Positions 1-64,000 of a DNA stretch of 64,000 bases are shown piece after piece (position 1 is the stretch's first letter; every line of letters begins with the position of its first letter). The DNA comes from Eubacteriales bacterium. Its GTDB lineage: Bacteria > Bacillota > Clostridia > Lachnospirales > Lachnospiraceae. The stretch lies in contig JAUNAF010000003.1 of assembly GCA_030527715.1 (NCBI GenBank), positions 1,641-65,640 on the forward strand, given 5' to 3'. The position numbers were made by a program, and so were the translations under genes. The notes beneath the pieces were generated by a model, which ran no database searches, was not told where the DNA came from, and saw nothing but the letters and a program-made list of their open reading frames with translations.

Positions 1-2
1 TT

Positions 3-251
3 GCCTCGCAAAAGCTGTATGAGACGAGAGAAAAACTGTCTGCAAAGTGTAAGCAAAACGGCATAGAACTGCGTGTGGTCAGCCGCTGGAATCCATCAAG
101 CAGAAAATGCAATGGATGTGGCACAATAAAAAAGGACTTAAAGCTTACAGAACGCATATATATATGTCCGCAATGCGGATACAGAGCCGACAGAGATCTC
201 AATGCCAGCAGAAATTTGAGAGATGCAGAAGAATATACAGCAGCCGTGTGA
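3..251 (+). CDS. tnpB: IS200/IS605-family TnpB (OrfB) RNA-guided nuclease, C-terminal 82 codons; the 5' part lies outside the window
   Basis: Frame 3 reads ...SRKCNGCGTIKKDLKLTERIYICPQCGYRADRDLNASRNLRDAEEYTAAV*. This gives a CxxC..CxxC zinc finger followed by a RuvC-III-like DRDxNAxxN motif. It is absent from the ORF track because there is no start codon in the window. Confidence 0.85.
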   Translation, partial: ASQKLYETREKLSAKCKQNGIELRVVSRWNPSSRKCNGCGTIKKDLKLTERIYICPQCGYRADRDLNASRNLRDAEEYTAAV

Positions 252-407
252 GGCTGCATTATGTACCGATGGCTAGTCGGGAATTGACGTCTGTGGACTG
301 CAGTAGAACTTGTGAGTAGTGAGCGGGAAACCGGCACAAAAGCATGCAGGACGAAACAGGAAAAATCTCGATGTGGATATTTGTTCATATTTTGAGTAGC
401 AGACAAA

Positions 408-1460
408 ATGATGAGAGATGAAAATAAACAGAAAGCGCTGGAGGCAGCTCTTTCACAGATAGAAAAACAGTTTGGTAAAGGTTCCGTGATGAAGCTCGGT
501 GATTCCGGAAGCAATATGAATGTCGAGACGATCCCGACAGGTTCTCTGAGTCTGGATATTGCGCTCGGACTGGGCGGTATTCCGAAGGGAAGAATCGTTG
601 AGATCTACGGCCCGGAGTCGAGCGGTAAGACGACCGTTGCCCTGCACATGGTTGCTGAGGCGCAGAAGAGAGGCGGTGTTGCAGGCTTTATCGATGCCGA
701 GCATGCACTGGATCCAGTCTATGCAAAAAACATCGGAGTAGATATCGATGACCTCTATATCTCACAGCCGGATAATGGTGAGCAGGCGATGGAGATCACA
801 GAGACTCTGGTGCGCTCAGGTGCAGTGGATATCATTATCGTGGACTCTGTTGCAGCACTGGTTCCGAAGGCTGAGATCGACGGCGATATGGGTGAGTCTC
901 ATATGGGACTGCAGGCACGTCTGATGTCTCAGGCGCTGCGTAAGCTTACCGCAGCGATCAGCAGATCAAACTGCGTCGTAATCTTTATCAACCAGCTGCG
1001 TGAGAAGATCGGTGTCATGTTCGGTAATCCGGAGACTACGACCGGCGGACGTGCGCTGAAATTCTATTCCTCGATCCGTATGGATGTGCGCAGAACAGAG
1101 ACCCTCAAGCAGGCAGGCGAGATGATCGGTAACCACACCAGAGTGAAGATCGTGAAGAATAAGATCGCTCCGCCGTTCAAGGAGGCAGAGTTTGATATCA
1201 TGTTCGGCAAGGGCATCTCCAGAGAGGGAGATATCCTGGATCTTGCTGCGAATGTCGGCATCATCAACAAGAGCGGTGCATGGTATGCTTATAATGAAGG
1301 AAAGATCGGTCAGGGACGCGAGAATGCGAAGAACTACCTCAGCGAGCATCCGGATGTGATGAGCGAGGTCGAGGCAAAAGTGCGTGCTTACTACGGACTG
1401 CAGGGAGCTGCTCCGGTGGAGGAAGTACCGGAAGCGGAAGATCTGTTTGACGAAGAGTAA
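408..1460 (+). CDS. recA: Recombinase RecA
   Basis: 350 aa with Walker [10 protein letters not shown]. The N-terminus [23 protein letters not shown] and the overall sequence are canonical RecA. Confidence 0.98.
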
Positions 1461-1491
1461 GATGAGGCTGTGCAGCTGACGGATAGAAGTT

Positions 1492-1953
1492 ATGGAACAG
1501 GATTTATATAAGAGAGCAAAGCTGCGCTGCATGCATCTGCTGGAAAAGCGGGATTACACAGAGAAGCAGCTGCGGGACAAGCTGCGCAACGGCAAGACAG
1601 AGTATACCGAGGATATGATCGACGAGGCGATCAATTATGTGAAATCCTTCCACTATGTGGATGATGACCGCTATGCAAGAAGATATATCGAGTGTATGCA
1701 GAAGAGAAAGAGCAGGCGTGTGATCGCACAGGAGCTGATGCAGAAAGGGATCTCGAGAGAGCAGATCCAGGAGGCTGAGGCAGATGTGACACCGGCGGAT
1801 GAGGCAGCGCTGATCCGCGAATGGATGAGAAAACGCCGCTATGATCCTGCGACTGCGGATCTGAAGGAAAAGCAGAGGTTTTATGCATTCCTGATGAGAA
1901 AGGGTTTTCGCTTTGATTCCATCGCGGAAGCACTGCGGATAGAAGAAAATTAG
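1492..1953 (+). CDS. recX: RecA regulator RecX
   Basis: 153-aa helical-repeat protein immediately downstream of recA, matching the typical recA-recX arrangement and size. Confidence 0.85.
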   Translation: MEQDLYKRAKLRCMHLLEKRDYTEKQLRDKLRNGKTEYTEDMIDEAINYVKSFHYVDDDRYARRYIECMQKRKSRRVIAQELMQKGISREQIQEAEADVTPADEAALIREWMRKRRYDPATADLKEKQRFYAFLMRKGFRFDSIAEALRIEEN

Positions 1954-2010
1954 GCGGCCGGGATCCGGATTTTGACGATGGTGAAAGTCGGTTTGCAGCC
2001 ACGGTTTTTC

Positions 2011-2039
2011 TTGACAGATATGTAAATTACATATAAAAT
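2011..2039 (+). promoter_or_regulatory. Sigma-A-type promoter upstream of rny
   Basis: TTGACA (2011-2016), 17 nt spacer, TAAAAT (2034-2039). Confidence 0.5.
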
Positions 2040-2103
2040 TATTCATTGTAATGTAATCACAGAGTTGTCTGTGGTGCTGAAAACTTAATAAGGAGGTGCT
2101 CCT

Positions 2104-3654
2104 GTGAATGCGATGACCATTGGTGTCTGTGTCGTGGTCGCTCTGCTTGCAGCAGTTATTAGCTGGTTTGCCGCTACCGCCTATCGTAAAAATGTCTCAG
2201 AAAAGACGATCGGAAGTGCGGAAGAAAAAGCCAGAGATATAATAGATGATGCATTAAAGACCGCAGAGACGAAGAAACGAGAGGCCCTTTTGGAAGCAAA
2301 AGAAGAGTCCATGATTCGCAAGAATGAACTCGATCGTGAAACAAAAGATCGTAGAGCAGAATTGCAGAAGTATGAGCGTCGTGTGCTTGCAAAAGAGGAG
2401 TCAGTCGAGAAAAAGTCTGACGCACTCGAGAAGCGTGAGTCAAACCTTTCCGCAAGGGAAGATGCGCTGAAAAAGAAGAGCGAAGAGATCGAACACATTC
2501 ATGAAAAAAAGGTGCAGGAACTGGAACGAATCTCAGGCTTAACCTCCGAACAAGCAAAGGACTATCTGTTAAAAACTGTTGAAGACGAAGTAAAAGGTGA
2601 AACCGCAAGACTCTACAAGGAACTGGAGAGTCGAGCAAAAGAAGAAGCATCCAAAAAAGCAAAGGAATATGTGGCAAATGCGATTCAGCGCTGTGCAGCT
2701 GATCACGTTGCAGAGACCACTATTTCTGTAGTGCAGCTCCCGAGCGATGAGATGAAGGGACGTATCATCGGACGAGAGGGACGTAACATCCGTACCCTTG
2801 AGACCATGACCGGTGTGGATCTGATCATTGATGACACTCCGGAGGCCGTAATTCTCTCCAGCTTTGATCCAATCAGGAGAGAAGTTGCAAGAATTGCACT
2901 TGAAAAACTGATTGTGGACGGACGTATTCATCCGGCCAGAATCGAAGAGATGGTAGAAAAGGCACAGAAAGAAGTAGAGACCATGATTCGCGAAGAAGGT
3001 GAATCAGCAGCATTAGAAGTGGGAGTACATGGAATTCACCCTGAGCTGATCAGACTGCTCGGAAGAATGAAATTCCGCACGAGTTATGGACAGAATGCGT
3101 TAAAGCACTCTATCGAGGTAGCGCAGCTCTCCGGCTTACTGGCAGGCGAGATCGGTATTGATGTACGTCTGGCAAAGCGTGCCGGTTTATTGCATGACAT
3201 CGGCAAGTCCATCGACCATGAGGTAGAGGGTTCCCATATTCAGATCGGTGCAAATCTCTGTAAGAAATACAAAGAGTCACAGATCGTGATCAATGCAGTG
3301 GAATCACATCACGGCGATGTGGAACCTGAGTCACTGATTGCATGGCTGGTTCAGGCAGCAGATACGATTTCTGCAGCCCGTCCGGGTGCGAGAAGAGAAA
3401 CTCTGGAAACATATACAAACAGATTAAAACAGTTAGAAGATATTTCAAATTCCTTCAAGGGAGTCGAGAAGTCATTTGCTATTCAGGCAGGTAGAGAGAT
3501 TCGAATTATGGTAGTTCCGGAAAAGGTCAGCGATGCCGACATGGTATTGATGGCACGAGATATTTCCAAGCAGATTGAGGCAGAGCTTGAATATCCGGGA
3601 CAGATCAAGGTTAGTGTGATCCGCGAATCACGTGTCGTAGATTACGCAAAATAA
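2104..3654 (+). CDS. rny: Ribonuclease Y
   Basis: 516 aa with an N-terminal TM helix, a long coiled coil, a KH domain ([12 protein letters not shown]) and an HD domain (LLHDIGK). GTG start 5-6 nt after AAGGAGGTG. Confidence 0.97.
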
Positions 3655-3669
3655 TGCACAAGGATGAGG

Positions 3670-3706
3670 ATACCCTGCTGTGTGAATACAGCAGGGTATT
3701 TTTTTG
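3670..3706 (+). terminator. Rho-independent terminator of rny
   Basis: ATACCCTGCTG-tgtgaata-CAGCAGGGTAT followed by TTTTTT. Confidence 0.8.
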
Positions 3707-3749
3707 CGCGAGTAGCGATGAGAATGCTGTACCTGAGTATGCAAGGCAG
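3703..3749 (+). repeat. Partial copy (box2 end) of an interspersed intergenic repeat family
   Basis: TTTGCGCGAGTAGCGATGAGAATGCTGTACCTG matches the reverse complement of 6831-6863 at 29/33 positions and 21204-21222 at 19/19. Confidence 0.6.
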
Positions 3750-3777
3750 AAAAGATCTGTAAGATGGAGTGAGGAGA

Positions 3778-4932
3778 ATGAATAAAAAAGAATTATCAGA
3801 GATCAAAAAACAGTATACCAAAGAGCGCTGTCCGGCAACCAGGATCTGCGGATGCTATGTAGACGGTGAAAAAAACAAGCAGACAATGTTTCGTGAGGCA
3901 TTTCTTTCTCTGGAGGAGGAAGCCTTTTTTAAATATCTGAATATTTTCCGCAAGGTCATGTCCGGTACCATCGGAAAAAATCTGGTAACGATGGAATTTC
4001 CGCTGGAGACGGAGCAGGAGGGCGGCACACAAGAGTTTCTGATGAAGCTGAAATATTCCGGTCTGCAGGATGACGGCGTTCTGGAAGAATTCTATGATAA
4101 AGTGATCGCTTCCTATGATTACACAGGAAACTACCTGATCCTGCTGCTGCACGCAGCCTACGATGTTCCGGGAAAGTCCTCGGATAACCTGGAGATGTTT
4201 GATGCGTCCGATGAGGTCTACGAGCATGTGCTCTGTGCGATCTGTCCGGTAAACCTGTCCAAGCCATGCCTTTCCTATAATCAGTTAGAGAACTGCTTTG
4301 AGAACCATATTCAGGACTGGCTGGTGGAGATGCCGCAGACAGGTTTCCTGTTCCCGGCCTTCCATGACAGAAGTTCGGATATCCACGCAGTGCTCTGCTA
4401 TCACCAGAAGCCGGAGGCACCGGCGCTCAGCCTGGTGAACGAGGTGCTTGGCTGCACACTGCCGATGACTGCAGGCGGACAGAAGGAGAGCTTTGAACTG
4501 CTGGTGGAGGAGACCCTTGGAGAGGAATGCAGCTTTGAGGCAGTGCGTACCCTGCATGAGACTCTGAATGAGATGATCGAAGAGCAGAAGGAGGAGCCGG
4601 ATCCGCTGATGCTCGGATCGGGTGAAGTCAGAAGACTTCTGGAACAGACCGGAGCTTCAAATGAAAAGATCGAGGCATTTGACCAGCATTTCGAGGAAGT
4701 CGTCGGAGAGCAGAATACAGAATTCGTGGCCGCAAATGTCGCTCATACCAGAAAATTTGAGATCAAAACGCCGGAAGTCGTGATCCAGGTAAATCCGGAT
4801 CGTGCAGATCTTGTGGAGACAAGGGAAATCGATGGAAGAAGATATCTGATGATCGAAGTGACCGATGAGGTCGAGGTCAACGGAATCCAGGTGAAATTTT
4901 CGGAGAACGTTGCCAACATTTCGGAAACATGA
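3778..4932 (+). CDS. Conserved hypothetical protein, DUF4317-like
   Basis: 384 aa from the ATG after GAGGAG. The N-terminus MNKKELSEIKKQYTKERCPATRICGCYVDG resembles, from memory, the DUF4317 family common in Clostridia. No catalytic motif was seen. Confidence 0.55.
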   Translation: MNKKELSEIKKQYTKERCPATRICGCYVDGEKNKQTMFREAFLSLEEEAFFKYLNIFRKVMSGTIGKNLVTMEFPLETEQEGGTQEFLMKLKYSGLQDDGVLEEFYDKVIASYDYTGNYLILLLHAAYDVPGKSSDNLEMFDASDEVYEHVLCAICPVNLSKPCLSYNQLENCFENHIQDWLVEMPQTGFLFPAFHDRSSDIHAVLCYHQKPEAPALSLVNEVLGCTLPMTAGGQKESFELLVEETLGEECSFEAVRTLHETLNEMIEEQKEEPDPLMLGSGEVRRLLEQTGASNEKIEAFDQHFEEVVGEQNTEFVAANVAHTRKFEIKTPEVVIQVNPDRADLVETREIDGRRYLMIEVTDEVEVNGIQVKFSENVANISET

Positions 4933-5047
4933 TAGAATAAAAAAAGCTTTATTGGTTATGCGGTGGCCAAATTGCACTATGACACCGTAAGAATGTTCGT
5001 AAATTGTGCATTCTATATTTTATCACTTTTAGAAAGGGAGAAAAGGT

Positions 5048-6730
5048 ATGTATCAGGAAGAGTATAAGCGCTGGCTTGCAGCAGATTTAGAGGACGCAGA
5101 TCTGAATCCGGAGCTGGCACGCATCGAGGGGAACGATGAGGAGATCAAGGACCGTTTTGCAGTAGCATTAAAGTTTGGTACTGCAGGACTTCGCGGAGTT
5201 CTCGGAGCAGGCACAAACCGTATGAATATCTATGTGGTTCGTCAGGCAACTCAGGGTCTTGCAAACTGGGTAAAGACACAGGGCGGTAATCAGACCGTTG
5301 CGATCAGCTATGACAGCCGACTGAAGAGTGATATTTTTGCAAAGACTGCAGCAGGAGTTCTTGCAGCAAACGGAATCAATGTTCGCATCTACGATGCACT
5401 GATGCCGGTACCGGCGCTGTCCTTTGCAACCCGTTACTACGAGTGCAACGCAGGTATCATGGTAACTGCTTCTCACAACCCGGCAAAGTACAATGGTTAT
5501 AAGGCTTACGGTCCGGACGGCTGCCAGATGACAGATGATGCAGCTGCCATCGTTTATGCTGAGATCCAGAAGACCGATGTTTTAAACGGAGCAAAATACA
5601 TTTCCTTCGCAGAGGGCGTGGAAAAAGGACTGATCCGTTTTGTAGGCGATGACTGTAAGAGAGCACTCTATGATGCGATCGAGTCCCGTCAGGTTCGTCC
5701 GGGTCTGTGCAAGACCGCTGGATTAAAGCTGGTTTACAGCCCGCTGAACGGTTCCGGTCTGGTACCGGTAACTCAGATCCTGAAGGAGATCGGTATTACA
5801 GATATCACGATCGTACCGGAGCAGGAGTATCCGAACGGCTACTTCACCACCTGCAGCTATCCGAACCCGGAGATCTTTGCTGCACTTGAGGCAGGACTGA
5901 AGCTCGCAGAGGAGACCGGAGCAGATCTGATGCTTGCAACAGATCCGGATGCAGACCGTGTCGGTATCGCAATGAAGTGCCCGGACGGCACCTATGAGCT
6001 GGTAAGCGGAAACGAAGTAGGCGCACTGCTTCTGGACTACATCGCAGCCGGCAGAATTGAAAAGGGAACCATGCCGAAAAACCCGGTAGCAGTAAAATCC
6101 ATCGTATCTACACCGCTTGCAGATGCAGTAGCAGAGCATTACGGAGTAGAGATGAGAAACGTACTGACCGGCTTCAAGTGGATCGGTGATCAGATCGCAC
6201 AGCTGGAGGCAGACGGAGAAGTAGACCGCTTCATCTTCGGATTCGAGGAGAGCTATGGTTACCTTGCTGGACCGTATGTACGTGACAAGGATGCGATCAT
6301 CGGATCCATGCTGATCTGTGAGATGGCTGCATACTATCGCAGCATCGGAAGCTCTCTGAAGCAGAGAATGGAAGAGATCTATGCAGAGTACGGCCGTTAC
6401 CTGAACAAGGTAGACAGCTTTGAATTCCCGGGTCTGACAGGTATGGACAAGATGGCAGGCATCATGCAGAATCTTCGTACCAACCCGCCGACAGAGTTCG
6501 CAGGCTACAAGATCGTCGGAGCAGCAGATTACACGAAGCCGGAGGAGACCGGACTTCCTGCAGCAAACGTACTGATCTACAAGCTGGAAGGCGGCGCAAC
6601 CGTGATCGTTCGTCCGTCCGGAACAGAGCCGAAGATCAAGGCTTACTATACAACACTGGGCAAGGATCTTGCAGAGGCGCAGGCACAGAAAGATGCACTG
6701 GCTGCAGCACTTGCACCGATCTTTGCATAA
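5048..6730 (+). CDS. Phosphoglucomutase/phosphomannomutase (alpha-D-phosphohexomutase family)
   Basis: 560 aa with the phosphoserine loop TASHNPAKYNGYK, metal loop ATDPDADR and sugar loop GFEESYGY. Confidence 0.92.
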   Translation: MYQEEYKRWLAADLEDADLNPELARIEGNDEEIKDRFAVALKFGTAGLRGVLGAGTNRMNIYVVRQATQGLANWVKTQGGNQTVAISYDSRLKSDIFAKTAAGVLAANGINVRIYDALMPVPALSFATRYYECNAGIMVTASHNPAKYNGYKAYGPDGCQMTDDAAAIVYAEIQKTDVLNGAKYISFAEGVEKGLIRFVGDDCKRALYDAIESRQVRPGLCKTAGLKLVYSPLNGSGLVPVTQILKEIGITDITIVPEQEYPNGYFTTCSYPNPEIFAALEAGLKLAEETGADLMLATDPDADRVGIAMKCPDGTYELVSGNEVGALLLDYIAAGRIEKGTMPKNPVAVKSIVSTPLADAVAEHYGVEMRNVLTGFKWIGDQIAQLEADGEVDRFIFGFEESYGYLAGPYVRDKDAIIGSMLICEMAAYYRSIGSSLKQRMEEIYAEYGRYLNKVDSFEFPGLTGMDKMAGIMQNLRTNPPTEFAGYKIVGAADYTKPEETGLPAANVLIYKLEGGATVIVRPSGTEPKIKAYYTTLGKDLAEAQAQKDALAAALAPIFA

Positions 6731-6863
6731 CAATAGGATGCACGCTCCGCGAACATTCTATTGGCATGAACTCTGAGAAACACGCTTTGCGAGTTCCTCA
6801 AGTTGTCGCGGTGATCCTCGAATGCCTGTGCAAGCACAGCATTCGCATCGCTATTCGCGCAAA
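6731..6863 (-). repeat. Most complete copy of the interspersed intergenic repeat (box2, 67 nt, 33-nt hairpin when read on the - strand)
   Basis: The hairpin CAATAGGATG..CATTCTATTG (6731-6763) matches 21171-21203 at 31/33 after reverse complementing. Box2 (6831-6863) matches 3703-3735 and 21204-21222. Confidence 0.6.
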
Positions 6864-6865
6864 TA

Positions 6866-6900
6866 AAAGGGCTGTTGCATTTTTGCAGCAGCCCTTTTTC
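6866..6900. terminator. Bidirectional rho-independent terminator between convergent pgm and the GH13 gene
   Basis: AAAAGGGCTGTTGCA-tttt-TGCAGCAGCCCTTTTT, with A-run and T-run flanks. Confidence 0.75.
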
Positions 6901-6928
6901 TGTGCGATCGCACGAAACATATCTGTTA

Positions 6929-8638
6929 TTAAAGTTCCAGTATCACTGCCTGATAGCCCTGAAGTGTGAGATCCTTTCGCTCATCTTCTGATGCAGGTGT
7001 ATCTGCGGCATCCAGAAGATTGGTCAGTACCAGTTTTTTATAAGGCTGATCAAGTGAGATCTCTCTTGCCTCAGACTGGAAGTTGGCGATCACCATCAGC
7101 GTCTGATGCTCTGACTTTCGGAGGAAGGCGACCAGATTGTGCTGATCTTCCCAGAGCGGAAGGAAATCGCCGTATACGATGCAGTCCCGGTAGAGCGGAT
7201 CGGTGCGCAGGGCAGTCAGTTTGCGGTAGTACTGGAAGACGGAGTTCGGATCAGAGATCTGACTTTCCAGGTTGATCCTGCGGTAATTCGGATTTACGCG
7301 CAGCCACGGTGTGCCGTCGGTAAAGCCTGCATGTTCAGCGGCGGACCACTGGAACGGTGTGCGGGCATTGTCACGGCTCATACGGGCAACGGCTTTCAGT
7401 GCCTCCTCAGCAGAAAGTCCAGCTTCCAGAGCAGTTTTGTACTCATCGAGGGTGTTGATATCGTCGATCTGGTCCGGAGTCTCAAACACTGTGTTTTCCA
7501 TACCGATCTCCTGACCCTGATAGAGGAAGGGCAGTCCTTTGAACATAAACTGCAGCGTAGCCAGCATCTTTTTGCTGGTATCATTCAGGTCTTTTTCAGG
7601 TATATAGCGGCTGACACCGCGCGGCTCATCGTGATTCTCGATGATGTTGGAGTAGAAACCGATATCCTTTGCTCTGCGCTGGCTGAAGAAGCAGGCATCG
7701 CGGTAGAGATCCGGAGTCACCGGCTTGAGATCATACCAGCCCTTTTCGCTTGCGCCGAGGCAGGCGGCACGGAAATCGAACATGGTGGAGAAATAGCCGT
7801 CGTCGCTGATAAAGTTCGGGAAATCTTCCTCCTTCTCATTGAATACCTCACCGACGGTAAAGGCATCGTAGACGCGGAAGCAGCGGTCACGCATTTCACC
7901 GAGAAAATCATCGATGCCGACAGCGTCCTCAAGCATGTTCTGGATGCTGCACAGCCCGTCTGCACGGTCAGACGGATAATCTCTCCAGGGGAGAACCTTC
8001 TTAATATTGATGATCGCATCGATACGGAAACCTGCCAGACCCTTCTCAAGCCACCAGCAGATCATCTTGTAGATATCTTCGCGGACTTCCGGATTTTCCC
8101 AGTTCAGATCCGGCTGCTTTTTGTGGAAGAGGTGCAGATAGCATTTGTCAGGATGTCCGGGAAGCGGTTCCCAGACACCGCCGCCGAAGTAGGAGCGCCA
8201 GTTGCAGGGATATTTTCCATCCTTGATATCTTCAATAAAGAAGTAGCGGCCGTACTTTCCGTCCGGATCCTCGCAGGCCTTCTTAAACCATTCATGCTCA
8301 TCCGAACAGTGGTTTACGACCAGATCCATCACGACATGGATATCGCGTTTTTTTGCTTCCGCAAGCAGTTCTTCCAGATCCTCCATCGTACCGAATCTCG
8401 GATCTACGTTATAGTAATCAGAAATATCATAGCCCTGATCTGCCAGCGGAGAGCAGTAAACAGGGGAGAGCCACACAATGCCGATACCCAGCTCCTTCAG
8501 ATAGTCCAGTTTTGAGATAATGCCGCGCAGATCCCCGATACCATCGTGATTGGTGTCAAGAAAACTTTTCGGGTAGATCTGATAGGCGGTTTTTTCATGC
8601 CACCATTTTTTCTTCAAAATATATCTCCCTTCTGTCAT
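6929..8638 (-). CDS. GH13 alpha-glucosidase / oligo-1,6-glucosidase-type hydrolase
   Basis: 569 aa with an N-terminal WWHEKTAYQIYPKSFLDTNHDGIGDL. GH13 conserved regions GFRIDAIINI (nucleophile Asp), GEVF (acid/base Glu) and ENHDEPR are present. Confidence 0.93.
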   Translation of the reverse strand: MTEGRYILKKKWWHEKTAYQIYPKSFLDTNHDGIGDLRGIISKLDYLKELGIGIVWLSPVYCSPLADQGYDISDYYNVDPRFGTMEDLEELLAEAKKRDIHVVMDLVVNHCSDEHEWFKKACEDPDGKYGRYFFIEDIKDGKYPCNWRSYFGGGVWEPLPGHPDKCYLHLFHKKQPDLNWENPEVREDIYKMICWWLEKGLAGFRIDAIINIKKVLPWRDYPSDRADGLCSIQNMLEDAVGIDDFLGEMRDRCFRVYDAFTVGEVFNEKEEDFPNFISDDGYFSTMFDFRAACLGASEKGWYDLKPVTPDLYRDACFFSQRRAKDIGFYSNIIENHDEPRGVSRYIPEKDLNDTSKKMLATLQFMFKGLPFLYQGQEIGMENTVFETPDQIDDINTLDEYKTALEAGLSAEEALKAVARMSRDNARTPFQWSAAEHAGFTDGTPWLRVNPNYRRINLESQISDPNSVFQYYRKLTALRTDPLYRDCIVYGDFLPLWEDQHNLVAFLRKSEHQTLMVIANFQSEAREISLDQPYKKLVLTNLLDAADTPASEDERKDLTLQGYQAVILEL

Positions 8639-8745
8639 AAATAACTACGAATAGATTAACTATATCATCTCCGTTTTCGGCTTGCAAGAAACGCGAATGA
8701 GAAATGCGGCTGAATCTGAAGAGGTGAACACAATATATAAAAATA

Positions 8746-8774
8746 TTGACAGTTTAAATGATTTATTGTACACT
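8746..8774 (+). promoter_or_regulatory. Sigma-A-type promoter of the CUT1 sugar ABC operon
   Basis: TTGACA (8746-8751), 17 nt spacer, TACACT (8769-8774). Confidence 0.5.
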
Positions 8775-8845
8775 TTAGCAAAAGAGTGAGAAAAAGAAGA
8801 ACAGGAGAAACTGTAAATAAGATTGATCACACAGGAGGAAAAGGT

Positions 8846-10066
8846 ATGAACAAGAAAGTAATGGCACTGTTGACAGCATCTGTTATGGCGGCATCCTTTG
8901 GCGCAATGGTTTCCGCGGAAGACATCGAGATCAATGCAATCGTGGCAGAGTATGGACAGAACACCAAAGAGTGGTGGGCAAAATTCCAGGAGGATTTCAA
9001 TAAGGACAATCCGGGAATCGTTCTGAACGCAGAGGTGGTTTCCTGGAATGATATTTATACCGTAGTAAACACCCGTATTCAGGGTAAGAATGCACCGGAT
9101 ATCCTGAACATCGATGTATTCGCAGACTATCAGGCAGACGATCTGCTGCTTCCGGCAAAGGATTTTGTGTCTGAGGAGACTTATGCAAAGATGTATCCGG
9201 CATTCCTTGAGCAGTCTGAGATCGACGGTACCGTATGGGCAGTTCCGGATCTGGCTTCCGTACGTACCATGTATTACAACAAAGATATTCTGGAGGCAGC
9301 AGGAGTGGATGTTCCTACGACCTGGGATGAGCTTCTGAAAGCCTGCGAGGCGATCAAGGCTTACGATGACAGCATTTATCCGTGGGGCATCGATATGACC
9401 ACTGATGAAGGACAGGCTGCGTTTGCATACTATACCTGGAACAACGGCGGCGGATTTGTAGACGAGAACGGTGACTGGGCACTGAACAGTGACAAGAACG
9501 TTGAGGCGATCGAGTTCGCAGTAAATATGGTAAGCAGCGGTCTGACAAATACAGATCCGGCAAATGAGACCCGTTACAATCTGCAGGATATGTTCGGTAC
9601 CGGCCAGATCGCTATGCTGATCGCACCGAACAGCCTTCCGACCTACATCGCAGCAGGCGGCAACGAAGTAAACTACGGTATCTCCGCGATCCCGAGCAAC
9701 GGAACAGATTCCGTAGCAGCAGGTGTTATGGACCGTTTCATGTGCTTCGACAACGGCTACTCTGATGAGAAACTGGAAGCGATCAAGACCTTCTTTGATT
9801 ATTTCTATGAAGATGCACGCTACTCTGACTGGGTACTGATGGAGGGCTTCCTTCCGGCAACCAGCGCAGGCGGTGAGGCAGTTGCAGCAGCAGATGAGAG
9901 CATGGCAGCATGGGTTGAGATCGTTGGATCCTCCAAGTTCTATCCGACCGCAAAGGCAGAGTGGGCAGATGTGAAGCAGGGCGTCATCGAGGCTGAGCAG
10001 AGAGCGCTCCTCGGCGAAGATGTAAAGACTGTACTGGATGAGCTTCAGGAAGATATTGCGGGCTGA
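8846..10066 (+). CDS. Sugar ABC transporter substrate-binding protein (CUT1 family)
   Basis: Start moved to the ATG at 8846, after AGGAGGAAAAGGT. Signal peptide MNKKVMALLTASVMAASFGAMVSA with no lipobox Cys. Extracellular solute-binding fold, followed by two MalFG-type permease genes. Confidence 0.88.
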   Translation: MNKKVMALLTASVMAASFGAMVSAEDIEINAIVAEYGQNTKEWWAKFQEDFNKDNPGIVLNAEVVSWNDIYTVVNTRIQGKNAPDILNIDVFADYQADDLLLPAKDFVSEETYAKMYPAFLEQSEIDGTVWAVPDLASVRTMYYNKDILEAAGVDVPTTWDELLKACEAIKAYDDSIYPWGIDMTTDEGQAAFAYYTWNNGGGFVDENGDWALNSDKNVEAIEFAVNMVSSGLTNTDPANETRYNLQDMFGTGQIAMLIAPNSLPTYIAAGGNEVNYGISAIPSNGTDSVAAGVMDRFMCFDNGYSDEKLEAIKTFFDYFYEDARYSDWVLMEGFLPATSAGGEAVAAADESMAAWVEIVGSSKFYPTAKAEWADVKQGVIEAEQRALLGEDVKTVLDELQEDIAG

Positions 10067-10177
10067 TCGTTTTAGCAGAGATTCTGTAAGATCTGAATAA
10101 GCTCGAGCAATAAAAGCAACTGGAAAAGGAGAGCCGGGCCGTCACTGCCCGGCTCTTCGCAATAAGAGGAGAAATGT

Positions 10178-11068
10178 ATGAAAAACAGAAGTCTGTCGAA
10201 AAAGATAGGACCTTATCTGTGGCTGCTTCCGAGCATCCTGCTGATGACGATCTTTATCCTTTTTCCGATTTTTGAGGTTTTCCGCACTTCTGTGAGCAAA
10301 ATCAGCAAGGCTGGTGTGGTCAAGGGATTTGCAGGAATGGATAATTTCACAAAGGTGATCAGCAGCACCACCTTTGCGATGGTATTAAAAAACACGCTGA
10401 TCTGGACGATCGCGGTGGTGGGGATCTCCACTGTGCTCGGCTTTATCCTTGCCTTATTGTTGAACAATGAATTTTTCGGCCGAAAGGCTGCCCGTGCAGT
10501 GGTCGTTTTTCCGTGGGCAACGTCACTGATCATCCAGGCAAGTGTCTGGAAGTTCATCATTAACCAGGATTTCGGTACACTGAATACACTGCTGATGAGG
10601 ATCGGACTGATCAGCTCGCCGATCAACTGGACGCCGAGTCCCGAAGCCTATTTTGCCTGGGAGTGCTGGGTGGGTATCTTTGTCACGGTTCCGTTTGTCA
10701 CCTTCTGTGTGCTCGCGGGACTGCAGGGAATCGATGAATCCTACTATGAATCTGCAACGGTGGACGGAGCCGGTTTCTGGCAGAAGCTCTTTTCGATCAC
10801 GCTTCCGCTGGTCAGACCGTCACTGACGGTCAGCACGGTGCTGAATATCATCTATGTATTCAACTCCTTCCCGATCATCTGGACGATCACGAAGGGAGAT
10901 CCTGCGAACCGTACCGATACACTGGTGACCTATCTGTATAAGCAGGCATTTTACAAGGGCAGAACAGGAGAGGCAGCAGCGATCTCCGTGATCGGATTCC
11001 TGATCCTCTGTATCTGTGCTTCTGTTTACATGGTTCTGTCACTGAGAAAGGAGGAGGCAGATGAATAA
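10178..11068 (+). CDS. Sugar ABC transporter permease (MalF/UgpA-like)
   Basis: 296-aa polytopic membrane protein with an EAA-type loop (ESATVDGAGFWQKLFSITLP). Confidence 0.9.
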   Translation: MKNRSLSKKIGPYLWLLPSILLMTIFILFPIFEVFRTSVSKISKAGVVKGFAGMDNFTKVISSTTFAMVLKNTLIWTIAVVGISTVLGFILALLLNNEFFGRKAARAVVVFPWATSLIIQASVWKFIINQDFGTLNTLLMRIGLISSPINWTPSPEAYFAWECWVGIFVTVPFVTFCVLAGLQGIDESYYESATVDGAGFWQKLFSITLPLVRPSLTVSTVLNIIYVFNSFPIIWTITKGDPANRTDTLVTYLYKQAFYKGRTGEAAAISVIGFLILCICASVYMVLSLRKEEADE

Positions 11069-11915
11069 TACAAAGAAAACGACCTCCTCAAAAGATAAGA
11101 CACTTCGCGTGCTGCTGTATCTTGCGGTGCTGGTGCTTGTGCTGATCACGCTGTATCCGTACTTTGCGATGTTTACGACAGCGCTGAAAGCCAGATCAGA
11201 GATCTATGCGAAGAACGGAACCGTGCTTCCGATCATCTGGCACTGGGAAAACTTTGTGGATATCTGGAAGCTGGCGCCGCTTTCCCGCTATTTTGCAAAT
11301 TCCCTGCTGATTTCCGGAGGGGCTACAGCAATCGCGATCCTCTGCGGCATTCCGGCAGCCTACGCGCTTTCCCGCATGAAATTCAAGGGCAAAAAGTTCT
11401 TCCTCGGACTGGTGATCGTATCACAGATGTTTTCACCGGTCGTACTTCTGGTGGGTATCTATAAGATCATGAGCATGCTGCATCTGACAGATACGCTGAT
11501 GGCTCTGATCTTTATCAATGCCGCCTTCAATCAGGCCTTTGCGATCTGGCTGCTGCGAGGCACCTTCATGTCGATCTCGTCAGAGATGGAGCAGGCGGCA
11601 ACGATCGATGGCTGCAATCGTGTACAGGCCATGCTTCGCGTACTGCTTCCGGTGGCGGCTCCGGGCATCGTGACCGCACTGATTTTCGTATTTATCAATG
11701 CATGGAACGAGTATACCGTGGCACTGACGCTGATCTCCACTGATGTACTGAAACCGCTGACCGTCGGAATCACGACCTTTAACGGTTACAACATGATCGA
11801 GTGGCAGTACCTGTTCTCATCCTCATTGTTTGCAACGCTGCCGGTAGTGATCCTGTTTATCTGCATTGAGAAGCACCTGGTAGGCGGACTTACCTCAGGC
11901 GGTGTGAAGGGATAG
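11061..11915 (+). CDS. Sugar ABC transporter permease (MalG/UgpE-like)
   Basis: 284 aa, overlapping the upstream permease by 8 nt. EAA loop EQAATIDGCNRVQAMLRVLLP. Confidence 0.9.
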   Translation: MNNTKKTTSSKDKTLRVLLYLAVLVLVLITLYPYFAMFTTALKARSEIYAKNGTVLPIIWHWENFVDIWKLAPLSRYFANSLLISGGATAIAILCGIPAAYALSRMKFKGKKFFLGLVIVSQMFSPVVLLVGIYKIMSMLHLTDTLMALIFINAAFNQAFAIWLLRGTFMSISSEMEQAATIDGCNRVQAMLRVLLPVAAPGIVTALIFVFINAWNEYTVALTLISTDVLKPLTVGITTFNGYNMIEWQYLFSSSLFATLPVVILFICIEKHLVGGLTSGGVKG

Positions 11916-12009
11916 GACGATCCGGAAATCCTTTTTGAGTTTTCAAAACAGTTGAAGAAACCTCCTCAGAAATGGTATAATGGAACTACCATTTCGGGGA
12001 GGTTTTGTT

Positions 12010-13452
12010 ATGGAAAGCAGAGTGAAAAAATATCGGATCCGGCTGTTGTCCCTCCTGCTGATGCTGCTGATCATTGGCAGCAGTTCCTTTCAGGTTCTGG
12101 CAGCACCGGGGCTTAATGCAGCGGTGACAAAAGAGAATATTCTGGCGATCCTGGATACGTATGACAAAGATGGTGCGTATCTGGTACGGAATTCCGGAAG
12201 TCCAAATCCGGTGACAGAGTGGTGGGGTGCCAAAGACCGTCTGATCGATAAGATGGATACTGTGGTGCACGAATCCTTTCACTACTACACTTACTATAAA
12301 CATGATAAAGCAGATGCCTTTTACATCGGCAGTCAGCGCACGTCCCTGATCTATCAGACACCGGTGTTTCGAAGCAGTCTGATGGCTGCAAAGATACCTG
12401 CCTCGATGCGGACCTTCCGCTATGACACCTATCTTGGCGAGGGAAGTGCAAAGATGGCATCGAATGCTCAGGGAATTTACGGTCTGTTCAATGAGTTTAC
12501 CGCTTACTACTGGGGAATGCACACAGCTCTGGCACTCTATGATTATTATGAAAAGGTAGATGATCAGGATATCTATGTCTGGCAGCGCTATGTGACAAAC
12601 TGTACCAACGATATGATGGCCTATGAGGAGTTTCAGTATTACATGCTGCAGTATCTGCAGTATGCAAAGAAAAATTATCCAAAGGTCTACCAGAGTATTT
12701 TGCTGAATAAGGAATTTATGAGTACCTGGCAGCTGATCAACCGGGCGTATCGCGCACAGATCGAAGAATACACCGCAAGTCTCCCGAAAATTGTGGAGAA
12801 TATTTCCAGACAGGGATACCATGCACTGTATGAGGACGGTATGCTCTATATTAACGAAAAAGGTGCGGGAGTTCAAAAAACGACCTTTCAGGGAGCGGGA
12901 GTTCTGTACAGAGAACTGAGTACGGGCAAATATACTTCGCTGGAGAAGGAGCTTGGCATCACAGCAGGTCTGAAAGATATCGGCACGAATGTCAGCAGAA
13001 TGGCAAAGATCAAGGTAAAGATGGGAGGAGAACTCCACTATTTTGAACTCAGCTCGAATGGGAAGAATCTTGCCTATGCCGGACCGGTGAACAGACTGTC
13101 CAAAATGACGAGTCTGACGATTCCAAAAGCCATTGAGATCAGCGGCAGAAAATACAAGGTGACAGAGATTGCTGCAGGTGCCTGCGAGAAAATGAAAAAA
13201 CTGAAACTTCTGTTCCTGCCGGATACGATCACTGAGATTGGTGAAAAGGCATTTTCCGGCTGCACACGTCTCAGAAAGATCGAGATCGTTTCAAAAAAGC
13301 TGAAAAAGAAAAAAATCGGAAAGAATGCATTTGCAGGTATTGGCAAGAATGCCGTGATCTTCGTGCCGAAGAACAAAGTAAAAAATTACCGCAGTCTTAT
13401 GACAGCCAGAGGGCTGCACAGAAAGGCAAAGGTCAGAGCGATTGTACATTGA
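12010..13452 (+). CDS. Secreted protein with an N-terminal HExxH-containing domain and a C-terminal BspA-type leucine-rich repeat domain
   Basis: Start at the ATG at 12010, after GGGGAGG. Signal peptide ..SSFQVLAAPG. HESFH codons lie at 12268-12282. The C-terminus TSLTIPKAIEISGRKYKVTEIAAGACEKMKKLKLLFLPDTITEIGEKAFSGCTRLRKIEI is typical of LRR_5/BspA repeats. Confidence 0.6.
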   Translation: MESRVKKYRIRLLSLLLMLLIIGSSSFQVLAAPGLNAAVTKENILAILDTYDKDGAYLVRNSGSPNPVTEWWGAKDRLIDKMDTVVHESFHYYTYYKHDKADAFYIGSQRTSLIYQTPVFRSSLMAAKIPASMRTFRYDTYLGEGSAKMASNAQGIYGLFNEFTAYYWGMHTALALYDYYEKVDDQDIYVWQRYVTNCTNDMMAYEEFQYYMLQYLQYAKKNYPKVYQSILLNKEFMSTWQLINRAYRAQIEEYTASLPKIVENISRQGYHALYEDGMLYINEKGAGVQKTTFQGAGVLYRELSTGKYTSLEKELGITAGLKDIGTNVSRMAKIKVKMGGELHYFELSSNGKNLAYAGPVNRLSKMTSLTIPKAIEISGRKYKVTEIAAGACEKMKKLKLLFLPDTITEIGEKAFSGCTRLRKIEIVSKKLKKKKIGKNAFAGIGKNAVIFVPKNKVKNYRSLMTARGLHRKAKVRAIVH

Positions 13453-13534
13453 GATCGTAACTACAAGAAGGTCCAGAAGAAATCCGAAAAAGGTATTTCG
13501 AAGATATGCCTCTGTTCGTCAGGAAGGAGAGCGT

Positions 13535-14074
13535 ATGTACCGGATCCAGGCGGAAGATCGGCAGCTTCGCCGTATTCGCCGGATCTGCAGAAGAAAACAT
13601 TATGAGATCCGCCGCACTTATCCGGAGCATCTGGGAAGAAGCGACAGCTACAGAAGAGATTTTCTGAAAGCGAATCCCAGACCTCTCAGAGGATACCGCT
13701 GCCGTTACTGCCACCGCCATCTGTCTGAGCGGCAGATGACGGTGGATCATATTTATCCGGTGTATCTGGCGAAGACCGGAAAGGGACTCTGGATGATGCA
13801 CCTGGCGATGATCTTTGACGTCAACGATGTGAGAAATCTTGCCCCGGCATGTGCGAGATGCAATGCGAAAAAGGGCAGAAAGGCCGGACTCTGGGTCATG
13901 CGGGGGATCCTCGGAAAGTACCGTCTCTACTGGGTCCTGCTGCGAACGATACAGCTGCTGGCAGTCTCACTGATCCTGTATCTGGGATATCGCATATATC
14001 CATATCTGAAGCATAATAGTATTATTTCCGGCATCGTTGGATGGGTCGGAAAAATTCTGGAGGAGAGAATATGA
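13535..14074 (+). CDS. HNH endonuclease-domain protein with a C-terminal transmembrane segment
   Basis: Start at the ATG at 13535, after AGGAAGGAG. HNH core CRYCHRHL..TVDHIYP..VRNLAPACARCNAKKG. Hydrophobic tail YWVLLRTIQLLAVSLILYLGY. Arg-rich N-terminus. Confidence 0.7.
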   Translation: MYRIQAEDRQLRRIRRICRRKHYEIRRTYPEHLGRSDSYRRDFLKANPRPLRGYRCRYCHRHLSERQMTVDHIYPVYLAKTGKGLWMMHLAMIFDVNDVRNLAPACARCNAKKGRKAGLWVMRGILGKYRLYWVLLRTIQLLAVSLILYLGYRIYPYLKHNSIISGIVGWVGKILEERI

Positions 14075-14643
14075 AAAAGCGCAGACCACTGATTTTCCTG
14101 AATTCCCCGGTAATTCTTCTGTTTACCGGCATCTGTCTGCTGGCACTGCTTGCCAGTAATCTGACCGGGGGCAGAAGCAATGACCTTCTGTTTTCGGTTT
14201 ACCGTTCCTCGCTGGCCAGCCCGTTTACCTACCTTCGGTTTATCGGTCATGTCTTCGGTCACGTCAGCAGAGAGCATTTTATGGGAAATATCATGATGAT
14301 CCTTGTGATCGGACCGCTGCTGGAGGAAAAATACGGTTCCGCAAATATCGCGATCGTGATCCTTGTCACAGCTCTGATCACCGGCATCATTCAGTTTGTC
14401 TTCTTCCCGGGGGTGCAGCTGATGGGAGCGAGCGGAGTGGTGTTCGCCTTTATCCTGCTGTCCTCCTTTACAAGCTTTCGGGACGGCAGCATACCGCTGA
14501 CCTTCCTGCTTGTTGCCTGCATTTACCTGGGTGAGGAGATTTATGACGGAATCTTCCTCAGGGACAATGTGTCCAATCTGACCCATATCGTCGGCGGACT
14601 GATCGGAGCAGCCTTAGGATATCTTATGAATAAAAAGAATTGA
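14071..14643 (+). CDS. Rhomboid-family intramembrane serine protease
   Basis: 190-aa polytopic protein with GASGVVFAF (the GxSG catalytic Ser) and HIVGGLIGAALGY (catalytic His helix). ATGA start/stop overlap with the HNH gene. Confidence 0.8.
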   Translation: MKKRRPLIFLNSPVILLFTGICLLALLASNLTGGRSNDLLFSVYRSSLASPFTYLRFIGHVFGHVSREHFMGNIMMILVIGPLLEEKYGSANIAIVILVTALITGIIQFVFFPGVQLMGASGVVFAFILLSSFTSFRDGSIPLTFLLVACIYLGEEIYDGIFLRDNVSNLTHIVGGLIGAALGYLMNKKN

Positions 14644-14668
14644 ATGTAGAAAGTGAAGGACAGGAGTC

Positions 14669-16939
14669 ATGTGGAAGCATCAGAATATCGGAAGTCTGGA
14701 TGACTTTTTTCTAAAATTAAAACAGAGAGCAGTGCCCGGTGTCTATTTCTACCGGGTCGCTGTCTATTCAGAGCAGATAGATCAGTGGATCCGAAGATAC
14801 TATGAGGCCGCACGGACCAGAGGCGTCGTGATCGAGGGACGGATCCCGAATCCGGACGAGAAAAATCTCTCCTACTACTATGAGATGATGGGGGAGGAGT
14901 TTCTCATGAACGCAGGCTTTTTTCAGGAACGCCTGAAAAAATGGCTGCCGAGACTGCGGACAGACAAGCGAGCGGAGATGGCGGGAGCGATCTATGATTC
15001 TCTGGATGCACTGCGCCGTCAGGGCAAAAATGAAAACATGCTGAAAAATGCCTACATCAAATATATGTGCTGGCTGTACTATCGCTTTGAGCGGGTGGTG
15101 AATCTGCTCGGCGAGGAGGATCTGCCGAAGATCCTGTATGAAGGGGAGGTCAGCAATTATGAACTGCTGCTTCTCGGTGTTTTATCCAGCGTCGGCTGCG
15201 ATATCGTACTTCTGGAGTATCAGGGAGATGCCGCCTATCAGAAGCTTGATCCGCAGGAAAGATTTTCGACGGCACTGCAGATGGCAGGTACCTCCGGATT
15301 CCCGGCAGGGTATTCTCTGAAAAAGGTGCGGGAAGAGCAGCAGAAAGCACAGCAGCTGGCACAGCTGATCCCGCAGACAACACAGGTCAATGCGACAAAT
15401 ACCTGGATCACAGGCAAAGGGTTTGAGGATGTGCTGAAGGAAGGCTACGCGAGAGGAAAGGACGAGCGGTTCTTTTACAACTGCTTCTGCCGGATCCGCG
15501 GAGTGGAGGACCGTCTGACCTATACCAATGAGCTGCTCAGATATTATGAGGAGCTGAAAGGCAGCGGAAGAAAGATACAGATTTTTGAACATGAGATCCC
15601 CGCACCGACACCGGAGGAGATCTCAGGGATCCGCCGCGGAAATTATCAGAACAGAGAACAGATGCTGATGGATCTGAGCAGAAATCTGCAGAAGATCACA
15701 GATGCGGAGGTGCGGGGACTGGCTGTGAAGGCTCTGATGGAGCTGCTGCTTGCGCTTCCGAAGGAGGAAAATCTGAACCGCCTGACCGGAAAAGCAGTCT
15801 ATCTGATCTGCTGGCTGCTGCGCTACCATACACGGCTGTTTGCGGATCGCAGGGACCGCCATGAGCTTGCCTGTGTGCTGTACCTGGGCGGCTGCAGAAC
15901 AGAAAACGAAGCACTGTTCCTTCGCATGCTTGCGAGAATGCCGAGTGATGTGCTGATCCTGGTTCCGAATCGAAATGAGACCTGCCTGGTGGAGGACAAG
16001 CTGCTCTACGAAAAGAACTATGAGGAATCTCTGGTAGTCAAGTCCTTTCCGCGCGGCGGAAGAAGTGTTCAGGTCGGCACCGCTGCCTACCATGCGGAAC
16101 GTGATCTGGATCAGCTGCTCTATCAGGGGACCGGAATGTATCGCAGCATGCAGTTTCAGAGAGCAGATGCACTGACGCTTCGGACGATGTATGAGGAGAT
16201 CCCGCTGCTCTGGGATCAGGAGGTCAAGTACCGTCCCGGCTTTTCCACAACAGATCAGCTGGTACATATTCCGGTGATCTATGCAAAGATCTCGGGAGTG
16301 AAGGATGGAGCACTGGATGCCTACTGGCGCTCAATCAAAGGGCTTCTGACTGAGGATACGCATCTGATACAGGAGGGAAGGCTGCTGGATCTGTCACGCC
16401 CGAATCCGATGAAGCAGTATGCGGTAGAATTTTATAAAAACGGAAAGCTGCAGAGAAAGCATATAAAGGAGCATCCGAAATTCCCCTACAGTGTGCTGCG
16501 TGAGGAGACACAGGAATGCATGCTCGATGCGCTTGAGCGCGTGCTGAATGCAAAGATGATCCGCGGCATCGGTGAAAACGGTATGGAGTACACCGTGATC
16601 GCGACAGCGCTGAATCTGCCGAAGGAGATCATCCGTCAGATCCAGAAATTTGACTTTACGAAGAAGAACCCGAAGCTGATCAGTATTCACACGACAGAGA
16701 AGCCGATGGCGCTGGAGGATGCGATCGCGATCGCGCTCCTGCAGCAGATCGGATATGATATTCTCTTCTTTGTTCCTACCGGTTATCAGACGGCGGAACA
16801 TTATTTTCAGAACAGCCCGATGGAGGAGCACCAGATCGGAGAATACCTTTATGATCTCAGAACCCCGGACTTTTCACTGGTCTCGGCGGAGGATACCGCA
16901 AAGGGGCTGATCGGCAAGCTGTTTGGGCGAAAACGCTAG
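14669..16939 (+). CDS. Large uncharacterised cytoplasmic protein, possibly YceG-like (Ter-cluster-associated family)
   Basis: 756-aa ORF with good codon usage and an RBS (GGACAGGAG). No Walker A or other catalytic motif was recognised. The family assignment rests only on position upstream of two TerD genes, as with yceG in the B. subtilis yceCDEFGH cluster. Confidence 0.45.
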   Translation: MWKHQNIGSLDDFFLKLKQRAVPGVYFYRVAVYSEQIDQWIRRYYEAARTRGVVIEGRIPNPDEKNLSYYYEMMGEEFLMNAGFFQERLKKWLPRLRTDKRAEMAGAIYDSLDALRRQGKNENMLKNAYIKYMCWLYYRFERVVNLLGEEDLPKILYEGEVSNYELLLLGVLSSVGCDIVLLEYQGDAAYQKLDPQERFSTALQMAGTSGFPAGYSLKKVREEQQKAQQLAQLIPQTTQVNATNTWITGKGFEDVLKEGYARGKDERFFYNCFCRIRGVEDRLTYTNELLRYYEELKGSGRKIQIFEHEIPAPTPEEISGIRRGNYQNREQMLMDLSRNLQKITDAEVRGLAVKALMELLLALPKEENLNRLTGKAVYLICWLLRYHTRLFADRRDRHELACVLYLGGCRTENEALFLRMLARMPSDVLILVPNRNETCLVEDKLLYEKNYEESLVVKSFPRGGRSVQVGTAAYHAERDLDQLLYQGTGMYRSMQFQRADALTLRTMYEEIPLLWDQEVKYRPGFSTTDQLVHIPVIYAKISGVKDGALDAYWRSIKGLLTEDTHLIQEGRLLDLSRPNPMKQYAVEFYKNGKLQRKHIKEHPKFPYSVLREETQECMLDALERVLNAKMIRGIGENGMEYTVIATALNLPKEIIRQIQKFDFTKKNPKLISIHTTEKPMALEDAIAIALLQQIGYDILFFVPTGYQTAEHYFQNSPMEEHQIGEYLYDLRTPDFSLVSAEDTAKGLIGKLFGRKR

Positions 16940-16955
16940 GAAACTCGCACCAGAC

Positions 16956-16984
16956 TTGAAGGTTTTTGGGAATAGTGGTATAGT
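16956..16984 (+). promoter_or_regulatory. Candidate promoter for the terD-terD-ATPase unit
   Basis: TTGAAG (16956-16961), 17 nt spacer, TATAGT (16979-16984), preceded by TG (extended -10). Confidence 0.45.
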
Positions 16985-17106
16985 ACAGTAAAGTTCTGTA
17001 TGGACTTTATCTCAGTCGAGAAGACTTCCATCTCTGGAGGTGACAAGTCTCGTAAACTCGACTTGAAGAAATAGAAATCAATTATCAAATAAGGAGGGGA
17101 AGATAT

Positions 17107-17688
17107 ATGCCTATCAATCTTACCAAAGGACAGAAAGTGGATCTTACCAAAGGAAATCCGAGTCTGAAGAACATTCTGGTCGGACTTGGCTGGGATGTCA
17201 ACGCATTTGATTCTGGCGCAGACTTTGACCTGGATGCATCTGCATTCCTCTGCGGAGCAACCGGAAAGTGTCCGACAGAGAAGGAATTTGTCTTCTACGG
17301 CAATCTGGAGCACACCAGCGGTGCAGTGAAGCATATGGGCGATAACCTGACCGGTGCAGGAGAGGGTGATGATGAGGAGATCCAGATCGACCTGACAAAG
17401 ATCCCGGAGAATATCGAGAAGATCGCATTTACAGTTACGATCTACGATGCAGAGGGACGCCGTCAGAACTTCGGACAGGTCTCCAATGCCTATATCCGTA
17501 TCGTGGATGAGTCTACCGGAACGGAGCTGATCCGCTATGATCTCGGTGAGGACTTCTCTATTGAGACAGCAGTGGTAGTAGGTGAGCTCTACAAGCACAA
17601 CGGCAACTGGAAATTCAATGCGATCGGAAGCGGCTTCCAGGGCGGTCTTGCAGCACTCTGCGGACACTATGGAATTCAGGTTGCGTAG
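17107..17688 (+). CDS. TerD-family stress protein
   Basis: 193 aa with [20 protein letters not shown] and the Ca2+-site motif [15 protein letters not shown]. Confidence 0.93.
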
Positions 17689-17841
17689 CACAGGACACCA
17701 CCAAGTATGAAAAGCCCGTCCAATGTCTGAGCATCTGATCGAGTAAACTCGACATCTGCTCAGCCGCTGTCCGGGATTTTCACAGCAAAATTGTGTCCGG
17801 GGGATGACACAGCGATCATAAAGAAAGAGGGGGAAACGCAT

Positions 17842-18438
17842 ATGTCAGTTAGCTTAACAAAGGGACAGAAGGTCAGCCTTACAAAAGAAAATGCAGGTCT
17901 TACCGGCGTCATGGTAGGTCTTGGCTGGGATGAGGTACAGCCGGAGAGAAGAGGCTTTGGATTATTTTCCAGAAAGCCGCAGGATATCGACTGCGATGCC
18001 TCTGCAATCCTTCTGAAGAACGGCAAGTTTGTGGACAAGTCTGACCTGGTTTATTTCGGAAATTTAAGACACAAGAGCAATGCAGTCATTCATCAGGGAG
18101 ACAACCTGACAGGAGCCGGCGAGGGCGATGATGAGCAGATCATGATCGATCTCTCCAGAATACCTGCAGATTATGACCGTATCGTGCTGGTAGTAAATAT
18201 CTACAGTGCAGTCAGCAGAGGACAGCATTTCGGAATGATCAGAAATGCCTTCATCCGTCTTGTGGATATGAGAAATAACAAAGAAATGTTCAAGTACAAT
18301 CTGACCGAGGATTATTCCGGAATGACAGCGATGATCTTCGGTGAGGTTTACCGTCACAACGGCGAGTGGAAATTCAGCGCGATCGGACAGGGAACCGCCG
18401 ATCCGGGCTTAAGTGAACTGGTGCGCAGATATTCCTAG
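17842..18438 (+). CDS. TerD-family stress protein (second paralogue)
   Basis: Start at the ATG at 17842, after GAGGGGG. MSVSLTKGQKVSLTK..GLGWD and [15 protein letters not shown]. Confidence 0.92.
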   Translation: MSVSLTKGQKVSLTKENAGLTGVMVGLGWDEVQPERRGFGLFSRKPQDIDCDASAILLKNGKFVDKSDLVYFGNLRHKSNAVIHQGDNLTGAGEGDDEQIMIDLSRIPADYDRIVLVVNIYSAVSRGQHFGMIRNAFIRLVDMRNNKEMFKYNLTEDYSGMTAMIFGEVYRHNGEWKFSAIGQGTADPGLSELVRRYS

Positions 18439-18478
18439 GAATGACGGAAAATATTAGCAGAAAGGGATTTATAACGTA

Positions 18479-21109
18479 ATGGAAAAGATGAATAAGGACA
18501 GTCTTCAGAAGGGACTGTCCGATTCTCAGGTAGAACAGAGTAAACGCGAACACGGCTGCAATGAGCTGGCAAAGAAGGAGAGAGAGTCGATCCTTGCCAT
18601 GTTCCTGGATGCCTTCAATGATATCTGGATCAAGGTCCTCTGCGCAGCACTGCTGCTGAAGATCGTGCTCGGTGTGATCGGTATCTTCGTACCGGCGATC
18701 GCAGGAGAGAATGATTTCATTGAGATCATCAGTATTCTTCTGGCGATCGGTTTAGCAACCGGTTTCAGCACACTTTCCGAGTATCGAAATTCTTCCAGAA
18801 GTGAGGCACTTCAGGAAGAGTACAGCAAGACCTTCGCAAAGGTCGTGCGCAACGGCAAGCTGATCAACATTCTGACCAGTGAGATCGTGCTTGGCGACAC
18901 CATTCTGGTGCAGGCCGGTGATAAGGTTCCGGTCGACGGACTGATCTTCGAGGGCAATATCAAGGTATCTCAGGCTGCCTTAAACGGTGAGTCCAGAGAT
19001 GAGAACAAGGCAGCCACGGACTCCATGGAGGAAGCCGAGAGTACAGACTATGCTTCTGAGAGCAAAGTATTCATGGGTTCTGTCGTGACCAGCGGAGAGG
19101 CTTATATGGTTGCCACTGTGATCGGTGATGCGACAGAGCTTGGTAAGATCAACAAGGCTCTGACCGATGACAGCGAGGAGGAGCGTAAGGATACCTCCAG
19201 TCTGAAGCTTGAGGTCGTAGCTGCGGGTATCGGTAAGCTCGGTGTCTCCGCGGCAGCGATTGCAGGTGTACTGCATGTACTGCTCTCTGTGATGCGTGCA
19301 AATGAGGCTGTTACCATAGTCTATGTGCTTCTGCTGATCGCTGAGGCAGTTATGCTGATGGCTTCCATCGTCATCATGGCGGTTCCGGAGGGTCTGCCGA
19401 TGATGAACAGCCTGGTACAGTCCATGAACACAGAGTCCATGTACAAGAAGAATATTCTTGTCAGCCACAAGGCAGCATTTTCGGACTCTGCATACATGAA
19501 TGTTCTGTTCAGCGATAAGACCGGTACGATCACCGAGGGTAACCTCTCTCTGGTAGAGTTCATTCTTGGAAGCGGCGTGATCGCAGAGCAGATCCAGGAC
19601 GAGGAATTTATCGAGTCCATCACTCTGAATAACCTGGCAAAGGTTTCTGAAGGCAAGGCGATCGGAAGCAACAACATGGACCGTGCGCTTCTGACCTACG
19701 CACTGAACCATGGCTATGATCCGGAGAAGAGAGCTGAGGAGAAGATCAAAGAACTCAGCGGCTTCGATTCTGAGAAAAAATGTGCAACCGTGGAGCTGAA
19801 GGACGGAACCGTGTACTGGAAGGGTGCTACGGAGAATATCCTCGGTGAGGTGACACACTATGTATCCGCAGACGGCACCATCGCAGCATTCACCGCTGAG
19901 GATCGTGCAAATGTGGAGACAAAGATGCATGAGCAGGCAGCCCGTACCATGAAGCTGCTTTCTGTAGCAAAGAAGACCAAGGATCAGACGATCCTGCAGG
20001 CAGTGCTCTGTCTGCGTGACAATGTCCGCCGCGATGCTGTTGAGACTGTTGAGATCCTCAACAGAGCAGGTATCCAGGTAGTCATGGTTACCGGTGATGC
20101 GGAGGAGACCGCAGTCGCTATCGCAAGCGAGGCAGGCATCCTTCGTCCGAACACAAATGATCTGGTTCTGACCCATGAGCAGCTGGAGGCACTCTCCGAT
20201 GAGGAGCTGAAGAAAAAGCTTCCGGATCTGCGCGTAGTCAGCAGAGCAAAGCCGCTTGATAAAAAGCGTCTGGTATCCCTGTCACAGCAGCTGGATAATG
20301 TCTGTGGTATGACCGGTGACGGTGTCAATGATGCGCCGGCTCTGAAGCAGGCAGATATCGGATTTGCAATGGGCGACGGTACCGCCGTAGCTCAGGAGGC
20401 CGGTGATGTAGTCATCCTGAACAACAGTCTGACCTCGATCAAGGACTGCGTGCTGAACAGCCGTACGATGGCGAAGTCCGTCGGAAAGTTCCTGATCTTC
20501 CAGCTGACCGTAAATATTGCAACTCTGATCATGAACATTATCGCACCGATCCTTGGATGGACCGAGCCGTTCTCCATCGTTCAGATCCTCTGGATCAACC
20601 TGATCATGGATACTCTGGCAGCAATGGCCTTCGGCGGAGAGCCGATCCTGGATCGTTACATGAATGCTCAGCCGGCAAAGAGAACCGACAGCATCCTGTC
20701 CGGATATATCAAGTCCGCGATCGCTGTCAGCGCAGTGTTTATCACGCTCGGTTCTATCCTGATCCTTGAGAACATCGGCGGTATCGCAGATTTCGTAACA
20801 CCGGCAAATGCCGCAGATCCGGAGCTGTATAAGAAGACTTTCATGTTCGCATTCTTCATCTATGCGATCATCTTCAACAGCTTTAACACCAGATCCGAGA
20901 ACTTCAATCTGCTGGAGCACATCTCCGAGAACCGCAGATTTATCTACGTTATGGGAGCGATCTTCGTTCTTCAGACCGTAATTATCGAGATCGGCGGAAG
21001 CGTATTCTCCACCACAATGCTCAGCCCGAAGGCACTGATCGTGTCTATGGTACTGGCACTGCTGATCATTCCGGTAGATATGGTTCGCAAGGCGATCGTA
21101 AACAAATAA
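18479..21109 (+). CDS. Calcium-translocating P-type ATPase (P2 type)
   Basis: 876 aa with DKTGTITEG (phosphorylation site), PEGLP in TM4, TGDGVNDAPALKQADIGFAMG, and about 10 TM segments. Confidence 0.92.
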   Translation: MEKMNKDSLQKGLSDSQVEQSKREHGCNELAKKERESILAMFLDAFNDIWIKVLCAALLLKIVLGVIGIFVPAIAGENDFIEIISILLAIGLATGFSTLSEYRNSSRSEALQEEYSKTFAKVVRNGKLINILTSEIVLGDTILVQAGDKVPVDGLIFEGNIKVSQAALNGESRDENKAATDSMEEAESTDYASESKVFMGSVVTSGEAYMVATVIGDATELGKINKALTDDSEEERKDTSSLKLEVVAAGIGKLGVSAAAIAGVLHVLLSVMRANEAVTIVYVLLLIAEAVMLMASIVIMAVPEGLPMMNSLVQSMNTESMYKKNILVSHKAAFSDSAYMNVLFSDKTGTITEGNLSLVEFILGSGVIAEQIQDEEFIESITLNNLAKVSEGKAIGSNNMDRALLTYALNHGYDPEKRAEEKIKELSGFDSEKKCATVELKDGTVYWKGATENILGEVTHYVSADGTIAAFTAEDRANVETKMHEQAARTMKLLSVAKKTKDQTILQAVLCLRDNVRRDAVETVEILNRAGIQVVMVTGDAEETAVAIASEAGILRPNTNDLVLTHEQLEALSDEELKKKLPDLRVVSRAKPLDKKRLVSLSQQLDNVCGMTGDGVNDAPALKQADIGFAMGDGTAVAQEAGDVVILNNSLTSIKDCVLNSRTMAKSVGKFLIFQLTVNIATLIMNIIAPILGWTEPFSIVQILWINLIMDTLAAMAFGGEPILDRYMNAQPAKRTDSILSGYIKSAIAVSAVFITLGSILILENIGGIADFVTPANAADPELYKKTFMFAFFIYAIIFNSFNTRSENFNLLEHISENRRFIYVMGAIFVLQTVIIEIGGSVFSTTMLSPKALIVSMVLALLIIPVDMVRKAIVNK

Positions 21110-21132
21110 TTTATAATATGATGATTACAGAA

Positions 21133-21165
21133 GGGGCTGTGAAATGATTTCACAGCCCCTGTTTT
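21133..21165 (+). terminator. Rho-independent terminator of the ATPase gene
   Basis: GGGGCTGTGAAA-tga-TTTCACAGCCCC followed by TGTTTT. Confidence 0.8.
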
Positions 21166-21170
21166 CATGG

Positions 21171-21222
21171 CAATAGAATGTTCGCGGAGCATGCATTCTA
21201 TTGTTTGCGCGAGTAGCGATGA
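21171..21222 (+). repeat. Copy of the interspersed intergenic repeat (hairpin plus start of box2)
   Basis: CAATAGAATG-ttcgcggagcatg-CATTCTATTG followed by TTTGCGCGAGTAGCGATGA. See 6731-6863 and 3703-3749. Confidence 0.6.
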
Positions 21223-21245
21223 TATTAATTTAGTATTTTCAGGAT

Positions 21246-21563
21246 TTACGGAAAAAGAACTGGATTTTCTTGATTTCTTCCGTAAATTCGTGTCTTTTAC
21301 AAGCCGGCAGGCGACGAAAAGCAGCAGTTTACGGAAGAATTTATGGAAAAGTATGATTAGTTCCGTAAAAAGAGGCATATTCCGGTTGGTTTGCAGGATC
21401 CACCGACTGAAAATGCAGGATTTTACAGAAGATATCTACAGAAAGATGGTATTAGTTCCGTAATTGATCGAAAAAGCGGGTTTAAGTTCCTTCGGAAACG
21501 GTGAATTTACGGAAAAACGGAAGAAGATCAGCTGACTTCTTCCGTAACTGGGAAATTCCGTAA
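21246..21563. repeat. Array of eight exact TTACGGAA/TTCCGTAA octamers, including three inverted-repeat units with 32-33 bp centre spacing
   Basis: TTACGGAA starts at 21246, 21329 and 21507. TTCCGTAA starts at 21278, 21361, 21456, 21540 and 21556. Longer shared cores are ATTTACGGAAAAA (x2) and ATTAGTTCCGTAA (x2). Confidence 0.75.
21510..21546 (-). terminator. Rho-independent terminator of the TauE/SafE-family gene
   Basis: On the - strand: ACGGAAGAAG-tcagctgat-CTTCTTCCGT followed by TTTTTCC. The stem is built from the third octamer pair. Confidence 0.65.
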
Positions 21564-21585
21564 CATAGAAATGATATCCTGACTT

Positions 21586-22347
21586 TTAAAAGAGACCTGT
21601 CACGATCTTGATAAAGAGCAGTGCAAGTACGACTACGGTGATCGGACGGACGATCTTGGTGCCGTCTTTCATGACAAAGCCTGCACCGAGATAATGACCT
21701 GCAATGCTGAATGCGCTGGCTGCGAGGCCGACGGTCCAGATGATCTTTCCTGCAAAGATAAAGGTGACCAGTGCTGCAACATTGGAAGAGAGATTTACGA
21801 TCTTCATATTTCCGGAAGCAGTGCGGAGATCCATTTTTGCGAGACCTGTAAAGGCGAGGAGCAGGAAGGTTCCGGTACCCGGTCCGTAAAAGCCGTCATA
21901 GATGCCGATGATCAGCGAGGAGATGACGATGATGGTGTACTGGGTCGAGGTCTTCAGAGAAAACGGATGCTCAGGCTCCAGGTTTTTTCGGGTAAGTACA
22001 TAGAAGGCAACGACCGGAAGCAGGATCACAAGCACGATCTGCAGGATACGCTCACTGGTGTGCAGCGCAAGATTGGCTCCGAATACAGAACCGACCAGAG
22101 CTGCCAGAACAGAGGGCAGTGCGACCTTCATATCAGCATACTTGTGTTTGACAAGACGGGCAGTGGAAAAGGCTGTTCCGGTAGTTGAGGAGAGCTTGTT
22201 GGTGGCGATGGCTGAGTGGATCGGAAGTCCCGCTACGAGGTAGGCAGGCAGTGAGATCAGTCCGCCTCCGCCGGCAATGGCGTCAATAAAGCTTGCAAGA
22301 AATACGGCAGGACAGACGATCAGAAAGGTGATGAAGCTGGGTTCCAC
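21586..22347 (-). CDS. TauE/SafE (TSUP) family anion exporter membrane protein
   Basis: 253 aa with about 8 TM segments. N-terminus FLASFIDAIAGGGGLISLPAYL is typical of the family. Confidence 0.85.
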   Translation of the reverse strand: MEPSFITFLIVCPAVFLASFIDAIAGGGGLISLPAYLVAGLPIHSAIATNKLSSTTGTAFSTARLVKHKYADMKVALPSVLAALVGSVFGANLALHTSERILQIVLVILLPVVAFYVLTRKNLEPEHPFSLKTSTQYTIIVISSLIIGIYDGFYGPGTGTFLLLAFTGLAKMDLRTASGNMKIVNLSSNVAALVTFIFAGKIIWTVGLAASAFSIAGHYLGAGFVMKDGTKIVRPITVVVLALLFIKIVTGLF

Positions 22348-22544
22348 GATGTTGTTCCTCCTTGATATTATGAAAATAAAACATGTTGTTTTTACTCACA
22401 ATATCTTAGTATATAAAAAAAGCAGGAGTGAATCAAGAATGTTTCTTGATAAGTTTTTCTGTTGCTGATAGAATAAAAACAATGGACAGGCGGCGAAGAG
22501 GAAGGGAGTCCGTCTGTGCGAAAAATTTCACATTGGAGGATTCT

Positions 22545-23777
22545 ATGAAGAAAGAGAAGAAAAAACTGTCCCTGGCAGTCCAGATCTTTATTGCCCTGGT
22601 TGCCGCAATTATTGTGGGATTGCTGATGGTCAATCATTCCGACTTTGCAACCTCATACATTAAACCGTTTGGTACGATTTTCCTGAATCTTGTAAAATTC
22701 ATCGTTGTACCGATCGTGCTGTTCTCCATCATGAGCGGTATCATCTCCATGAGAGATATCAAAAAGGTCGGATCCATCGGTTTAAAGACCGTTGTTTTCT
22801 ATCTGTGTACCACAGCGTTCGCAATCATTATCGGTCTTGCGGGCGGTAATGTATTCAAGGGACTTTTCCCGGTAGTTGCCACAACAGACCTTACCTATGA
22901 GGCAGCGGAAGCAGTTCCGTTTATGGATACCATCGTCAATATTTTCCCGTCAAACTTTATCTCACCGATGGTAAATGCCAACATGCTGCAGATCATTGTG
23001 ATGGCACTGCTGTTCGGATTCTCCATTATTCTGATCGGAGAGCGCAACCAGAGGATCATTGACGGAGTAAATACACTGAATGATGTCTTCATGAAGTGTA
23101 TGGAGATGATCCTGAAGCTTTCCCCGATCGGTGTATTCTGCCTGCTCTGTCCGGTCATCGCAGAGAACGGTGCAAAGATCATCGGATCTCTGGCTATGGT
23201 ACTTCTGGCAGCATACATCTGTTACTTTGTACATGCAGTGATCGTATACTCACTGAGTGCCAAGGTTCTTGGCGGAGTAAGTGCAGTCACCTTCTTTAAG
23301 GAGATGATGCCGGCGATCATGTTTGCATTCTCCAGCGCATCCTCTGTCGGTACACTGCCGATCAATATGGAATGTACGGAAAAGCTCGGAGTAGACCGTG
23401 AGATCTCCTCCTTCGTACTGCCGCTCGGAGCAACCATCAATATGGACGGAACTGCGATCTATCAGGGTGTCTGTGCGATCTTCATCGCATCCTGCTTCGG
23501 CATTGAGCTGACCCTGCCGCAGATGGTCACCATCGTACTTACTGCGACTCTGGCATCTATCGGAACCGCAGGTGTACCGGGTGCCGGCATGGTAATGCTT
23601 GCCATGGTGCTGACCTCTGTAGGTCTTCCGGTAGAGGGTATCGCACTGGTGGCAGGTGTGGACCGTATCTTTGATATGGGACGTACCACAGTAAATATCA
23701 CAGGTGATGCCTGCTGTTCCGTTGTTGTCAGCAACCTCGAAAGAAAAAAAGAGGCAAGAAAGGGAAGTCAGAAATGA
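22545..23777 (+). CDS. Dicarboxylate/amino acid:cation symporter (DAACS family)
   Basis: Start at the ATG at 22545, after GGAGGA. 410-aa polytopic protein with SSASSVGTLP and GATINMDGTA motifs typical of GltP/SstT-like carriers. Confidence 0.88.
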   Translation: MKKEKKKLSLAVQIFIALVAAIIVGLLMVNHSDFATSYIKPFGTIFLNLVKFIVVPIVLFSIMSGIISMRDIKKVGSIGLKTVVFYLCTTAFAIIIGLAGGNVFKGLFPVVATTDLTYEAAEAVPFMDTIVNIFPSNFISPMVNANMLQIIVMALLFGFSIILIGERNQRIIDGVNTLNDVFMKCMEMILKLSPIGVFCLLCPVIAENGAKIIGSLAMVLLAAYICYFVHAVIVYSLSAKVLGGVSAVTFFKEMMPAIMFAFSSASSVGTLPINMECTEKLGVDREISSFVLPLGATINMDGTAIYQGVCAIFIASCFGIELTLPQMVTIVLTATLASIGTAGVPGAGMVMLAMVLTSVGLPVEGIALVAGVDRIFDMGRTTVNITGDACCSVVVSNLERKKEARKGSQK

Positions 23778-25306
23778 TTACAATAAAAGCTTATCGCGGA
23801 CATATCCGCAACTGGGAGGCGCTCTGTGCAGAGCTCTCCGTCGATCCGTCACTCTCCAGAGAGGAGCGTGAGGCAGAAATTCTGGTGAAGGCCTATCAGA
23901 CCTGGGGACATGAGATGGCAGACCATATGCACGGCATGTTTGCCTTCGCCCTCTATGATGAGGAGAAGGAGGAGCTGTTCTGCCTCCGTGACCAGTTCGG
24001 TACAAAACCGTTCTATTACTATGAGACCGAGGATCACCGCCTGCTCTTCGGCACGATGATCCGTGATATTCTGGAGCAGCCGGGATTTGATAAGGAACTG
24101 AATGAGAAAATGCTGCAGCTCTACCTGAGCCTGACCTATGTGGCAGGTGAGGAGACCTTCTTTGCAGGATTAAAGAAACTGCTTCCGGGACATTATCTGG
24201 TATTCAAAGACGGCAAGCTTGAGATCACCAGATACTGGACACCGCAGTTTGCTCCGCAGGAGGACAGATCCCTGGAGGACTGGGCAGAGGAGATCCACAG
24301 CACACTCAAGAGTATTATGCCGGAGGTGCTGGCAGCAGATGAGACTGCAGAATCCTTCCTGTCCGGCGGTGTGGATTCTTCCTATGTGCTTGCCATGTCC
24401 AATGTGAAGGCAGTAGACACCTGCGGTTATGAGGAGCCGAGATTCGATGAGTCCGGACTGGCTGCAGAGACTGCAAAACTGCTGGAAAGAGACTGCAACC
24501 GCTGCCTGATCACCCCGGAGCAGTATTTTGAGATCGTTCCGTGGGTTATGAAAAACATGGAGCAGCCGCTGGGAGATGCATCGGCTATCGCCTTCGCGAT
24601 CGCCTGCAGAGCTACCGCAGAGCACACGAAGATCTGCTACTCCGGTGAGGGAGCAGATGAGTTCTTCGGCGGTTACAATATGTACCGCAATGCGGAGCGC
24701 TACGGTGAGAATCTGAAGACCTTCTATGTGGGCAACACCAACATCATGAAGGAAGATGAGAAGCAGAGAATCCTGAAGAACTATGATGAGAAGGTTCTGC
24801 CGATCGGCCTGGTAAAGGATCTTTACGAGGAGATGGAGGGACTCGATCCACTTACCAAGATGTCAAATGTGGATATTCAGATCTGGCTGGAGGGAGATAT
24901 CTATCTGAATGTGGATAAGATGAGCACCGCAGCAGGACTGGAGATCCGTATGCCGCTGACTGACCGCAGAATCTTTGACATTGCCTCCCGCATGCCGTCC
25001 AGATTCAAGGTAAATGAGGAGCAGAACAAGGTCGCACTGCGTACCGCAGCAGCAAAGGTACTGCCGGAGGAGATCGCTTTCCGCAAAAAGCTCGGCTTTA
25101 TCGTGCCGATCCGTATCTGGATGGCGGACGACCGTTACAATCAGGATGTCAGAGCAAAATTCGCAGGTGAGACTGCAGAGAAGTTCTTTAACAAAGAAGA
25201 GATTCAGGCGATCTTTGACGAGTATGTCGGAGGCAATTCCGATAACTGGAGAAAGGTATGGACGATCTACACCTTCCTGGTTTGGTATGAGGAATACTTC
25301 AATTAA
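23774..25306 (+). CDS. Asparagine synthase (AsnB) homologue lacking the N-terminal glutaminase nucleophile
   Basis: 510 aa with an intact synthetase PP-loop (FLSGGVDSSYV). The N-terminus begins MITIKAYRGHIRNW.., which aligns to about residue 55-60 of canonical MCG.. AsnB enzymes. An in-frame stop lies at 23705-23707. ATGA overlap with the symporter gene. Confidence 0.75.
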   Translation: MITIKAYRGHIRNWEALCAELSVDPSLSREEREAEILVKAYQTWGHEMADHMHGMFAFALYDEEKEELFCLRDQFGTKPFYYYETEDHRLLFGTMIRDILEQPGFDKELNEKMLQLYLSLTYVAGEETFFAGLKKLLPGHYLVFKDGKLEITRYWTPQFAPQEDRSLEDWAEEIHSTLKSIMPEVLAADETAESFLSGGVDSSYVLAMSNVKAVDTCGYEEPRFDESGLAAETAKLLERDCNRCLITPEQYFEIVPWVMKNMEQPLGDASAIAFAIACRATAEHTKICYSGEGADEFFGGYNMYRNAERYGENLKTFYVGNTNIMKEDEKQRILKNYDEKVLPIGLVKDLYEEMEGLDPLTKMSNVDIQIWLEGDIYLNVDKMSTAAGLEIRMPLTDRRIFDIASRMPSRFKVNEEQNKVALRTAAAKVLPEEIAFRKKLGFIVPIRIWMADDRYNQDVRAKFAGETAEKFFNKEEIQAIFDEYVGGNSDNWRKVWTIYTFLVWYEEYFN

Positions 25307-25399
25307 ACGTCAATCGCAGATACAACGATAGATAAAAGTCAATGGCTTCGTCATGACCGCACCTCGGGACTTTTATATATAATAGAATGGTGAAAACAG

Positions 25400-25576
25400 A
25401 TGGCAAATCAGTGTGAATACTGCGCATACTATACGTATGACGACGAATGTGAGGAATATTTCTGTGAGGTCAATCTGGATGAGGACGATCTGGCCGGCTT
25501 TCTTGCCGGCAGCCGAGAGTCCTGTCCGTATTACCGAAACGGAGATGAATATGCCGTAGTACGGCATCAGCTGTAA
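25400..25576 (+). CDS. Small Cys-rich acidic protein (58 aa), below the ORF-track length cutoff
   Basis: MANQCEYCAYYTYDDECEEYFCEVNLDEDDLAGFLAGSRESCPYYRNGDEYAVVRHQL. Cys pattern CxxC..C..C..C. It ends 15 nt before udk. It resembles small conserved proteins (DUF6472-like) seen upstream of udk in Clostridia, recalled from memory. Confidence 0.5.
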   Translation: MANQCEYCAYYTYDDECEEYFCEVNLDEDDLAGFLAGSRESCPYYRNGDEYAVVRHQL

Positions 25577-25591
25577 GAAGGGAGTGAGTTC

Positions 25592-26209
25592 ATGGGAGAG
25601 GTACTGGTTATCGGAATCGCCGGAGGAAGCGGCAGCGGAAAGACAACACTGACCAATCAGATCGCTGCATCTCTGAAAGAGAACGTGACAGTGGTAAAGC
25701 ACGACAACTATTACAAGGCACACGATGATATGACCTACGAGGAGCGCGTGACGCTTAACTATGATCATCCGAATGCATTTGACACGGATCTTCTGATCGA
25801 GCATCTCGCAAAGCTGCGCCGCGGCGAGAGCGTCGAGTGTCCGGTGTATGATTTTAAGATCCACAACCGAAGCAAGGATACGATCACGATCGTGCCGGGC
25901 CGCGTAGTGATCGTGGAGGGAATTCTGATCTTTGAAAATCCGAAGCTGTGTGAAATGATGGATATCCGCATCTTTGTGGACTGCGATGCGGACCTGCGCA
26001 TCATCCGCAGAATTCAGAGAGATGTTATGGAGAGAGCCAGAAGTCTGGATTCTGTAATTTCACAGTATCTGAATACGGTAAAGCCGATGCATGAGCAGTT
26101 TGTGGAGCCGAGCAAGAAGAATGCAAACATTATCGTGCCGGAAGGCGGGTATAATCAGGTCGCAATGGAGATGATCCGCAGCCATATCCAGAAATATATG
26201 GAAGACTGA
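25592..26209 (+). CDS. udk: Uridine kinase
   Basis: 205 aa with P-loop GIAGGSGSGKTT and overall Udk-like sequence (DNYYK, NYDHPNAFD). Confidence 0.95.
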   Translation: MGEVLVIGIAGGSGSGKTTLTNQIAASLKENVTVVKHDNYYKAHDDMTYEERVTLNYDHPNAFDTDLLIEHLAKLRRGESVECPVYDFKIHNRSKDTITIVPGRVVIVEGILIFENPKLCEMMDIRIFVDCDADLRIIRRIQRDVMERARSLDSVISQYLNTVKPMHEQFVEPSKKNANIIVPEGGYNQVAMEMIRSHIQKYMED

Positions 26210-26309
26210 TAAAAAAATTATAAACAAAGTCTTTATCTTTAGTTCAAAATTTGTTAGAATATGGAGAACACAATTATAAGCCATAGTATGGCACATAGGA
26301 GGAATTCAC

Positions 26310-27332
26310 ATGAATAAGAAAGTACTTGTAAGTGCAGCAGCAGTTGCAGCTATGTCTGTAGCAGCAATCGGCGCTACCGTATCCGCAGATGAGGTTAAGG
26401 TTGGTATCGTTACTGATGTCGGCGGCGTAAACGACGGTTCTTTCAACCAGTCCGCTTGGGAAGGTCTTCAGAGAGCACAGGAAGAGCTTGGTATCACAGC
26501 AAGCTATCTTGAGTCTGCTACAGATGCTGACTATATCCCGAACATCGAGACCTTCGTTGACGAAGACTACGATATGATCATCTGCATCGGCTATCAGCTG
26601 GCAGACGCTCTGCGTTCAGAGGCTGAGGCAAATCCGGATGTGAAGTTCGCAATCGTTGATGATGCAACCAACGCAGATATGGAAAATGTTACCTGCCTTA
26701 TGTTCGAGCAGGCTCAGGCTTCCTACCTTGCAGGTTATACAGCCGGTCTGACCACTGAGAGCAACACGATAGGATTCGTACTTGGTATGGTTACCGATAC
26801 CATGAACGAGTTTGGTTACGGTTACTGTGCAGGTGCTCTGGATGCTAATCCGGACGTAACGGTTCTTCAGGCAAATGCAAACAGCTTTGCTGATACCGCA
26901 GCAGGTAAGACTGCAGCAAATAACATGATCGCTGACGGCGCAGACGTTATCTTCCACGCAGCAGGCGGCACAGGTCTTGGTGTGATCGATGCTTGTAAGG
27001 AAGCTGGTATCTGGGCAATCGGTGTTGACTCTGACCAGAGCTCCATCGCTCCGGCAACCATCCTTACTTCTGCTATGAAGCGTGTAGACAACGCTGTTTA
27101 CGAGATCGCTCAGGCAACTGTAGAGGGAACTGTTGAGGCTGGTGTTAAGACCTTCTCTCTTGTAGATGCAGGTGTGGACATCGCTCCGACCACAGACAAC
27201 CTCTCTGAGGAGGTTCTGGCTACCATCAACGAAGTAAAAGAGAAGATCATCGCTGGCGAGATCGAAGTTCCGAAGAACAAAGAGACCTTCGAGGCAGCTC
27301 ACGGCGAGGGCATCTATCAGCTTGCTGAGTAA
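26310..27332 (+). CDS. BMP-family (PnrA/NupN-like) nucleoside ABC transporter substrate-binding protein
   Basis: 340 aa with VGIVTDVGGVNDGSFNQSAWEGL, typical of the basic membrane protein family. The signal peptide has no lipobox Cys. Confidence 0.9.
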   Translation: MNKKVLVSAAAVAAMSVAAIGATVSADEVKVGIVTDVGGVNDGSFNQSAWEGLQRAQEELGITASYLESATDADYIPNIETFVDEDYDMIICIGYQLADALRSEAEANPDVKFAIVDDATNADMENVTCLMFEQAQASYLAGYTAGLTTESNTIGFVLGMVTDTMNEFGYGYCAGALDANPDVTVLQANANSFADTAAGKTAANNMIADGADVIFHAAGGTGLGVIDACKEAGIWAIGVDSDQSSIAPATILTSAMKRVDNAVYEIAQATVEGTVEAGVKTFSLVDAGVDIAPTTDNLSEEVLATINEVKEKIIAGEIEVPKNKETFEAAHGEGIYQLAE

Positions 27333-27359
27333 TCAGCTCGAATGAAGGATCACTCTATC

Positions 27360-27388
27360 GGGCAGAGCGCAATGCTCTGCCCGTTTTC
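27360..27388 (+). terminator. Intra-operon hairpin/attenuator after the binding-protein gene
   Basis: GGGCAGAGC-gcaat-GCTCTGCCC followed by GTTTTC. Confidence 0.6.
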
Positions 27389-27473
27389 TGCAGAGAGGAG
27401 TCTGAAGCTTTGCGGTTGCAGATTGTTTTGTACAGAAAACAGCTTGGTAACAGATAGAAAAACAGGAGGAATT

Positions 27474-29018
27474 ATGAGAGATATTTCAATGGAACGCGTG
27501 AACGCGACAAGACAGGAGATCCTGGATACCGTGAAGTGCGCTTCTCTGACTCATGAGCAGAAGGTTGCCGCACTGGCAAACAAGGCGATCTCCATGATGG
27601 AAGTGCTGGATGTTCCGGCAGGACTGGATGAACTGATGCATCAGCCGATAGAGACAAAGTGCATTTGTGATCTGGTCGAAGGCAATGCACCGCTGCGTCC
27701 GCGCTATATTATTCCGGACTATGCAAAATTTATGAAGGAAGGCAGTGAATTTTTACAGCTGGATCCGCCGAAGGATCTGTTTGAGGCGCTGAACTCTCTG
27801 CTGATCTTCTACAAGCATGTACCGAGTGTAACCAATTTCCCGGTATATGTCGGTGCACTGGATGAGCTGCTGGAGCCGTTCATCGATGATGTGGATGAGG
27901 AGACTGCAAAGAAGCTGTTAAAGCTGTTCATGATCCATATGGACCGCACGATCCTGGACTCCTTCTCACATGCAAATGTCGGACCGAAGGCAACCAAGGC
28001 AGGCAGACTGCTGCTGGAGGTCGAGGGAGAGCTGGAGCATGCAGTTCCGAACCTCACAATGAAATATGATGAGAATATCACACCGGATGATTTTGCACTT
28101 GCCGGAGTGAGAGCAGCACTGAAGAGTGCAAAGCCGAGCTTTGCAAACCACGCAATGTTCCGTGAAGAGCTGACAGACGGCTACGTGATCGCCAGCTGCT
28201 ATAACGGACTGCGTCTGGGCGGAGGTTCCTACACCCTCTGCCGTATGATTCTCGGAAATATCGCAAAGCGTTCAGAGAATCTGAAGGATTTCCAGGAAAA
28301 TCAGCTGCCGTATGTCATGGAGACCATGGCTGCCTACATGGATGAGCGTATCCGCTTTGAAGTGGAGGAGAGCGGCTTCTTTGAGAATAACTTCCTTGCA
28401 AAGGAAGGATTCATTCGCAGAGACCTGTTTACCGCAATGTTCGGTATGGTCGGTCTGGCAGAGTGTGTCAACATTCTGATGGAGAAGGAAGGAAAGACCG
28501 GCCGCTTCGGTCACAGCGAGGAGGCAGATGCCCTCGGAGTGACGATCATGGAGCAGATCGATGCTTTCAATCAGGTGCATGTGAATCCGTACTGCGAGGC
28601 AACAGGAGGACACTTCCTGCTGCATGCACAGGTTGGTATCTCAGAAGATATCGACATTACCCCGGGTACCCGTATTCCGATCGGAGAGGAGCCGGAGGAG
28701 CTGATCGATCATCTGAAGAACTGTGCAAAGTATCACAGATACTTCCCGTCAGGAACAGGAGATATCTTCCCGATCGATGTCACCGTACATCGCAATCCGG
28801 AGTTTGTGCTGGATATCATCAAGGGTGCTTTCCGTGAGAAGCTGCGTTATCTGTCTTTCTATTCTTCAGACAGTGACGTTATCCGTATCACCGGATATCT
28901 GGTAAAACGCTCTGAGATCGAGAAGCTGGAAAAAGGACAGGCGGTACTTCAGGATACGACCGCACTCGGAATGGGAGCAAAGCAGAATGGAAAGATCTTG
29001 CAGAGAAAAGTACGTTAA
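27474..29018 (+). CDS. yjjI: YjjI-family glycyl radical enzyme (substrate unknown)
   Basis: Start at the ATG at 27474, after AGGAGGAATT. 514 aa, similar to the roughly 516 aa recalled for E. coli YjjI. C-terminal glycyl-radical-type motif VIRITGYLVKR (Gly codon 28893-28895). A dedicated activase gene follows. Confidence 0.75.
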   Translation: MRDISMERVNATRQEILDTVKCASLTHEQKVAALANKAISMMEVLDVPAGLDELMHQPIETKCICDLVEGNAPLRPRYIIPDYAKFMKEGSEFLQLDPPKDLFEALNSLLIFYKHVPSVTNFPVYVGALDELLEPFIDDVDEETAKKLLKLFMIHMDRTILDSFSHANVGPKATKAGRLLLEVEGELEHAVPNLTMKYDENITPDDFALAGVRAALKSAKPSFANHAMFREELTDGYVIASCYNGLRLGGGSYTLCRMILGNIAKRSENLKDFQENQLPYVMETMAAYMDERIRFEVEESGFFENNFLAKEGFIRRDLFTAMFGMVGLAECVNILMEKEGKTGRFGHSEEADALGVTIMEQIDAFNQVHVNPYCEATGGHFLLHAQVGISEDIDITPGTRIPIGEEPEELIDHLKNCAKYHRYFPSGTGDIFPIDVTVHRNPEFVLDIIKGAFREKLRYLSFYSSDSDVIRITGYLVKRSEIEKLEKGQAVLQDTTALGMGAKQNGKILQRKVR

Positions 29019-29853
29019 GGCTCCTGTCAATAAGATCATTCCGTTCAGTTCTGTAGATGGTCCGGGCAACCGCACCGCGGTATTTCTGCAGTCCTGCAAT
29101 TTCAACTGCAGATACTGTCACAATCCGGAGACCAGAAAACTTTGCATTCACTGCGGGGACTGTGTGAAGACCTGTCCTGCAGGCGCGCTTTCCATGAAAG
29201 AGGGCAGAGTCCTGTTTGATCCGGAAAAGTGCTGTTCCTGCGATACCTGCATTAAAACCTGCACCCATGATGCAAGTCCGAAAATCCTGTATCTGGATGC
29301 GGAAGAGGTCTTTGAGAGAGTCAGACGCCAGATGCCGTATATCCGAGGAGTTACGGTGTCCGGAGGAGAGTGTACGCTGCATCCGCAGTTTCTCAGAGAA
29401 TTCTTTGAGATCTGTCAGAAAAACGGGCTGAATACACTGCTGGACAGCAATGGAACGCTGGATCTTTCAGAGCAGGAAGAGCTGCTGAAGGTCACAGACG
29501 GTGTGATGCTTGACATCAAGGCCTGGGATGCCAGACAGCACCGCGAGGTGACAGACTGTTCCAATGAGATGGTATTGAAAAATGCCGTATTCCTCGCAGA
29601 GCGGGGAAAGCTTGCCGAGGTACGTACTGTGGTAGTACCGGAGCTTTTTGATGCGGAGCAGACAGTCCGAAGGACTGTGCAGCTGCTGGCACCATATCTG
29701 GTTGCCGGACAGATCCGTTACAAGATCATTAACTACCGCCCGATGGGCGTCCGAAAAGAATATGCCGTTTACCGGACTCCGACCGCAGAGGAAATGCAGC
29801 ATCTGAAGCGCATAGCGGAGGACGGAGGTTTTACCGACGTGATAATCGTTTAA
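28987..29853 (+). CDS. yjjW: YjjW-family glycyl radical enzyme activase (radical SAM)
   Basis: 288 aa with GPGNRTAVFLQSCNFNCRYCHNPE (Cx3Cx2C) and a ferredoxin-type CIHCGDCVKTCP cluster motif. Overlaps yjjI by 32 nt. Confidence 0.85.
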   Translation: MERSCREKYVKAPVNKIIPFSSVDGPGNRTAVFLQSCNFNCRYCHNPETRKLCIHCGDCVKTCPAGALSMKEGRVLFDPEKCCSCDTCIKTCTHDASPKILYLDAEEVFERVRRQMPYIRGVTVSGGECTLHPQFLREFFEICQKNGLNTLLDSNGTLDLSEQEELLKVTDGVMLDIKAWDARQHREVTDCSNEMVLKNAVFLAERGKLAEVRTVVVPELFDAEQTVRRTVQLLAPYLVAGQIRYKIINYRPMGVRKEYAVYRTPTAEEMQHLKRIAEDGGFTDVIIV

Positions 29854-29891
29854 AAAAGAGAAAAACATAAAGTAAAAGGAGGGAATATTCG

Positions 29892-31436
29892 GTGGCGAAG
29901 CAGAGCAGTGTAGATCTGAGTAAAACAGTGATTCGCATGAAGGATATCGTAAAGACCTTTGGCAGCTTCGTGGCAAATGACCACGTAAATCTCACCGTGC
30001 ACAAGGGAGAGGTACATGCGATTCTGGGAGAAAACGGTGCCGGAAAAAGTACACTGATGAATGTACTTTACGGTCTCTATCATCCGACATCCGGAACGAT
30101 CGAGATCGATGGAAAAGAGGTGCGGATCGACAGCCCGCAGAAGGCGATCGATCTGGGTATCGGTATGGTGCATCAGCACTTCATGCTGGTACAGCCGTTC
30201 ACGGTAACGGAGAATATTATTCTCGGAACCGAGCCGACGAAGGGAATCGTCGTAGATACGAAAAAAGCGAGAGAGAAGATCGTCGAGCTTTCCGACCGCT
30301 ACAATCTGAAGGTGGATCCGGATGCAAAGATCGAGGATATCTCTGTAGGAATGCAGCAGCGTGTAGAGATCCTGAAGGTGCTCTACCGTAATGCGGAATA
30401 TCTGATCCTGGATGAGCCGACAGCATCCCTGACACCGCAGGAGATCACGGAGCTGATCGATATCATTCACCATCTGACTGCTGACGGAAAATCTGTGATC
30501 CTGATCACCCACAAACTGAAGGAGATCAAGGCAGTTGCAGATTACTGTACGATCATTCGCCGCGGAAAATATATCAACACCGTGGATGTCAGCGAATGCG
30601 ATGAGAATAAGCTGGCAGCAATGATGGTTGGCCGTGATGTGGAATTCACGGTAGAGAAAAAGGAAATGACACCGGGAGAGGTAGTGCTGGATGTGAAGGA
30701 TCTTCACGCAAAGGACTATCGTAAGGTCGAGATCCTGAAAGGTCTGAATCTGAACGTGCGCCGCGGTGAGATCGTCGGTCTCGCAGGTGTGGACGGAAAC
30801 GGACAGTCTGAGCTGGTGGAGATCATTACCGGTCTGAAGAAGGCAGAGTCCGGAGAGATCACGATGAATGGTGAGAGTATCTTCAATCTGACACCGAAGG
30901 AGATCTTCGACAAGAGTGTGACCAGTATTCCGGAGGACCGTCAGAAACATGGTCTGGTACTGGACTTCTCTGTGGCAGAGAACCTGATCCTCCAGAATTT
31001 CTATAAGGAGCCGTATGCAAAGAGCGGTATCCTGCAGAATGCGGCCATCGAGGAGCATGCAGGAGAGATGATCGAGAAATTCGATATCCGTCCGGCAGAC
31101 AGCAGTCAGCGTCCGGCAGGCACGCTTTCCGGCGGTAATCAGCAGAAGGTCATCATCGCCCGTGAGGTGACCAATGATGCAGATCTTCTGATCGCCGTAA
31201 ACCCGACACGAGGTCTGGATGTAGGTGCGATCGAGTTCGTACATAAATACATTGTAGAGCAGAGAAATAAAAACAAGGCGATCCTGCTGGTATCCTTTGA
31301 GCTGGATGAGATCATGAACCTTTCTGACCGTATCGAGGTCATCTTCGACGGACAGATCGTGGGAAGTGTACCGGGCAAGGGTGCAGATGAGAAGGAACTT
31401 GGATTTATGATGGCGGGAGGTAAGAAGAATGAGTAA
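29892..31436 (+). CDS. Nucleoside/sugar ABC transporter ATP-binding protein (fused double ATPase, NupO-like)
   Basis: 514 aa with a GTG start after AAAGGAGGG. Walker A GENGAGKST, LSGGNQQK signature, and a second degenerate NBD. Confidence 0.93.
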   Translation: MAKQSSVDLSKTVIRMKDIVKTFGSFVANDHVNLTVHKGEVHAILGENGAGKSTLMNVLYGLYHPTSGTIEIDGKEVRIDSPQKAIDLGIGMVHQHFMLVQPFTVTENIILGTEPTKGIVVDTKKAREKIVELSDRYNLKVDPDAKIEDISVGMQQRVEILKVLYRNAEYLILDEPTASLTPQEITELIDIIHHLTADGKSVILITHKLKEIKAVADYCTIIRRGKYINTVDVSECDENKLAAMMVGRDVEFTVEKKEMTPGEVVLDVKDLHAKDYRKVEILKGLNLNVRRGEIVGLAGVDGNGQSELVEIITGLKKAESGEITMNGESIFNLTPKEIFDKSVTSIPEDRQKHGLVLDFSVAENLILQNFYKEPYAKSGILQNAAIEEHAGEMIEKFDIRPADSSQRPAGTLSGGNQQKVIIAREVTNDADLLIAVNPTRGLDVGAIEFVHKYIVEQRNKNKAILLVSFELDEIMNLSDRIEVIFDGQIVGSVPGKGADEKELGFMMAGGKKNE

Positions 31437-32505
31437 GAAAAAGATATGGAACAGTAATGCCATCTATACCTTTCTGGCCATTCTGGTTGGATTTGTAGTC
31501 GGCGCAGTGCTTCTGGCTGCGGCAGGAATCAACCCGCTGGTTGCCTACGGCAAGCTCTTTACCGGTGTATTCGGAAAGGTGAAATTTGTCACCTGGAGCA
31601 TTATCTATGCAGCACCGCTGATCCTGACAGGACTCAGCGTAGCCTTCTCTTTCAGAACAGGTGTATTTAACATCGGTGCAGAGGGACAGTTTGTGGTCGG
31701 CTCTCTGGCTGCCTGTGTGGTAGGTATCCTGGTGAAGGCACCGGCTCCGGTCCATGTGCTGCTCTGTGTCGCTGCAGCAATGGCAGCCGGCGCACTCTGG
31801 GGAGCCATCGTCGGAGTTTTAAAAGTAAAGCGCGGCGTAAACGAAGTGCTTTCCTACATTATGTTTAACTGGCTTGCATTCTATCTCTCCAACTTTGTGG
31901 TCAATCTGACAGTCATCCACAGAGAGGGAGGCGGAGAGGCTACGAAGGATGTGGCTGAGACCGCACGTATCATGGCACCGCAGGCACTGATCACAGCTAC
32001 CAGCTGTACTGCGGCAAACTGGGGTATCGTGATCGCCATTGTGGCTGCTGTCGCGATCTGGTTCATCATCAAAAAGACCACCCTCGGCTTCCAGCTGCGT
32101 GCAGTAGGATTCAGCCGCAGTGCTGCAGAGTATGCAGGTATCAACACAAATCGTATGTTCCTGACAGCTATGGCGATCTCAGGTGCCATGGCAGGACTGG
32201 GCGGAGCTGTTCAGACACTCGGTATGTCCGGACGTATCAGCCAGTTCAGCAGCCAGGAGGGCTTCGGATTCCAGGGAATCACGGTTGCCCTGATCGGTGC
32301 ATCTCATCCGATCGGCTGTATCTTTGCGGGTCTGTTCTACGGAGCTATGAAGTACGGCGGAGGCAAGCTCAGTCTGGTAAATGCACCGGCTGAGGTAGTA
32401 GATATCATCATGGGTACGATCATTATCTTCATCGCTGTATCCCATGTATTTAAGAAACTGATTCTTGGAAGAGCAGAAAAAAGTAAAGGAGGAAAACAGG
32501 CATGA
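31429..32505 (+). CDS. ABC transporter permease (BMP-system, NupP-like)
   Basis: 358-aa polytopic protein overlapping the ATPase gene by 8 nt. Confidence 0.9.
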   Translation: MSKKKIWNSNAIYTFLAILVGFVVGAVLLAAAGINPLVAYGKLFTGVFGKVKFVTWSIIYAAPLILTGLSVAFSFRTGVFNIGAEGQFVVGSLAACVVGILVKAPAPVHVLLCVAAAMAAGALWGAIVGVLKVKRGVNEVLSYIMFNWLAFYLSNFVVNLTVIHREGGGEATKDVAETARIMAPQALITATSCTAANWGIVIAIVAAVAIWFIIKKTTLGFQLRAVGFSRSAAEYAGINTNRMFLTAMAISGAMAGLGGAVQTLGMSGRISQFSSQEGFGFQGITVALIGASHPIGCIFAGLFYGAMKYGGGKLSLVNAPAEVVDIIMGTIIIFIAVSHVFKKLILGRAEKSKGGKQA

Positions 32506-33437
32506 GCGAACTGATTAAAGATCTTGGTCTTCTGATCAATGCAATGCTGATCGCAACACCGCCGCTGCTGTTTGCAGCACTTGGCTCCTGTTTTTCAGAG
32601 CGCAGCGGTGTGGTAAACATCGGTATTGAGGGAATGATGACGATCGGTGCTTTTACCGGTGCGGTCGTAGCATATTTTACAGGAAACGGCTGGCTTGGAT
32701 TCCTCTGTGGAGGTCTGGCAGGAGCAGCCTTCGGTGTGATTCACGCAATCGCCTGCATCTCCTTCAACGCAGATCAGACGATCTCCGGTACCGCGATCAA
32801 CTTCCTTGCGCCGGGACTTGCAGTCTTCCTGTGTAAGGCACTGTTTGACAACTCCTCAGATTCACCGGCGCTGGACACCGCAGCAAAGCTGCCGAAGATG
32901 TTCAACGGTGTGTTTAAGGCAGGATCCTTCGGTTACAATGTACTCAACACCTACCCGGTAGCTTATCTGTGCTTTGCACTGGTGCTTCTGGTATGGTTCA
33001 TTTTCTACAAGACCAGATTCGGTATGCGTCTGCGCGCGGTCGGTGAGCATCCGCAGGCATGTGCGACACTGGGTATCGATGTTTACCGTACACGTTACAT
33101 CTGTGTGATTGCTTCCGGTTTCCTCGCAGGACTGGGCGGAGCATATGTAACACTTTCCACAGTAAGCCAGTTCCGTCCGAGTGTTATCGTAGGACAGGGC
33201 TTTATCGCCATCGCAGCAGTTATCTTCGGAAACTTCAAGCCGCAGGGTGCCATGAAGGCCTGCCTGCTGTTCGGTTTCTGTAACGGAGTCAAGGCACTGC
33301 TCGGTGCAAACAATATCGTGTCTCCGCACCTGATCTCCATGATCCCGTATGTGGTGACCATCCTGGCACTCATCTTCTTCGTAGGAGGATCACGAGTACC
33401 GGCTGCAAACGGAAAACCGTTTGTGAAAGCGAAATAA
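32502..33437 (+). CDS. ABC transporter permease (BMP-system, NupQ-like)
   Basis: 311-aa polytopic protein with an ATGA overlap with the preceding permease gene. Confidence 0.9.
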   Translation: MSELIKDLGLLINAMLIATPPLLFAALGSCFSERSGVVNIGIEGMMTIGAFTGAVVAYFTGNGWLGFLCGGLAGAAFGVIHAIACISFNADQTISGTAINFLAPGLAVFLCKALFDNSSDSPALDTAAKLPKMFNGVFKAGSFGYNVLNTYPVAYLCFALVLLVWFIFYKTRFGMRLRAVGEHPQACATLGIDVYRTRYICVIASGFLAGLGGAYVTLSTVSQFRPSVIVGQGFIAIAAVIFGNFKPQGAMKACLLFGFCNGVKALLGANNIVSPHLISMIPYVVTILALIFFVGGSRVPAANGKPFVKAK

Positions 33438-33453
33438 GAACGACAGAATTGAT

Positions 33454-33517
33454 AATGCCGTCCCGATATCTTCAGACAGCCTGCGCAGGCTGGTGAGGAT
33501 GCCGGGGCGGCATTTTC
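33454..33517 (+). terminator. Compound hairpin terminator after the nucleoside ABC operon
   Basis: Outer stem AATGCCGTCCCG / CGGGGCGGCATT encloses the perfect inner hairpin CAGCCTG-cg-CAGGCTG and is followed by TTTTC. Confidence 0.6.
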
Positions 33518-33534
33518 AAAAAGGGGTGGAACAA

Positions 33535-34440
33535 ATGAAAAAACTCAGCTTAAACTATAACATCCTGTGCATTTGCATGATCACTCTTTCTGTCGCAGGA
33601 AGTCTGGTCATGCCTGTGCAGCGCGCAGAGGCTGCATCCGGGACCAAAGAGGAGGCAGTGTCCCCGGATGCGTGGGGTGACTATACTCCGGAAAAAGCAT
33701 GGTTCCGTGTCACAGGCACCGGAGAGCAGGGAACGGCTCTGCTGGTAAGACCGGAAGAGACTTCGGAAGAGCTGCTCAGAATACCGGAAGGCGAAGAGGT
33801 ATATGTGGAGGCACTGACCGACAGAAGATACGGCTATACGACATACAACGGGATCAGTGGCTGGATCAATACCGGACATACAAGGATCGTGACGACGAGA
33901 ACGGAAGAACAGGAAGTTTCGGAGCCTCGAAAAGAGGATGAGACAGACGAAGATCAGACAGAAAAATCAGAGATACATGTCTACGAATTCTGCTATACAC
34001 CGGATGATCAGAGCTGGTCGACCGCATTTCGGTGTGCAAAGGAAAATGGAGGATATCTTGCCCGAATCGACAGCGAAGCGGAATTTGAAGTGATCGTGAA
34101 TCAGATCAGCCAGATGCCGTGGACGCAGGAGATGGTCATGTTCCAGATCGGCGGACGCAGAGATGCAGACAGTGAAAAATTTTACTGGGTAGATGAGGAA
34201 AATCAGTGCTTTGGTCCAGCGATCAATGAGAGCGGATCATGGGCGGAACAGCACTGGCATGATGGAGAGCCTTCTCTTCAGAATACCAGAAAGTCAGACG
34301 GCAGTATCACGGAAGAATATCAGCTGGATCTCTATAATGTATCCGGAGTCTGGAAGCTGAACGATTCCACAGATGATATCGTCAGCTGGTATCCGGAATA
34401 CTCAGGAAAAGTGGGATATATCGTAGAATACGAAAAGTAA
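33535..34440 (+). CDS. Secreted protein with an SH3b-like domain and a C-type-lectin-like domain
   Basis: Start at the ATG at 33535. Signal peptide ..VQRAEA. SH3b-like GTALLVRPEETSEELLRIPEGEEVYVEALTDRRYGYTTYNGISGWI. CTLD-like WSTAFRCAKENGGYLARIDSEAEFEVIV..FQIGG..FYWVDE..WHDGEPS. Confidence 0.6.
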   Translation: MKKLSLNYNILCICMITLSVAGSLVMPVQRAEAASGTKEEAVSPDAWGDYTPEKAWFRVTGTGEQGTALLVRPEETSEELLRIPEGEEVYVEALTDRRYGYTTYNGISGWINTGHTRIVTTRTEEQEVSEPRKEDETDEDQTEKSEIHVYEFCYTPDDQSWSTAFRCAKENGGYLARIDSEAEFEVIVNQISQMPWTQEMVMFQIGGRRDADSEKFYWVDEENQCFGPAINESGSWAEQHWHDGEPSLQNTRKSDGSITEEYQLDLYNVSGVWKLNDSTDDIVSWYPEYSGKVGYIVEYEK

Positions 34441-34455
34441 AGCGGGAAACATATA

Positions 34456-34487
34456 AGGGTGCTGCGGATATACAGCACCCCCTTTTA
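34456..34487 (+). terminator. Rho-independent terminator
   Basis: AGGGTGCTG-cggatata-CAGCACCCCC followed by TTTT. Confidence 0.75.
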
Positions 34488-34618
34488 TGTCTAGTAGAGA
34501 TGTTTGAATGGAATCTCCGGACTGAGACCGGCGGCTATCAAAAGAAAACGGTGGTCTCCTGATGAAAATGGTGGTAAGATAAAGTTCCGACAAAAAATAA
34601 CACAGGAAGGAAGAACTT

Positions 34619-35218
34619 GTGCCTATGACAAATATTACTTTCGGGGGTCTGGAATACTATCTTCTCGGAATCAACGTGTTTGGCTTTCTTCTCTATCTGC
34701 TGGACCTGTTCCTGCACAGGCATACACAGAAGGCGGGAATTGGGATCCTGCTGTACCCTGCAGGGGCAGCCGGAGGATCGATCGGGATTTTGCTCTGTAT
34801 GCTCCTCTTTCACAGAAAACCGGAGAAGGAGACGATGATGCTTCGCGTATTCACTGTCTGCATCTGCGTGACGGAAGTACTGCTGTTTCTGATGTATAAG
34901 GGACATCGTTCAGAACCGCTGACACTGGCTTTCTGGGAATATTTTGCTGAGCGGAGATATCTGCTGATCTACCTGGCGGTGATCAACTTCGCGGCATTTG
35001 CAGCGTATGCGGTGGATAAGGTGCATGCAGCAGAGCATAAGTCAAGGATCAGGATCGTGACATTGCTGGCACTGGCCTTTATCGGCGGTTCTGCCGGCAG
35101 TCTGCTTGCGGTATATCTGCTGAATCACAAGACGAGAAAAAATTATTTCACCATCGGAATACCGATGATGATGATCATGCAGCTGACAGTATTGTTTTTT
35201 GCCATGAATATGGGCTAG
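34619..35218 (+). CDS. DUF1294-domain membrane protein
   Basis: 199 aa (GTG at 34619 or ATG at 34625). The C-terminal half YLAVINFAAFAAYAVDKVHAAEHKSRIRIVTLLALAFIGGSAGSLLAVYLLNHKTRK is typical of DUF1294. Confidence 0.7.
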   Translation: MPMTNITFGGLEYYLLGINVFGFLLYLLDLFLHRHTQKAGIGILLYPAGAAGGSIGILLCMLLFHRKPEKETMMLRVFTVCICVTEVLLFLMYKGHRSEPLTLAFWEYFAERRYLLIYLAVINFAAFAAYAVDKVHAAEHKSRIRIVTLLALAFIGGSAGSLLAVYLLNHKTRKNYFTIGIPMMMIMQLTVLFFAMNMG

Positions 35219-35233
35219 ATCATTGGGAGAATT

Positions 35234-35992
35234 ATGGAAAGATATTTTGATATAAACAAACCGGGGTACAGCATCAAGTGCAAGCTGTACTGTGAACAGA
35301 TCCGCGAGATTCAGCATGTGGTGGTATTTCTGCATGGATTCGGCGGACATAAGGATAACAAGACCGCGGCACGCTTTGCCGAGGCTGCGATGTCGAAATT
35401 CAAGAAAATGGCGGTGCTTGCCTTTGACTGGCCCTGCCACGGAAGTGATGTGCGAAAGAAGCTGACACTGGAGGACTGCGGCATCTACCTCGATTATGTG
35501 CTGGAATATATCAGAGAGGAGCTGCATGTGACGGATATCTGTGCCTATGCGACCAGCTTTGGCGGATATCTGACATTGAAGTACCTCCATGAAAAGGGAA
35601 ATCCGTTCCGGAAGATCGCCTTTCGCTGTCCGGCAGTCATGATGTATGATGCGATGAGCAATCGAATCATGACAGAGGAAAACCGCAGACTGCTGGAAAA
35701 GGGAAAGGAAGCGCAGGTCGGCTTCGACAGAACCGTCAAAGTGGATCAGGACTTTGTCAATGAACTGCGGGAACAGGATGTGCGAGAGATGGAATTCCTG
35801 GATTTCGCAGACGATCTTCTGGTGATCCAGGGAACAAAGGATGAGATCCTTCCATATGAAGAAGTGATGAAATTCTGCGATGACAACGTGATCGAATGTA
35901 TTCTGATCGAGGATGCGGATCACCGGTTTCAGGATCTGCAGAAGCTGAAGCTGGCACACAGCCATATCATTCAGTTCTTTGCCGCTCGCTGA
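35234..35992 (+). CDS. Alpha/beta-fold hydrolase
   Basis: 252 aa with VVFLHGFGGHKDN, nucleophile elbow YATSFGG, and late Asp (GTKDE) and His (DADHRF). Confidence 0.8.
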   Translation: MERYFDINKPGYSIKCKLYCEQIREIQHVVVFLHGFGGHKDNKTAARFAEAAMSKFKKMAVLAFDWPCHGSDVRKKLTLEDCGIYLDYVLEYIREELHVTDICAYATSFGGYLTLKYLHEKGNPFRKIAFRCPAVMMYDAMSNRIMTEENRRLLEKGKEAQVGFDRTVKVDQDFVNELREQDVREMEFLDFADDLLVIQGTKDEILPYEEVMKFCDDNVIECILIEDADHRFQDLQKLKLAHSHIIQFFAAR

Positions 35993-36010
35993 GGAGTTCA
36001 TCTGTAAAAA

Positions 36011-36059
36011 AGCTGCCGCTCATATCAATGATAATGATATAAGAGCGACAGCTTATTTT
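36011..36059. terminator. Bidirectional terminator between the convergent hydrolase and metallopeptidase genes
   Basis: AGCTGCCGCTC..GAGCGACAGCT stem flanked by AAAAAA upstream and TATTTT downstream. Confidence 0.65.
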
Positions 36060-36071
36060 GCATATTCATGA

Positions 36072-36096
36072 CAATAGAATGTTCGCAGATCGCGAA
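36072..36096 (+). repeat. Truncated copy of the repeat-family hairpin arm
   Basis: CAATAGAATGTTCGC is identical to 21171-21185, after which the sequences diverge. Confidence 0.45.
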
Positions 36097-36122
36097 TGTC
36101 AGCTTTAGAACGGAAAGACCGC

Positions 36123-36812
36123 TCAGCGTCTGCGGCGGTTTCCGCCCTGTGTGATCAAAATCAGGCGCAGCAGCTGAAGGATCGATGAGAACAGCGCTGC
36201 TACGTAGGTCAGGGCAGCGGCGCGAAGGACCTTCTCAGCACCGGTCATCTCATTTCCAACGAGGATCTGATGATCTCTGAGAATGCGCAGAGCTCTTGAG
36301 GAAGCATTGAACTCCACCGGAAGAGTGATCAGCTGAAAGAGAACGACGAAGGTGAAGAGGATCACGCCTGCCTGAGCCAGACCGTTTACTCCGAGCAGGA
36401 TACCGATCAGGATCAGCGGCCAGGAAAGTCTGGAACCGAAGTTTGCGATCGGAACGGAAGCGGAGCGGAGAGCCAGCGGCTTGTACTCCTCCTGGTGCTG
36501 GATGGCATGTCCGCACTCATGGGCGGCAACACCGATCGCTGCGACAGAAGTGGATCCGTACACCGTATCGGAGAGGCGAAGTACCTTCTCCTTCGGAGAG
36601 TAATGATCTGTGAGAGATCCTTTGATGCGCTCAATGCGGACATCATAGATTCCGGCACTGTGCAGGATCATCTCTGCGACCGCCTCCGAAGTCAGGTGTC
36701 TGGCATTGGAGACCTTACGAAATCTGGAGTAGGTGCGGTTGACATTGGCTGAGGCGATCGCGCTGATGACGGCGCCGATCAGAACAAGGATATAAGTGGC
36801 ATCCCAGTACAT
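36123..36812 (-). CDS. Membrane zinc metallopeptidase (Zn_peptidase_2 / YpfJ-unrelated neutral peptidase family)
   Basis: Start at 36812 (MYWDATYILVLIG..) after AGGAG. HExxH in AAHECGHAIQH, plus TM segments at both ends. Confidence 0.8.
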   Translation of the reverse strand: MYWDATYILVLIGAVISAIASANVNRTYSRFRKVSNARHLTSEAVAEMILHSAGIYDVRIERIKGSLTDHYSPKEKVLRLSDTVYGSTSVAAIGVAAHECGHAIQHQEEYKPLALRSASVPIANFGSRLSWPLILIGILLGVNGLAQAGVILFTFVVLFQLITLPVEFNASSRALRILRDHQILVGNEMTGAEKVLRAAALTYVAALFSSILQLLRLILITQGGNRRRR

Positions 36813-36880
36813 AAAAAACTCCTTTCTGCAAGTTTCCCCCGCTGTTGACAACGGGGGAGTCTGCTTTAAATGATGAAATT

Positions 36881-37648
36881 TTACTGGTTAAGCTGATACA
36901 GCTTAAGAAGTCCGAAGAGCAGCAGAGTATCATCCGTGATGATCTCATGCAGACAGTGTCTGGTGATCGCCGGGGCAAGACCGCCGGTGGCGACGACCGT
37001 TGTTTTTTTGCCGAGCTCCTGTTCGATGCGGTCGATCATTCCGTCAATGCAGGAAGCATTTCCGTAGACAGCGCCGCTTTGCATGCTGGCAATGGTATTT
37101 TTCCCGAGTACATGTGCGGGAGCCTCAAGAGCGATCCTCGGAAGCTGGGCAGCTGCACTGGACAGAGAGTCCATGGCGGTGCGCACTCCCGGAAGGATGA
37201 TGGTTCCGAGATAATTATGCTGCTCGTCGATCGCCGAAAATGTGGTAGCTGTGCCGAGATCGATCATGATCAGAGGCAGCGGATAGCGGTGGATGGCAGC
37301 GACGGCACCGACGATCAGATCACTTCCGACCAGTGCCGGCTGATCCATGCAGAGATTCAGCCCGGTGCGTATGCCGGGACCGACGATCAGAGGTGCAGCT
37401 CCGGTCAGACGGCGGATGGCATTGCTCATGCTTTCCGTCACCGGAGGTACTACAGAAGAGAGCACAGATCCGCAGATCTGTGCTCCTTTCAGGTGATAAA
37501 GCTTTAAAAGCTGATGGAGCCTCACCAGATAGTCGGCGGCAGAGCGCTGACGATTGGTGGAAAGGCGTTCCAGGAAGAGCAGCTGCTCATTTTCGTCGAA
37601 GCAGCCGATCACTACATTTGTATTTCCAATATCAACAGTTAAAATCAT
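36881..37648 (-). CDS. coaX: Type III pantothenate kinase
   Basis: 255 aa with MILTVDIGNTNVVIG and an ASKHA fold. Typical CoaX. Confidence 0.93.
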   Translation of the reverse strand: MILTVDIGNTNVVIGCFDENEQLLFLERLSTNRQRSAADYLVRLHQLLKLYHLKGAQICGSVLSSVVPPVTESMSNAIRRLTGAAPLIVGPGIRTGLNLCMDQPALVGSDLIVGAVAAIHRYPLPLIMIDLGTATTFSAIDEQHNYLGTIILPGVRTAMDSLSSAAAQLPRIALEAPAHVLGKNTIASMQSGAVYGNASCIDGMIDRIEQELGKKTTVVATGGLAPAITRHCLHEIITDDTLLLFGLLKLYQLNQ

Positions 37649-37658
37649 TCTTTTCTCC

Positions 37659-38264
37659 CTATGGGATCAGGTGTGCTCTGGAAAGTGCGGCACCGACAGC
37701 TCCGGTGATGATCGTAGAAGAGATCATCTCGCAGACAGCGTTGACACCGACAAAGGCACAGATAAAGACAATGATGTTTCTTCCGTTTATGAGACTCTGT
37801 ACATATTCTGTGCTGCCGAAAAGTGCAACCAGAAGCGTCATAAAGAACAGAGTGTTCAGAAAAGCGGAACAGAAACCGGTAATCAGGCAGCCGACATGCA
37901 CGCCGAAAACTTTTCTGGTACCCTTAAAGATATATCCGAGAAGAAAACCGTCGAGCAGACGCGGGATAAATCTCTGGATGAAGGCAAGTACCGGATTGAT
38001 CGAAAACAGGGTAGCACCCATGGCGCTGGTACCGCCGACACCGATACACTGCAGAAAACTGGTGAGTCCGAAGACGGCTCCGGCAATAGCTCCTCCCTTT
38101 GGTCCGAGTGCGATCGCACAGATCGCTACCGGTATCACGTTGAAGGTGATCGCCAGCGGTCCGATGTTCAGGTAACCGAGTGGTGTGTACGCCATCAGGA
38201 GAAGTACTCCCGTCATGAGACCGAGGATGGCAAGCTGCGTGGCTTTGGTTTGATGTCTTTCCAT
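37659..38264 (-). CDS. ECF transporter S component, probably pantothenate-specific (PanT-like)
   Basis: Start at 38264 after AGGAGGACAA. 201 aa with about 6 TM segments. It lies directly upstream of coaX with a 10-nt gap. Confidence 0.7.
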   Translation of the reverse strand: MERHQTKATQLAILGLMTGVLLLMAYTPLGYLNIGPLAITFNVIPVAICAIALGPKGGAIAGAVFGLTSFLQCIGVGGTSAMGATLFSINPVLAFIQRFIPRLLDGFLLGYIFKGTRKVFGVHVGCLITGFCSAFLNTLFFMTLLVALFGSTEYVQSLINGRNIIVFICAFVGVNAVCEMISSTIITGAVGAALSRAHLIP

Positions 38265-38412
38265 ATTAAATTGTCCTCCTTCGCTATTATTCCCTCTTAA
38301 GTCAGGGATACAATGCGTTTGCTGATACCGATTTTCCGATATCGCCAAGGTAAAGTATAGCATGTGGGGGCATGGGTTACAAGAAAAAAGGAAAAAGTTT
38401 CTTTTTGAGTGA

Positions 38413-38441
38413 TTGCAGGACAGAAAACTTTGCTATATAAT
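38413..38441 (+). promoter_or_regulatory. Candidate promoter of the L,D-transpeptidase gene
   Basis: TTGCAG (38413-38418), 17 nt spacer, TATAAT (38436-38441). Confidence 0.5.
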
Positions 38442-38508
38442 GAGTCGGGAGTACGTTCACAAATAAGGTTACAGTTTTTTCAGGAAAGTTTTTATGAAGG
38501 AGTAAATT

Positions 38509-40227
38509 GTGGAAGAGGGTAGAAGAAGGAGGCGCAGAGAGGCGCAGCCTCAGAAGCAGTCGATAGAGAGAAAACAGCTGCTGGCAAAGGCACAGAAACA
38601 GGTGCAGAAGCAGATGCAGAAACAGCAGAGTAAAGCTGCACAGAGACAGCAGAACAAGGCAGCAGTGCCGAAGCCGGCAAAAGCTGCGCAGACAAAGCAG
38701 GCGCAGGCAAGACAGAACCGGCAGACAGCAGCACAGCAGAATGCAGTGCAGCAGAACGGCCGCGTGAGAAGACGCCAGGTGGAGCAGCAGACACAGATGC
38801 TGCGCAGACAGCAGTCAGACAGACTATACGGCATTCTGAAAAAGGCAGGAATTGCAGCGGGCGTGGTACTTGCGGCAATTTATGTCGGAATCTCCATTTA
38901 TTACAGCGGTCACTTTATGAAGGGCTCCTATATGAACGGAGTGGACATCTCAGGCATGACTGCAGAGGAAGCGAAGGAACAGGCGAGAGAGCAGATGGCT
39001 GCTTACACCCTGACCATACATGCAAGAGAGCTGGGAGACGAGGTGATAGGCGGCAGTTCGATCGACTACGTATATCAGGAAAATGACAATGTATCAAAGC
39101 AGCTCTCATCCCAGCTGTCATTTTTGTGGATCTTCCGTTCGCTTTTCCCGGGAAATCATCCGGTGGAGATCGATACATCCTATGATAATGCACTTCTGTC
39201 GCAGAGACTGCAGACCTTATCCGCATTCAGCGAGGAGAGTCAGAGAGCGCCGGTGGATGCACATATCGAGTTTGGAAAAGAAGGCTTTGAAGTGGTTCCG
39301 GAGGATGAGGGAACGACTCTGAAGGCAGATGAGGCGATTCAGCTGATCAGAGAAGCACTGGATCTCGGACTGAGAGAGGTGGATCTCGATGAGAGCGGCG
39401 TCTATGAGACAGTGACGGTTCGTCAGGATGATCCGTCCCTGATGGAAAAGATCAAACCGTACACAGAATACGCAAATGCCAGTGTCACCTATCTGATGGG
39501 TAATGAGCGCGTCGTGCTTGACGGCAATACGCTGAAAGACTGGCTGACCGTCGATGCAGACGGAAATCTCACCAGAGATGATGAGGTATTCAAGCAGAAG
39601 CTGCAGACCTATGTAGAAGTGTTTGCATCAAAATACGATACGATCGATACTTATCGCACCATGACCAGTACCAATGGCGAGCGAAAGACCGCTTACGCCT
39701 ATGAGTACGGATGGCAGGTGGACCAGGAGGCAGAACTTGCCCAGCTGACCGAGGAGATCCTGGGAGGCAAATTTGTGGAGCGTGAGCCGAACTATTCCAG
39801 CACGGCACACGGTCACGGAGAAAATGACCTCGGTAATTCCTATATTGAAGTAGATCTCGGATATCAGCATATGTATTATTACATGGATGGACAGATGGTA
39901 TTTGAGAGTGCCTTTATTTCCGGAAAACCGGACGGAGAGCATGATACCCACGTCGGTATCTTCAAGATCCACAATATGGAGAGCCCGTCTGTGCTGACCG
40001 GTGAGATGAGAACCGACGGTACGCCGGAGTATCAGACCACGGTACAGTACTGGATCGCCTTCGACGGAGGCATCGGCTTCCACGATGCGACCTGGCAGAC
40101 CATGGGCTTTGGCGGAGACCTCTATCTGAGTGTCGGTTCCCACGGCTGTATCAATCTGCCGCTGGATGCCGCTGCAGAGCTCTACAGCATTATCCGCTGG
40201 GAGGATCCTGTAGTAGTAATACAGTGA
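38509..40227 (+). CDS. L,D-transpeptidase (YkuD domain) with a long low-complexity cytoplasmic tail
   Basis: 572 aa with a GTG start after GAAGGAG. K/Q/A-rich residues 1-100, one TM helix (IAAGVVLAAIYVGISIYY), and a C-terminal YkuD active site GSHGCINLP. Confidence 0.85.
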   Translation: MEEGRRRRRREAQPQKQSIERKQLLAKAQKQVQKQMQKQQSKAAQRQQNKAAVPKPAKAAQTKQAQARQNRQTAAQQNAVQQNGRVRRRQVEQQTQMLRRQQSDRLYGILKKAGIAAGVVLAAIYVGISIYYSGHFMKGSYMNGVDISGMTAEEAKEQAREQMAAYTLTIHARELGDEVIGGSSIDYVYQENDNVSKQLSSQLSFLWIFRSLFPGNHPVEIDTSYDNALLSQRLQTLSAFSEESQRAPVDAHIEFGKEGFEVVPEDEGTTLKADEAIQLIREALDLGLREVDLDESGVYETVTVRQDDPSLMEKIKPYTEYANASVTYLMGNERVVLDGNTLKDWLTVDADGNLTRDDEVFKQKLQTYVEVFASKYDTIDTYRTMTSTNGERKTAYAYEYGWQVDQEAELAQLTEEILGGKFVEREPNYSSTAHGHGENDLGNSYIEVDLGYQHMYYYMDGQMVFESAFISGKPDGEHDTHVGIFKIHNMESPSVLTGEMRTDGTPEYQTTVQYWIAFDGGIGFHDATWQTMGFGGDLYLSVGSHGCINLPLDAAAELYSIIRWEDPVVVIQ

Positions 40228-40266
40228 TCATGAAAGAATAGTTTTAAAGTTTTGGAGGAATAATAC

Positions 40267-41853
40267 GTGACCGATATCACAAACGAAATAAAGAAACGCC
40301 GTACCTTTGCAATTATTTCACATCCGGATGCCGGTAAGACGACTCTGACAGAGAAGTTTCTTCTCTACGGAGGAGCAATCAATCTGGCCGGATCCGTCAA
40401 AGGAAAGGCAACGGCGCGCCACGCAGTGTCCGACTGGATGGAGATCGAGAAGGAGAGAGGTATCTCTGTAACCTCCTCCGTGCTGCAGTTCAATTATGAC
40501 GGCTTCTGCATCAACATCCTGGACACCCCGGGACATCAGGACTTCTCGGAGGATACCTACCGTACCCTGATGGCAGCAGATTCCGCAGTCATGGTCATTG
40601 ACGCAAGCAAGGGAGTAGAGGCACAGACCAGAAAGCTGTTTAAGGTCTGCGTTATGCGCCATATTCCGATCTTTACCTTTATCAACAAGATGGACCGTGA
40701 TGCAAATGATACCTTTGAGCTCCTCGATGACATCGAGAAGGAGCTGGGCATTGCAACCTGCCCGATCAACTGGCCGATCGGCTCCGGTAAGAATTTTAAG
40801 GGTGTCTACGAGCGAGGAAGCCGCAAGGTGACTGTGTTCACCGGCACCGAGAAGGGTACCAAAGAGGGTGAAGCCAGAGAAATTTCCGTGGATTCCGAGG
40901 AGCTGCAGGACTTTGTCGGCGAGGACCACATGGCACAGCTGCTCGACGAGATCGAGCTTCTGGACGGTGCAAGCGCAGAGTTTGACCAGGAGCTGGTCAG
41001 CAAGGGAGAGCTTTCTCCGGTATTCTTCGGTTCTGCACTGACCAACTTCGGTGTCGAGATCTTCCTGAAGCATTTCCTGAAGATGACCTCCACTCCGCTG
41101 CCTCGTACTGCGGACTGCGGCGTGATCGATCCGATGAAGGAGGATTTCTCAGCCTTTGTATTTAAGATCCAGGCAAACATGAACAAGGCGCACCGTGACC
41201 GTATCGCCTTCATGCGTATCTGTTCCGGTAAGTTTGATGCCGGCATGGAAGTTTACCATGTACAGGGAGATAAAAAGCAGCGTCTGTCACAGCCGCAGCA
41301 GATGATGGCGCAGGAGCGTCACATTGTGGACGAGGCCTATGCGGGAGATATCATCGGAGTCTTTGATCCGGGTATCTATTCGATCGGAGATACGATCTGC
41401 ATGCCGGGCAAAAACTTCCGCTATGAGGGTATTCCGACCTTCGCACCGGAGCATTTCGCAAGGGTAAGACAGGTCGATACGATGAAGCGTAAGCAGTTCG
41501 TCAAGGGAATCACACAGATCGCGCAGGAAGGTGCGATCCAGATCTTCCAGGAGTACAATACCGGACTGGAGGAGATCATTGTCGGCGTAGTCGGCGTGCT
41601 GCAGTTTGAGGTGCTGAAGTACCGTCTGGAGAATGAGTACAACGTAGATATCCGTATGGAGAATCTTCCGTATGAGCATATCCGCTGGATCGAAAATGAG
41701 GAACTGGATCTGAACAGCCTGGTCGGCACCTCAGATATGAAGAAGATCCGTGATCTGAAGGGAAATCCGCTGCTGATCTGGGTAAATTCCTGGAGCATCG
41801 GCATGACACTGGATCGAAATCCGGGTCTGAAGCTGGCGGAGTTCGGAAGATAG
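40267..41853 (+). CDS. prfC: Peptide chain release factor 3
   Basis: 528 aa with a GTG start. GTPase motifs RRTFAIISHPDAGKTTLTEK and DTPGHQDF. Confidence 0.96.
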   Translation: MTDITNEIKKRRTFAIISHPDAGKTTLTEKFLLYGGAINLAGSVKGKATARHAVSDWMEIEKERGISVTSSVLQFNYDGFCINILDTPGHQDFSEDTYRTLMAADSAVMVIDASKGVEAQTRKLFKVCVMRHIPIFTFINKMDRDANDTFELLDDIEKELGIATCPINWPIGSGKNFKGVYERGSRKVTVFTGTEKGTKEGEAREISVDSEELQDFVGEDHMAQLLDEIELLDGASAEFDQELVSKGELSPVFFGSALTNFGVEIFLKHFLKMTSTPLPRTADCGVIDPMKEDFSAFVFKIQANMNKAHRDRIAFMRICSGKFDAGMEVYHVQGDKKQRLSQPQQMMAQERHIVDEAYAGDIIGVFDPGIYSIGDTICMPGKNFRYEGIPTFAPEHFARVRQVDTMKRKQFVKGITQIAQEGAIQIFQEYNTGLEEIIVGVVGVLQFEVLKYRLENEYNVDIRMENLPYEHIRWIENEELDLNSLVGTSDMKKIRDLKGNPLLIWVNSWSIGMTLDRNPGLKLAEFGR

Positions 41854-41869
41854 GACGAACTAATTCCGG

Positions 41870-41898
41870 TTTACAAAAAAATGAAAATTTGCTATACT
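41870..41898 (+). promoter_or_regulatory. Candidate promoter of the asp23-nusB operon
   Basis: TTTACA (41870-41875), 17 nt spacer, TATACT (41893-41898). Confidence 0.5.
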
Positions 41899-41938
41899 AA
41901 ACAGAATAGACGATAACCTGCGTCAGGAGGACATGGAT

Positions 41939-42325
41939 ATGGCAAAAGAAGAAATCAACAACAATAATTATACAGTTGCAAGCACCGACGGCATGAAGGT
42001 TCAGATCTCCAAGGAGGTCGTTACGATCATTGCAGGTCTGGCTGCTACGGAAGTGAAGGGTGTCACCAGCATGGCAGGCAATATCACCAATGAGCTGGTA
42101 GGCAGACTCGGCATGAAAAACCTTGCAAAAGGTGTGCGCATTTCTGTGGAAGAGGACCGTGTGACAGTGGACCTGAATCTGAATCTTGACTACGGCTATT
42201 CCATCCCGAAGACCTGCCAGAAGGTTCAGGAAAAGGTGAAGAGTTCGATTGAGAATATGACCGGACTGACGGTGGAGAGCGTTAATATTAAGATTGCAAA
42301 TGTGACAATGGAAGACGAAAAGTAG
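41939..42325 (+). CDS. Asp23/Gls24-family envelope stress protein
   Basis: 128 aa from the ATG at 41939. The ATG at 41933 is too close to AGGAGG. VVTIIAGLAATEVKGV and the family-typical size and position before nusB support the call. Confidence 0.85.
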   Translation: MAKEEINNNNYTVASTDGMKVQISKEVVTIIAGLAATEVKGVTSMAGNITNELVGRLGMKNLAKGVRISVEEDRVTVDLNLNLDYGYSIPKTCQKVQEKVKSSIENMTGLTVESVNIKIANVTMEDEK

Positions 42326-42398
42326 GGAGCGGACTGTCTCAAGAGTGTGATCTTTTGGGGCAGTTTTTTCTTTGAATAAAATAATTGAGGAAGATGAG

Positions 42399-42887
42399 AT
42401 GACAAGAAGAGAAATCAGAGAGCATATTTTCAAATTACTGTTTTTACTTGAGTTTTACCGCGGTGAGGAGCTGACAGAGCAGGCTGAGCGCTATCTGGAC
42501 GAGGTCGAGGAGGTCACTCCGACCGAGGAAGAGAATGCCTACATGCTCGGCAAATTCCACAAGATCGAGGAGCATCTGGAGGAGATCGATGAGATGATCT
42601 CAGAGGTTTCCGCAGGATGGAAGCTTTCCCGCATGGCAAAGGTGGATCTTACCCTGCTGCGTCTGGCAGCTTATGAGATGAAGCTGGACGAGGATATCCC
42701 GGTCGGCGTAGCGATCAACGAGGCCGTAGAACTTGCGAAAAAGTACGGCGGAGATGAGTCACCGGCATTCGTAAACGGAGTTCTGGGCAAGCTCAGCAGA
42801 AAAGAACTGAAAGCTGAGAAGGCCGAGGAAAAGAAAACCGAAGAAGCAGCGGAAAAGGCAGAGGAAAAGACAGAAGAGAATGCGTAA
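42399..42887 (+). CDS. nusB: Transcription antitermination factor NusB with a charged C-terminal extension
   Basis: [15 protein letters not shown].. and [27 protein letters not shown]. The tail is [25 protein letters not shown]. Confidence 0.92.
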
Positions 42888-44097
42888 TGTGTATTCGGTA
42901 GGGCAGGTAAACCGCTACATTCAGACGATGTTCACACAGGATTATCTGCTGAAGCGCCTGTATGTCAAGGGAGAGCTGTCGAATGTAAAGTATCACAGCT
43001 CCGGACATATCTACTTCTCACTGAAGGATGAGAGCGGAAGCATTGCCTGTGTTATGTTTGCGGGAAACCGCAGAGGACTGGCTTTCCGCATGCAGGACGG
43101 ACAGAGCGTGATCGTTCTCGGCAGTGTCAGTGTCTATGAGCGCGACGGAAAATATCAGCTGTATGCAAATGAGATACGGCTGGACGGTCTTGGACTGCTC
43201 TATGAAAAATATGAGGCATTAAAGAAAGAGCTCGAGGAGATGGGGATGTTTGCCGAGGAATACAAGCAGCAGATTCCGACCCATATCCGAAAGCTCGGGA
43301 TCGTGACCGCATCGACCGGTGCGGCGATCCGCGATATCATGAACGTCGCACATCGGAGAAATCCGTATGTGCAGCTGATCCTCTATCCCGCGCAGGTGCA
43401 GGGCGAGGGTGCCGCGCAGAGTGTCGTGCGCGGAATCGAGACCCTGGATAAGGCAGGCGTGGATACGATCATCATCGGACGCGGCGGAGGCTCCATTGAG
43501 GATCTCTGGGCCTTCAACGAGGAGATCGTGGCGAGGGCGGTATTTGAATGCCGCACACCGGTGATCTCGGCAGTCGGCCATGAGACGGATTTTACGATCG
43601 CGGATTTTGTGGCGGATCTTCGCGCACCGACACCGTCGGCAGCGGCAGAGCTTGCCGTCGAGGATATTTCAGCCGTGCTGCAGGAGCTGAAGGAAGGCGA
43701 ACAGAAGCTGGGATATCTGATGCAGCAGCATCTGTCTCAGGCACATCAGAGAGCAGATTATCTCGGAAAGCGGCTGCAGGGACAGAGTCCGATGCAGCAG
43801 CTGCGAGAGAACAGACAGCGTCTGATAGAGAAGGAAGACCGTCTGCAGCTGCAGATGCAGCGGCAGATCCAGGAGAAGCGTCACAGACTGCAGATCCTGA
43901 TCGAGCAGTATAGGGGGCTGTCCCCGTTGGAAAAGCTGAATCAGGGCTACAGCTACACGGCCGACGAAGAAGGAAGGGCTGTGTACAGTGTCGCCGATGT
44001 TCAGGAGAAGGATGAACTGAAGGTCTATGTATCGGACGGGATCATCCGTGCGGAGGTGAAGTCCACAGAGACAGGCATCGCTGCACTGCAGAAATAA
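42880..44097 (+). CDS. xseA: Exodeoxyribonuclease VII large subunit
   Basis: 405 aa with an OB-fold N-terminus ([22 protein letters not shown]) and [14 protein letters not shown]. Confidence 0.95.
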
Positions 44098-44144
44098 TAT
44101 TCAGAAATGACAGAGAAATCGCAGAAGAGGATATACAGATAAGA

Positions 44145-44354
44145 ATGAAGGAAAAGGAACTGACCCTGGAGGAGGGTTTTGCACAGCTGGAGGAGCTGAT
44201 CAAGGTGCTTGAAAACCGTGAGACGACGCTCGAACAGTCCTTTGAGACATATCGTCAGGGGATGGAACTGCTGAAAAAGTGCAATGCTCTGATCGACCGG
44301 GTGGAAAAAAAGATGCAGGTGATCAGTGAGGAAGGTGAATTAAGTGACTTTTGA
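44145..44354 (+). CDS. xseB: Exodeoxyribonuclease VII small subunit
   Basis: 69 aa with LEEGFAQLEELIKVLE..LEQSFETYRQGMELLKKC. Confidence 0.92.
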   Translation: MKEKELTLEEGFAQLEELIKVLENRETTLEQSFETYRQGMELLKKCNALIDRVEKKMQVISEEGELSDF

Positions 44355-45231
44355 GGAAACACTGGCAGAGGCTGCCGGGGAAGTACAGGAGATCGTATAC
44401 CGTTTTCTGCCGGAGGAGACCGGCACACAGAAAGAGCTGCTCAGCGCGATGAACTACAGCATGACTGCGGGGGGAAAGCGTCTTCGCCCGATGCTGATGC
44501 TGGAGACCTACCGCCTGTTCGGAGGGACCTCTGAGAGCATCTATCCGTTTATGGCGGCGATCGAGATGATCCATACACATTCACTGATCCATGACGATCT
44601 TCCGGCGATGGATAATGACGAGTATCGCAGAGGACGCAAGACAACACATATTGTCTACGGAGAAGCGATGGCGATTCTGGCAGGTGACGGCCTGCTGAAT
44701 CTGGCATATGAGACAGCCTGCAGAGCATTTGCGGTGGAGCAGGATGCGCTGCGGGTGGGAAAGGCACTTCAGGTACTTTCCGCAAAGACAGGAATCAGCG
44801 GTATGATGGGAGGACAGTCTGTGGACGTTGCCTCCTGCGGCTGCAACCTCAGCGAGGAGCAGCTGGACTTCATCTACCGACTGAAGACGGGAGCCCTGAT
44901 CGAGGCTTCCATGAAGATCGGTGCAATTCTTGCCGGAGCTTCCGATGAGGAGGCTGCCGTGGTCGAGCGTGTGGCTGCGGATGTCGGCATGGCATTTCAG
45001 ATCCAGGATGACATCCTGGATGTGACGAGCTCCCAGCAGGTGCTCGGAAAGCCGATCAACAGTGATGAAAAGAACCATAAGACGACCTTCGTGACCATGA
45101 AGGGACTGGAAAACGCAAAAAAAGAGGTCGCAGCAATTTCTGAACGGGCGATCGACACCCTGGACGGACTGAACAGAAAGAACCCGTTTTTGCGTGAGCT
45201 CATTTTTTCACTGATTACCAGAAAAAAATAA
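44344..45231 (+). CDS. ispA: Farnesyl/geranylgeranyl diphosphate synthase (polyprenyl synthetase family)
   Basis: 295 aa with the first DDxxD in LIHDDLPAMDNDEYRRG and the second in FQIQDDILD. Confidence 0.93.
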   Translation: MTFEETLAEAAGEVQEIVYRFLPEETGTQKELLSAMNYSMTAGGKRLRPMLMLETYRLFGGTSESIYPFMAAIEMIHTHSLIHDDLPAMDNDEYRRGRKTTHIVYGEAMAILAGDGLLNLAYETACRAFAVEQDALRVGKALQVLSAKTGISGMMGGQSVDVASCGCNLSEEQLDFIYRLKTGALIEASMKIGAILAGASDEEAAVVERVAADVGMAFQIQDDILDVTSSQQVLGKPINSDEKNHKTTFVTMKGLENAKKEVAAISERAIDTLDGLNRKNPFLRELIFSLITRKK

Positions 45232-45241
45232 GAGGGCTGTT

Positions 45242-47107
45242 ATGATTCTGGAAAAGATACAGAAGGAAAATGATATCAAAAATATAGACCGGGAAGAGCT
45301 GCCGCAGCTGGCGGAGGAGATCCGTCAGTTTCTGATCGAGAAGATCAGTGAGAGCGGAGGACATCTGGGATCAAACCTCGGGGTGATCGAGCTGACCATG
45401 GCTCTGCATCTTGTCTGCAATCTTCCTGAGGATAAGATCATCTGGGATGTCGGACATCAGTCTTACACACATAAGCTGCTGACCGGCCGAAGAGATGGCT
45501 TTGATACACTGCGAAAATTCGGCGGAATGAGCGGATTTCCGAAGCGGAGCGAGAGCAGCTGTGATGCGTTTAATACCGGACACAGCACGACTTCGATCTC
45601 AGCAGGACTCGGCTATGCGATGGCGAGAGATCTGAAAGGTGAGGATCACGCGGTCATTTCCGTGATCGGTGACGGTTCAATGACCGGAGGAATGGCCTGG
45701 GAGGCCATGAACAATGCCGCCCGTCTGGATACGAATTTCATCATCGTGCTGAACGACAATAACATGTCGATCTCAGAAAATGTCGGAGGTCTTTCCAGCT
45801 ATCTGAATGCCGCCCGCACCGGAGACGGTTATCAGAATCTGAAGGCAGGGGTGGAAAAATCACTTCTGAGGATTCCGGTGTACGGAGACAACATTGTCAG
45901 AGGTATCCGCAAAACGAAAAACGGCCTGAAGCAGTTTTTTGTGCCTGGAATGCTGTTTGAGGAGATCGGGCTGACCTATCTCGGACCGGTGGACGGACAT
46001 GATATTCAGGCACTCTGCCGCAGTCTTGCAGAGGCGCGCAAGGTCAAGGGAGCAGTCGTCCTTCATGTGATCACACAGAAGGGAAACGGCTATGCACCGG
46101 CGATCCGCCATCCGGCAAGATTTCACGGGGCAGTGCCTTTTGATATTGAGACAGGTCTTCCGAAGAAAAGGCAGCAGAAGGCCAGTTATACAGATATTTT
46201 TTCCACAGTGATGCGGAAAATGGGAGACCGCGAGAAGGATGTGGTGGCTATTACGGCTGCCATGCCGGACGGAACCGGTCTGAAGCGTTTTCGAAACATG
46301 TTTCCGGACCGCTTCTTCGATGTGGGCATTGCCGAGCAGCACGCAGTGACCTTTGCAGCGGGAATGGCAGCGGCAGGCTTAAAGCCGGTGGTTGCGGTAT
46401 ATTCCTCCTTCCTGCAGAGAGCCTATGATCAGCTGATCCACGATGTCTGTCTGCAGAACCTGCATGTGGTGTTTGCAGTGGACCGTGCAGGACTGGTCGG
46501 AAGCGACGGAGAAACACATCAGGGTATTTTTGATCTCTCCTATCTCTCCTCGATCCCGAACATGTGCGTGATGGCTCCGAAGAATAAATGGGAGCTCTCC
46601 GACATGCTGAAATTTGCGATCGCCTACGACGGACCGATCGCACTGCGCTATCCGAGAGGAGAGGCCTACGACGGACTGGAGCGTTTCCGCGCACCGGTCG
46701 TATACGGCAGATCCGAGGTGATCTATGATGAGACAGAGATCGCGCTGATCGCCGTCGGAAGCATGGTGAAGACCGCAGTCGAGGTGCGCAGAAAGCTCAG
46801 GGAGATGGGCTATTCCTGTACCCTGATCAACGCAAGGTTTGTCAAGCCGCTGGATGAGGAGCTGCTGAGAAAGACAGCTTCCGAGCACAGACTGGTTGTG
46901 ACGATGGAGGAAAATGTCAGAAGCGGCGGATTCGGAGAAGCAGTTCTGGCATATCTGAATGATGTAAGCGCACAGACGAGAGTGATCAATATCGCACTGC
47001 CGGACGAGTATGTGGAACATGGCAGTGTTGACCGCCTGCATGAGGAGGTCTGTATTGACAGTCTCTCGATCGTGAAGAAAATAGTTGCCGAATATATTGG
47101 GAAATAA
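45242..47107 (+). CDS. dxs: 1-deoxy-D-xylulose-5-phosphate synthase
   Basis: 621 aa with GHQSYTHKLLTGRR and the ThDP motif GDGSMTGGMAWEAMNNA. Confidence 0.97.
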   Translation: MILEKIQKENDIKNIDREELPQLAEEIRQFLIEKISESGGHLGSNLGVIELTMALHLVCNLPEDKIIWDVGHQSYTHKLLTGRRDGFDTLRKFGGMSGFPKRSESSCDAFNTGHSTTSISAGLGYAMARDLKGEDHAVISVIGDGSMTGGMAWEAMNNAARLDTNFIIVLNDNNMSISENVGGLSSYLNAARTGDGYQNLKAGVEKSLLRIPVYGDNIVRGIRKTKNGLKQFFVPGMLFEEIGLTYLGPVDGHDIQALCRSLAEARKVKGAVVLHVITQKGNGYAPAIRHPARFHGAVPFDIETGLPKKRQQKASYTDIFSTVMRKMGDREKDVVAITAAMPDGTGLKRFRNMFPDRFFDVGIAEQHAVTFAAGMAAAGLKPVVAVYSSFLQRAYDQLIHDVCLQNLHVVFAVDRAGLVGSDGETHQGIFDLSYLSSIPNMCVMAPKNKWELSDMLKFAIAYDGPIALRYPRGEAYDGLERFRAPVVYGRSEVIYDETEIALIAVGSMVKTAVEVRRKLREMGYSCTLINARFVKPLDEELLRKTASEHRLVVTMEENVRSGGFGEAVLAYLNDVSAQTRVINIALPDEYVEHGSVDRLHEEVCIDSLSIVKKIVAEYIGK

Positions 47108-47111
47108 GCAT

Positions 47112-47927
47112 ATGAAAAAAGAACGACTGGATCTGCTGGTAGTACAGCAGGGGCTGGCACCGTCCAGAGAAAAAGCCAAGGCTATGATCATGGCCGGCTG
47201 TGTTCTGGTAGACGGACAGCGTGAGGATAAGGCAGGAACACAGTTTCCTGACACTGTAAAAATAGAGATCAAGGGAAATACCTTAAAATATGTCAGCCGC
47301 GGAGGCCTGAAGCTTGAGAAGGCGATGGATCATTTTGATCTGACGCTGGATGGCAAGGTCTGCATGGATATCGGAGCTTCCACCGGAGGCTTTACCGACT
47401 GCATGCTTCAGAACGGGGCAGTCAAGGTGTATTCCATCGATGTCGGATACGGACAGCTGGACTGGAAGCTGCGTAATGATCCGAGGGTAGTCTGCATGGA
47501 GAAGACCAACATCCGCTATGTGACGCCGGAGGATATCGATGAGCCGGCAGCCTTTGCATCCGTGGATGTGTCCTTTATTTCACTGACCAAGGTACTTCAG
47601 CCGGCCTGGGAGCTTCTGACACCGGATGCACAGATGGTGTGTCTGATCAAGCCGCAGTTTGAGGCGGGCAGAGAGAAGGTTGGAAAGAAGGGCGTTGTCC
47701 GTGATCCGAAGGTGCATCTTGAGGTGATCGAGAAGGTCATCGACTATGCACAGAGCATCGGATTTTCCATCCTGAATCTGGAGTTCTCCCCGATCAAGGG
47801 ACCGGAGGGAAATATCGAATATCTGGTACATCTCCAGAAAAACGGAGAAAAACAGCCGCTGCCGGTAGAGCCGGCAGAGATCGTGCGCCTGGCGCATGCG
47901 TCACTGGATAAAGAGGAAGCAAAATGA
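47112..47927 (+). CDS. tlyA: TlyA-family rRNA (cytidine-2'-O)-methyltransferase
   Basis: 271 aa from the ATG at 47112, with an S4 domain N-terminus and an FtsJ-type MTase (MDIGASTGGFTDC). Confidence 0.9.
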   Translation: MKKERLDLLVVQQGLAPSREKAKAMIMAGCVLVDGQREDKAGTQFPDTVKIEIKGNTLKYVSRGGLKLEKAMDHFDLTLDGKVCMDIGASTGGFTDCMLQNGAVKVYSIDVGYGQLDWKLRNDPRVVCMEKTNIRYVTPEDIDEPAAFASVDVSFISLTKVLQPAWELLTPDAQMVCLIKPQFEAGREKVGKKGVVRDPKVHLEVIEKVIDYAQSIGFSILNLEFSPIKGPEGNIEYLVHLQKNGEKQPLPVEPAEIVRLAHASLDKEEAK

Positions 47928-48784
47928 AACGGTTCTATGTAATTACCAATCTGCCGAAGGATCCGGCAATGATGGTAGCCAGCCGGATCCGGAATTATCT
48001 GCAGACACACGGCAGAGAGTGTATTCTTCAGACCGGTTCTACGACAGGGGAGCATTCCCGTTACAAGTACACAGATCCGGCGACACTTCCGGAGGGTGTG
48101 GACTGCGTACTGGTGCTCGGAGGAGACGGTACGGTGCTGAGAGCTTCGAGAGATCTGGCAGAGTGCCGGATCCCGATCTTTGGCGTAAATCTGGGAACGC
48201 TCGGCTATCTGGCACAGACCGATGAGGAGCACCTGGAGCAGGCGCTGGATCATCTGATGCTGGATGAATATGAGCTTGAGGAGCGCATGATGCTCCAGGG
48301 AACCGTATATCATAACGGTGAAGTGGTTTTGTCGGATACGGTACTGAACGATATTGTGATCGCGCGAAGTGCAGTGGTTCAGATGCGTCGGTTTCATATT
48401 TTTGTAAATGACCGTCTGCTGAATTCCTACAACGCGGACGGCATCATTGTGTCCACGCCGACCGGTTCCACAGGCTACAGTCTTTCTGTCGGCGGACCGA
48501 TCGTCTCACCGGCAGCATCACTGATTCTGATCTCACCGATCTCACCGCACACACTGACCTCGCGCAGTGTCGTGCTTCCGGACGATGCAAAGATCCGTGT
48601 GGAACTCGGCGTGCGGTCCAATGAGTTTGCTGAGGCAGAAGCCTCCTTTGACGGAGATTCCTCCGCAAGAATGGTCTGCGGAGATTATATTACTATTGAA
48701 AAAGCACCCGGGCGGATCCCCTTCGCAAAGGTAGATCAGGTTAGTTTTCTGGAGATACTGCGCCGGAAAATGAGCGGTACTTAG
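47924..48784 (+). CDS. nadK: NAD kinase
   Basis: 286 aa with the GGDGTVLRA motif and NADGIIVSTPTGSTGYSLS. ATGA overlap with tlyA. Confidence 0.95.
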   Translation: MKRFYVITNLPKDPAMMVASRIRNYLQTHGRECILQTGSTTGEHSRYKYTDPATLPEGVDCVLVLGGDGTVLRASRDLAECRIPIFGVNLGTLGYLAQTDEEHLEQALDHLMLDEYELEERMMLQGTVYHNGEVVLSDTVLNDIVIARSAVVQMRRFHIFVNDRLLNSYNADGIIVSTPTGSTGYSLSVGGPIVSPAASLILISPISPHTLTSRSVVLPDDAKIRVELGVRSNEFAEAEASFDGDSSARMVCGDYITIEKAPGRIPFAKVDQVSFLEILRRKMSGT

Positions 48785-48798
48785 GAGAATAGATTTTC

Positions 48799-49245
48799 AT
48801 GAAAAATGAACGACATGCAAAAATTGTGGAGCTGATCAATCGCTATCACATCGAGACGCAGGAAGAGCTTGCGGAAAAACTGAAGGAAGCAGGATTTCAG
48901 GTAACACAGGCCACCGTTTCAAGAGATATCCGACAGCTCCGCCTGACGAAGATCTCTGTGGAGGGCGGTCGTCAGAAATATGCCGTGATGAGTCCGGCAA
49001 ATTCAGAGCTGGATGAAAAATATCTGCGTATCTTAAGAGACGGATTTGTCTCCATGGATATGGCGCAGAATATTCTGGTGATCCGTACGGTATCCGGAAT
49101 GGCCATGGCTGTGGCTGCAGCGATGGATGCCATGCACTGGCAGGAGATCGCCGGCTGCATCGCCGGAGACGATACGATCATGTGCGCCATCCGAAGTGTG
49201 GATGAGACACTTCTGGTGATGGATAAAATCAGAAAAATACTGTAA
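48799..49245 (+). CDS. argR: Arginine repressor
   Basis: 148 aa with a winged-helix N-terminus (QEELAEKLKEAGFQVTQATVSRDIRQL) and a C-terminal GCIAGDDTI. Confidence 0.93.
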   Translation: MKNERHAKIVELINRYHIETQEELAEKLKEAGFQVTQATVSRDIRQLRLTKISVEGGRQKYAVMSPANSELDEKYLRILRDGFVSMDMAQNILVIRTVSGMAMAVAAAMDAMHWQEIAGCIAGDDTIMCAIRSVDETLLVMDKIRKIL

Positions 49246-49323
49246 TAACAGTGAAAATACCGGGCTGCACAGTCAGACCGGAAATGCTTCTTCCTGCCGG
49301 GAGAGCAAAAGGATGATTATGGA

Positions 49324-51015
49324 ATGTTAGTAAATTTACATGTAAAAAACATGGCGTTGATCCGGGATCTGGATATGGATTTCACGGAGGGGCTGAATAT
49401 TCTGACCGGTGAGACCGGAGCAGGTAAATCAATTCTGATCGGTTCTATCAACGTCGCACTTGGCATGCAGAACTTCCGCGGATTTGCGCGGGAGGACAGC
49501 AGCACCGCACTTGTGGAGCTGGTTTTCTCCACTGAGCGGGCATCGGTAAAACAGTGGATGCAGGAACATGAGCTGCCGTTTGAGGACGGACAGCTGATCC
49601 TGAGTCGAAGACTGACAGGCAGCCGCACTATCAGCAAGGTCAATGAGGTGACCGTGCCGGTGAGCACGATCCGTGAGCTGGCGGCACTGTTGATCGATAT
49701 TCACGGACAGCATGAGCATCAGTCTCTGCTGTACCGGAAAAATCATCTGCACATTCTGGATGAATTTGCCGGCGAGGAGCTTCGCGGCTTCCGGGAAAAG
49801 GGCAGAGAGATCTACCGCGAATACACACGGCTGAGAACACAGCTTTCTGAAATGAAGATGGATGAGGCTGCACGGAAGAAGGAGATCGACTTCCTGCAGT
49901 ATGAGCTGGATGAGATCAGCCAGGCGGAGTTAAAGCGCGGTGAGGACGAGGAACTGGAGTATCAGTACCGTCGTCAGGTAAATGCACAGAAGATCTCGCA
50001 GGAGGCCGGAGCCGCCTATGAGAGGACTTCCGGGATGCAGAACAGTGCCTCGGAGCAGATCACAGATGCTCTGCAGAGGCTGAATTCTGTGGGAAGCATG
50101 GATGAAGCACTGGAGAGTATCTCCGGACAGCTGGCGGAGATCGAGAGTCTGCTCTTTGATTTCAACCGAGAGCTCTCGGGGTATCTCTCAGAGATGACCT
50201 TTGATGCGGCTGCCTTTGAAGAACTGACGGAACGACTGAATCTGATCAATCATCTGAAGAGCAAATACGGCGAGAGCATCGAAGAGATCGAGGAGTATGC
50301 GAAGAACAGCCAGATACGGCTGGACGAGCTGATGGATTACGATGCTGTGCTGGCAGCACTGGAAACGAAGTTTCAGAGGCAGGAGCAGCTGCTCTGGGAG
50401 AACGGCCGTCAGATGACAAAGATCCGCCGCAGGTATGCGAAGGAGCTCTCCGCAAAGATCCGTGAGGAGCTGAAAGATCTGAACTTCCTGAATACAGAGT
50501 TCGAGATCGAGCTGAGCGAGACGCAGAACTGCACTGAGAACGGCTGCGATGAAGCCTGCTTTATGATGTCCATGAATCCGGGCAGTCCGAAAAAGCCGCT
50601 GGATGCGGTGGCCAGCGGTGGTGAGCTTTCACGTATCATGCTGGCGATCAAGACGGTCCTGGCAGACAGAGATCAGACGGAGACACTGATCTTTGATGAG
50701 ATCGATGTCGGTATCAGCGGACGGACAGCGCAGAAGGTCTCGGAGAAGATGGCAATGATCGCGGGAAGCCGTCAGGTGCTCTGCATCACCCATCTGGCAC
50801 AGATCGCCTCCATGGCAGATGCACATTACTGCATCGAAAAAAATGTCCGTGATCAGGAGACGGAGACGACCATCCGCGTGCTGGAATCTGAGGAGCGCAA
50901 AGAAGAACTGGCACGCATTCTCGGGGGAGCAGAGATCACGGAGACCACCATGCAGAGTGCTGTGGAAATGAAGCAGCTTGCAGATGAGAAGAAAAGGGTA
51001 TTACGAAAAAAATAA
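49324..51015 (+). CDS. recN: DNA repair protein RecN
   Basis: 563 aa with Walker A GETGAGKS, a long coiled coil and the SMC signature ASGGELSRIMLA. Confidence 0.96.
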   Translation: MLVNLHVKNMALIRDLDMDFTEGLNILTGETGAGKSILIGSINVALGMQNFRGFAREDSSTALVELVFSTERASVKQWMQEHELPFEDGQLILSRRLTGSRTISKVNEVTVPVSTIRELAALLIDIHGQHEHQSLLYRKNHLHILDEFAGEELRGFREKGREIYREYTRLRTQLSEMKMDEAARKKEIDFLQYELDEISQAELKRGEDEELEYQYRRQVNAQKISQEAGAAYERTSGMQNSASEQITDALQRLNSVGSMDEALESISGQLAEIESLLFDFNRELSGYLSEMTFDAAAFEELTERLNLINHLKSKYGESIEEIEEYAKNSQIRLDELMDYDAVLAALETKFQRQEQLLWENGRQMTKIRRRYAKELSAKIREELKDLNFLNTEFEIELSETQNCTENGCDEACFMMSMNPGSPKKPLDAVASGGELSRIMLAIKTVLADRDQTETLIFDEIDVGISGRTAQKVSEKMAMIAGSRQVLCITHLAQIASMADAHYCIEKNVRDQETETTIRVLESEERKEELARILGGAEITETTMQSAVEMKQLADEKKRVLRKK

Positions 51016-51061
51016 CTATTCTGAATAGTTACAAATAAAATGGAGAAAGAGGTAAAAAGCT

Positions 51062-52018
51062 ATGTGGAAGGTATTGGCAGCACTGCCGAACTATTCAAAG
51101 TACTGCAGTAAGGCAAAGGCTTACCTGCAGGAGAACGGTGTCGAGGTCATTGAGAATGAGACCGGAGGTCCGTTAGATCCGGAGCAGCTGAAGGAACTCG
51201 TCGGAGATATCGATGCGGCTGTCTGCGGTGTGGAAGTCTGGAATTCAGAAATTTTTGACGTGGCAAAGAATCTGAAGGTCCTTGCCAGATTCGGTGTCGG
51301 CGTGGACAACTATGATCTGGAAGAGGCAAAGAAGCGCGGGATCATCTGCACAAACTGCCCGGGGGTCAACTCAACATCTGTCGCTGAGCATGCAGTGATG
51401 CTGATCCTCAACCTGCTGCGTGAGTGTCCGCAGCTGAACCAGGAGACCAAGGAAGGCAGCTGGAGACGTCTGATGGTCACAGAGCTGCACGGAAAGACCG
51501 TCGGCCTGCTCGGTTTCGGCGCAGTTGCAAGAAAGACCGCAGAGATCCTCAATGGATTTTCCTGCAAAATCCTTGCCTATGACAAATATCCGAATGCGGA
51601 GGCTGCTGCAAAACTCGGTGTTACGATGTGCAGCAGAGAAGAGGTATTGCAGCAGAGCGATATTATCTCCGTACATGTTCCGGCAATGCCGGAGACCTAC
51701 CATTTTATCGACCGTGAGGCACTTGCACTGTGCAAGGACGGCGTATATATGGTAAATACCTCCCGCGGTACAAACGTGGATGAGGCAGCAATTGCAGAAG
51801 CTCTGGAGTCTAAAAAGCTGGCAGGCTTTGGCTCTGACGTATTCGAGTTCGAACCGGTGACAAAGGATTACCCTCTGTTCCGTTTCCCGAATTATATCTG
51901 TACCCCGCACACAGCTGCGGAATCCTATGAAAACTATGCTGAGACCGGCATGCGTACAGCACAGGCCATCCTCGATGTCATGAACGGCAAGGATGATCCG
52001 TGGAACCGGTTAGTATAG
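51062..52018 (+). CDS. D-isomer-specific 2-hydroxyacid dehydrogenase family protein
   Basis: 318 aa with the NAD-binding motif GLLGFGAVARKTA, catalytic region NTSRG, and a late His (CTPHTAA). Confidence 0.88.
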   Translation: MWKVLAALPNYSKYCSKAKAYLQENGVEVIENETGGPLDPEQLKELVGDIDAAVCGVEVWNSEIFDVAKNLKVLARFGVGVDNYDLEEAKKRGIICTNCPGVNSTSVAEHAVMLILNLLRECPQLNQETKEGSWRRLMVTELHGKTVGLLGFGAVARKTAEILNGFSCKILAYDKYPNAEAAAKLGVTMCSREEVLQQSDIISVHVPAMPETYHFIDREALALCKDGVYMVNTSRGTNVDEAAIAEALESKKLAGFGSDVFEFEPVTKDYPLFRFPNYICTPHTAAESYENYAETGMRTAQAILDVMNGKDDPWNRLV

Positions 52019-52044
52019 CAAAAAAATATAAAGGAGAAAGAACG

Positions 52045-52482
52045 ATGAAAATTGCAATTGGATGCGATCCGAACGCGGAGGCCTTCAAACAGGCACTGAT
52101 CCCGACCATTGAAAAGCTGGGACATGAGGTAACAGATTTTGGAAGTGATGACCCGATCTATGCAAATGTTGCATTTGCAGTAGGTGAGGCAGTTGCAGCA
52201 AAGAAGTACGACAGAGGTATCCTGTTCTGCGGAACCGGTCTCGGTGTAATGCTGGCGGCAAACAAGGTCAAAGGTGTTTATGCTGCAGTGCTCGGCGATA
52301 TCTATTCCGCACAGCGTGCAGTACTGAGCAACAACTGCAACGTGATCACGCTCGGAAGCCAGGTTACCGGAATCAAGCTGGCAGAGATGATCATCACAGA
52401 GTACCTGTCCCAGACCTACGTATATAATGAGAGATCCGGAAAGAAAGTGGACCGCATTCTGGAGTACGAGAGAGAGCATTGA
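52045..52482 (+). CDS. rpiB: RpiB/LacA/LacB-family sugar-phosphate isomerase
   Basis: 145 aa from the ATG at 52045, after AAGGAG. MKIAIGCDPNA and ILFCGTGLGVMLAANK. Confidence 0.88.
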   Translation: MKIAIGCDPNAEAFKQALIPTIEKLGHEVTDFGSDDPIYANVAFAVGEAVAAKKYDRGILFCGTGLGVMLAANKVKGVYAAVLGDIYSAQRAVLSNNCNVITLGSQVTGIKLAEMIITEYLSQTYVYNERSGKKVDRILEYEREH

Positions 52483-53450
52483 GACGGACACTGAATTATC
52501 GCATTGAAAATGAAGAGTCATGCACGGTGGGAGAATTCCTTCGAAAGAAGGGATTCTCCCGTCACATTCTCACGGAAGTGCGAAGAAGCGGGGAACGCAT
52601 CAGAAAAAACGGGGAACCTGTCTGGATGTCCACGGTGCTTGAGGCGGGAGATGAGATCACGGTAACACTGCCGCAGGAACAGTCCTCCGAGCAGATCGTA
52701 CCCAGAAAGATCGCATTTGAGATCGTCTACGAGGATGAAGATCTGATGGTGATCCACAAAGGAGCGGATATCCCGGTGCACCCGTCGATCAATAACTTTG
52801 AGAATACACTGGCGAACGGTCTGGCCTGGTATTTTCAGGAAAAGGGAGAGCCGTTTGTATTTCGCTGTATCAACCGCCTGGATCGCGATACCACAGGACT
52901 GCTGATCGTCGCAAAGCATATGCTGAGTGCGGGGATCCTGTCCGAGCAGGGAAAAAGAAGAGAGATCCACAGAAAATACCTCGCAGTCGTCTCCGGGGAG
53001 CTTCCTGCGGAAGGAACCGTGGATGCACCGATCGCGAGAAAAGAGGAGTCCGTCATTGAGCGCTGTGTGGATCATGAACGCGGAGAGAGGGCAGTGACGC
53101 ATTATCGAAGGCTGGCCTTCTGCGGCGGATATTCCCTTGTTCTGCTGCAGCTTGAGACCGGACGGACGCATCAGATCCGCGTGCATATGAAGCACATCGG
53201 TCATCCGCTGATCGGAGATTTTCTCTACAATCCGGACTGTCGGCTGATCGATCATCAGGCACTGCATTCCTTCTGTCTCTCTTTCCGCCATCCGATCACA
53301 GGGGAAGAGATGCATTTTGTGCGGGAACCGGACTGGTCCTGTATCACAGAGAGAGCGCCGGAACTTGGCATGTTCAGAGAAAAGTGGGAAGAGGAGATGC
53401 AGCAGTGGAAAAATGCCTGCGTGCAGAATCCGGTTTCACAAAAAATTTAG
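52479..53450 (+). CDS. RluA-family pseudouridine synthase
   Basis: 323 aa with a TTG start overlapping the rpiB stop. S4-like N-terminus, catalytic motif RLDRDTTGLLIVAK, and TGRTHQIRVH. Confidence 0.9.
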   Translation: MRRTLNYRIENEESCTVGEFLRKKGFSRHILTEVRRSGERIRKNGEPVWMSTVLEAGDEITVTLPQEQSSEQIVPRKIAFEIVYEDEDLMVIHKGADIPVHPSINNFENTLANGLAWYFQEKGEPFVFRCINRLDRDTTGLLIVAKHMLSAGILSEQGKRREIHRKYLAVVSGELPAEGTVDAPIARKEESVIERCVDHERGERAVTHYRRLAFCGGYSLVLLQLETGRTHQIRVHMKHIGHPLIGDFLYNPDCRLIDHQALHSFCLSFRHPITGEEMHFVREPDWSCITERAPELGMFREKWEEEMQQWKNACVQNPVSQKI

Positions 53451-53544
53451 ATTTTTTATAAGGAGTTTGTTTGAGTTTTTGACCGCAGAAGACTATACTG
53501 TGGAATAGAGCCGGAGGGCTTGTCTGTATCAGGAGGAAAAGGAA

Positions 53545-53967
53545 ATGGGTGACTTTCGAAGAAGATTCGAAGACTTTATGAGAGGAAGACACGGCATTGA
53601 TCAGTTTGGGCAGTTTCTGATGTTCGTATCGCTGGCATTTCTGGTGCTTGGCGGAGTATTCAGGATCTATCTTTTCAGAATGCTGGCGTTTGCAGGTCTG
53701 ATCTATCTGTACTACCGTGCCTTTTCTAAGAATCTTTCTAAAAGACAGGAGGAAAACCGCAGATATCTCGCGGAGACAGAGAGACTGCGCTTTCGATTCC
53801 AGAGTATCAAGCTCCAGCTCAGCATGCGCAAGACGCACAAGTATTTTAAGTGCAAGTCCTGCAAAAAGAAGCTGAGAGTACCGCGCGGAAAAGGAAAGAT
53901 CGAAGTGACCTGCCCGCACTGCGGAGCAAAATTCATAAAGAGATCCGGAAAAAAGAAAAATAAGTAA
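53545..53967 (+). CDS. Membrane-anchored zinc-ribbon protein (hypothetical)
   Basis: 140 aa with two TM helices, then CKSCKKKL..CPHCGAKF (CxxC..CxxC) and a Lys-rich tail. Confidence 0.6.
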   Translation: MGDFRRRFEDFMRGRHGIDQFGQFLMFVSLAFLVLGGVFRIYLFRMLAFAGLIYLYYRAFSKNLSKRQEENRRYLAETERLRFRFQSIKLQLSMRKTHKYFKCKSCKKKLRVPRGKGKIEVTCPHCGAKFIKRSGKKKNK

Positions 53968-53984
53968 CACATAGTAACACATGC

Positions 53985-54046
53985 AAAACGCCCGGCGTCA
54001 GCCTCAGGGAAAGATCCCCAAGGTTGATGCCGGGCGTTGTTTTTTG
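53985..54046. terminator. Bidirectional terminator between the convergent zinc-ribbon gene and glyA
   Basis: AAAACGCCCGGC..GCCGGGCGTT followed by GTTTTTT. Confidence 0.75.
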
Positions 54047-54047
54047 C

Positions 54048-55286
54048 TTAGGCATTTAACGGATATTTATCGGTAAGTTTCTTGATGATCGCTTTTGCCT
54101 GCTCTTTGTTGTCTGCGCTCTTGACCATCAGGCTGATCGCCTCTGCGATATCTTCCATATCCTCCGGAACGAGTCCGCGGGAGGTGACTGCAGCTGTACC
54201 GAGACGCACACCGCTGGTAACGAACGGTGACTCCGGATCGTTCGGGATGGCATTCTTGTTGCAGGTGATGTTTGCCTCATCGAGCAGCTTCTCCATAACC
54301 TTTCCGGTGATGCCGGTGCCGCGAAGGTCAACGAGCATCAGATGATTGTCGGTTCCGCCGGAAACGATGTTGATGCCGCGCTTGATCAGGCCGGCGCAGA
54401 GTGCCTTGCTGTTAGCGACAAGTCTGGTCTGATATTCTTTGTACTCCGGCTGAAGAGCTTCCTTGAAGCAGACAGCTTTTGCAGCGATGACATGCATCAG
54501 AGGACCGCCCTGGATACCCGGGAAGACCGCTTTGTTGAAGTTGAACTTCTTTGCGATCTCGTTGCTGCTCATGATCATGCCGCCGCGCGGTCCGCGCAGG
54601 GTCTTATGAGTGGTAGTGGTAGTTACATGTGCATACGGGATCGGGCTCGGATGAAGACCTGCAGCAACCAGACCTGCGATGTGTGCGATATCTACCATCA
54701 GATAAGCGCCGACTTCATCAGCGATCTCACGGAATTTCTTGAAGTCGATGATGCGCGCATAAGCACTTGCACCTGCTACGATCAGCTTCGGCTTTGCCTC
54801 GATGGCAATGCGGCGCACTTCCTCATAATCGATCACGCCGTCGTCATTGACACCGTACGGAACGATGTTGAAGTAAGCACCGGAGAAGTTTGCAGGGCTT
54901 CCGTGTGAGAGGTGACCGCCGTGTGCGAGGTTCATACCGAGCACGGTATCACCCGGCTTTAACATAGCGAAGAAAACAGCCATATTTGCCTGTGCGCCTG
55001 AGTGCGGCTGTACATTTACATATTCACATCCGAAGAGCTCACGTGCACGAGCATTTGCCAGCTCCTCAACAACATCCACGCACTCACATCCGCCGTAGTA
55101 GCGTTTTCCCGGGTAACCTTCTGCATATTTGTTGGTTAACGGACTGCCCATGGCAGCCATGACAGCTTTGCTGACCCAGTTCTCAGAAGCGATCAGCTCA
55201 ATGTGTGAATTCTGACGGGCAATTTCATCCTGGATCGCGTTTGCGATCTCGATGTCTGCACTCTGAATCTCTTCAAATGAATACAT
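54048..55286 (-). CDS. glyA: Serine hydroxymethyltransferase
   Basis: 412 aa from the ATG at 55286 ([14 protein letters not shown]..) after GGAGGACATGAG. PLP site [14 protein letters not shown]. The 563-aa track ORF is an upstream read-through artefact. Confidence 0.96.
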
Positions 55287-55320
55287 CTCATGTCCTCCAT
55301 ATTTTTCATAATAATGCAAT

Positions 55321-55349
55321 ATTCTAACGCGGAATATAGAATGTGTCAA
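55321..55349 (-). promoter_or_regulatory. Candidate glyA promoter
   Basis: On the - strand: TTGACA, 17 nt spacer, TAGAAT. Confidence 0.5.
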
Positions 55350-55488
55350 CTGCAAAAGAACAAATATCCGTACAGGAAAGACAGTGTGGCGGCAGGGAAA
55401 CAGGGAGAGGGATTGTCTTTCCGGCATAGCTTTTCGGACAAAAATCTGGTATAATACCGAAACAAAACGAATGATCAGGAGGAAAAAC

Positions 55489-56025
55489 ATGGCTTGGGAA
55501 TTTACAGTTCTGGACTTTCTGCAGACCCTGCACGGTCCGGTACAGGATACCTTTTTTAAGACGGTCACGCATCTGGGCGACGCAGGGATCTTCTTTATTC
55601 TGCTGGGATTTCTGCTTCTCTTTTCCCGTAAGACAAGGGAGTACGGAATCGCGATCCTGTCGGCCCTGGTGATGGGAGCGCTGCTCTGCAATGTGATCTT
55701 AAAACCGCTGGTGGCACGCGCGCGTCCGTGCTGGATCAATGAGGCAGTGCAGATGCTGGTGGCTGTCCCGAAGGATTATTCCTTCCCGTCCGGGCACTCA
55801 CAGGCGGCATTTGCGACAGCGAGCGCAGTGTTTGTCAGAAACCGCAGAGCAGGAATCGCGCTTGGCATTCTTGCCGTGCTGATCGCTTTTTCCAGACTTT
55901 ATCTGTATGTACATTTTCCGACAGATGTGCTGGTCGGTACCGCGATCGGTATCTGCATGGGAGCGCTCTCTGTATATCCGACAAGGTGGATTACACAGAG
56001 ACTGGAAAAAAACAGAAGAAAATGA
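55489..56025 (+). CDS. PAP2-family phosphatase (undecaprenyl-diphosphatase-like)
   Basis: 178 aa from the ATG at 55489, after AGGAGG. Motifs [14 protein letters not shown] and [13 protein letters not shown]. Confidence 0.85.
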
Positions 56026-56051
56026 CAGTGAAAGGCATGGAAAGAATGAAT

Positions 56052-56615
56052 ATGGAAAAGATCATACTGGCAAGTGCATCACCGAGAAGAAGGGAACTGC
56101 TCACACAGGCACAGATTCCGTTTGAGGTGCAGGTCAGTGAGGCTGAGGAGATCATCACGAAGACAGATCCGGGAGAAGTGGTAGAAGAACTTTCTTATAT
56201 AAAGGCTTCGGCGGTTGCCGAAAAGTTTCCGGGACGCTGGGTGCTTGGAGCGGATACGGTAGTTGCACTGCAGGGAGAGATCCTCGGAAAGCCGGCAGAT
56301 GAGACGGATGCCCGCAGAATGCTTGGGGAACTGCAGGGACAGACACACCAGGTATACACAGGTGTGACATTGATGAAGGATGGTGAGATCCACACCTTTC
56401 ATGAGGCAACACAGGTGAAGGTGTCGGAGATGAGTGAGGAGGAGATCCTGCACTATATTGCCGGAGGCGAACCGATGGATAAGGCGGGAGCCTACGGAAT
56501 CCAGGGAAGCTTCGCGGTGTTTATCGAAGGCATTGAAGGGGATTATAACAACGTTGTCGGTCTGCCGATCGCAGCAGTATATCGTGCGATCAGAAGACTT
56601 CAGATTGCAGAGTGA
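56052..56615 (+). CDS. maf: Maf-family nucleoside triphosphate pyrophosphatase
   Basis: MEKIILASASPRRRELL.. and KAGAYGIQG. The start choice among three nearby ATGs is uncertain. Confidence 0.9.
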   Translation: MEKIILASASPRRRELLTQAQIPFEVQVSEAEEIITKTDPGEVVEELSYIKASAVAEKFPGRWVLGADTVVALQGEILGKPADETDARRMLGELQGQTHQVYTGVTLMKDGEIHTFHEATQVKVSEMSEEEILHYIAGGEPMDKAGAYGIQGSFAVFIEGIEGDYNNVVGLPIAAVYRAIRRLQIAE

Positions 56616-56635
56616 AAGTTCCTGTGATATAATAA

Positions 56636-56812
56636 TTCGGCAACTGTTGTTTCACCTGATCAGGAAAACTGGGAAGCCGGTGCAAGTCCGGCACAGCTAC
56701 CTCTACTGTAAGCGGAGACGAGGGAACAAGAGCCACTGAAGGTATACTTTGGGAAGGCGTTCCTGAGGAAGAAACGCAAGTCAGGAGACCGACTGAGCAG
56801 GGAACATGATTT
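56636..56812 (+). promoter_or_regulatory. Cobalamin (B12) riboswitch
   Basis: Conserved core GGGAAGCCGGTGCAAGTCCGGCAC..ACTGTAAGCGG..GCCACTG..TGGGAAGGCG and B12 box AAGTCAGGAGACCGAC. Preceded by an extended -10, TGATATAAT (56625-56633). The downstream TTCCTC could pair with the RBS GAGGAG. Confidence 0.85.
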
Positions 56813-56842
56813 CCTCTGGGTAGATGAGGAGAAAGGGAAAAA

Positions 56843-57817
56843 ATGAAGAGAAAAGTATTAGCAATGATGCTGGCTGCAGCAATGACAGTTTCAGCAGCAG
56901 GTGTTCTGGCATCTGCAGAGGGACAGTATCCGGTAACTTATTCCGAGAATCTGGACGGAAACGATTATGAGTTTTCCATCGAGCAGTCTCCGACAAGGGC
57001 AGTGTCCATGTCTCAGGCAACGACCGAGATGATGCTGGCACTCGGACTCTCAGACAAGATGGCAGGCACCGCCTTCCTTGAGGAGGAGATCTACGAGCCG
57101 CTTGCAGCAGAGTATGAGAAGGTTCCGGTACTGGCAGAGAAGTGGCCTTCCTATGAAGTATTTATGGCAGCAGATCCGGACTTTACGACCGGATGGGCAG
57201 TGCCGTTCACGAAGAGAGCCATCGAGGCAGCAACGATCGTAGAGCAGAATATTCCGATCTTTGTTCCGGAGTCCATGCTGAGTTCCGAGGCAGATCTGGA
57301 TACCTTCTTTGGAGATATGCTGACCTATGGAAAGATCTTTGATGCAGAGGAAACTGCAGAGAAGTTTGTCGCTGACGAGAAGGAAAAGCTTGCAGCAGTG
57401 CAGGAGCAGCTCACCGATCTTCAGGAGAAGAGCGTATTTATCTATGACTCTGAGGATGATCAGCCGTACACCGTCTACGAAGGATATACTACAAATCTGC
57501 TGAACCTGATCGGCGCAAAGAATGTGCTCTCAGGACAGGGTGTGGATAAGACCTGGGATACCGCAAGCTGGGAAGAAGTCGTTGCGGCAAATCCGGAATA
57601 TATTCTGATCTGTGATTACGGTGTAAGTGCCAGAAATACCGATGACTTTGACCAGAAGGTTGAAAAGCTGAAGGCAAATGAGGCACTTGCAGATGTAGAT
57701 GCAGTGAAAAACGGCAACTTTGTACGAGTTAAGCTTTCCGAGATTACACCGGGTGTCCGCAGCGTAGATGCGCTGGTTCGTCTGGCAGGAGAAATTCATG
57801 GAATCGAGACAGAGTAA
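56843..57817 (+). CDS. Corrinoid/iron-siderophore-type ABC substrate-binding protein (BtuF-like)
   Basis: 324 aa, class III periplasmic-binding fold by context. Signal peptide without Cys. Follows the B12 riboswitch directly. Confidence 0.8.
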   Translation: MKRKVLAMMLAAAMTVSAAGVLASAEGQYPVTYSENLDGNDYEFSIEQSPTRAVSMSQATTEMMLALGLSDKMAGTAFLEEEIYEPLAAEYEKVPVLAEKWPSYEVFMAADPDFTTGWAVPFTKRAIEAATIVEQNIPIFVPESMLSSEADLDTFFGDMLTYGKIFDAEETAEKFVADEKEKLAAVQEQLTDLQEKSVFIYDSEDDQPYTVYEGYTTNLLNLIGAKNVLSGQGVDKTWDTASWEEVVAANPEYILICDYGVSARNTDDFDQKVEKLKANEALADVDAVKNGNFVRVKLSEITPGVRSVDALVRLAGEIHGIETE

Positions 57818-58853
57818 GGTGATTCGGAAAAATGGGGGACTTTCCCCCATTTTTCTTATTTTACTGCTGATACTGATCACAGCAGCAGTCGGCATCGGCT
57901 CACTGTTTGTCGGCTCGGTCAGGCTGGATGTCTCAGAGGTGCTGGGAATCCTGGCTGATGCACTGAAGGGCAGGAAGGGTGAGAATGCCAACCTTTGGAA
58001 TCTGATCATCAGGATCCGGCTTCCGAGAATTCTGATGACACTTCTGGCAGGAGCTATTCTGAGCGTCGTCGGAATTCTGATGCAGACGATCACGAGAAAT
58101 CCGCTGGCAGAGCCGTTCGTGCTCGGCGTATCCTCAGGTGCAAGTACCGGTGCGGTCGGGGCGATCGTTCTGGGATGGTGTTCCTTTATGGGCAATGGCA
58201 AGACCTTCTTTGCTGCCTTTGTCGGCAGCTTCGCAGCGATCGTTATCGTTTTGCTGCTGCAGGGCAGGAGTGCCAGTCCGGTGCGGCTGGTCCTGACCGG
58301 TATGGGAGTTTCCTCCTTCTTTCAGGCGGCAACCACACTGATCGTCTATTCCGCACAGAACGAATCACAGTCCAGATCGGCAATGTTCTGGATCACGGGT
58401 TCTTTTTCCGGAGTTTCCTGGAAGGATCTTCCGCTTCCGCTGGCAGCATTTCTGCTCCTTCTGTTATTCTGCCAGATCATAGGAAAGGAGCTGGATCTGC
58501 TTCTGCTTGGTCAGACAGCGGCGGCTCAGACCGGTCTGAATGTCAGAAGACTGCAGCTGATCGTGGTGGCAGCTGCATCCGCGGCGGTGGCGGTGATCGT
58601 TGCAGAGTCCGGCGTGATCGGATTTGTGGGACTGATCATTCCGCATATTATGAGAAAATTTGCAGGCGTAAAGCATCGTCTGCTGGTGCTGGCCTCCGCA
58701 CTTGGAGGAGCGGCATTTCTGGCAGCGGCAGATTCCATTGCGAGGACTGTCTTCGCACCGAGAGAGGTTCCGATCGGAATCATGACCTCATTCGTAGGCG
58801 CACCGATTTTTATTTTGATCATTAAGAGGGCATACAGTGAAGATAGAGATTAA
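57798..58853 (+). CDS. FecCD-family ABC permease (BtuC-like)
   Basis: 351 aa from the ATG at 57798, after GGAG. Polytopic, with the typical LTGMGVSSFF and GLIIPHIMR motifs. Confidence 0.88.
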   Translation: MESRQSKVIRKNGGLSPIFLILLLILITAAVGIGSLFVGSVRLDVSEVLGILADALKGRKGENANLWNLIIRIRLPRILMTLLAGAILSVVGILMQTITRNPLAEPFVLGVSSGASTGAVGAIVLGWCSFMGNGKTFFAAFVGSFAAIVIVLLLQGRSASPVRLVLTGMGVSSFFQAATTLIVYSAQNESQSRSAMFWITGSFSGVSWKDLPLPLAAFLLLLLFCQIIGKELDLLLLGQTAAAQTGLNVRRLQLIVVAAASAAVAVIVAESGVIGFVGLIIPHIMRKFAGVKHRLLVLASALGGAAFLAAADSIARTVFAPREVPIGIMTSFVGAPIFILIIKRAYSEDRD

Positions 58854-59589
58854 AAACCTGGATTACCGGATCGGAAAAAAACAGCTGCTGAACAATATTT
58901 CCATGGAATTTTCCGGAAAAAGAATGATCGGTCTGCTCGGCCCGAACGGTTCCGGAAAGACTACGCTTTTGCGGCATCTCTACCGTGAGCTTCCGTCAAA
59001 GGGGGCGGTCTGTGTGGACGGGCAGGACATTGCCGATTGCAATCGGAGAGCACTTGCTCAGAAGATTGCCGTGATGGCGCAGAGAATGTCTCAGACGGAC
59101 AGCGGGCTGACGGTGTCGGATATCGTGCAGATGGGCAGATATCCGTACAAGGGACTGCTCGAACAGTATGACGAGCAGGATGAACGCATGGTGGAGGAGG
59201 CTCTTGCGAGGACCGGTCTCACCGAACTGCGGCATCGCAGACTGGGAACCATGAGCGGCGGAGAAGTGCAGAGGGCAATGATCGCAAAGTGCTTTGTGCA
59301 GGATCCGGAAGTGATCATTCTGGATGAGCCGACGAATCATCTGGATATCAAATACAAGTTGGAGCTGATGCAGCTGCTGACAGACTACGACGGGCTGGTG
59401 ATCCTGACCCTGCATGACCTGGATCTGGCGGCGAGATACTGTGATTATCTGTATATTCTGAAGGACGGAAGCCTCTGTGCGGAAGGAAAACCAGCGGAAG
59501 TGCTGACGGAAGAGCTGCTGGAGCAGGTATTTGAAGTTCACTTTCATGTGATGAGAGATGGAGATCAGATTTATCTGAATATCGGTTAG
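58837..59589 (+). CDS. ABC transporter ATP-binding protein (BtuD/FepC-like)
   Basis: 250 aa with a GTG start. Walker A GPNGSGKTT, signature MSGGEVQR and Walker B IILDEP. Confidence 0.92.
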   Translation: MKIEIKNLDYRIGKKQLLNNISMEFSGKRMIGLLGPNGSGKTTLLRHLYRELPSKGAVCVDGQDIADCNRRALAQKIAVMAQRMSQTDSGLTVSDIVQMGRYPYKGLLEQYDEQDERMVEEALARTGLTELRHRRLGTMSGGEVQRAMIAKCFVQDPEVIILDEPTNHLDIKYKLELMQLLTDYDGLVILTLHDLDLAARYCDYLYILKDGSLCAEGKPAEVLTEELLEQVFEVHFHVMRDGDQIYLNIG

Positions 59590-59606
59590 AAAAGAACGGA
59601 GAACAG

Positions 59607-59644
59607 AATGTCAACCAACTGTAAAAAGTGGTTGACATTTTTTG
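59607..59644 (+). terminator. Rho-independent terminator of the B12 transporter operon
   Basis: AATGTCAACCA-actgtaaaaag-TGGTTGACATT followed by TTTTT. Confidence 0.8.
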
Positions 59645-59666
59645 CGTTCTCGCATAGAATCGTATC

Positions 59667-59694
59667 TGTTAACTGAAACTTCAAAATGGTTAAC
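59667..59694 (+). promoter_or_regulatory. Candidate BirA operator upstream of bioY
   Basis: TGTTAAC-N15-GTTAAC inverted repeat 43 nt upstream of the bioY start. It matches the Firmicute BirA-site architecture as remembered (TGTTAAC-N14/15-GTTAACA). Confidence 0.5.
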
Positions 59695-59736
59695 GGAAAT
59701 AATGAACTTAATTGATATAAACGGAGGATATGTTTT

Positions 59737-60306
59737 ATGTCTGAGAAAAGAAGCTCAAAGACCATGATCGTTGTGCTGACGGGAATGTTCGCAGCAGTGC
59801 TGGCAGTGCTTTCACAGCTGTCGATTCCGATGCCGTCAGGAGTTCCGGTGACCCTGCAGACTTTTGCAGTTGCACTGACCGCCTATGTGCTTGGATGGAA
59901 GGTGGGAACGCTTGCAACGGTAGTCTATGTCCTGATCGGAGCAGTAGGAGTACCGGTATTTGCAAATCTCCATGGCGGCGTGGGAGTGCTGGTTGGCGCG
60001 ACCGGTGGATTTATCTGGGGCTTCATTCTGATGGTGCTGCTTCTGGGATTTGCACTGGAGGCAAAGAATAAGGTGCTTCTGGTGGTGCTGTCTGCAGCAG
60101 GACTGGCAGTGTGTCATCTGCTCGGTATTCTGCAGTTTATGGCTGTCATGAATGCGAACGGAAAGGGCATGAGTTTCGCAGCAGCTGCCATGCTGGTATC
60201 CGTTCCGTATCTTCTGAAAGATATCATCTCTGTTGCGGCTGCTTACTTCCTGGCAATGGCAGTGCGCAGAGGTCTGCGTGCGGCGAATCTTCAGGTGGCT
60301 GTATAA
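59737..60306 (+). CDS. bioY: Biotin transporter S component BioY
   Basis: 189 aa with about 6 TM segments. LSQLSIPMPSGVPVTLQTFAVAL and GATGGFIWGF are typical of BioY. Confidence 0.9.
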   Translation: MSEKRSSKTMIVVLTGMFAAVLAVLSQLSIPMPSGVPVTLQTFAVALTAYVLGWKVGTLATVVYVLIGAVGVPVFANLHGGVGVLVGATGGFIWGFILMVLLLGFALEAKNKVLLVVLSAAGLAVCHLLGILQFMAVMNANGKGMSFAAAAMLVSVPYLLKDIISVAAAYFLAMAVRRGLRAANLQVAV

Positions 60307-60740
60307 TGCGTGCCCTGAGAGTTCACCATGTGCTCTGCCTGCCGCTGTTTGTCGGTGAGGGATACAGCGACGGCTTCAGCAGAAATATGAGTGAGAAAAA
60401 ATCCTGGCTGAATGCACATCGGGAGGAAAAACTGACGATCGTCTGTCAGCCGGATGAGATCTGTGCTCACTGTCCGAATCTCAAAACAGTGTCGATGGAC
60501 TGGCAGACTCTGGTCTGCAGTGACAAGGGAAATCAGGTACAGAAAAAGGATGAAGATCTGGCAGAGATGCTGGGTCTTTCCTGCCCTATAGAACTGAGCT
60601 GGAGAGAACTGCTGAACTGTGCGGTGGAAAAGATGAACGAGGAACGCTTTCTGAAGTCCTGCGGCCGCTGTGAATGGTATGAAAGAGGGCTCTGCAATTA
60701 TCAGCTCTGGAGAGAAAATGCGGACAGAATTCTTGAATAG
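60306..60740 (+). CDS. Cys-rich DUF1284-like protein
   Basis: 144 aa from the ATG at 60306 (TAATG overlap with the bioY stop). MRALRVHHVLCLPLFVGEGYS.. plus CQPDEICAHCPN and CGRCEWYERGLC. The family name is from memory. Confidence 0.55.
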   Translation: MRALRVHHVLCLPLFVGEGYSDGFSRNMSEKKSWLNAHREEKLTIVCQPDEICAHCPNLKTVSMDWQTLVCSDKGNQVQKKDEDLAEMLGLSCPIELSWRELLNCAVEKMNEERFLKSCGRCEWYERGLCNYQLWRENADRILE

Positions 60741-60827
60741 TGCTATAATAGAAGCAGCCTGAAAAGCTTGCTCTGATGCCGTTTGGAGCGAGAGTGGTGT
60801 GATCAAATACAAATATGATGATTATGA

Positions 60828-60884
60828 AGGAGCTGTCGCTTCTTGCAACACAGTTGTTGTGAGTGGGCGATGGCTCCTTTTTTG
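60828..60884 (+). terminator. Rho-independent terminator after the bioY/DUF1284 pair
   Basis: Imperfect long hairpin AAGGAGCTGTCGC..GCGATGGCTCCTT followed by TTTTT. Confidence 0.65.
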
Positions 60885-60926
60885 CTCAATCGCCGTCAGA
60901 GCTGTCTGCGCGGTATGAAATAAGGA

Positions 60927-60954
60927 TGAAAAACAATGTTTTCATATATGAAAA
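60927..60954. promoter_or_regulatory. Overlapping palindromes (candidate operator 1) upstream of the ribose-type ABC operon
   Basis: TGAAAAACAATGTTTTCA (near-palindrome) overlaps the perfect 16-bp palindrome TTTTCATATATGAAAA (60939-60954). Confidence 0.45.
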
Positions 60955-60981
60955 TACGGATTCCAAAAATGAAAATAATCC

Positions 60982-61010
60982 TTGACAGCTAATTGTTCAA
61001 ATGCTACAAT
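60982..61010 (+). promoter_or_regulatory. Consensus-like sigma-A promoter of the ribose-type ABC operon
   Basis: TTGACA (60982-60987), 17 nt spacer, TACAAT (61005-61010). Confidence 0.6.
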
Positions 61011-61092
61011 AATTTCAATGAAAAGTTCGGAAAATTAAAAAATATATGAAAAATATAAAAACATCAAAAATGTGCTGACGTTGTAATGACGA

Positions 61093-61116
61093 GAAAAACG
61101 TTTTCATATTTGAAAA
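61093..61116. promoter_or_regulatory. Second copy of the overlapping palindromes (candidate operator 2, LacI/cre-like) in the 5' UTR
   Basis: GAAAAACGTTTTC (core AAAACGTTTT is a perfect palindrome) overlaps TTTTCATATTTGAAAA. The right arm CGTTTTCA fits the LacI-family half-site. Confidence 0.45.
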
Positions 61117-61199
61117 ATATGTGCAAAACAGAAAGTGATGGCGCCGATGCTTTCTGTGCGAGATAAAGTATACAAAATTTATAAGGAGGAAAAATTATT

Positions 61200-62285
61200 A
61201 TGAGCAGAAAGATGTTGAGAAACCTGTTAGTTGCAGGAGTTGCAGCTGGTACATTGGCTGGATTTGGTATGACCGGCCAGGCAGCAGACGGTGGTTATAC
61301 GTTCGCTATGCTGGTTCCGACGATGAACCACGAGTACTTTGAGAACTGTGTATCATTTGCAAACAGCTGTGCTGAGGCATTTGGATGTACAGTAAATGTC
61401 TACAACGCAGATAATAACGCTGATACGATGAGCAAAAACGTAGAGGATGCGATCGCAGCAGGCGTTGACGGTATCCTGATCGACCCGTACTATGCTTCCG
61501 GTATGAAGTGTGCAGAGATGTGCGAAGCAGCTGGTATCCCGATGATCGCATTTGACTCTGATATCGAAGAGTTTGGACCGCAGGGCGACTATACACAGTA
61601 CATCAGCTTTATCGGACCGGATGATGCTGACGCTGGTTACAACATGGCATGCAATCTGTTTGATATGGCAACTCCGGATGAGGACGGCACCATCTATGTA
61701 GGTGTTGTACAGGGAACTCCGGGTACCGCAGTAGCGATCAACCGTGAGGTTGGTTTCGACAAGGCTCTGGCAGAGTACACCGATAAGGGCGTTAAGATCG
61801 AAGTCGTAGGTCGTGTAAACGGTGACTTCGCAGCAGAGACATCCCTTCCGGCAACCGAGGATCTTCTGCAGAAGGCAGAGAAGATCAATGGTATCTGGGC
61901 AGCGAACGGCGGAACAGCTACCGGCGTTATGGCAGCATGTAAGAATGCAGGCCTTGAGCTTGGCAAGGACATCACCATCGTTGGTATGGATCTGAACTCC
62001 TCCAATGTTAAGGCAGTAGAAGACGGCGAGCTCCAGTATGATATCGGCGGACACTGGCTGATCGGCGGTTACGCAGTGATCCAGATGGTAGATTACCTGA
62101 ACGGTTATGAGATCAAGAACCCGAAGACGATCCTGAAGCTTCTCCCGATCACTCAGGATACCGTTGACAAGTTCTATAAAGATTATCCGGACAACATCCC
62201 GGCAAACTTTGATATCAAGGCAGCCAGCCAGGCAAACGGCGGCGATGCTGAGTACAGCTCTTTCGAATTCAAGTTCAGTGAGTAA
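61200..62285 (+). CDS. Sugar ABC transporter substrate-binding protein (RbsB-like, periplasmic binding protein type I)
   Basis: 361 aa with a signal peptide lacking Cys. YTFAMLVPTMNHEYF and ILIDPYY are typical of CUT2 binding proteins. Confidence 0.85.
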   Translation: MSRKMLRNLLVAGVAAGTLAGFGMTGQAADGGYTFAMLVPTMNHEYFENCVSFANSCAEAFGCTVNVYNADNNADTMSKNVEDAIAAGVDGILIDPYYASGMKCAEMCEAAGIPMIAFDSDIEEFGPQGDYTQYISFIGPDDADAGYNMACNLFDMATPDEDGTIYVGVVQGTPGTAVAINREVGFDKALAEYTDKGVKIEVVGRVNGDFAAETSLPATEDLLQKAEKINGIWAANGGTATGVMAACKNAGLELGKDITIVGMDLNSSNVKAVEDGELQYDIGGHWLIGGYAVIQMVDYLNGYEIKNPKTILKLLPITQDTVDKFYKDYPDNIPANFDIKAASQANGGDAEYSSFEFKFSE

Positions 62286-62326
62286 TCAGCTGTATTGTAA
62301 AATAATGTGATAATGTAAATAGGAAG

Positions 62327-62366
62327 AGGGTTTTTACTGAAGTAAATTTCGGGAAAAACCCTTTTC
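62327..62366 (+). terminator. Intra-operon hairpin/attenuator after the binding-protein gene
   Basis: AGGGTTTTT-actgaagtaaatttcggg-AAAAACCCT followed by TTTCC. Confidence 0.55.
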
Positions 62367-62400
62367 CTGAAAATATTCTCCAATGACCGGAGGGGACTAG

Positions 62401-63882
62401 ATGATACTCGAAGCAAGAAATGTGAAAAAAAGATTTGGTCCGACGATTGCGCTTGACCGGGCGTATGTGCAGCTTCGTTCCGGTGAGGTCAATGCGCTGG
62501 TAGGTGAAAATGGAGCGGGAAAATCGACGATCCTGAAAGCAATTGCCGGAGTGCACCATATGGACGAAGGTGCAATCACCATTGATGGAAAAGAAATTGA
62601 GATCCACAGCATGAAAGATGCAGTGGCCAACGGAATCAGCATCGTATTCCAGGAGAGTACGATCAATCCGTATATTACGATCGCTGAAAATATTTTTATT
62701 GACAGATTGAGTGATTACAGAAAATTACTTCTGGGAATCGACTGGAAGAGACTGAACAGTGATGCTCAGAAAATTCTCGATTCCATGGAGTCTGGAATAG
62801 ACGTAAAGACAGATATCCGGGATCTGAATCTCGGACAGTGGAAGCTGATCGAGGTAGCGAGAGCTCTTTCCAATGATCCGCAGATTCTTCTGCTGGATGA
62901 ATCCACAGCTTTCCTGAATCATAATGAGACGATCAGTTTTATTTCCTCAGTAAAGAAACTGAGAGAGCGCGGGATGGCGATCGGATTTGTATCCCATCAT
63001 ATGCAGGAGGTCTATGATCTTGCAGACCGCATCACAGTCATGCGAGACGGCAAGTTTGTGATCGAGATGCTTCGAAATGAGGTGACACAGGAACGCCTGG
63101 AGTCAGCAATGGTAGGAAGAAGCATCGGAGAAAAGCTGTATCCTCCGAAGCGCGAGACCCCGGCGGAAGAGGTAGTGCTGAAGGTTGAAAATCTGAGCGT
63201 GGAAGGACAGCTGGAGCACGCAGACTTCGAACTGAGAAGAGGAGAGATCCTCGGCATCGGCGGACTGAAGCAGTCGGGCGGAGATGCGATCATCAATGCG
63301 ATCTATGGTGCGGTTCCGATCAGTGAGGGAAGTGTCACGATGGGTAAGGAGACCTACAGCTCCACCAGACCGACAGAGAGTCTTGATCGAAAGATCGCAC
63401 TGCTGCCGGGTGAGAGAACTCTGGAGGGACTGATCGTCAACTTCAGTATCGGTGATAATATCGTCATGTCTGCGGGACCGAGAAAGGGTGTTCTGCGTGA
63501 CAAGAAAAAAGAAAAAGAAATGATTGCGCAGTATGTGGATCAGGTGAGAATCAAGACGGACAATCCGAACAATCCTGCTTCCTCTCTGAGCGGTGGTAAT
63601 ATGCAGAAGGTGGTCATCGGAAAGTGTCTGGCAACAAACCCTGAGGTTCTGCTGCTGAACAACCCGACCCGAGGTATCGATATCAGTGCAAGACAGGAGA
63701 TCTACACACTGATTCGAGGGCTGGCGGATCAGGGACTTTCGATCATCATGCTGACAGAGGATCTGCTGGAGCTTCTTGGCATGAGTGACCGAATACTGAT
63801 TACACGTCATAACAAAATCAGCAAGCAGTTTGAGAAAAATGACGGTCTGACAGAAGAAGATGTGATCAGCTACATTGTATAG
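62401..63882 (+). CDS. Sugar ABC transporter ATP-binding protein (fused double ATPase, RbsA-like)
   Basis: 493 aa with Walker A GENGAGKST, LSGGNMQK and two NBDs. Confidence 0.93.
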   Translation: MILEARNVKKRFGPTIALDRAYVQLRSGEVNALVGENGAGKSTILKAIAGVHHMDEGAITIDGKEIEIHSMKDAVANGISIVFQESTINPYITIAENIFIDRLSDYRKLLLGIDWKRLNSDAQKILDSMESGIDVKTDIRDLNLGQWKLIEVARALSNDPQILLLDESTAFLNHNETISFISSVKKLRERGMAIGFVSHHMQEVYDLADRITVMRDGKFVIEMLRNEVTQERLESAMVGRSIGEKLYPPKRETPAEEVVLKVENLSVEGQLEHADFELRRGEILGIGGLKQSGGDAIINAIYGAVPISEGSVTMGKETYSSTRPTESLDRKIALLPGERTLEGLIVNFSIGDNIVMSAGPRKGVLRDKKKEKEMIAQYVDQVRIKTDNPNNPASSLSGGNMQKVVIGKCLATNPEVLLLNNPTRGIDISARQEIYTLIRGLADQGLSIIMLTEDLLELLGMSDRILITRHNKISKQFEKNDGLTEEDVISYIV

Positions 63883-63899
63883 CAAGAGAGGTGCAGAAT

Positions 63900-64000
63900 A
63901 TGGGCGTAAGCAGTGAAAAGAAAAAAGCGATTCAAATAAGAAAATATTTTCCATTTATCCTTCTGGTCGTGCTGGTGGTGATCTTCACCATCGGAAACAG
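63900..64000 (+). CDS. ABC transporter permease, 5' fragment (continues beyond the window)
   Basis: ATG at 63900 after AGAGAGGTG. MGVSSEKKKAIQIRKYFPFILLVVLVVIFTIGN.. is a hydrophobic start in the expected operon position. Confidence 0.6.
   Translation, partial: MGVSSEKKKAIQIRKYFPFILLVVLVVIFTIGN

Follow-up and report, generated by a model that had tools for sequence, protein, structure and literature searches.

A probable reduced derivative of the Lachnospiraceae Ter-type cluster with two TerD genes beside a PMCA-like P-type ATPase

Described Ter systems and the layout of the locus

In Bacillus and plasmid ter clusters, TerC is a divalent-metal exporter. The yceCDEFGH-type cluster of B. thuringiensis pLUSID2 encodes three TerD proteins, TerC, YceG and TelA, with TerC placed between the TerDs and YceG, while a B. 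cereus-group cluster carries a convergent SERCA-type P-type ATPase adjoining TelA. The Ter system has been described as a combination of signal biosynthesis, ligand binding by TerB and TerD, membrane transport by TerC, and a sub-membrane structure attributed to TelA (PMC7824862), and TerC proteins have been characterized as metal-transport and metalation factors (PMC10550928).

Within the window, by which we mean the whole 64-kb stretch of DNA analysed, six ORFs on the forward strand encode an HNH endonuclease-like protein, a rhomboid protease, a YceG-family protein, two TerD paralogues and a P-type ATPase. An initial annotation had reported these six same-strand genes, together with an ATGA (14071-14074) in which the HNH stop overlaps the rhomboid start, a 25-nt gap between the rhomboid gene and the 756-aa ORF (14644-14668) and a 40-nt gap between the second TerD gene and the pump, and all of these are found in the sequence. 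The terminator that it had placed at 21133-21165 corresponds to a terminator-like hairpin closing the cluster on the + strand at 21132..21160 (13-bp stem including 7 GC pairs; GTTTTC follows). Further 3' lie a 98-aa ORF and genes for TauE and SDF (Pfam). No Rfam elements were found in the region, and leader folding was not significant (z = -1.1 and -1.5).

The first TerD gene (17107..17688, +; Pfam TerD E 4e-85) is the orthologue of TerDa and the second (17839..18438, +; E 5e-76) that of TerDd, with 88% and 75% identity, respectively, to their counterparts in the related cluster L003 (tblastn). The second most plausibly starts at ATG 17839, which is preceded by a GAGGGGG ribosome-binding site. 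As in classical Ter systems, both TerD proteins carry the predicted Ca2+-binding acidic loop, with the motif GDNLTGxGxGDDE intact, just as the initial annotation had noted. The 756-aa ORF (14669..16939, +), which that annotation had listed as an unknown, is YceG, a classical Ter-cluster partner (Pfam YceG_bac E 1e-109). It is predicted to be soluble and contains an internal repeat, residues 1-235 being homologous to residues 236-465 (hhalign probability 92.7). At least 3960 YceG homologues exist, with a length of ~758 aa in Lachnospiraceae, and the window protein aligns over its full length with 80 orthologues, in keeping with the ~758-aa YceG that heads the cluster in relatives. The gene directly 5' of it (14071..14643, +) encodes a rhomboid intramembrane serine protease of 190 aa (Pfam Rhomboid E 5e-20; 65% identical to the L003 rhomboid by tblastn) with the catalytic motifs GHVSREHFMGN (HxxxxHxxxN), GASG (GxSG) and THIVGGLIG (HxxGxxxG) intact.

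The locus thus resembles the Bacillus cluster in combining several TerD paralogues bearing the Ca2+ motif with a YceG-family protein, and the plasmid terZABCDEF system in its TerD, the first paralogue matching the K. pneumoniae TerD entries 2KXT/2KXV (E 7e-71). In contrast to the Bacillus cluster, it has neither TerC nor TelA, YceG comes first and the TerDs follow, a rhomboid is present, and the pump is PMCA-like and co-oriented with the other genes. Bacillus YceG aligns to residues 250-752 of the window protein at 25% identity, leaving the latter with ~250 extra N-terminal residues. Unlike terZABCDEF, the locus contains a P-type ATPase and a rhomboid and lacks TerC; TerB, TerA/TerZ/TerF and vWA are absent from the Pfam-scanned region and flanking genes, and the window has no signal-biosynthesis layer.

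The cluster and its pump in Lachnospiraceae relatives

Scanning GTDB species genomes with YceG as the anchor gave at least 582 matches, and the analysis covered the 80 best loci. The cluster is common in gut Lachnospiraceae, and these 80 Lachnospiraceae-type species share the order (rhomboid)-YceG-TelA-two to four TerD-P-type ATPase-(HAD). In its full form the cluster begins with a module for a nucleoside-like metabolite (PRTase_2-TRSP, StiP-PELOTA, ATP-grasp and C-C lyase genes) and a YceG-trypsin fusion, and continues with rhomboid, YceG and TelA, after which come two to four TerD genes, the PMCA-like P-type ATPase gene and a gene for a HAD phosphatase. The PRTase/PELOTA/ATP-grasp/C-C-lyase module is a frequent but not universal companion; complete relatives carry the Pfam families PRTase_2, TRSP, PELOTA_1, ATPgrasp_Ter and C-C_Bond_Lyase, which were reportedly defined by Anantharaman et al. 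in 2012. Among these best 80 of at least 582 matches, TelA lies directly 3' of YceG in every locus (80/80), the pump directly follows the last TerD in 73/76, as it does in the window, a HAD gene follows the pump in 60/68, YceG-trypsin occurs in 51/68, and exactly two TerD genes are present in 10/76. A rhomboid orthologue, a recurrent member of the cluster, stands directly 5' of YceG in 42/72. Minimal YceG-TelA-TerD x2-pump clusters without the other modules, such as L044, L049 and L095, are common and widespread.

The initial annotation considered the gene composition unfamiliar and suggested that the pump had replaced both TerC and TelA. With the unknown identified as YceG, the composition is recognisable, and the pump, found in the same position in 73/76 relatives, is no local novelty. 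A B. thuringiensis TerC query found no tblastn match in the window or in the Lachnospiraceae-type loci L002-L085, and there was no TerC within 10 kb of related clusters; at the level of the clade, the pump does stand in TerC's place. The TelA part of the suggestion fails, as TelA coexists with the pump in 80/80 loci.

The pump itself (18479..21109, +; 876 aa) is a PMCA-like type-II P-type ATPase of a lineage that we call type A. Its best-scoring family is NCBIfam TIGR01517, with 476 bits, yet this is 31 bits under the equivalog cutoff of 507; the type-B pump of other relatives also matches TIGR01517 best and scores 556, above the cutoff. The best PDB matches are Arabidopsis ACA8 (8qmp) and LMCA1 (6zhf), a single-site bacterial pump, with full-length homology (E 3e-97 and 2e-85). 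Shared with both are DKTGT, TGDGVNDAPAL, the TM4 PEGLP, the TM5 N and the TM6 N...D ligands; the TM4 PEGLP, TM5 FQLTVN and TM6 NLIMDT segments align with their ACA8 counterparts, and the predicted single-site Ca2+ ligands (E of PEGLP in TM4; N and D in TM6) are retained. The DKTGT, PEGLP and TGDGVNDAPAL motifs reported earlier are all in place, and the earlier assignment as a Ca2+ pump agrees with these matches as a prediction from sequence. Compared with PMCA-type (IIB) Ca2+-ATPases, the protein lacks a calmodulin-binding extension and appears dedicated to the Ter cluster, where it would putatively export Ca2+. Related pumps such as SPCA move Mn2+ as well; we infer Ca2+ as the ion that would be carried by the pump and sensed by the TerDs.

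The window pump is 78-83% identical to the pumps of 23 related clusters (80% in tblastn with the cluster proteins). All type-A pumps examined lie within Ter clusters (23/23), and 3/3 additional pump-anchored look-ups likewise reached YceG-TelA-TerD-pump clusters. Types A and B are 34% identical to each other and occupy one and the same slot, and the rest of the cluster does not follow this division: YceG (63.8 vs 64.4% identity) and TerDa (86.0 vs 87.0%) are as similar between pump types as within type B. That lineages this distant fill the same slot argues for selection on pump function. The linkage of pump and TerD, which the initial annotation had seen in a single instance, is a conserved gene order and not a chance position, being kept in 73/76 related loci and in 3/3 pump-anchored look-ups.

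Loss of TelA and uneven divergence in the window

The clusters of Roseburia zhanii BX1005 (L006) and Roseburia sp. UBA10666 (L013) have the same order of rhomboid, YceG, TerDa, TerDd and type-A pump, with exactly two TerD genes and without YceG-trypsin, as in the window. Relative to clusters of this kind, the window proteins are 78-83% (pump), 86-90% (TerDa) and 71-79% (TerDd) identical, and the window differs in having no TelA, HAD, PRTase_2-TRSP, StiP-PELOTA or C-C lyase genes and in carrying the HNH gene upstream instead. When all cluster proteins were compared with the 64 kb by tblastn, five orthologues were recovered (rhomboid, YceG, TerDa, TerDd and the pump), with no match to TelA, HAD, YceG-trypsin or the PRTase/PELOTA/C-C-lyase module; TelA, HAD and biosynthetic genes could be encoded outside these 64 kb, in another part of the genome. 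The position that TelA (~385 aa) holds in every relative is here a spacer of 167 nt (16940..17106), in which neither tblastn nor blastx detected a TelA remnant. The same spacer sequence recurs without change in L001, an independent Logan contig, and the spacers contained no gene remnants by tblastn/blastx. A protein database of ~5.8 billion clusters yielded no close relative for dating the loss, identities reaching at most 57% for YceG and 83% for the pump. We favour, with a probability of roughly 70%, the view that the locus derives by reduction from the Lachnospiraceae Ter-type stress-response cluster, with the order rhomboid-YceG-TerDa-TerDd-pump and a presumed coupling of the TerDs to the pump.

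The remaining genes have not diverged equally. Window YceG is 54% identical to its counterpart in the tblastn comparison with the cluster proteins and 54-57% identical to that of L006/L013-like relatives, compared with ~73% within the type-A clade. Its median identity of 54.1% is the lowest of 81 (z = -4.9), the other orthologues having 64.0 +/- 2.0. Of 244 near-invariant columns, 24 are altered in the window protein, compared with 11 in the orthologue that comes second among the 81 and a median of 3. The rhomboid is also divergent (z = -2.3), whereas both TerDs (z = about -0.5) and the pump are typical. Because YceG and the rhomboid have diverged while the TerDs and the pump have not, the cluster may consist of two sub-modules, of which rhomboid, YceG and TelA would form the second, membrane-proximal one. 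Here this sub-module lacks TelA, and its survivors YceG and rhomboid would be evolving faster; adaptation rather than relaxation could also account for the faster divergence of YceG.

The same asymmetry could be read as decay, in which the cluster is being lost and at least YceG and the rhomboid have ceased to serve in a Ter-related function. The window alone lacks the otherwise universal TelA (80/80 loci), as well as HAD and the biosynthetic module, and the excess divergence falls on just these two genes. However, none of the five ORFs is disrupted, YceG retains 220/244 near-invariant residues with many of its changes conservative, the rhomboid catalytic motifs are preserved, and the TerDs and pump match those of complete clusters in their degree of conservation. 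Minimal clusters are moreover common elsewhere (L044, L049, L095), and overall we regard decay as unlikely.

The spacer left by the loss of TelA holds a promoter-like site at 16956-16984 (TTGAAG-17-TATAGT with an upstream TG; 9/12 in a promoter scan). The site pointed out in the initial annotation does exist, but is not significant by itself, with 18 sites of such score found vs 12 +/- 3.2 expected. It might provide the TerD-TerD-pump trio with a promoter of its own and perhaps with separate transcription.

Putative TerD-pump coupling and the neighbouring HNH gene

In the reduced-cluster reading, the TerD proteins would act as putative cytosolic Ca2+ binders, buffering or sensing the Ca2+ that enters when the envelope is damaged, and the adjoining PMCA-type pump would then export it. 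We consider such a division of labour after envelope damage likely. In the Lachnospiraceae clade the pump would be responsible for membrane transport, as TerC is in the Bacillus and plasmid clusters. A more far-reaching version, which we put forward tentatively and do not favour over its negation, is that TerD and the PMCA-type pump constitute an obligate Ca2+ sensing/buffering-extrusion pair at the heart of clostridial Ter systems, with the pump as the analogue of TerC. If true, the window would represent a natural minimal experiment in which the pair is maintained under normal constraint even though both TelA and the nucleoside-like signal are missing, and YceG and the rhomboid would belong to a separate, TelA-dependent sub-module. 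The ter-mediated resistance to tellurite, phage and colicin would then amount to divalent-cation handling after envelope damage.

The pump could instead be a housekeeping exporter of Ca2+ (or Mn2+) that sits beside the TerDs by chance, uncoupled from them and uninvolved in stress or defence. Stand-alone genes for PMCA- and SERCA-type pumps are indeed common in Firmicutes and on plasmids, and a physical TerD-pump interaction would be hypothetical. Chance, however, sits poorly with an adjacency seen in 73/76 species that survives a swap to a 34%-identical paralogue, with the confinement of the type-A pumps examined to Ter clusters (23/23; 3/3), and with a third lineage, of SERCA type, adjoining the TerD-TerC-YceG-TelA cluster of the B. 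cereus group. This explanation therefore appears improbable.

Less probable still, and already largely refuted by missing conservation, is the proposal that all six genes form one new Ca2+-coupled stress or phage module with the pump standing in for TerC and TelA and with HNH and rhomboid as integral effectors: tight same-strand packing, the possible translational coupling of HNH and rhomboid through their ATGA overlap, weak HNH-domain matches to PtuB-type defence nucleases and the recurrence of the rhomboid speak for it, but HNH is missing from all 80 related clusters analysed, TelA and the pump coexist everywhere else, the supposed unknown is YceG, and PADLOC matched no system. The PADLOC hits were confined to weak HNH-domain matches to PtuB (best E 1e-5), with none for the other five proteins. 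The exact six-gene order including HNH had no second instance in the collections searched.

By these comparisons the HNH gene is an unrelated bystander adjoining the conserved cluster, and not the component it had been taken for. It was present in 0/80 related clusters (the best 80 of at least 582 YceG-anchored matches), and its 56-71%-identical homologues follow genes for dtd or DAG-kinase in neighbourhoods that are free of Ter genes. The gene (13442..14074, +) encodes a small protein with a hydrophobic C-terminal tail, a Pfam HNH score of 32.6 bits (cutoff 21.4) and a conserved CxxC...DH...N...CxxC motif, in which C56, C59, D71, H72, N101, C106, C109 and N110 are invariant in the homologue alignment. 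Its start is probably TTG 13442 (210 aa) rather than the ATG 13535 assigned initially, since the N-terminal extension MYIEIVTTRRSRRNPKKVFRRYASV... shows conservation in most of the homologues that include it. Starting at this TTG, the gene would overlap the stop of the LRR_5 gene that lies upstream.

Gene content of the window cluster

All six + strand ORFs that the initial annotation proposed for this region (13535-21109) proved to be real, and the ATGA overlap between the HNH and rhomboid genes (14071-14074), the 25-nt gap upstream of the 756-aa ORF, the 13-residue acidic-loop motif in both TerD ORFs and the ATPase motifs DKTGT, PEGLP and TGDGVNDAPAL are all present. The terminator-like hairpin closing the cluster was recovered in our scan as a 13-bp stem at 21132-21160. 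A promoter scan likewise returned the TTGAAG-17-TATAGT site at 16956-16984, but this site proves nothing alone because the scan showed just a slight excess of sites of this kind (18 observed versus 12 ± 3.2 expected). We revised two start positions. TTG 13442 is the probable start of the HNH gene, since the frame runs upstream through 13442-13534 to this codon and the 31-residue N-terminal extension so encoded, MYIEIVTTRRSRRNPKKVFRRYASVRQEGER, is conserved at the amino-acid level and kept in most homologues spanning that part. With this start, the gene would share 11 nt with the end, stop codon included, of the LRR_5 gene that precedes it (11980-13452). For TerD2, the most plausible start is ATG 17839.

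Profile searches assigned the HNH gene to Pfam HNH (32.6 bits), the rhomboid gene to Pfam Rhomboid (E 5e-20), and TerD1 and TerD2 to Pfam TerD (E 4e-85 and 5e-76). TerD1 also matches the Klebsiella pneumoniae TerD entries 2KXT/2KXV (E 7e-71), and the rhomboid sequence retains HxxxxHxxxN, GASG and HIVGG. The 756-aa ORF, previously listed as unknown, matches YceG_bac (E 1e-109) and corresponds to the YceG that classical Ter clusters have as a partner; its annotation should place it in the YceG family. The ATPase is a type-II P-type ATPase that, of the NCBIfam models, scores best with TIGR01517 for PMCA-type Ca2+ pumps (476 bits; cutoff, 507). Among solved structures, it is closest to the plasma-membrane Ca2+-ATPase ACA8 and to Listeria LMCA1, and the alignment to them keeps TM4 PEGLP, TM5 FQLTVN and TM6 NLIMDT, residues that we read as the single-site PMCA pattern. 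PADLOC, run on the cluster proteins, returned weak HNH-domain matches and nothing else.

The window YceG (14669-16939) carries an internal duplication, in which residues 1-235 are homologous to residues 236-465 (hhalign probability 92.7%), and Bacillus-type YceG aligns to residues 250-752 with 25% identity. Its AlphaFold model is of moderate quality (pLDDT 75.5, pTM 0.45), with a low-confidence stretch at 464-546, and Foldseek against the PDB gave weak matches to KaiC and RecD2-like tandem alpha/beta domains (ATPase-like; E ≥ 1.4e-3, TM < 0.2). We rejected phage or plasmid carriage: IMG/VR contained no relatives of this protein, and plasmid YceG proteins were of the distant Bacillus type only. 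One related locus (L085, 6585-9653) encodes a 1022-aa YceG, which may be fused to a YceG-like region upstream; at 49% identity, it nonetheless has the top bit score to the window protein.

Relation to Ter clusters of other Lachnospiraceae

YceG homologues of ~758 aa are abundant in Lachnospiraceae, and Pfam-annotated contigs of relatives show a far larger cluster than the window does. On these contigs a minus-strand C-C_Bond_Lyase gene is followed by YceG_bac+Trypsin, Rhomboid, YceG, TelA, three to four TerD genes, the cation ATPase and HAD, and then by PRTase_2+TRSP, StiP+PELOTA_1 and ATPgrasp_Ter; the 2012 Ter analysis by the Aravind group reportedly defined the PRTase_2, TRSP, PELOTA_1 and ATPgrasp_Ter families. 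Scanning one genome per GTDB species with YceG as the anchor, we obtained at least 582 matches, and we analyzed the best 80 loci. Among these, TelA comes next after YceG in 80/80, a rhomboid gene lies immediately 5' of YceG in 42/72, a YceG-trypsin gene lies upstream in 51/68, and HAD follows the pump in 60/68; TerD copies number two in 10 loci, three in 52 and four in 14. When the pump rather than YceG served as the anchor, three of three look-ups fell in YceG-TelA-TerD-pump clusters, one of them (L095) a minimal form, YceG-TelA-TerD x2-pump. Past HAD, ~30 related loci carry minus-strand ORFs for a divergent, longer TerD-domain protein of 250-380 aa, which in one Pfam-annotated case (L094, 13599-15133) is paired with an AIM24 gene; this long opposite-strand protein is absent from the window.

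To compare the window with these clusters, we searched all 64 kb by tblastn with each of their proteins. Five orthologues were found, namely rhomboid (65% identity), YceG (54%), the TerD paralogue types TerDa (88%) and TerDd (75%), and the pump (80%), while TelA, TerDb, TerDc, HAD, YceG-trypsin, C-C lyase, PRTase-TRSP and StiP-PELOTA were not found in the 64 kb. The metal-binding motif is kept by both retained paralogues and by TerDb, and never by TerDc. The initial annotation had seen a novel six-gene module with the pump in place of TelA. Neither part is borne out by the relatives, in all 80 of which TelA is present after YceG; the window is rather a new, reduced variant of the Ter/TelA/YceG system. 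The closest architecture is that of two Roseburia loci (L006/L013), rhomboid-YceG-TelA-TerDa-TerDd-pump-HAD. By blastx and blastn, we detected no pseudogene remnants of TelA or of TerDb/TerDc in the 167-nt YceG-TerD1 and 150-nt TerD1-TerD2 spacers, and an independent Logan contig is identical over the 167-nt spacer. Searches with YceG, HNH or the ATPase returned no closer relatives of the window organism.

The proposed involvement of a nuclease was not upheld. HNH is absent from all of the best 80 clusters (0/80, of at least 582 matches), and homologues 56-71% identical to it, which share a CxxC/DH/N/CxxC core and end in a hydrophobic C-terminal tail, sit 3' of genes for D-Tyr-tRNA deacylase or DAG kinase, where no Ter genes are close by. 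The HNH gene is therefore a bystander, its ATGA overlap notwithstanding, and should not be annotated as Ter-associated.

Pump lineages and the TerD-pump pairing

The broader proposal, that a Ca2+ pump fills the membrane slot of a TerD cluster, was supported and can be extended to the clade: a Ca2+-type P-type pump is tightly linked to TerD paralogues across many gut Lachnospiraceae, with the ATPase following the TerD run in 73/76 loci (best 80 of at least 582). Typing the pumps of the 70 related loci whose pump ORF is full-length revealed two PMCA-like lineages. Type A, to which the window pump belongs, occurs in 23/70 loci at 78-83% identity to the window pump, and type B, ~34% identical to type A, in 47/70. 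TIGR01517 is the best match for both types, with type B above the cutoff (556 bits). Across L005-L084, both types occupy one position, 3' of the last TerD gene and 5' of HAD, and the flanking genes have no matching split. YceG identity is 63.8% between A and B clusters versus 64.4% within B, and TerDa identity is 86.0% versus 87.0%. These proteins are equally alike between types and within B, so a distant paralogue took over the pump's position while the other cluster genes went on diverging in the ordinary way. Of the contextual evidence for a functional requirement for a Ca2+-type pump beside TerD, this displacement is the strongest.

A third pump lineage was seen in the Bacillus cereus group, where a SERCA/YloB-type Ca2+ P-type ATPase lies immediately after TelA and convergent to it (L091, 9867-12533; L093, 8765-11428). 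Because these records are closely related to one another, this case lends weak support. Unlike the Lachnospiraceae clusters, these clusters (TerD x3-TerC-YceG-TelA, the order in B. thuringiensis) have TerC alongside the SERCA-type pump; TerC was found neither in the window nor in any Lachnospiraceae-type cluster locus searched. ATPase matches in phage and plasmid records reached at most 44% identity. The Jug-phage paper on gut jumbo phages describes, in one phage genome, several genes for TerD together with a Ca2+ P-type ATPase gene that is highly transcribed; its authors draw no TerD-ATPase link, and we take these phages to show an independent co-occurrence. Full-text literature searches gave no description of the clade-wide linkage of TerD to a Ca2+/P-type ATPase, with an earlier mention in Anantharaman, Iyer & Aravind 2012 possible.

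The linkage, the refilling of the slot by a 34%-identical paralogue and the absence of TerC together lead to a concrete, testable hypothesis for Ter systems, in which TerD works with a divalent-cation exporter. TerD proteins could bind Ca2+ entering through a damaged envelope, and the PMCA-like pump would expel it. TerC proteins act in Mn-linked transport and metalation (PMC10550928), and in this clade the pump may take TerC's role in divalent-metal transport. In complete clusters, TelA/YceG/rhomboid and a nucleoside-like signal would add sensing or membrane-remodelling layers, drawing on the Aravind group's later summary of the Ter system (PMC7824862), and the window would keep mainly the buffer-and-pump pair.

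Divergence of YceG and non-coding elements

The retained proteins have not diverged evenly. The median identity of the window YceG is 54.1% versus 64.0 ± 2.0 for the relatives (z = -4.9; lowest of 81) and the rhomboid has z = -2.3, while TerD1 and TerD2 have z = about -0.5 and the pump is 80.7% identical to type A versus 84.8% within type A. At the same TerDa distance of ~14%, YceG identity to type-A genomes is 63.8% for type-B genomes and 54.8% for the window. The window YceG departs at 24/244 near-invariant columns (next highest 11, median 3), with changes that are scattered along the protein and often conservative. By the z-scores and the 220/244 columns kept, YceG, and to a lesser degree the rhomboid, is evolving faster here, and YceG is no pseudogene. 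The window offers a natural dissection, in which TelA loss accompanies faster change in YceG and rhomboid and not in TerD and pump. From these rates we infer two sub-modules, TerD and pump under unchanged constraint and a rhomboid-YceG-TelA unit perturbed by the loss of TelA, a reading that stand-alone YceG-TelA pairs, e.g. in Aneurinibacillus, also fit.

Nothing supported a riboswitch or another kind of RNA element within the cluster, with no Rfam gathering matches at 13-21 kb and no significant leader folds. The 11-mer GTAAACTCGAC occurs exactly twice in 64 kb (17052-17062 and 17743-17753), in the TerD leaders 45 nt and 86 nt upstream of the ATG, the second copy in a hairpin loop region. As a conserved operator it was rejected, being absent from all related loci; the sole other match is the Logan contig carrying the window's own sequence (L001). 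It may have arisen from the deletions or may act as an operator specific to this lineage. A ~42-nt repeat (93% identity) lies just 3' of the cluster terminator at 21164-21205, with further copies at 6729-6770 (reverse complement) and 36065-36086, and may be a REP-like or terminator-associated element. Elsewhere in the window, with no relation to the cluster, lie a RAGATH-18 RNA (290-362, 61 bits) and a cobalamin riboswitch (56627-56811, 91 bits).

Follow-up and report, generated by a model that had tools for sequence, protein, structure and literature searches.

A YjjI-YjjW glycyl radical enzyme pair within a putative nucleoside ABC importer operon and its recurrence beside nucleoside-utilisation genes

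Described counterparts of the locus

The pnrA operon of Treponema pallidum and the nupNOPQ operon of Bacillus subtilis encode the four transporter components of the locus studied here, arranged alike. In both of them the gene for the binding protein runs straight into that for the ATPase, whereas in the window (the whole 64-kb stretch of DNA that was analysed) and in about 60 relatives two radical-enzyme genes stand between the two. A further counterpart is 'transporter L' of Clostridium thermocellum, a six-gene set (the Lbp operon, Clo1313_2342-2347) whose binding protein Lbp (PDB 7X0R) is 67% identical over 313 residues to that of the window. A figure legend for five transporter clusters has 'hp' and 'rsam' among its gene names. 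In RNA-seq the six genes co-vary, and the corresponding table gives lbp, a 'hypothetical protein' (Clo1313_2343) at the position of yjjI, the ATPase, two permeases and then a cytidine deaminase (PMC7471329). Judged from the legend and the gene count, and not from sequence, 'hp' and 'rsam' are putatively YjjI and YjjW.

Members of the same two protein families occur in Escherichia coli K-12 as YjjI (b4380) and YjjW (b4379). The E. coli YjjI is 42% identical to the window protein, the same R-[IV]-T-G-Y and S-C-Y-N motifs are present, and the two genes overlap by 29 nt, compared with 32 nt in the window. The original prediction had stated, correctly, that this pair lies beside deoCABD: yjjW-yjjI forms a separate unit divergent from it, with 257 bp between yjjI and deoC. 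No Bmp transporter is found there, whereas the pair in the window sits inside an importer operon and the 64 kb around it hold no deo genes. In E. coli, FNR is a direct activator of yjjI (PMC3688515), and yjjI and yjjW of Yersinia are induced anaerobically (PMC3792023). Our literature search found no paper giving YjjI a function and no biochemical data on any member of the family, and YjjI goes unmentioned in a review of the superfamily from June 2026.

Two other glycyl radical enzymes of E. coli, YbiW and PflD, were recently de-orphaned as C-O lyases/isomerases of anhydrohexitol 6-phosphates, which break a C-O bond of a phosphorylated sugar and so let an aldolase complete the process (PMC13450708). 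By analogy, YjjI beside DeoC could follow the same logic. YbiW and PflD are PFL-like and have a C-x-E loop, whereas YjjI has a Pfam family of its own (PF11230) and a C-x-N loop.

The enzyme pair and its importer operon

The pair in the window belongs to the YjjI and YjjW families and stands among the genes of a putative nucleoside ABC importer operon. The yjjI gene (27474-29018, + strand) encodes a 514-aa protein that matches TIGR04040 over the full length of the profile (positions 1-497 of 497; 701 bits, cutoff 498.3) and PF11230 with 749 bits. AGGAGG precedes its start at 27474, and this start is preferred over an ATG at 27342, since the latter would read through a hairpin described below and almost all homologues among the matches listed are 514 aa long. 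The presumed glycyl radical site is Gly474 (codon GGA, 28893-28895, + strand), which lies in the R-I-T-G-Y motif of VIRITGYLV and aligns with a Gly of all full-length family members. The presumed thiyl-radical site, suggested by conservation, is the Cys loop S241-C242-Y243-N244, in which the codons of C242 to N244 occupy 28197-28205 of the + strand. C242 and N244 are invariant in 24 diverse family members, likewise in alignment A3, and the motifs R-[IV]-[TS]-G-[YF] and SCYN are each present in all 162 YjjI genes examined. Three arginines (R77, R257 and R400) are also invariant across the family alignment, a hint that the substrate may be anionic more than a neutral nucleoside. Placing YjjI by motif among the PFL-like eliminases and isomerases, whose Cys loop is defined as C-x-E (PMC13450708), was considered and rejected, the loop being C-Y-N throughout the family.

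The yjjW gene (28987-29853, + strand) encodes a 288-aa radical-SAM activase that matches TIGR04041 (370.8 bits, cutoff 250.2) and, in Pfam, Radical_SAM, Fer4_12 and Fer4_7. Its CX3CX2C motif, CNFNCRYC, is at residue 37, and two further Cys clusters, CIHCGDCVKTCP and CCSCDTCIKTC, lie in a ferredoxin-like insert. Both reading frames, the C-terminal motif with its Gly codon, the 32-nt overlap of yjjW with the 3' end of yjjI and the two family assignments had been predicted beforehand; the coordinates are unchanged on re-examination, both proteins score above the curated cutoffs, and the Gly and Cys residues are conserved.

Around the pair, Pfam identifies a full BMP/PnrA-type nucleoside importer set on the + strand. 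A Bmp/PnrA-family substrate-binding lipoprotein (26310-27332; PF02608, 264 bits) is encoded upstream, and downstream follow a fused two-domain ABC ATPase (29892-31436; two PF00005 domains) and two BPD_transp_2 permeases at conserved positions (31429-32505 and 32502-33437; PF02653, 155 and 154 bits). Compared with its positional counterparts in 64 related loci, the ATPase has a median identity of 76%. The operon is directly preceded by a uridine kinase gene (udk, 25592-26209, + strand; NF004018 300 bits, cutoff 180; TIGR00235 269 bits), at a position filled by uridine phosphorylase in most related loci. This placement of the pair, after the Bmp gene and before those for the ATPase and permeases, with udk upstream and all on one strand, is the one originally reported. 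Ahead of the Bmp gene, a possible extended -10 promoter element, TGTTAGAAT (26255-26260, + strand), can be read from the sequence by consensus; it is weak, and the promoter scan did not list it because its -35 match is poor. The GC content is flat, at about 0.50, over the whole cluster, which therefore bears no compositional trace of a recent insertion.

The binding protein matches PnrA (PDB 2FQW) with E = 9e-50, and its best NCBIfam matches ('putative B6 ABC') all fall under cutoff. In the crystal of Lbp, the ligand density was best fitted by guanosine according to its authors (PMC9601137). Homology to Lbp and PnrA suggests that the ligand of the window protein may be a nucleoside as well.

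Just 3' of the Bmp stop codon, a GC-rich hairpin followed by TTTTCTG was detected in the terminator scan (27359-27383, + strand; 11 pairs, 8 of them GC; about -22 kcal/mol). It did not figure in the original prediction. Most related loci with a gap of more than 80 nt have a similar hairpin after their Bmp gene, and the element is probably a partial terminator or an mRNA-stabilising element after the binding-protein gene. Such an arrangement would give high expression of the binding protein, while lower read-through would supply YjjI, YjjW and the membrane components. In some Lachnospiraceae-type loci the Bmp-yjjI gap is only 0-30 nt, which implies a single transcript there.

Recurrence with nucleoside genes

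The pair had been regarded as an orphan inserted into the operon at this place. A survey of 80 species-level Lachnospiraceae-type loci does not bear this out: the order Bmp-YjjI-YjjW-ATPase-permease-permease is the standard layout, found in about 60 of the 80 species. Of 78 evaluable loci, 61 have the Bmp gene as the immediate upstream neighbour of yjjI; yjjW is its immediate downstream neighbour in 60 of 74, and the ATPase gene comes next after yjjW in 59. Over the whole survey, which extends beyond this group, the straight order from binding protein to ATPase was seen in L052, L064, L087, L091 and L163. Rearrangement has given the wider Lachnospiraceae-type loci at least 57 different gene orders, in which genes for Udp (about 47-50 loci), Cdd (46), DeoB (35), DeoC (32), Add (27) and DeoD (16) recur, together with punA and udk. 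Beyond a Crp/Fnr-family regulator (29 loci), a second ABC-ATPase-like gene (17) and one for a YczE-like membrane protein (10), only nucleoside genes recur in these loci. One tightly packed locus, L064, reads Bmp-ABC-permease-permease-YjjI-Udp-DeoB-YjjW-DeoD-DeoC.

Similar company is kept outside this group, with other gene orders and other transporter families. Edwardsiella carries deoCABD, yjjIW and a NupC-family transporter, and Pasteurellaceae-like contigs read YjjI-YjjW-NupC-DeoD. Elsewhere, YjjI-YjjW is followed by Cdd-DeoA-DeoC-DeoB-DeoD (L172), or YjjI has near it ribokinase, pyrimidine nucleoside hydrolases and Bmp-ABC (L161, L163, L165), or nucleoside hydrolases, phosphorylases, Bmp-ABC and Cdd (L087, L096). 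The contigs with the ribokinase/hydrolase or the Cdd-DeoA-DeoC-DeoB-DeoD context come from gut and termite sources. In all, at least six sequence clades place nucleoside transporters and nucleoside-cleaving or pentose-processing enzymes beside YjjI, and three kinds of partner set (Bmp-ABC; NupC with DeoD; ribokinase with hydrolases) are found in clades that are only 40-55% identical to one another. Genes for nucleoside transport and catabolism accompany the pair in several unrelated lineages.

The survey of YjjI neighbourhoods proposed with the original prediction thus favours it, but the link to nucleoside genes is not universal: eight small clades have none of these genes nearby and show a bare YjjI-YjjW pair, a lone YjjI or different neighbours, among them an MFS transporter and a glycerophosphodiesterase in L086, and ruvAB-queA-tgt. 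The outcomes named beforehand as fatal to the original prediction, so far as they can be sought in silico, did not appear: the protein matches the YjjI family, its Gly/Cys pair is conserved, and nucleoside genes do recur beside it. These neighbourhoods narrow the candidate substrates to nucleosides and the sugars released from them.

Fold, proposed chemistry and alternatives

In the fold search, the AlphaFold model of YjjI (pLDDT 90, pTM 0.90) resembles overall the NrdD fold, a ten-stranded barrel with a Cys finger loop and a C-terminal Gly loop. Structures of NrdD, the class III ribonucleotide reductase, were the top Foldseek matches (9dau, 8p2s, 1h7b and 4coj; E about 1e-15), with query-normalised TM-scores of 0.62-0.74; other glycyl radical enzymes scored nearly as high, and YbiW and PflD were matched slightly lower. 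At the sequence level, Pfam NRDD (PF13597) gave 20.6 bits, under its cutoff of 26.2, no NCBIfam NrdD model matched, hhalign against E. coli NrdD gave a probability of 5.9%, and a profile search of PDB sequences with YjjI returned nothing.

As glycyl radical enzymes, YjjI and NrdD both have a Gly loop in the C-terminal part and a Cys loop in mid-chain, and the substrate of NrdD is a ribosyl compound. YjjI is, on the other hand, about 200 residues shorter, with no match to the ATP-cone domain and no zinc-binding Cys cluster (no CxxC pair lies in its C-terminal 100 residues), and the activase of the window is of the ferredoxin-insert type and not NrdG. The activases encoded beside archaeal and actinobacterial YjjI genes are short and have no such insert; the archaeal protein shares 31% identity with E. 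coli NrdG. Reduction of the reductase type requires a second cysteine or a Cys/Met pair. In YjjI, the Cys loop is C-Y-N with no Met two residues before C242; M322 is mostly conserved among YjjI members. The candidate second cysteine, C65, is kept in the Lachnospiraceae-type and enterobacterial clades but not family-wide: 7 of the 24 diverse sequences have H, Y or D instead.

On balance, we think it somewhat probable that YjjI-YjjW is a working, selected part of nucleoside-utilisation loci and that YjjI acts by radical chemistry on the ribosyl part of imported nucleosides or on pentose phosphates. YjjW would use S-adenosylmethionine to place a radical on Gly474 of YjjI, from which it would move to Cys242 on the S-C-Y-N loop. 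The thiyl radical would then abstract hydrogen, either from the ribosyl moiety of a nucleoside that has been imported or from the ribose-1-phosphate or ribose-5-phosphate derived from that nucleoside. The chemistry we favour would be cleavage of the C2'-O bond, similar to that of ribonucleotide reductases and either redox-neutral or formate-driven, and the product, a deoxy or keto-deoxy pentose derivative, would enter the DeoB/DeoC branch or nucleotide salvage. Two features of the window count against this reading: the terminator-like hairpin stands between the Bmp gene and yjjI, and the 64 kb contain no deoB, deoC or udp (nor any other deo gene or cdd). Further points against it are the eight small clades without nucleoside genes nearby, the lack of a family-wide second cysteine and of a Met two residues before C242, the negligible sequence similarity to NrdD, the nearly equal fold scores of other glycyl radical enzymes and the invariant arginines.

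More tentatively, and with less than even confidence, we suggest that YjjI may be the founder of a third glycyl-radical lineage, apart from NrdD and the PFL-like enzymes, that applies reductase-like radical chemistry such as 2'-deoxygenation or dehydration to free nucleosides or pentose phosphates. If so, an undescribed anaerobic route would lead from the uptake of ribonucleosides into the DeoB/DeoC branch or the salvage of deoxynucleosides in gut Firmicutes, enterobacteria and Pasteurellaceae. Reductase-like chemistry on a non-nucleotide would add a new anaerobic reaction to nucleoside metabolism, and such chemistry would bear on the kinship of ribonucleotide reductases with the other glycyl radical enzymes.

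It is also conceivable, if unlikely, that YjjI converts a non-canonical nucleoside, refractory to ordinary phosphorylases and hydrolases, into a form usable by the deo enzymes; such a substrate could be a 2'-O-methyl, 5'-deoxy or C-glycosidic nucleoside that arises in RNA turnover or as a radical-SAM by-product. All of the context evidence given above for action on the ribosyl part applies equally here, and since the loci already provide full pathways for canonical nucleosides, an additional enzyme points to an additional substrate. Amidohydrolases resembling 5'-deoxyadenosine/methylthioadenosine deaminase are encoded in L087 and L152, but these matches are far under cutoff, and no specific marker of a modified-nucleoside pathway (for example PsuG/PsuK or MtnA-type isomerases) was found in the neighbourhoods.

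Less probable again is that YjjI acts not on the sugar but on the released base, for instance uracil or a purine, as an anaerobic radical step of base degradation. Pyrimidine-directed partners that yield or process pyrimidine bases or nucleosides (Udp, Udk, Cdd and pyrimidine-preferring hydrolase-like proteins) do dominate. However, base-degradation genes, for example those for dihydropyrimidinase, beta-ureidopropionase or xanthine dehydrogenase, are absent from YjjI neighbourhoods, the pentose-handling DeoB, DeoC and ribokinase do accompany YjjI, and the nearest fold is that of an enzyme working on ribose. Moreover, the partners are purine-specific (DeoD) in the Pasteurellaceae-like loci but pyrimidine-specific in others, and this speaks for the sugar that both kinds of nucleoside share.

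We give equally little credence to the view that there is no functional link at all, the pair acting on an unrelated metabolite and owing its place in nucleoside operons to regulation or history, for example to a shared anaerobic control. The eight small clades with isolated pairs or a lone YjjI, the differing context of L086 and the hairpin that parts yjjI from the Bmp gene in many loci would fit such a history. Against it, the linkage has outlasted the extensive rearrangement of these loci, recurs with all three kinds of partner set despite the divergence of the clades, and in L064 extends to udp and deoB standing between yjjI and yjjW.

Least probable of all is that YjjI is a stripped-down class III ribonucleotide reductase acting on nucleotides made from salvaged nucleosides (in the window, possibly UMP or CMP from the adjoining uridine kinase): the closest folds, the faint Pfam NRDD match, invariant arginines that fit phosphate binding, and an archaeal YjjI gene paired with an NrdG-like activase speak for it, but the NrdD sequence models do not recognise YjjI, the ATP-cone/specificity-site domains and the C-terminal CxxC...CxxC zinc site are absent, the NrdD-type second cysteine is not conserved family-wide, the usual partners are catabolic (phosphorylases, DeoC) and not kinases, and E. 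coli has a separate nrdDG and requires nrdD for strict anaerobic growth although yjjI is present.

The survey gives a short and testable list of candidate substrates: uridine, cytidine, purine ribonucleosides, the deoxy counterparts of these, ribose-1-phosphate and ribose-5-phosphate, all of them in the presence or absence of formate. Tractable organisms that it suggests are E. coli, Haemophilus and C. thermocellum, for the last of which a transporter-L mutant exists. YjjI is common in human-gut Lachnospiraceae and is present in Haemophilus-like and enteric bacteria.

The yjjI-yjjW pair within the predicted nucleoside importer operon

As the original prediction held, the window carries genes for a YjjI glycyl radical enzyme and its radical-SAM activase YjjW among those of a predicted nucleoside ABC importer, and every element of that gene set, together with its coordinates, was borne out by the ORF list and family scans. 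The YjjI gene (27474-29018, + strand) encodes a 514-aa protein whose NCBIfam YjjI score, 701 bits, exceeds the cutoff of 498 and whose score against Pfam PF11230 is 749 bits, and the YjjW gene (28987-29853, +) encodes a 288-aa protein scoring 371 bits against the activase model (cutoff 250); each lies above its curated cutoff, and both proteins are members of these families. yjjI and yjjW share an overlap of 32 nt, compared with 29 nt in E. coli. In YjjI, Gly474 (codon GGA, 28893-28895, +) lies within VIRITGYLV and Cys242 sits on an S-C-Y-N loop, while YjjW contains CNFNCRYC and two more cysteine clusters within a ferredoxin-like insert. A uridine kinase gene (25592-26209, +) and the gene for the Bmp/PnrA-family binding protein (26310-27332, +) lie upstream of yjjI, which has its own ribosome-binding site, AGGAGG (27464-27469, +), and a two-domain ABC ATPase gene and two permease genes (29892-33437, +) follow yjjW. 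The 64-kb window was found to lack deo, udp, cdd, and nrdD genes altogether, and the locus is a pared-down version consisting of udk, the transporter, and yjjIW.

For comparison, a scan with one genome per species was used, of which only the 80 best matches were kept, so that sampling is uneven. The YjjI proteins of these loci are 72-88% identical to that of the window and nearly all come from Lachnospiraceae or close relatives; several labels of metagenome-assembled genomes (Bacteroidaceae, Senegalimassilia, Selenomonadales) are probably binning errors. Gene calls in the loci followed a simple longest-ORF rule, and the loci were mapped by searches with the window proteins and the E. coli Deo proteins. 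Among the matches listed, 61 of 78 evaluable loci have the Bmp gene directly 5' of yjjI, 60 of 74 have yjjW directly 3' of it, and in 59 the ATPase gene follows yjjW, with median gaps of 147 nt (Bmp-yjjI), 3 nt (yjjI-yjjW), and 36 nt (yjjW-ATPase). The pair is thus conservedly embedded in a predicted nucleoside importer operon. It had originally been described as inserted there; however, this layout is the norm in about 60 species, and in view of its conservation and of a flat GC content of ~0.50 throughout the cluster, a recent mobile insertion was rejected.

Directly 3' of the Bmp stop codon, a strong hairpin with an 11-bp stem (27359-27383; about -22 kcal/mol), not noted in the original prediction, is followed by TTTTCTG. 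Attenuator or stabiliser hairpins are common 3' of binding-protein genes in ABC operons, and by analogy this one probably has such a role. In related loci, a stable hairpin is nearly always present where the Bmp-yjjI gap exceeds ~80 nt, and about a dozen loci have a gap of 0-60 nt and no hairpin; the loci with such short gaps point to a single transcript. No riboswitch or leader RNA match (Rfam) was obtained near the window operon or in six complete related loci.

Outside this core, the 80 loci are heavily shuffled, with at least 57 distinct gene orders. Clustering of all neighbouring ORFs showed that the recurrent neighbours are mostly nucleoside genes, namely those for uridine phosphorylase (about 47-50 of the 80 loci), cytidine deaminase (46), phosphopentomutase DeoB (35), deoxyribose-phosphate aldolase DeoC (32), adenosine deaminase (27), DeoD (16), PunA (9), and uridine kinase (9). 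A Crp/Fnr-family regulator gene occurs in 29 loci, and two more non-nucleoside clusters recur, one for a second ABC-ATPase-like protein (17 loci) and one for a YczE-like membrane protein (10 loci). The regulator, which combines a cNMP-binding domain with a Crp-type helix-turn-helix (e.g., 8972-9715 in locus L040), is often encoded directly 3' of the second permease gene and is absent from the window. One locus, L064, has the order Bmp-ATPase-permease-permease-YjjI-Udp-DeoB-YjjW-DeoD-DeoC with tight or overlapping junctions, so that deo-type genes stand between yjjI and yjjW. In two others, L069 and L073, the radical-enzyme genes have a full transporter gene set on either side; yjjW of L069 lies between Bmp and ATPase genes and yjjI follows the other transporter copy, succeeded by udp and deoB. 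This arrangement suggests a rearrangement between duplicated operons.

Genomic context across the YjjI family

The YjjI family is compact, with 534 representatives of 50%-identity clusters at E ≤ 0.001, about 22 of them full-length. Other clades were sampled by contig look-ups and a metagenome scan, of which the 80 best matches were kept, and 162 loci were grouped into 14 clades by single linkage at 62% identity. In E. coli, yjjW-yjjI lies next to deoCABD, as the original prediction stated, in divergent orientation, and in Edwardsiella deoCABD and yjjIW are followed by a gene for a NupC-family nucleoside transporter. Pasteurellaceae-like contigs, recognised by pgk, fba, and RNase T2 genes upstream and rplK, rplA, and rpoB downstream, have the order YjjI-YjjW-NupC-DeoD, and a termite-gut contig has YjjI-YjjW-Cdd-DeoA-DeoC-DeoB-DeoD adjoined by a divergent Bmp-ABC operon. 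Human-gut contigs carry either ribokinase-YjjI-YjjW with a pyrimidine nucleoside hydrolase-like gene next in line, or Bmp-ABC-hydrolase-...-LacI-type regulator-YjjI-YjjW-...-hydrolase. A further clade combines nucleoside hydrolases, PNP-family phosphorylases, YjjI-YjjW, an MFS transporter, Bmp-ABC, and Cdd.

Overall, six clades have nucleoside genes no more than six genes away from yjjI (69/74, 7/39, 9/34, 2/3, 2/2, and 1/1 loci), and none was found within that distance in the eight remaining, small clades. The expected nucleoside neighbourhood is therefore recurrent and Bmp-independent, but not universal. Where nucleoside neighbours are missing, yjjI mostly stands alone or with yjjW only (Ferrimonas, an actinobacterium, an archaeon, and others); some of these loci show housekeeping synteny (YjjI-YjjW-ruvAB-queA-tgt), and one has an MFS transporter and a glycerophosphodiesterase near yjjI. 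Where the association occurs, it repeatedly and in independent arrangements links YjjI to nucleoside transporters and to enzymes that cleave glycosidic bonds or process pentoses. A 574-aa E. coli record from a 2.9-kb contig (P0124) contains YjjI and DeoC Pfam domains; since yjjI and deoC are divergent in E. coli, it is probably an assembly or gene-calling artefact.

The presumed radical Cys/Gly pair, represented by the motifs SCYN and R-[IV]-[TS]-G-[YF], is kept in all 162 YjjI genes, including 47 that have no adjacent activase gene. Their own activase may be encoded at a distance, or a different one may take its place. Such loci include L009, L011, L016, and L022 as well as the metagenomic L101, L105, L106, and L110-L122, and one Pasteurellaceae-like subgroup has recQ in place of its relatives' yjjW-nupC-deoD. 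In archaeal and actinobacterial clades, yjjI is followed by a gene for a short activase of ~250 aa that has no ferredoxin insert (11621-12364 in archaeal contig L094, 31% identical to E. coli NrdG; 11557-12309 in actinobacterial genome L090). These short activases fit an evolutionary tie of YjjI to the reductase lineage.

Fold and proposed function of YjjI

An AlphaFold model of YjjI built on 52 sequences (pLDDT 90, pTM 0.90) gave class III ribonucleotide reductases as the best structural matches (E ~1e-15; query-normalised TM-scores 0.62-0.74), with other glycyl radical enzymes close behind (0.58-0.64). In contrast, the sequence relation to NrdD is negligible: neither phmmer nor the 52-sequence profile matched any PDB sequence, and an hhalign comparison with E. 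coli NrdD yielded a probability of 5.9% and an unreliable Cys-loop register. Unlike NrdD, YjjI has no ATP-cone and no zinc-binding cysteine cluster at its C-terminus. Its Cys loop, C-Y-N, differs from the Met-x-Cys type of E. coli NrdD. It also differs from the C-x-E type of glycyl-radical eliminases and isomerases (PMC13450708). Cys65, the only other cysteine conserved in both large YjjI clades, was rejected as a family-wide NrdD-type second cysteine, since 7 of 24 diverse members have H, Y, or D at this position. The invariant polar residues (E69, R77, Y78, Y113, D130, D157, H166, N193, T203, R257, E311, H384, Q386, D392, and R400 in window numbering) would suit a polyhydroxylated, possibly phosphorylated ligand.

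In the proposed mechanism, YjjW would activate Gly474 and Cys242 would become the working thiyl radical, with the ribosyl moiety of an imported nucleoside, or the pentose phosphate derived from it, as the likely substrate. Base-specific partners vary, being pyrimidine-directed in most Firmicutes loci and purine-directed (DeoD) in Pasteurellaceae-like loci; since the sugar is the constant theme among the partners and the fold is reductase-like, sugar-directed chemistry is favoured. That YjjI has a nucleoside-linked function at all seems probable. The fuller account, in which it is a selected component of nucleoside loci and performs radical chemistry on the ribosyl part, is one that we favour by a modest measure. 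Our preferred version of that chemistry, in which reductase-like scission of the C2'-O bond would supply DeoB/DeoC with a deoxy or keto-deoxy product, parallels the logic of YbiW/PflD plus aldolase but is less likely than not. As there is no conserved second cysteine, a simple formate-driven reduction is uncertain.

Expression data support an anaerobic role, as E. coli yjjI is directly activated by FNR (PMC3688515), and yjjI and yjjW of Yersinia intermedia rose 4.3-fold and 2.1-fold, respectively, without oxygen (PMC3792023). The window Bmp protein matches T. pallidum PnrA (E = 9e-50) and is 67% identical over 313 residues to C. thermocellum Lbp (PDB 7X0R), in which guanosine fitted the ligand density and laminaribiose did not; the mutant in this transporter (transporter L) retained growth on laminaribiose, and the legend to a figure of five transporter clusters includes the gene names 'hp' and 'rsam' (PMC9601137). 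An RNA-seq study of an engineered strain treated CLO1313_RS11885-11910 as a six-gene Lbp operon; the increases on xylose versus cellobiose were 2.0-fold for Lbp, 2.2-fold for the 'hypothetical protein' beside it, 2.7- to 3.0-fold for the ATPase and permeases, and 1.9-fold for the cytidine deaminase 3' of the operon (PMC7471329). Overall, the operon and the deaminase gene next to it (Clo1313_2342-2348) thus rise ~2- to 3-fold. From these two papers, we infer that hp and rsam are YjjI and YjjW; a homologue search seeded with a Thermoclostridium-labelled YjjI (L060) returned only Lachnospiraceae-type proteins and no C. thermocellum sequence. This pentose-linked rise may point to the inducer, or may reflect stress.

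The YjjI-YjjW pair belongs to catalogued but uncharacterised families. We found no paper assigning a function to YjjI, including in the glycyl-radical-enzyme literature of 2024 to 2026, and none reporting its nucleoside context; a June 2026 review of the superfamily omits it, and the one published prediction that we came across links it by co-expression to nitrate-respiration genes (PMC3228777). A short list of substrates and tractable organisms now make this old orphan directly testable.

Other elements of the window

Directly 3' of the last permease gene lies a 315-aa ORF (33493-34440, +) with a hydrophobic N-terminus and no match in Pfam; the gene in this slot of related loci is usually one for a Crp/Fnr-family regulator, cdd, or deoC. 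Near the window end, a gene (62404-63795, +) encodes a second two-domain sugar-type ABC ATPase, 29% identical to that of the operon. The only Rfam matches in the window, both away from the operon, are a RAGATH-18 RNA (290-362, +; 61 bits) and a cobalamin riboswitch (56627-56811, +; 91 bits). An asparagine-synthase-like gene (23774-25306, +) overlaps the stop of an SDF-family symporter gene (22545-23777). Its product aligns to the family model only from about profile position 73-75, and the N-terminal part of the glutaminase domain is apparently missing; the closest relative (L002/L004) has a 511-aa homologue.
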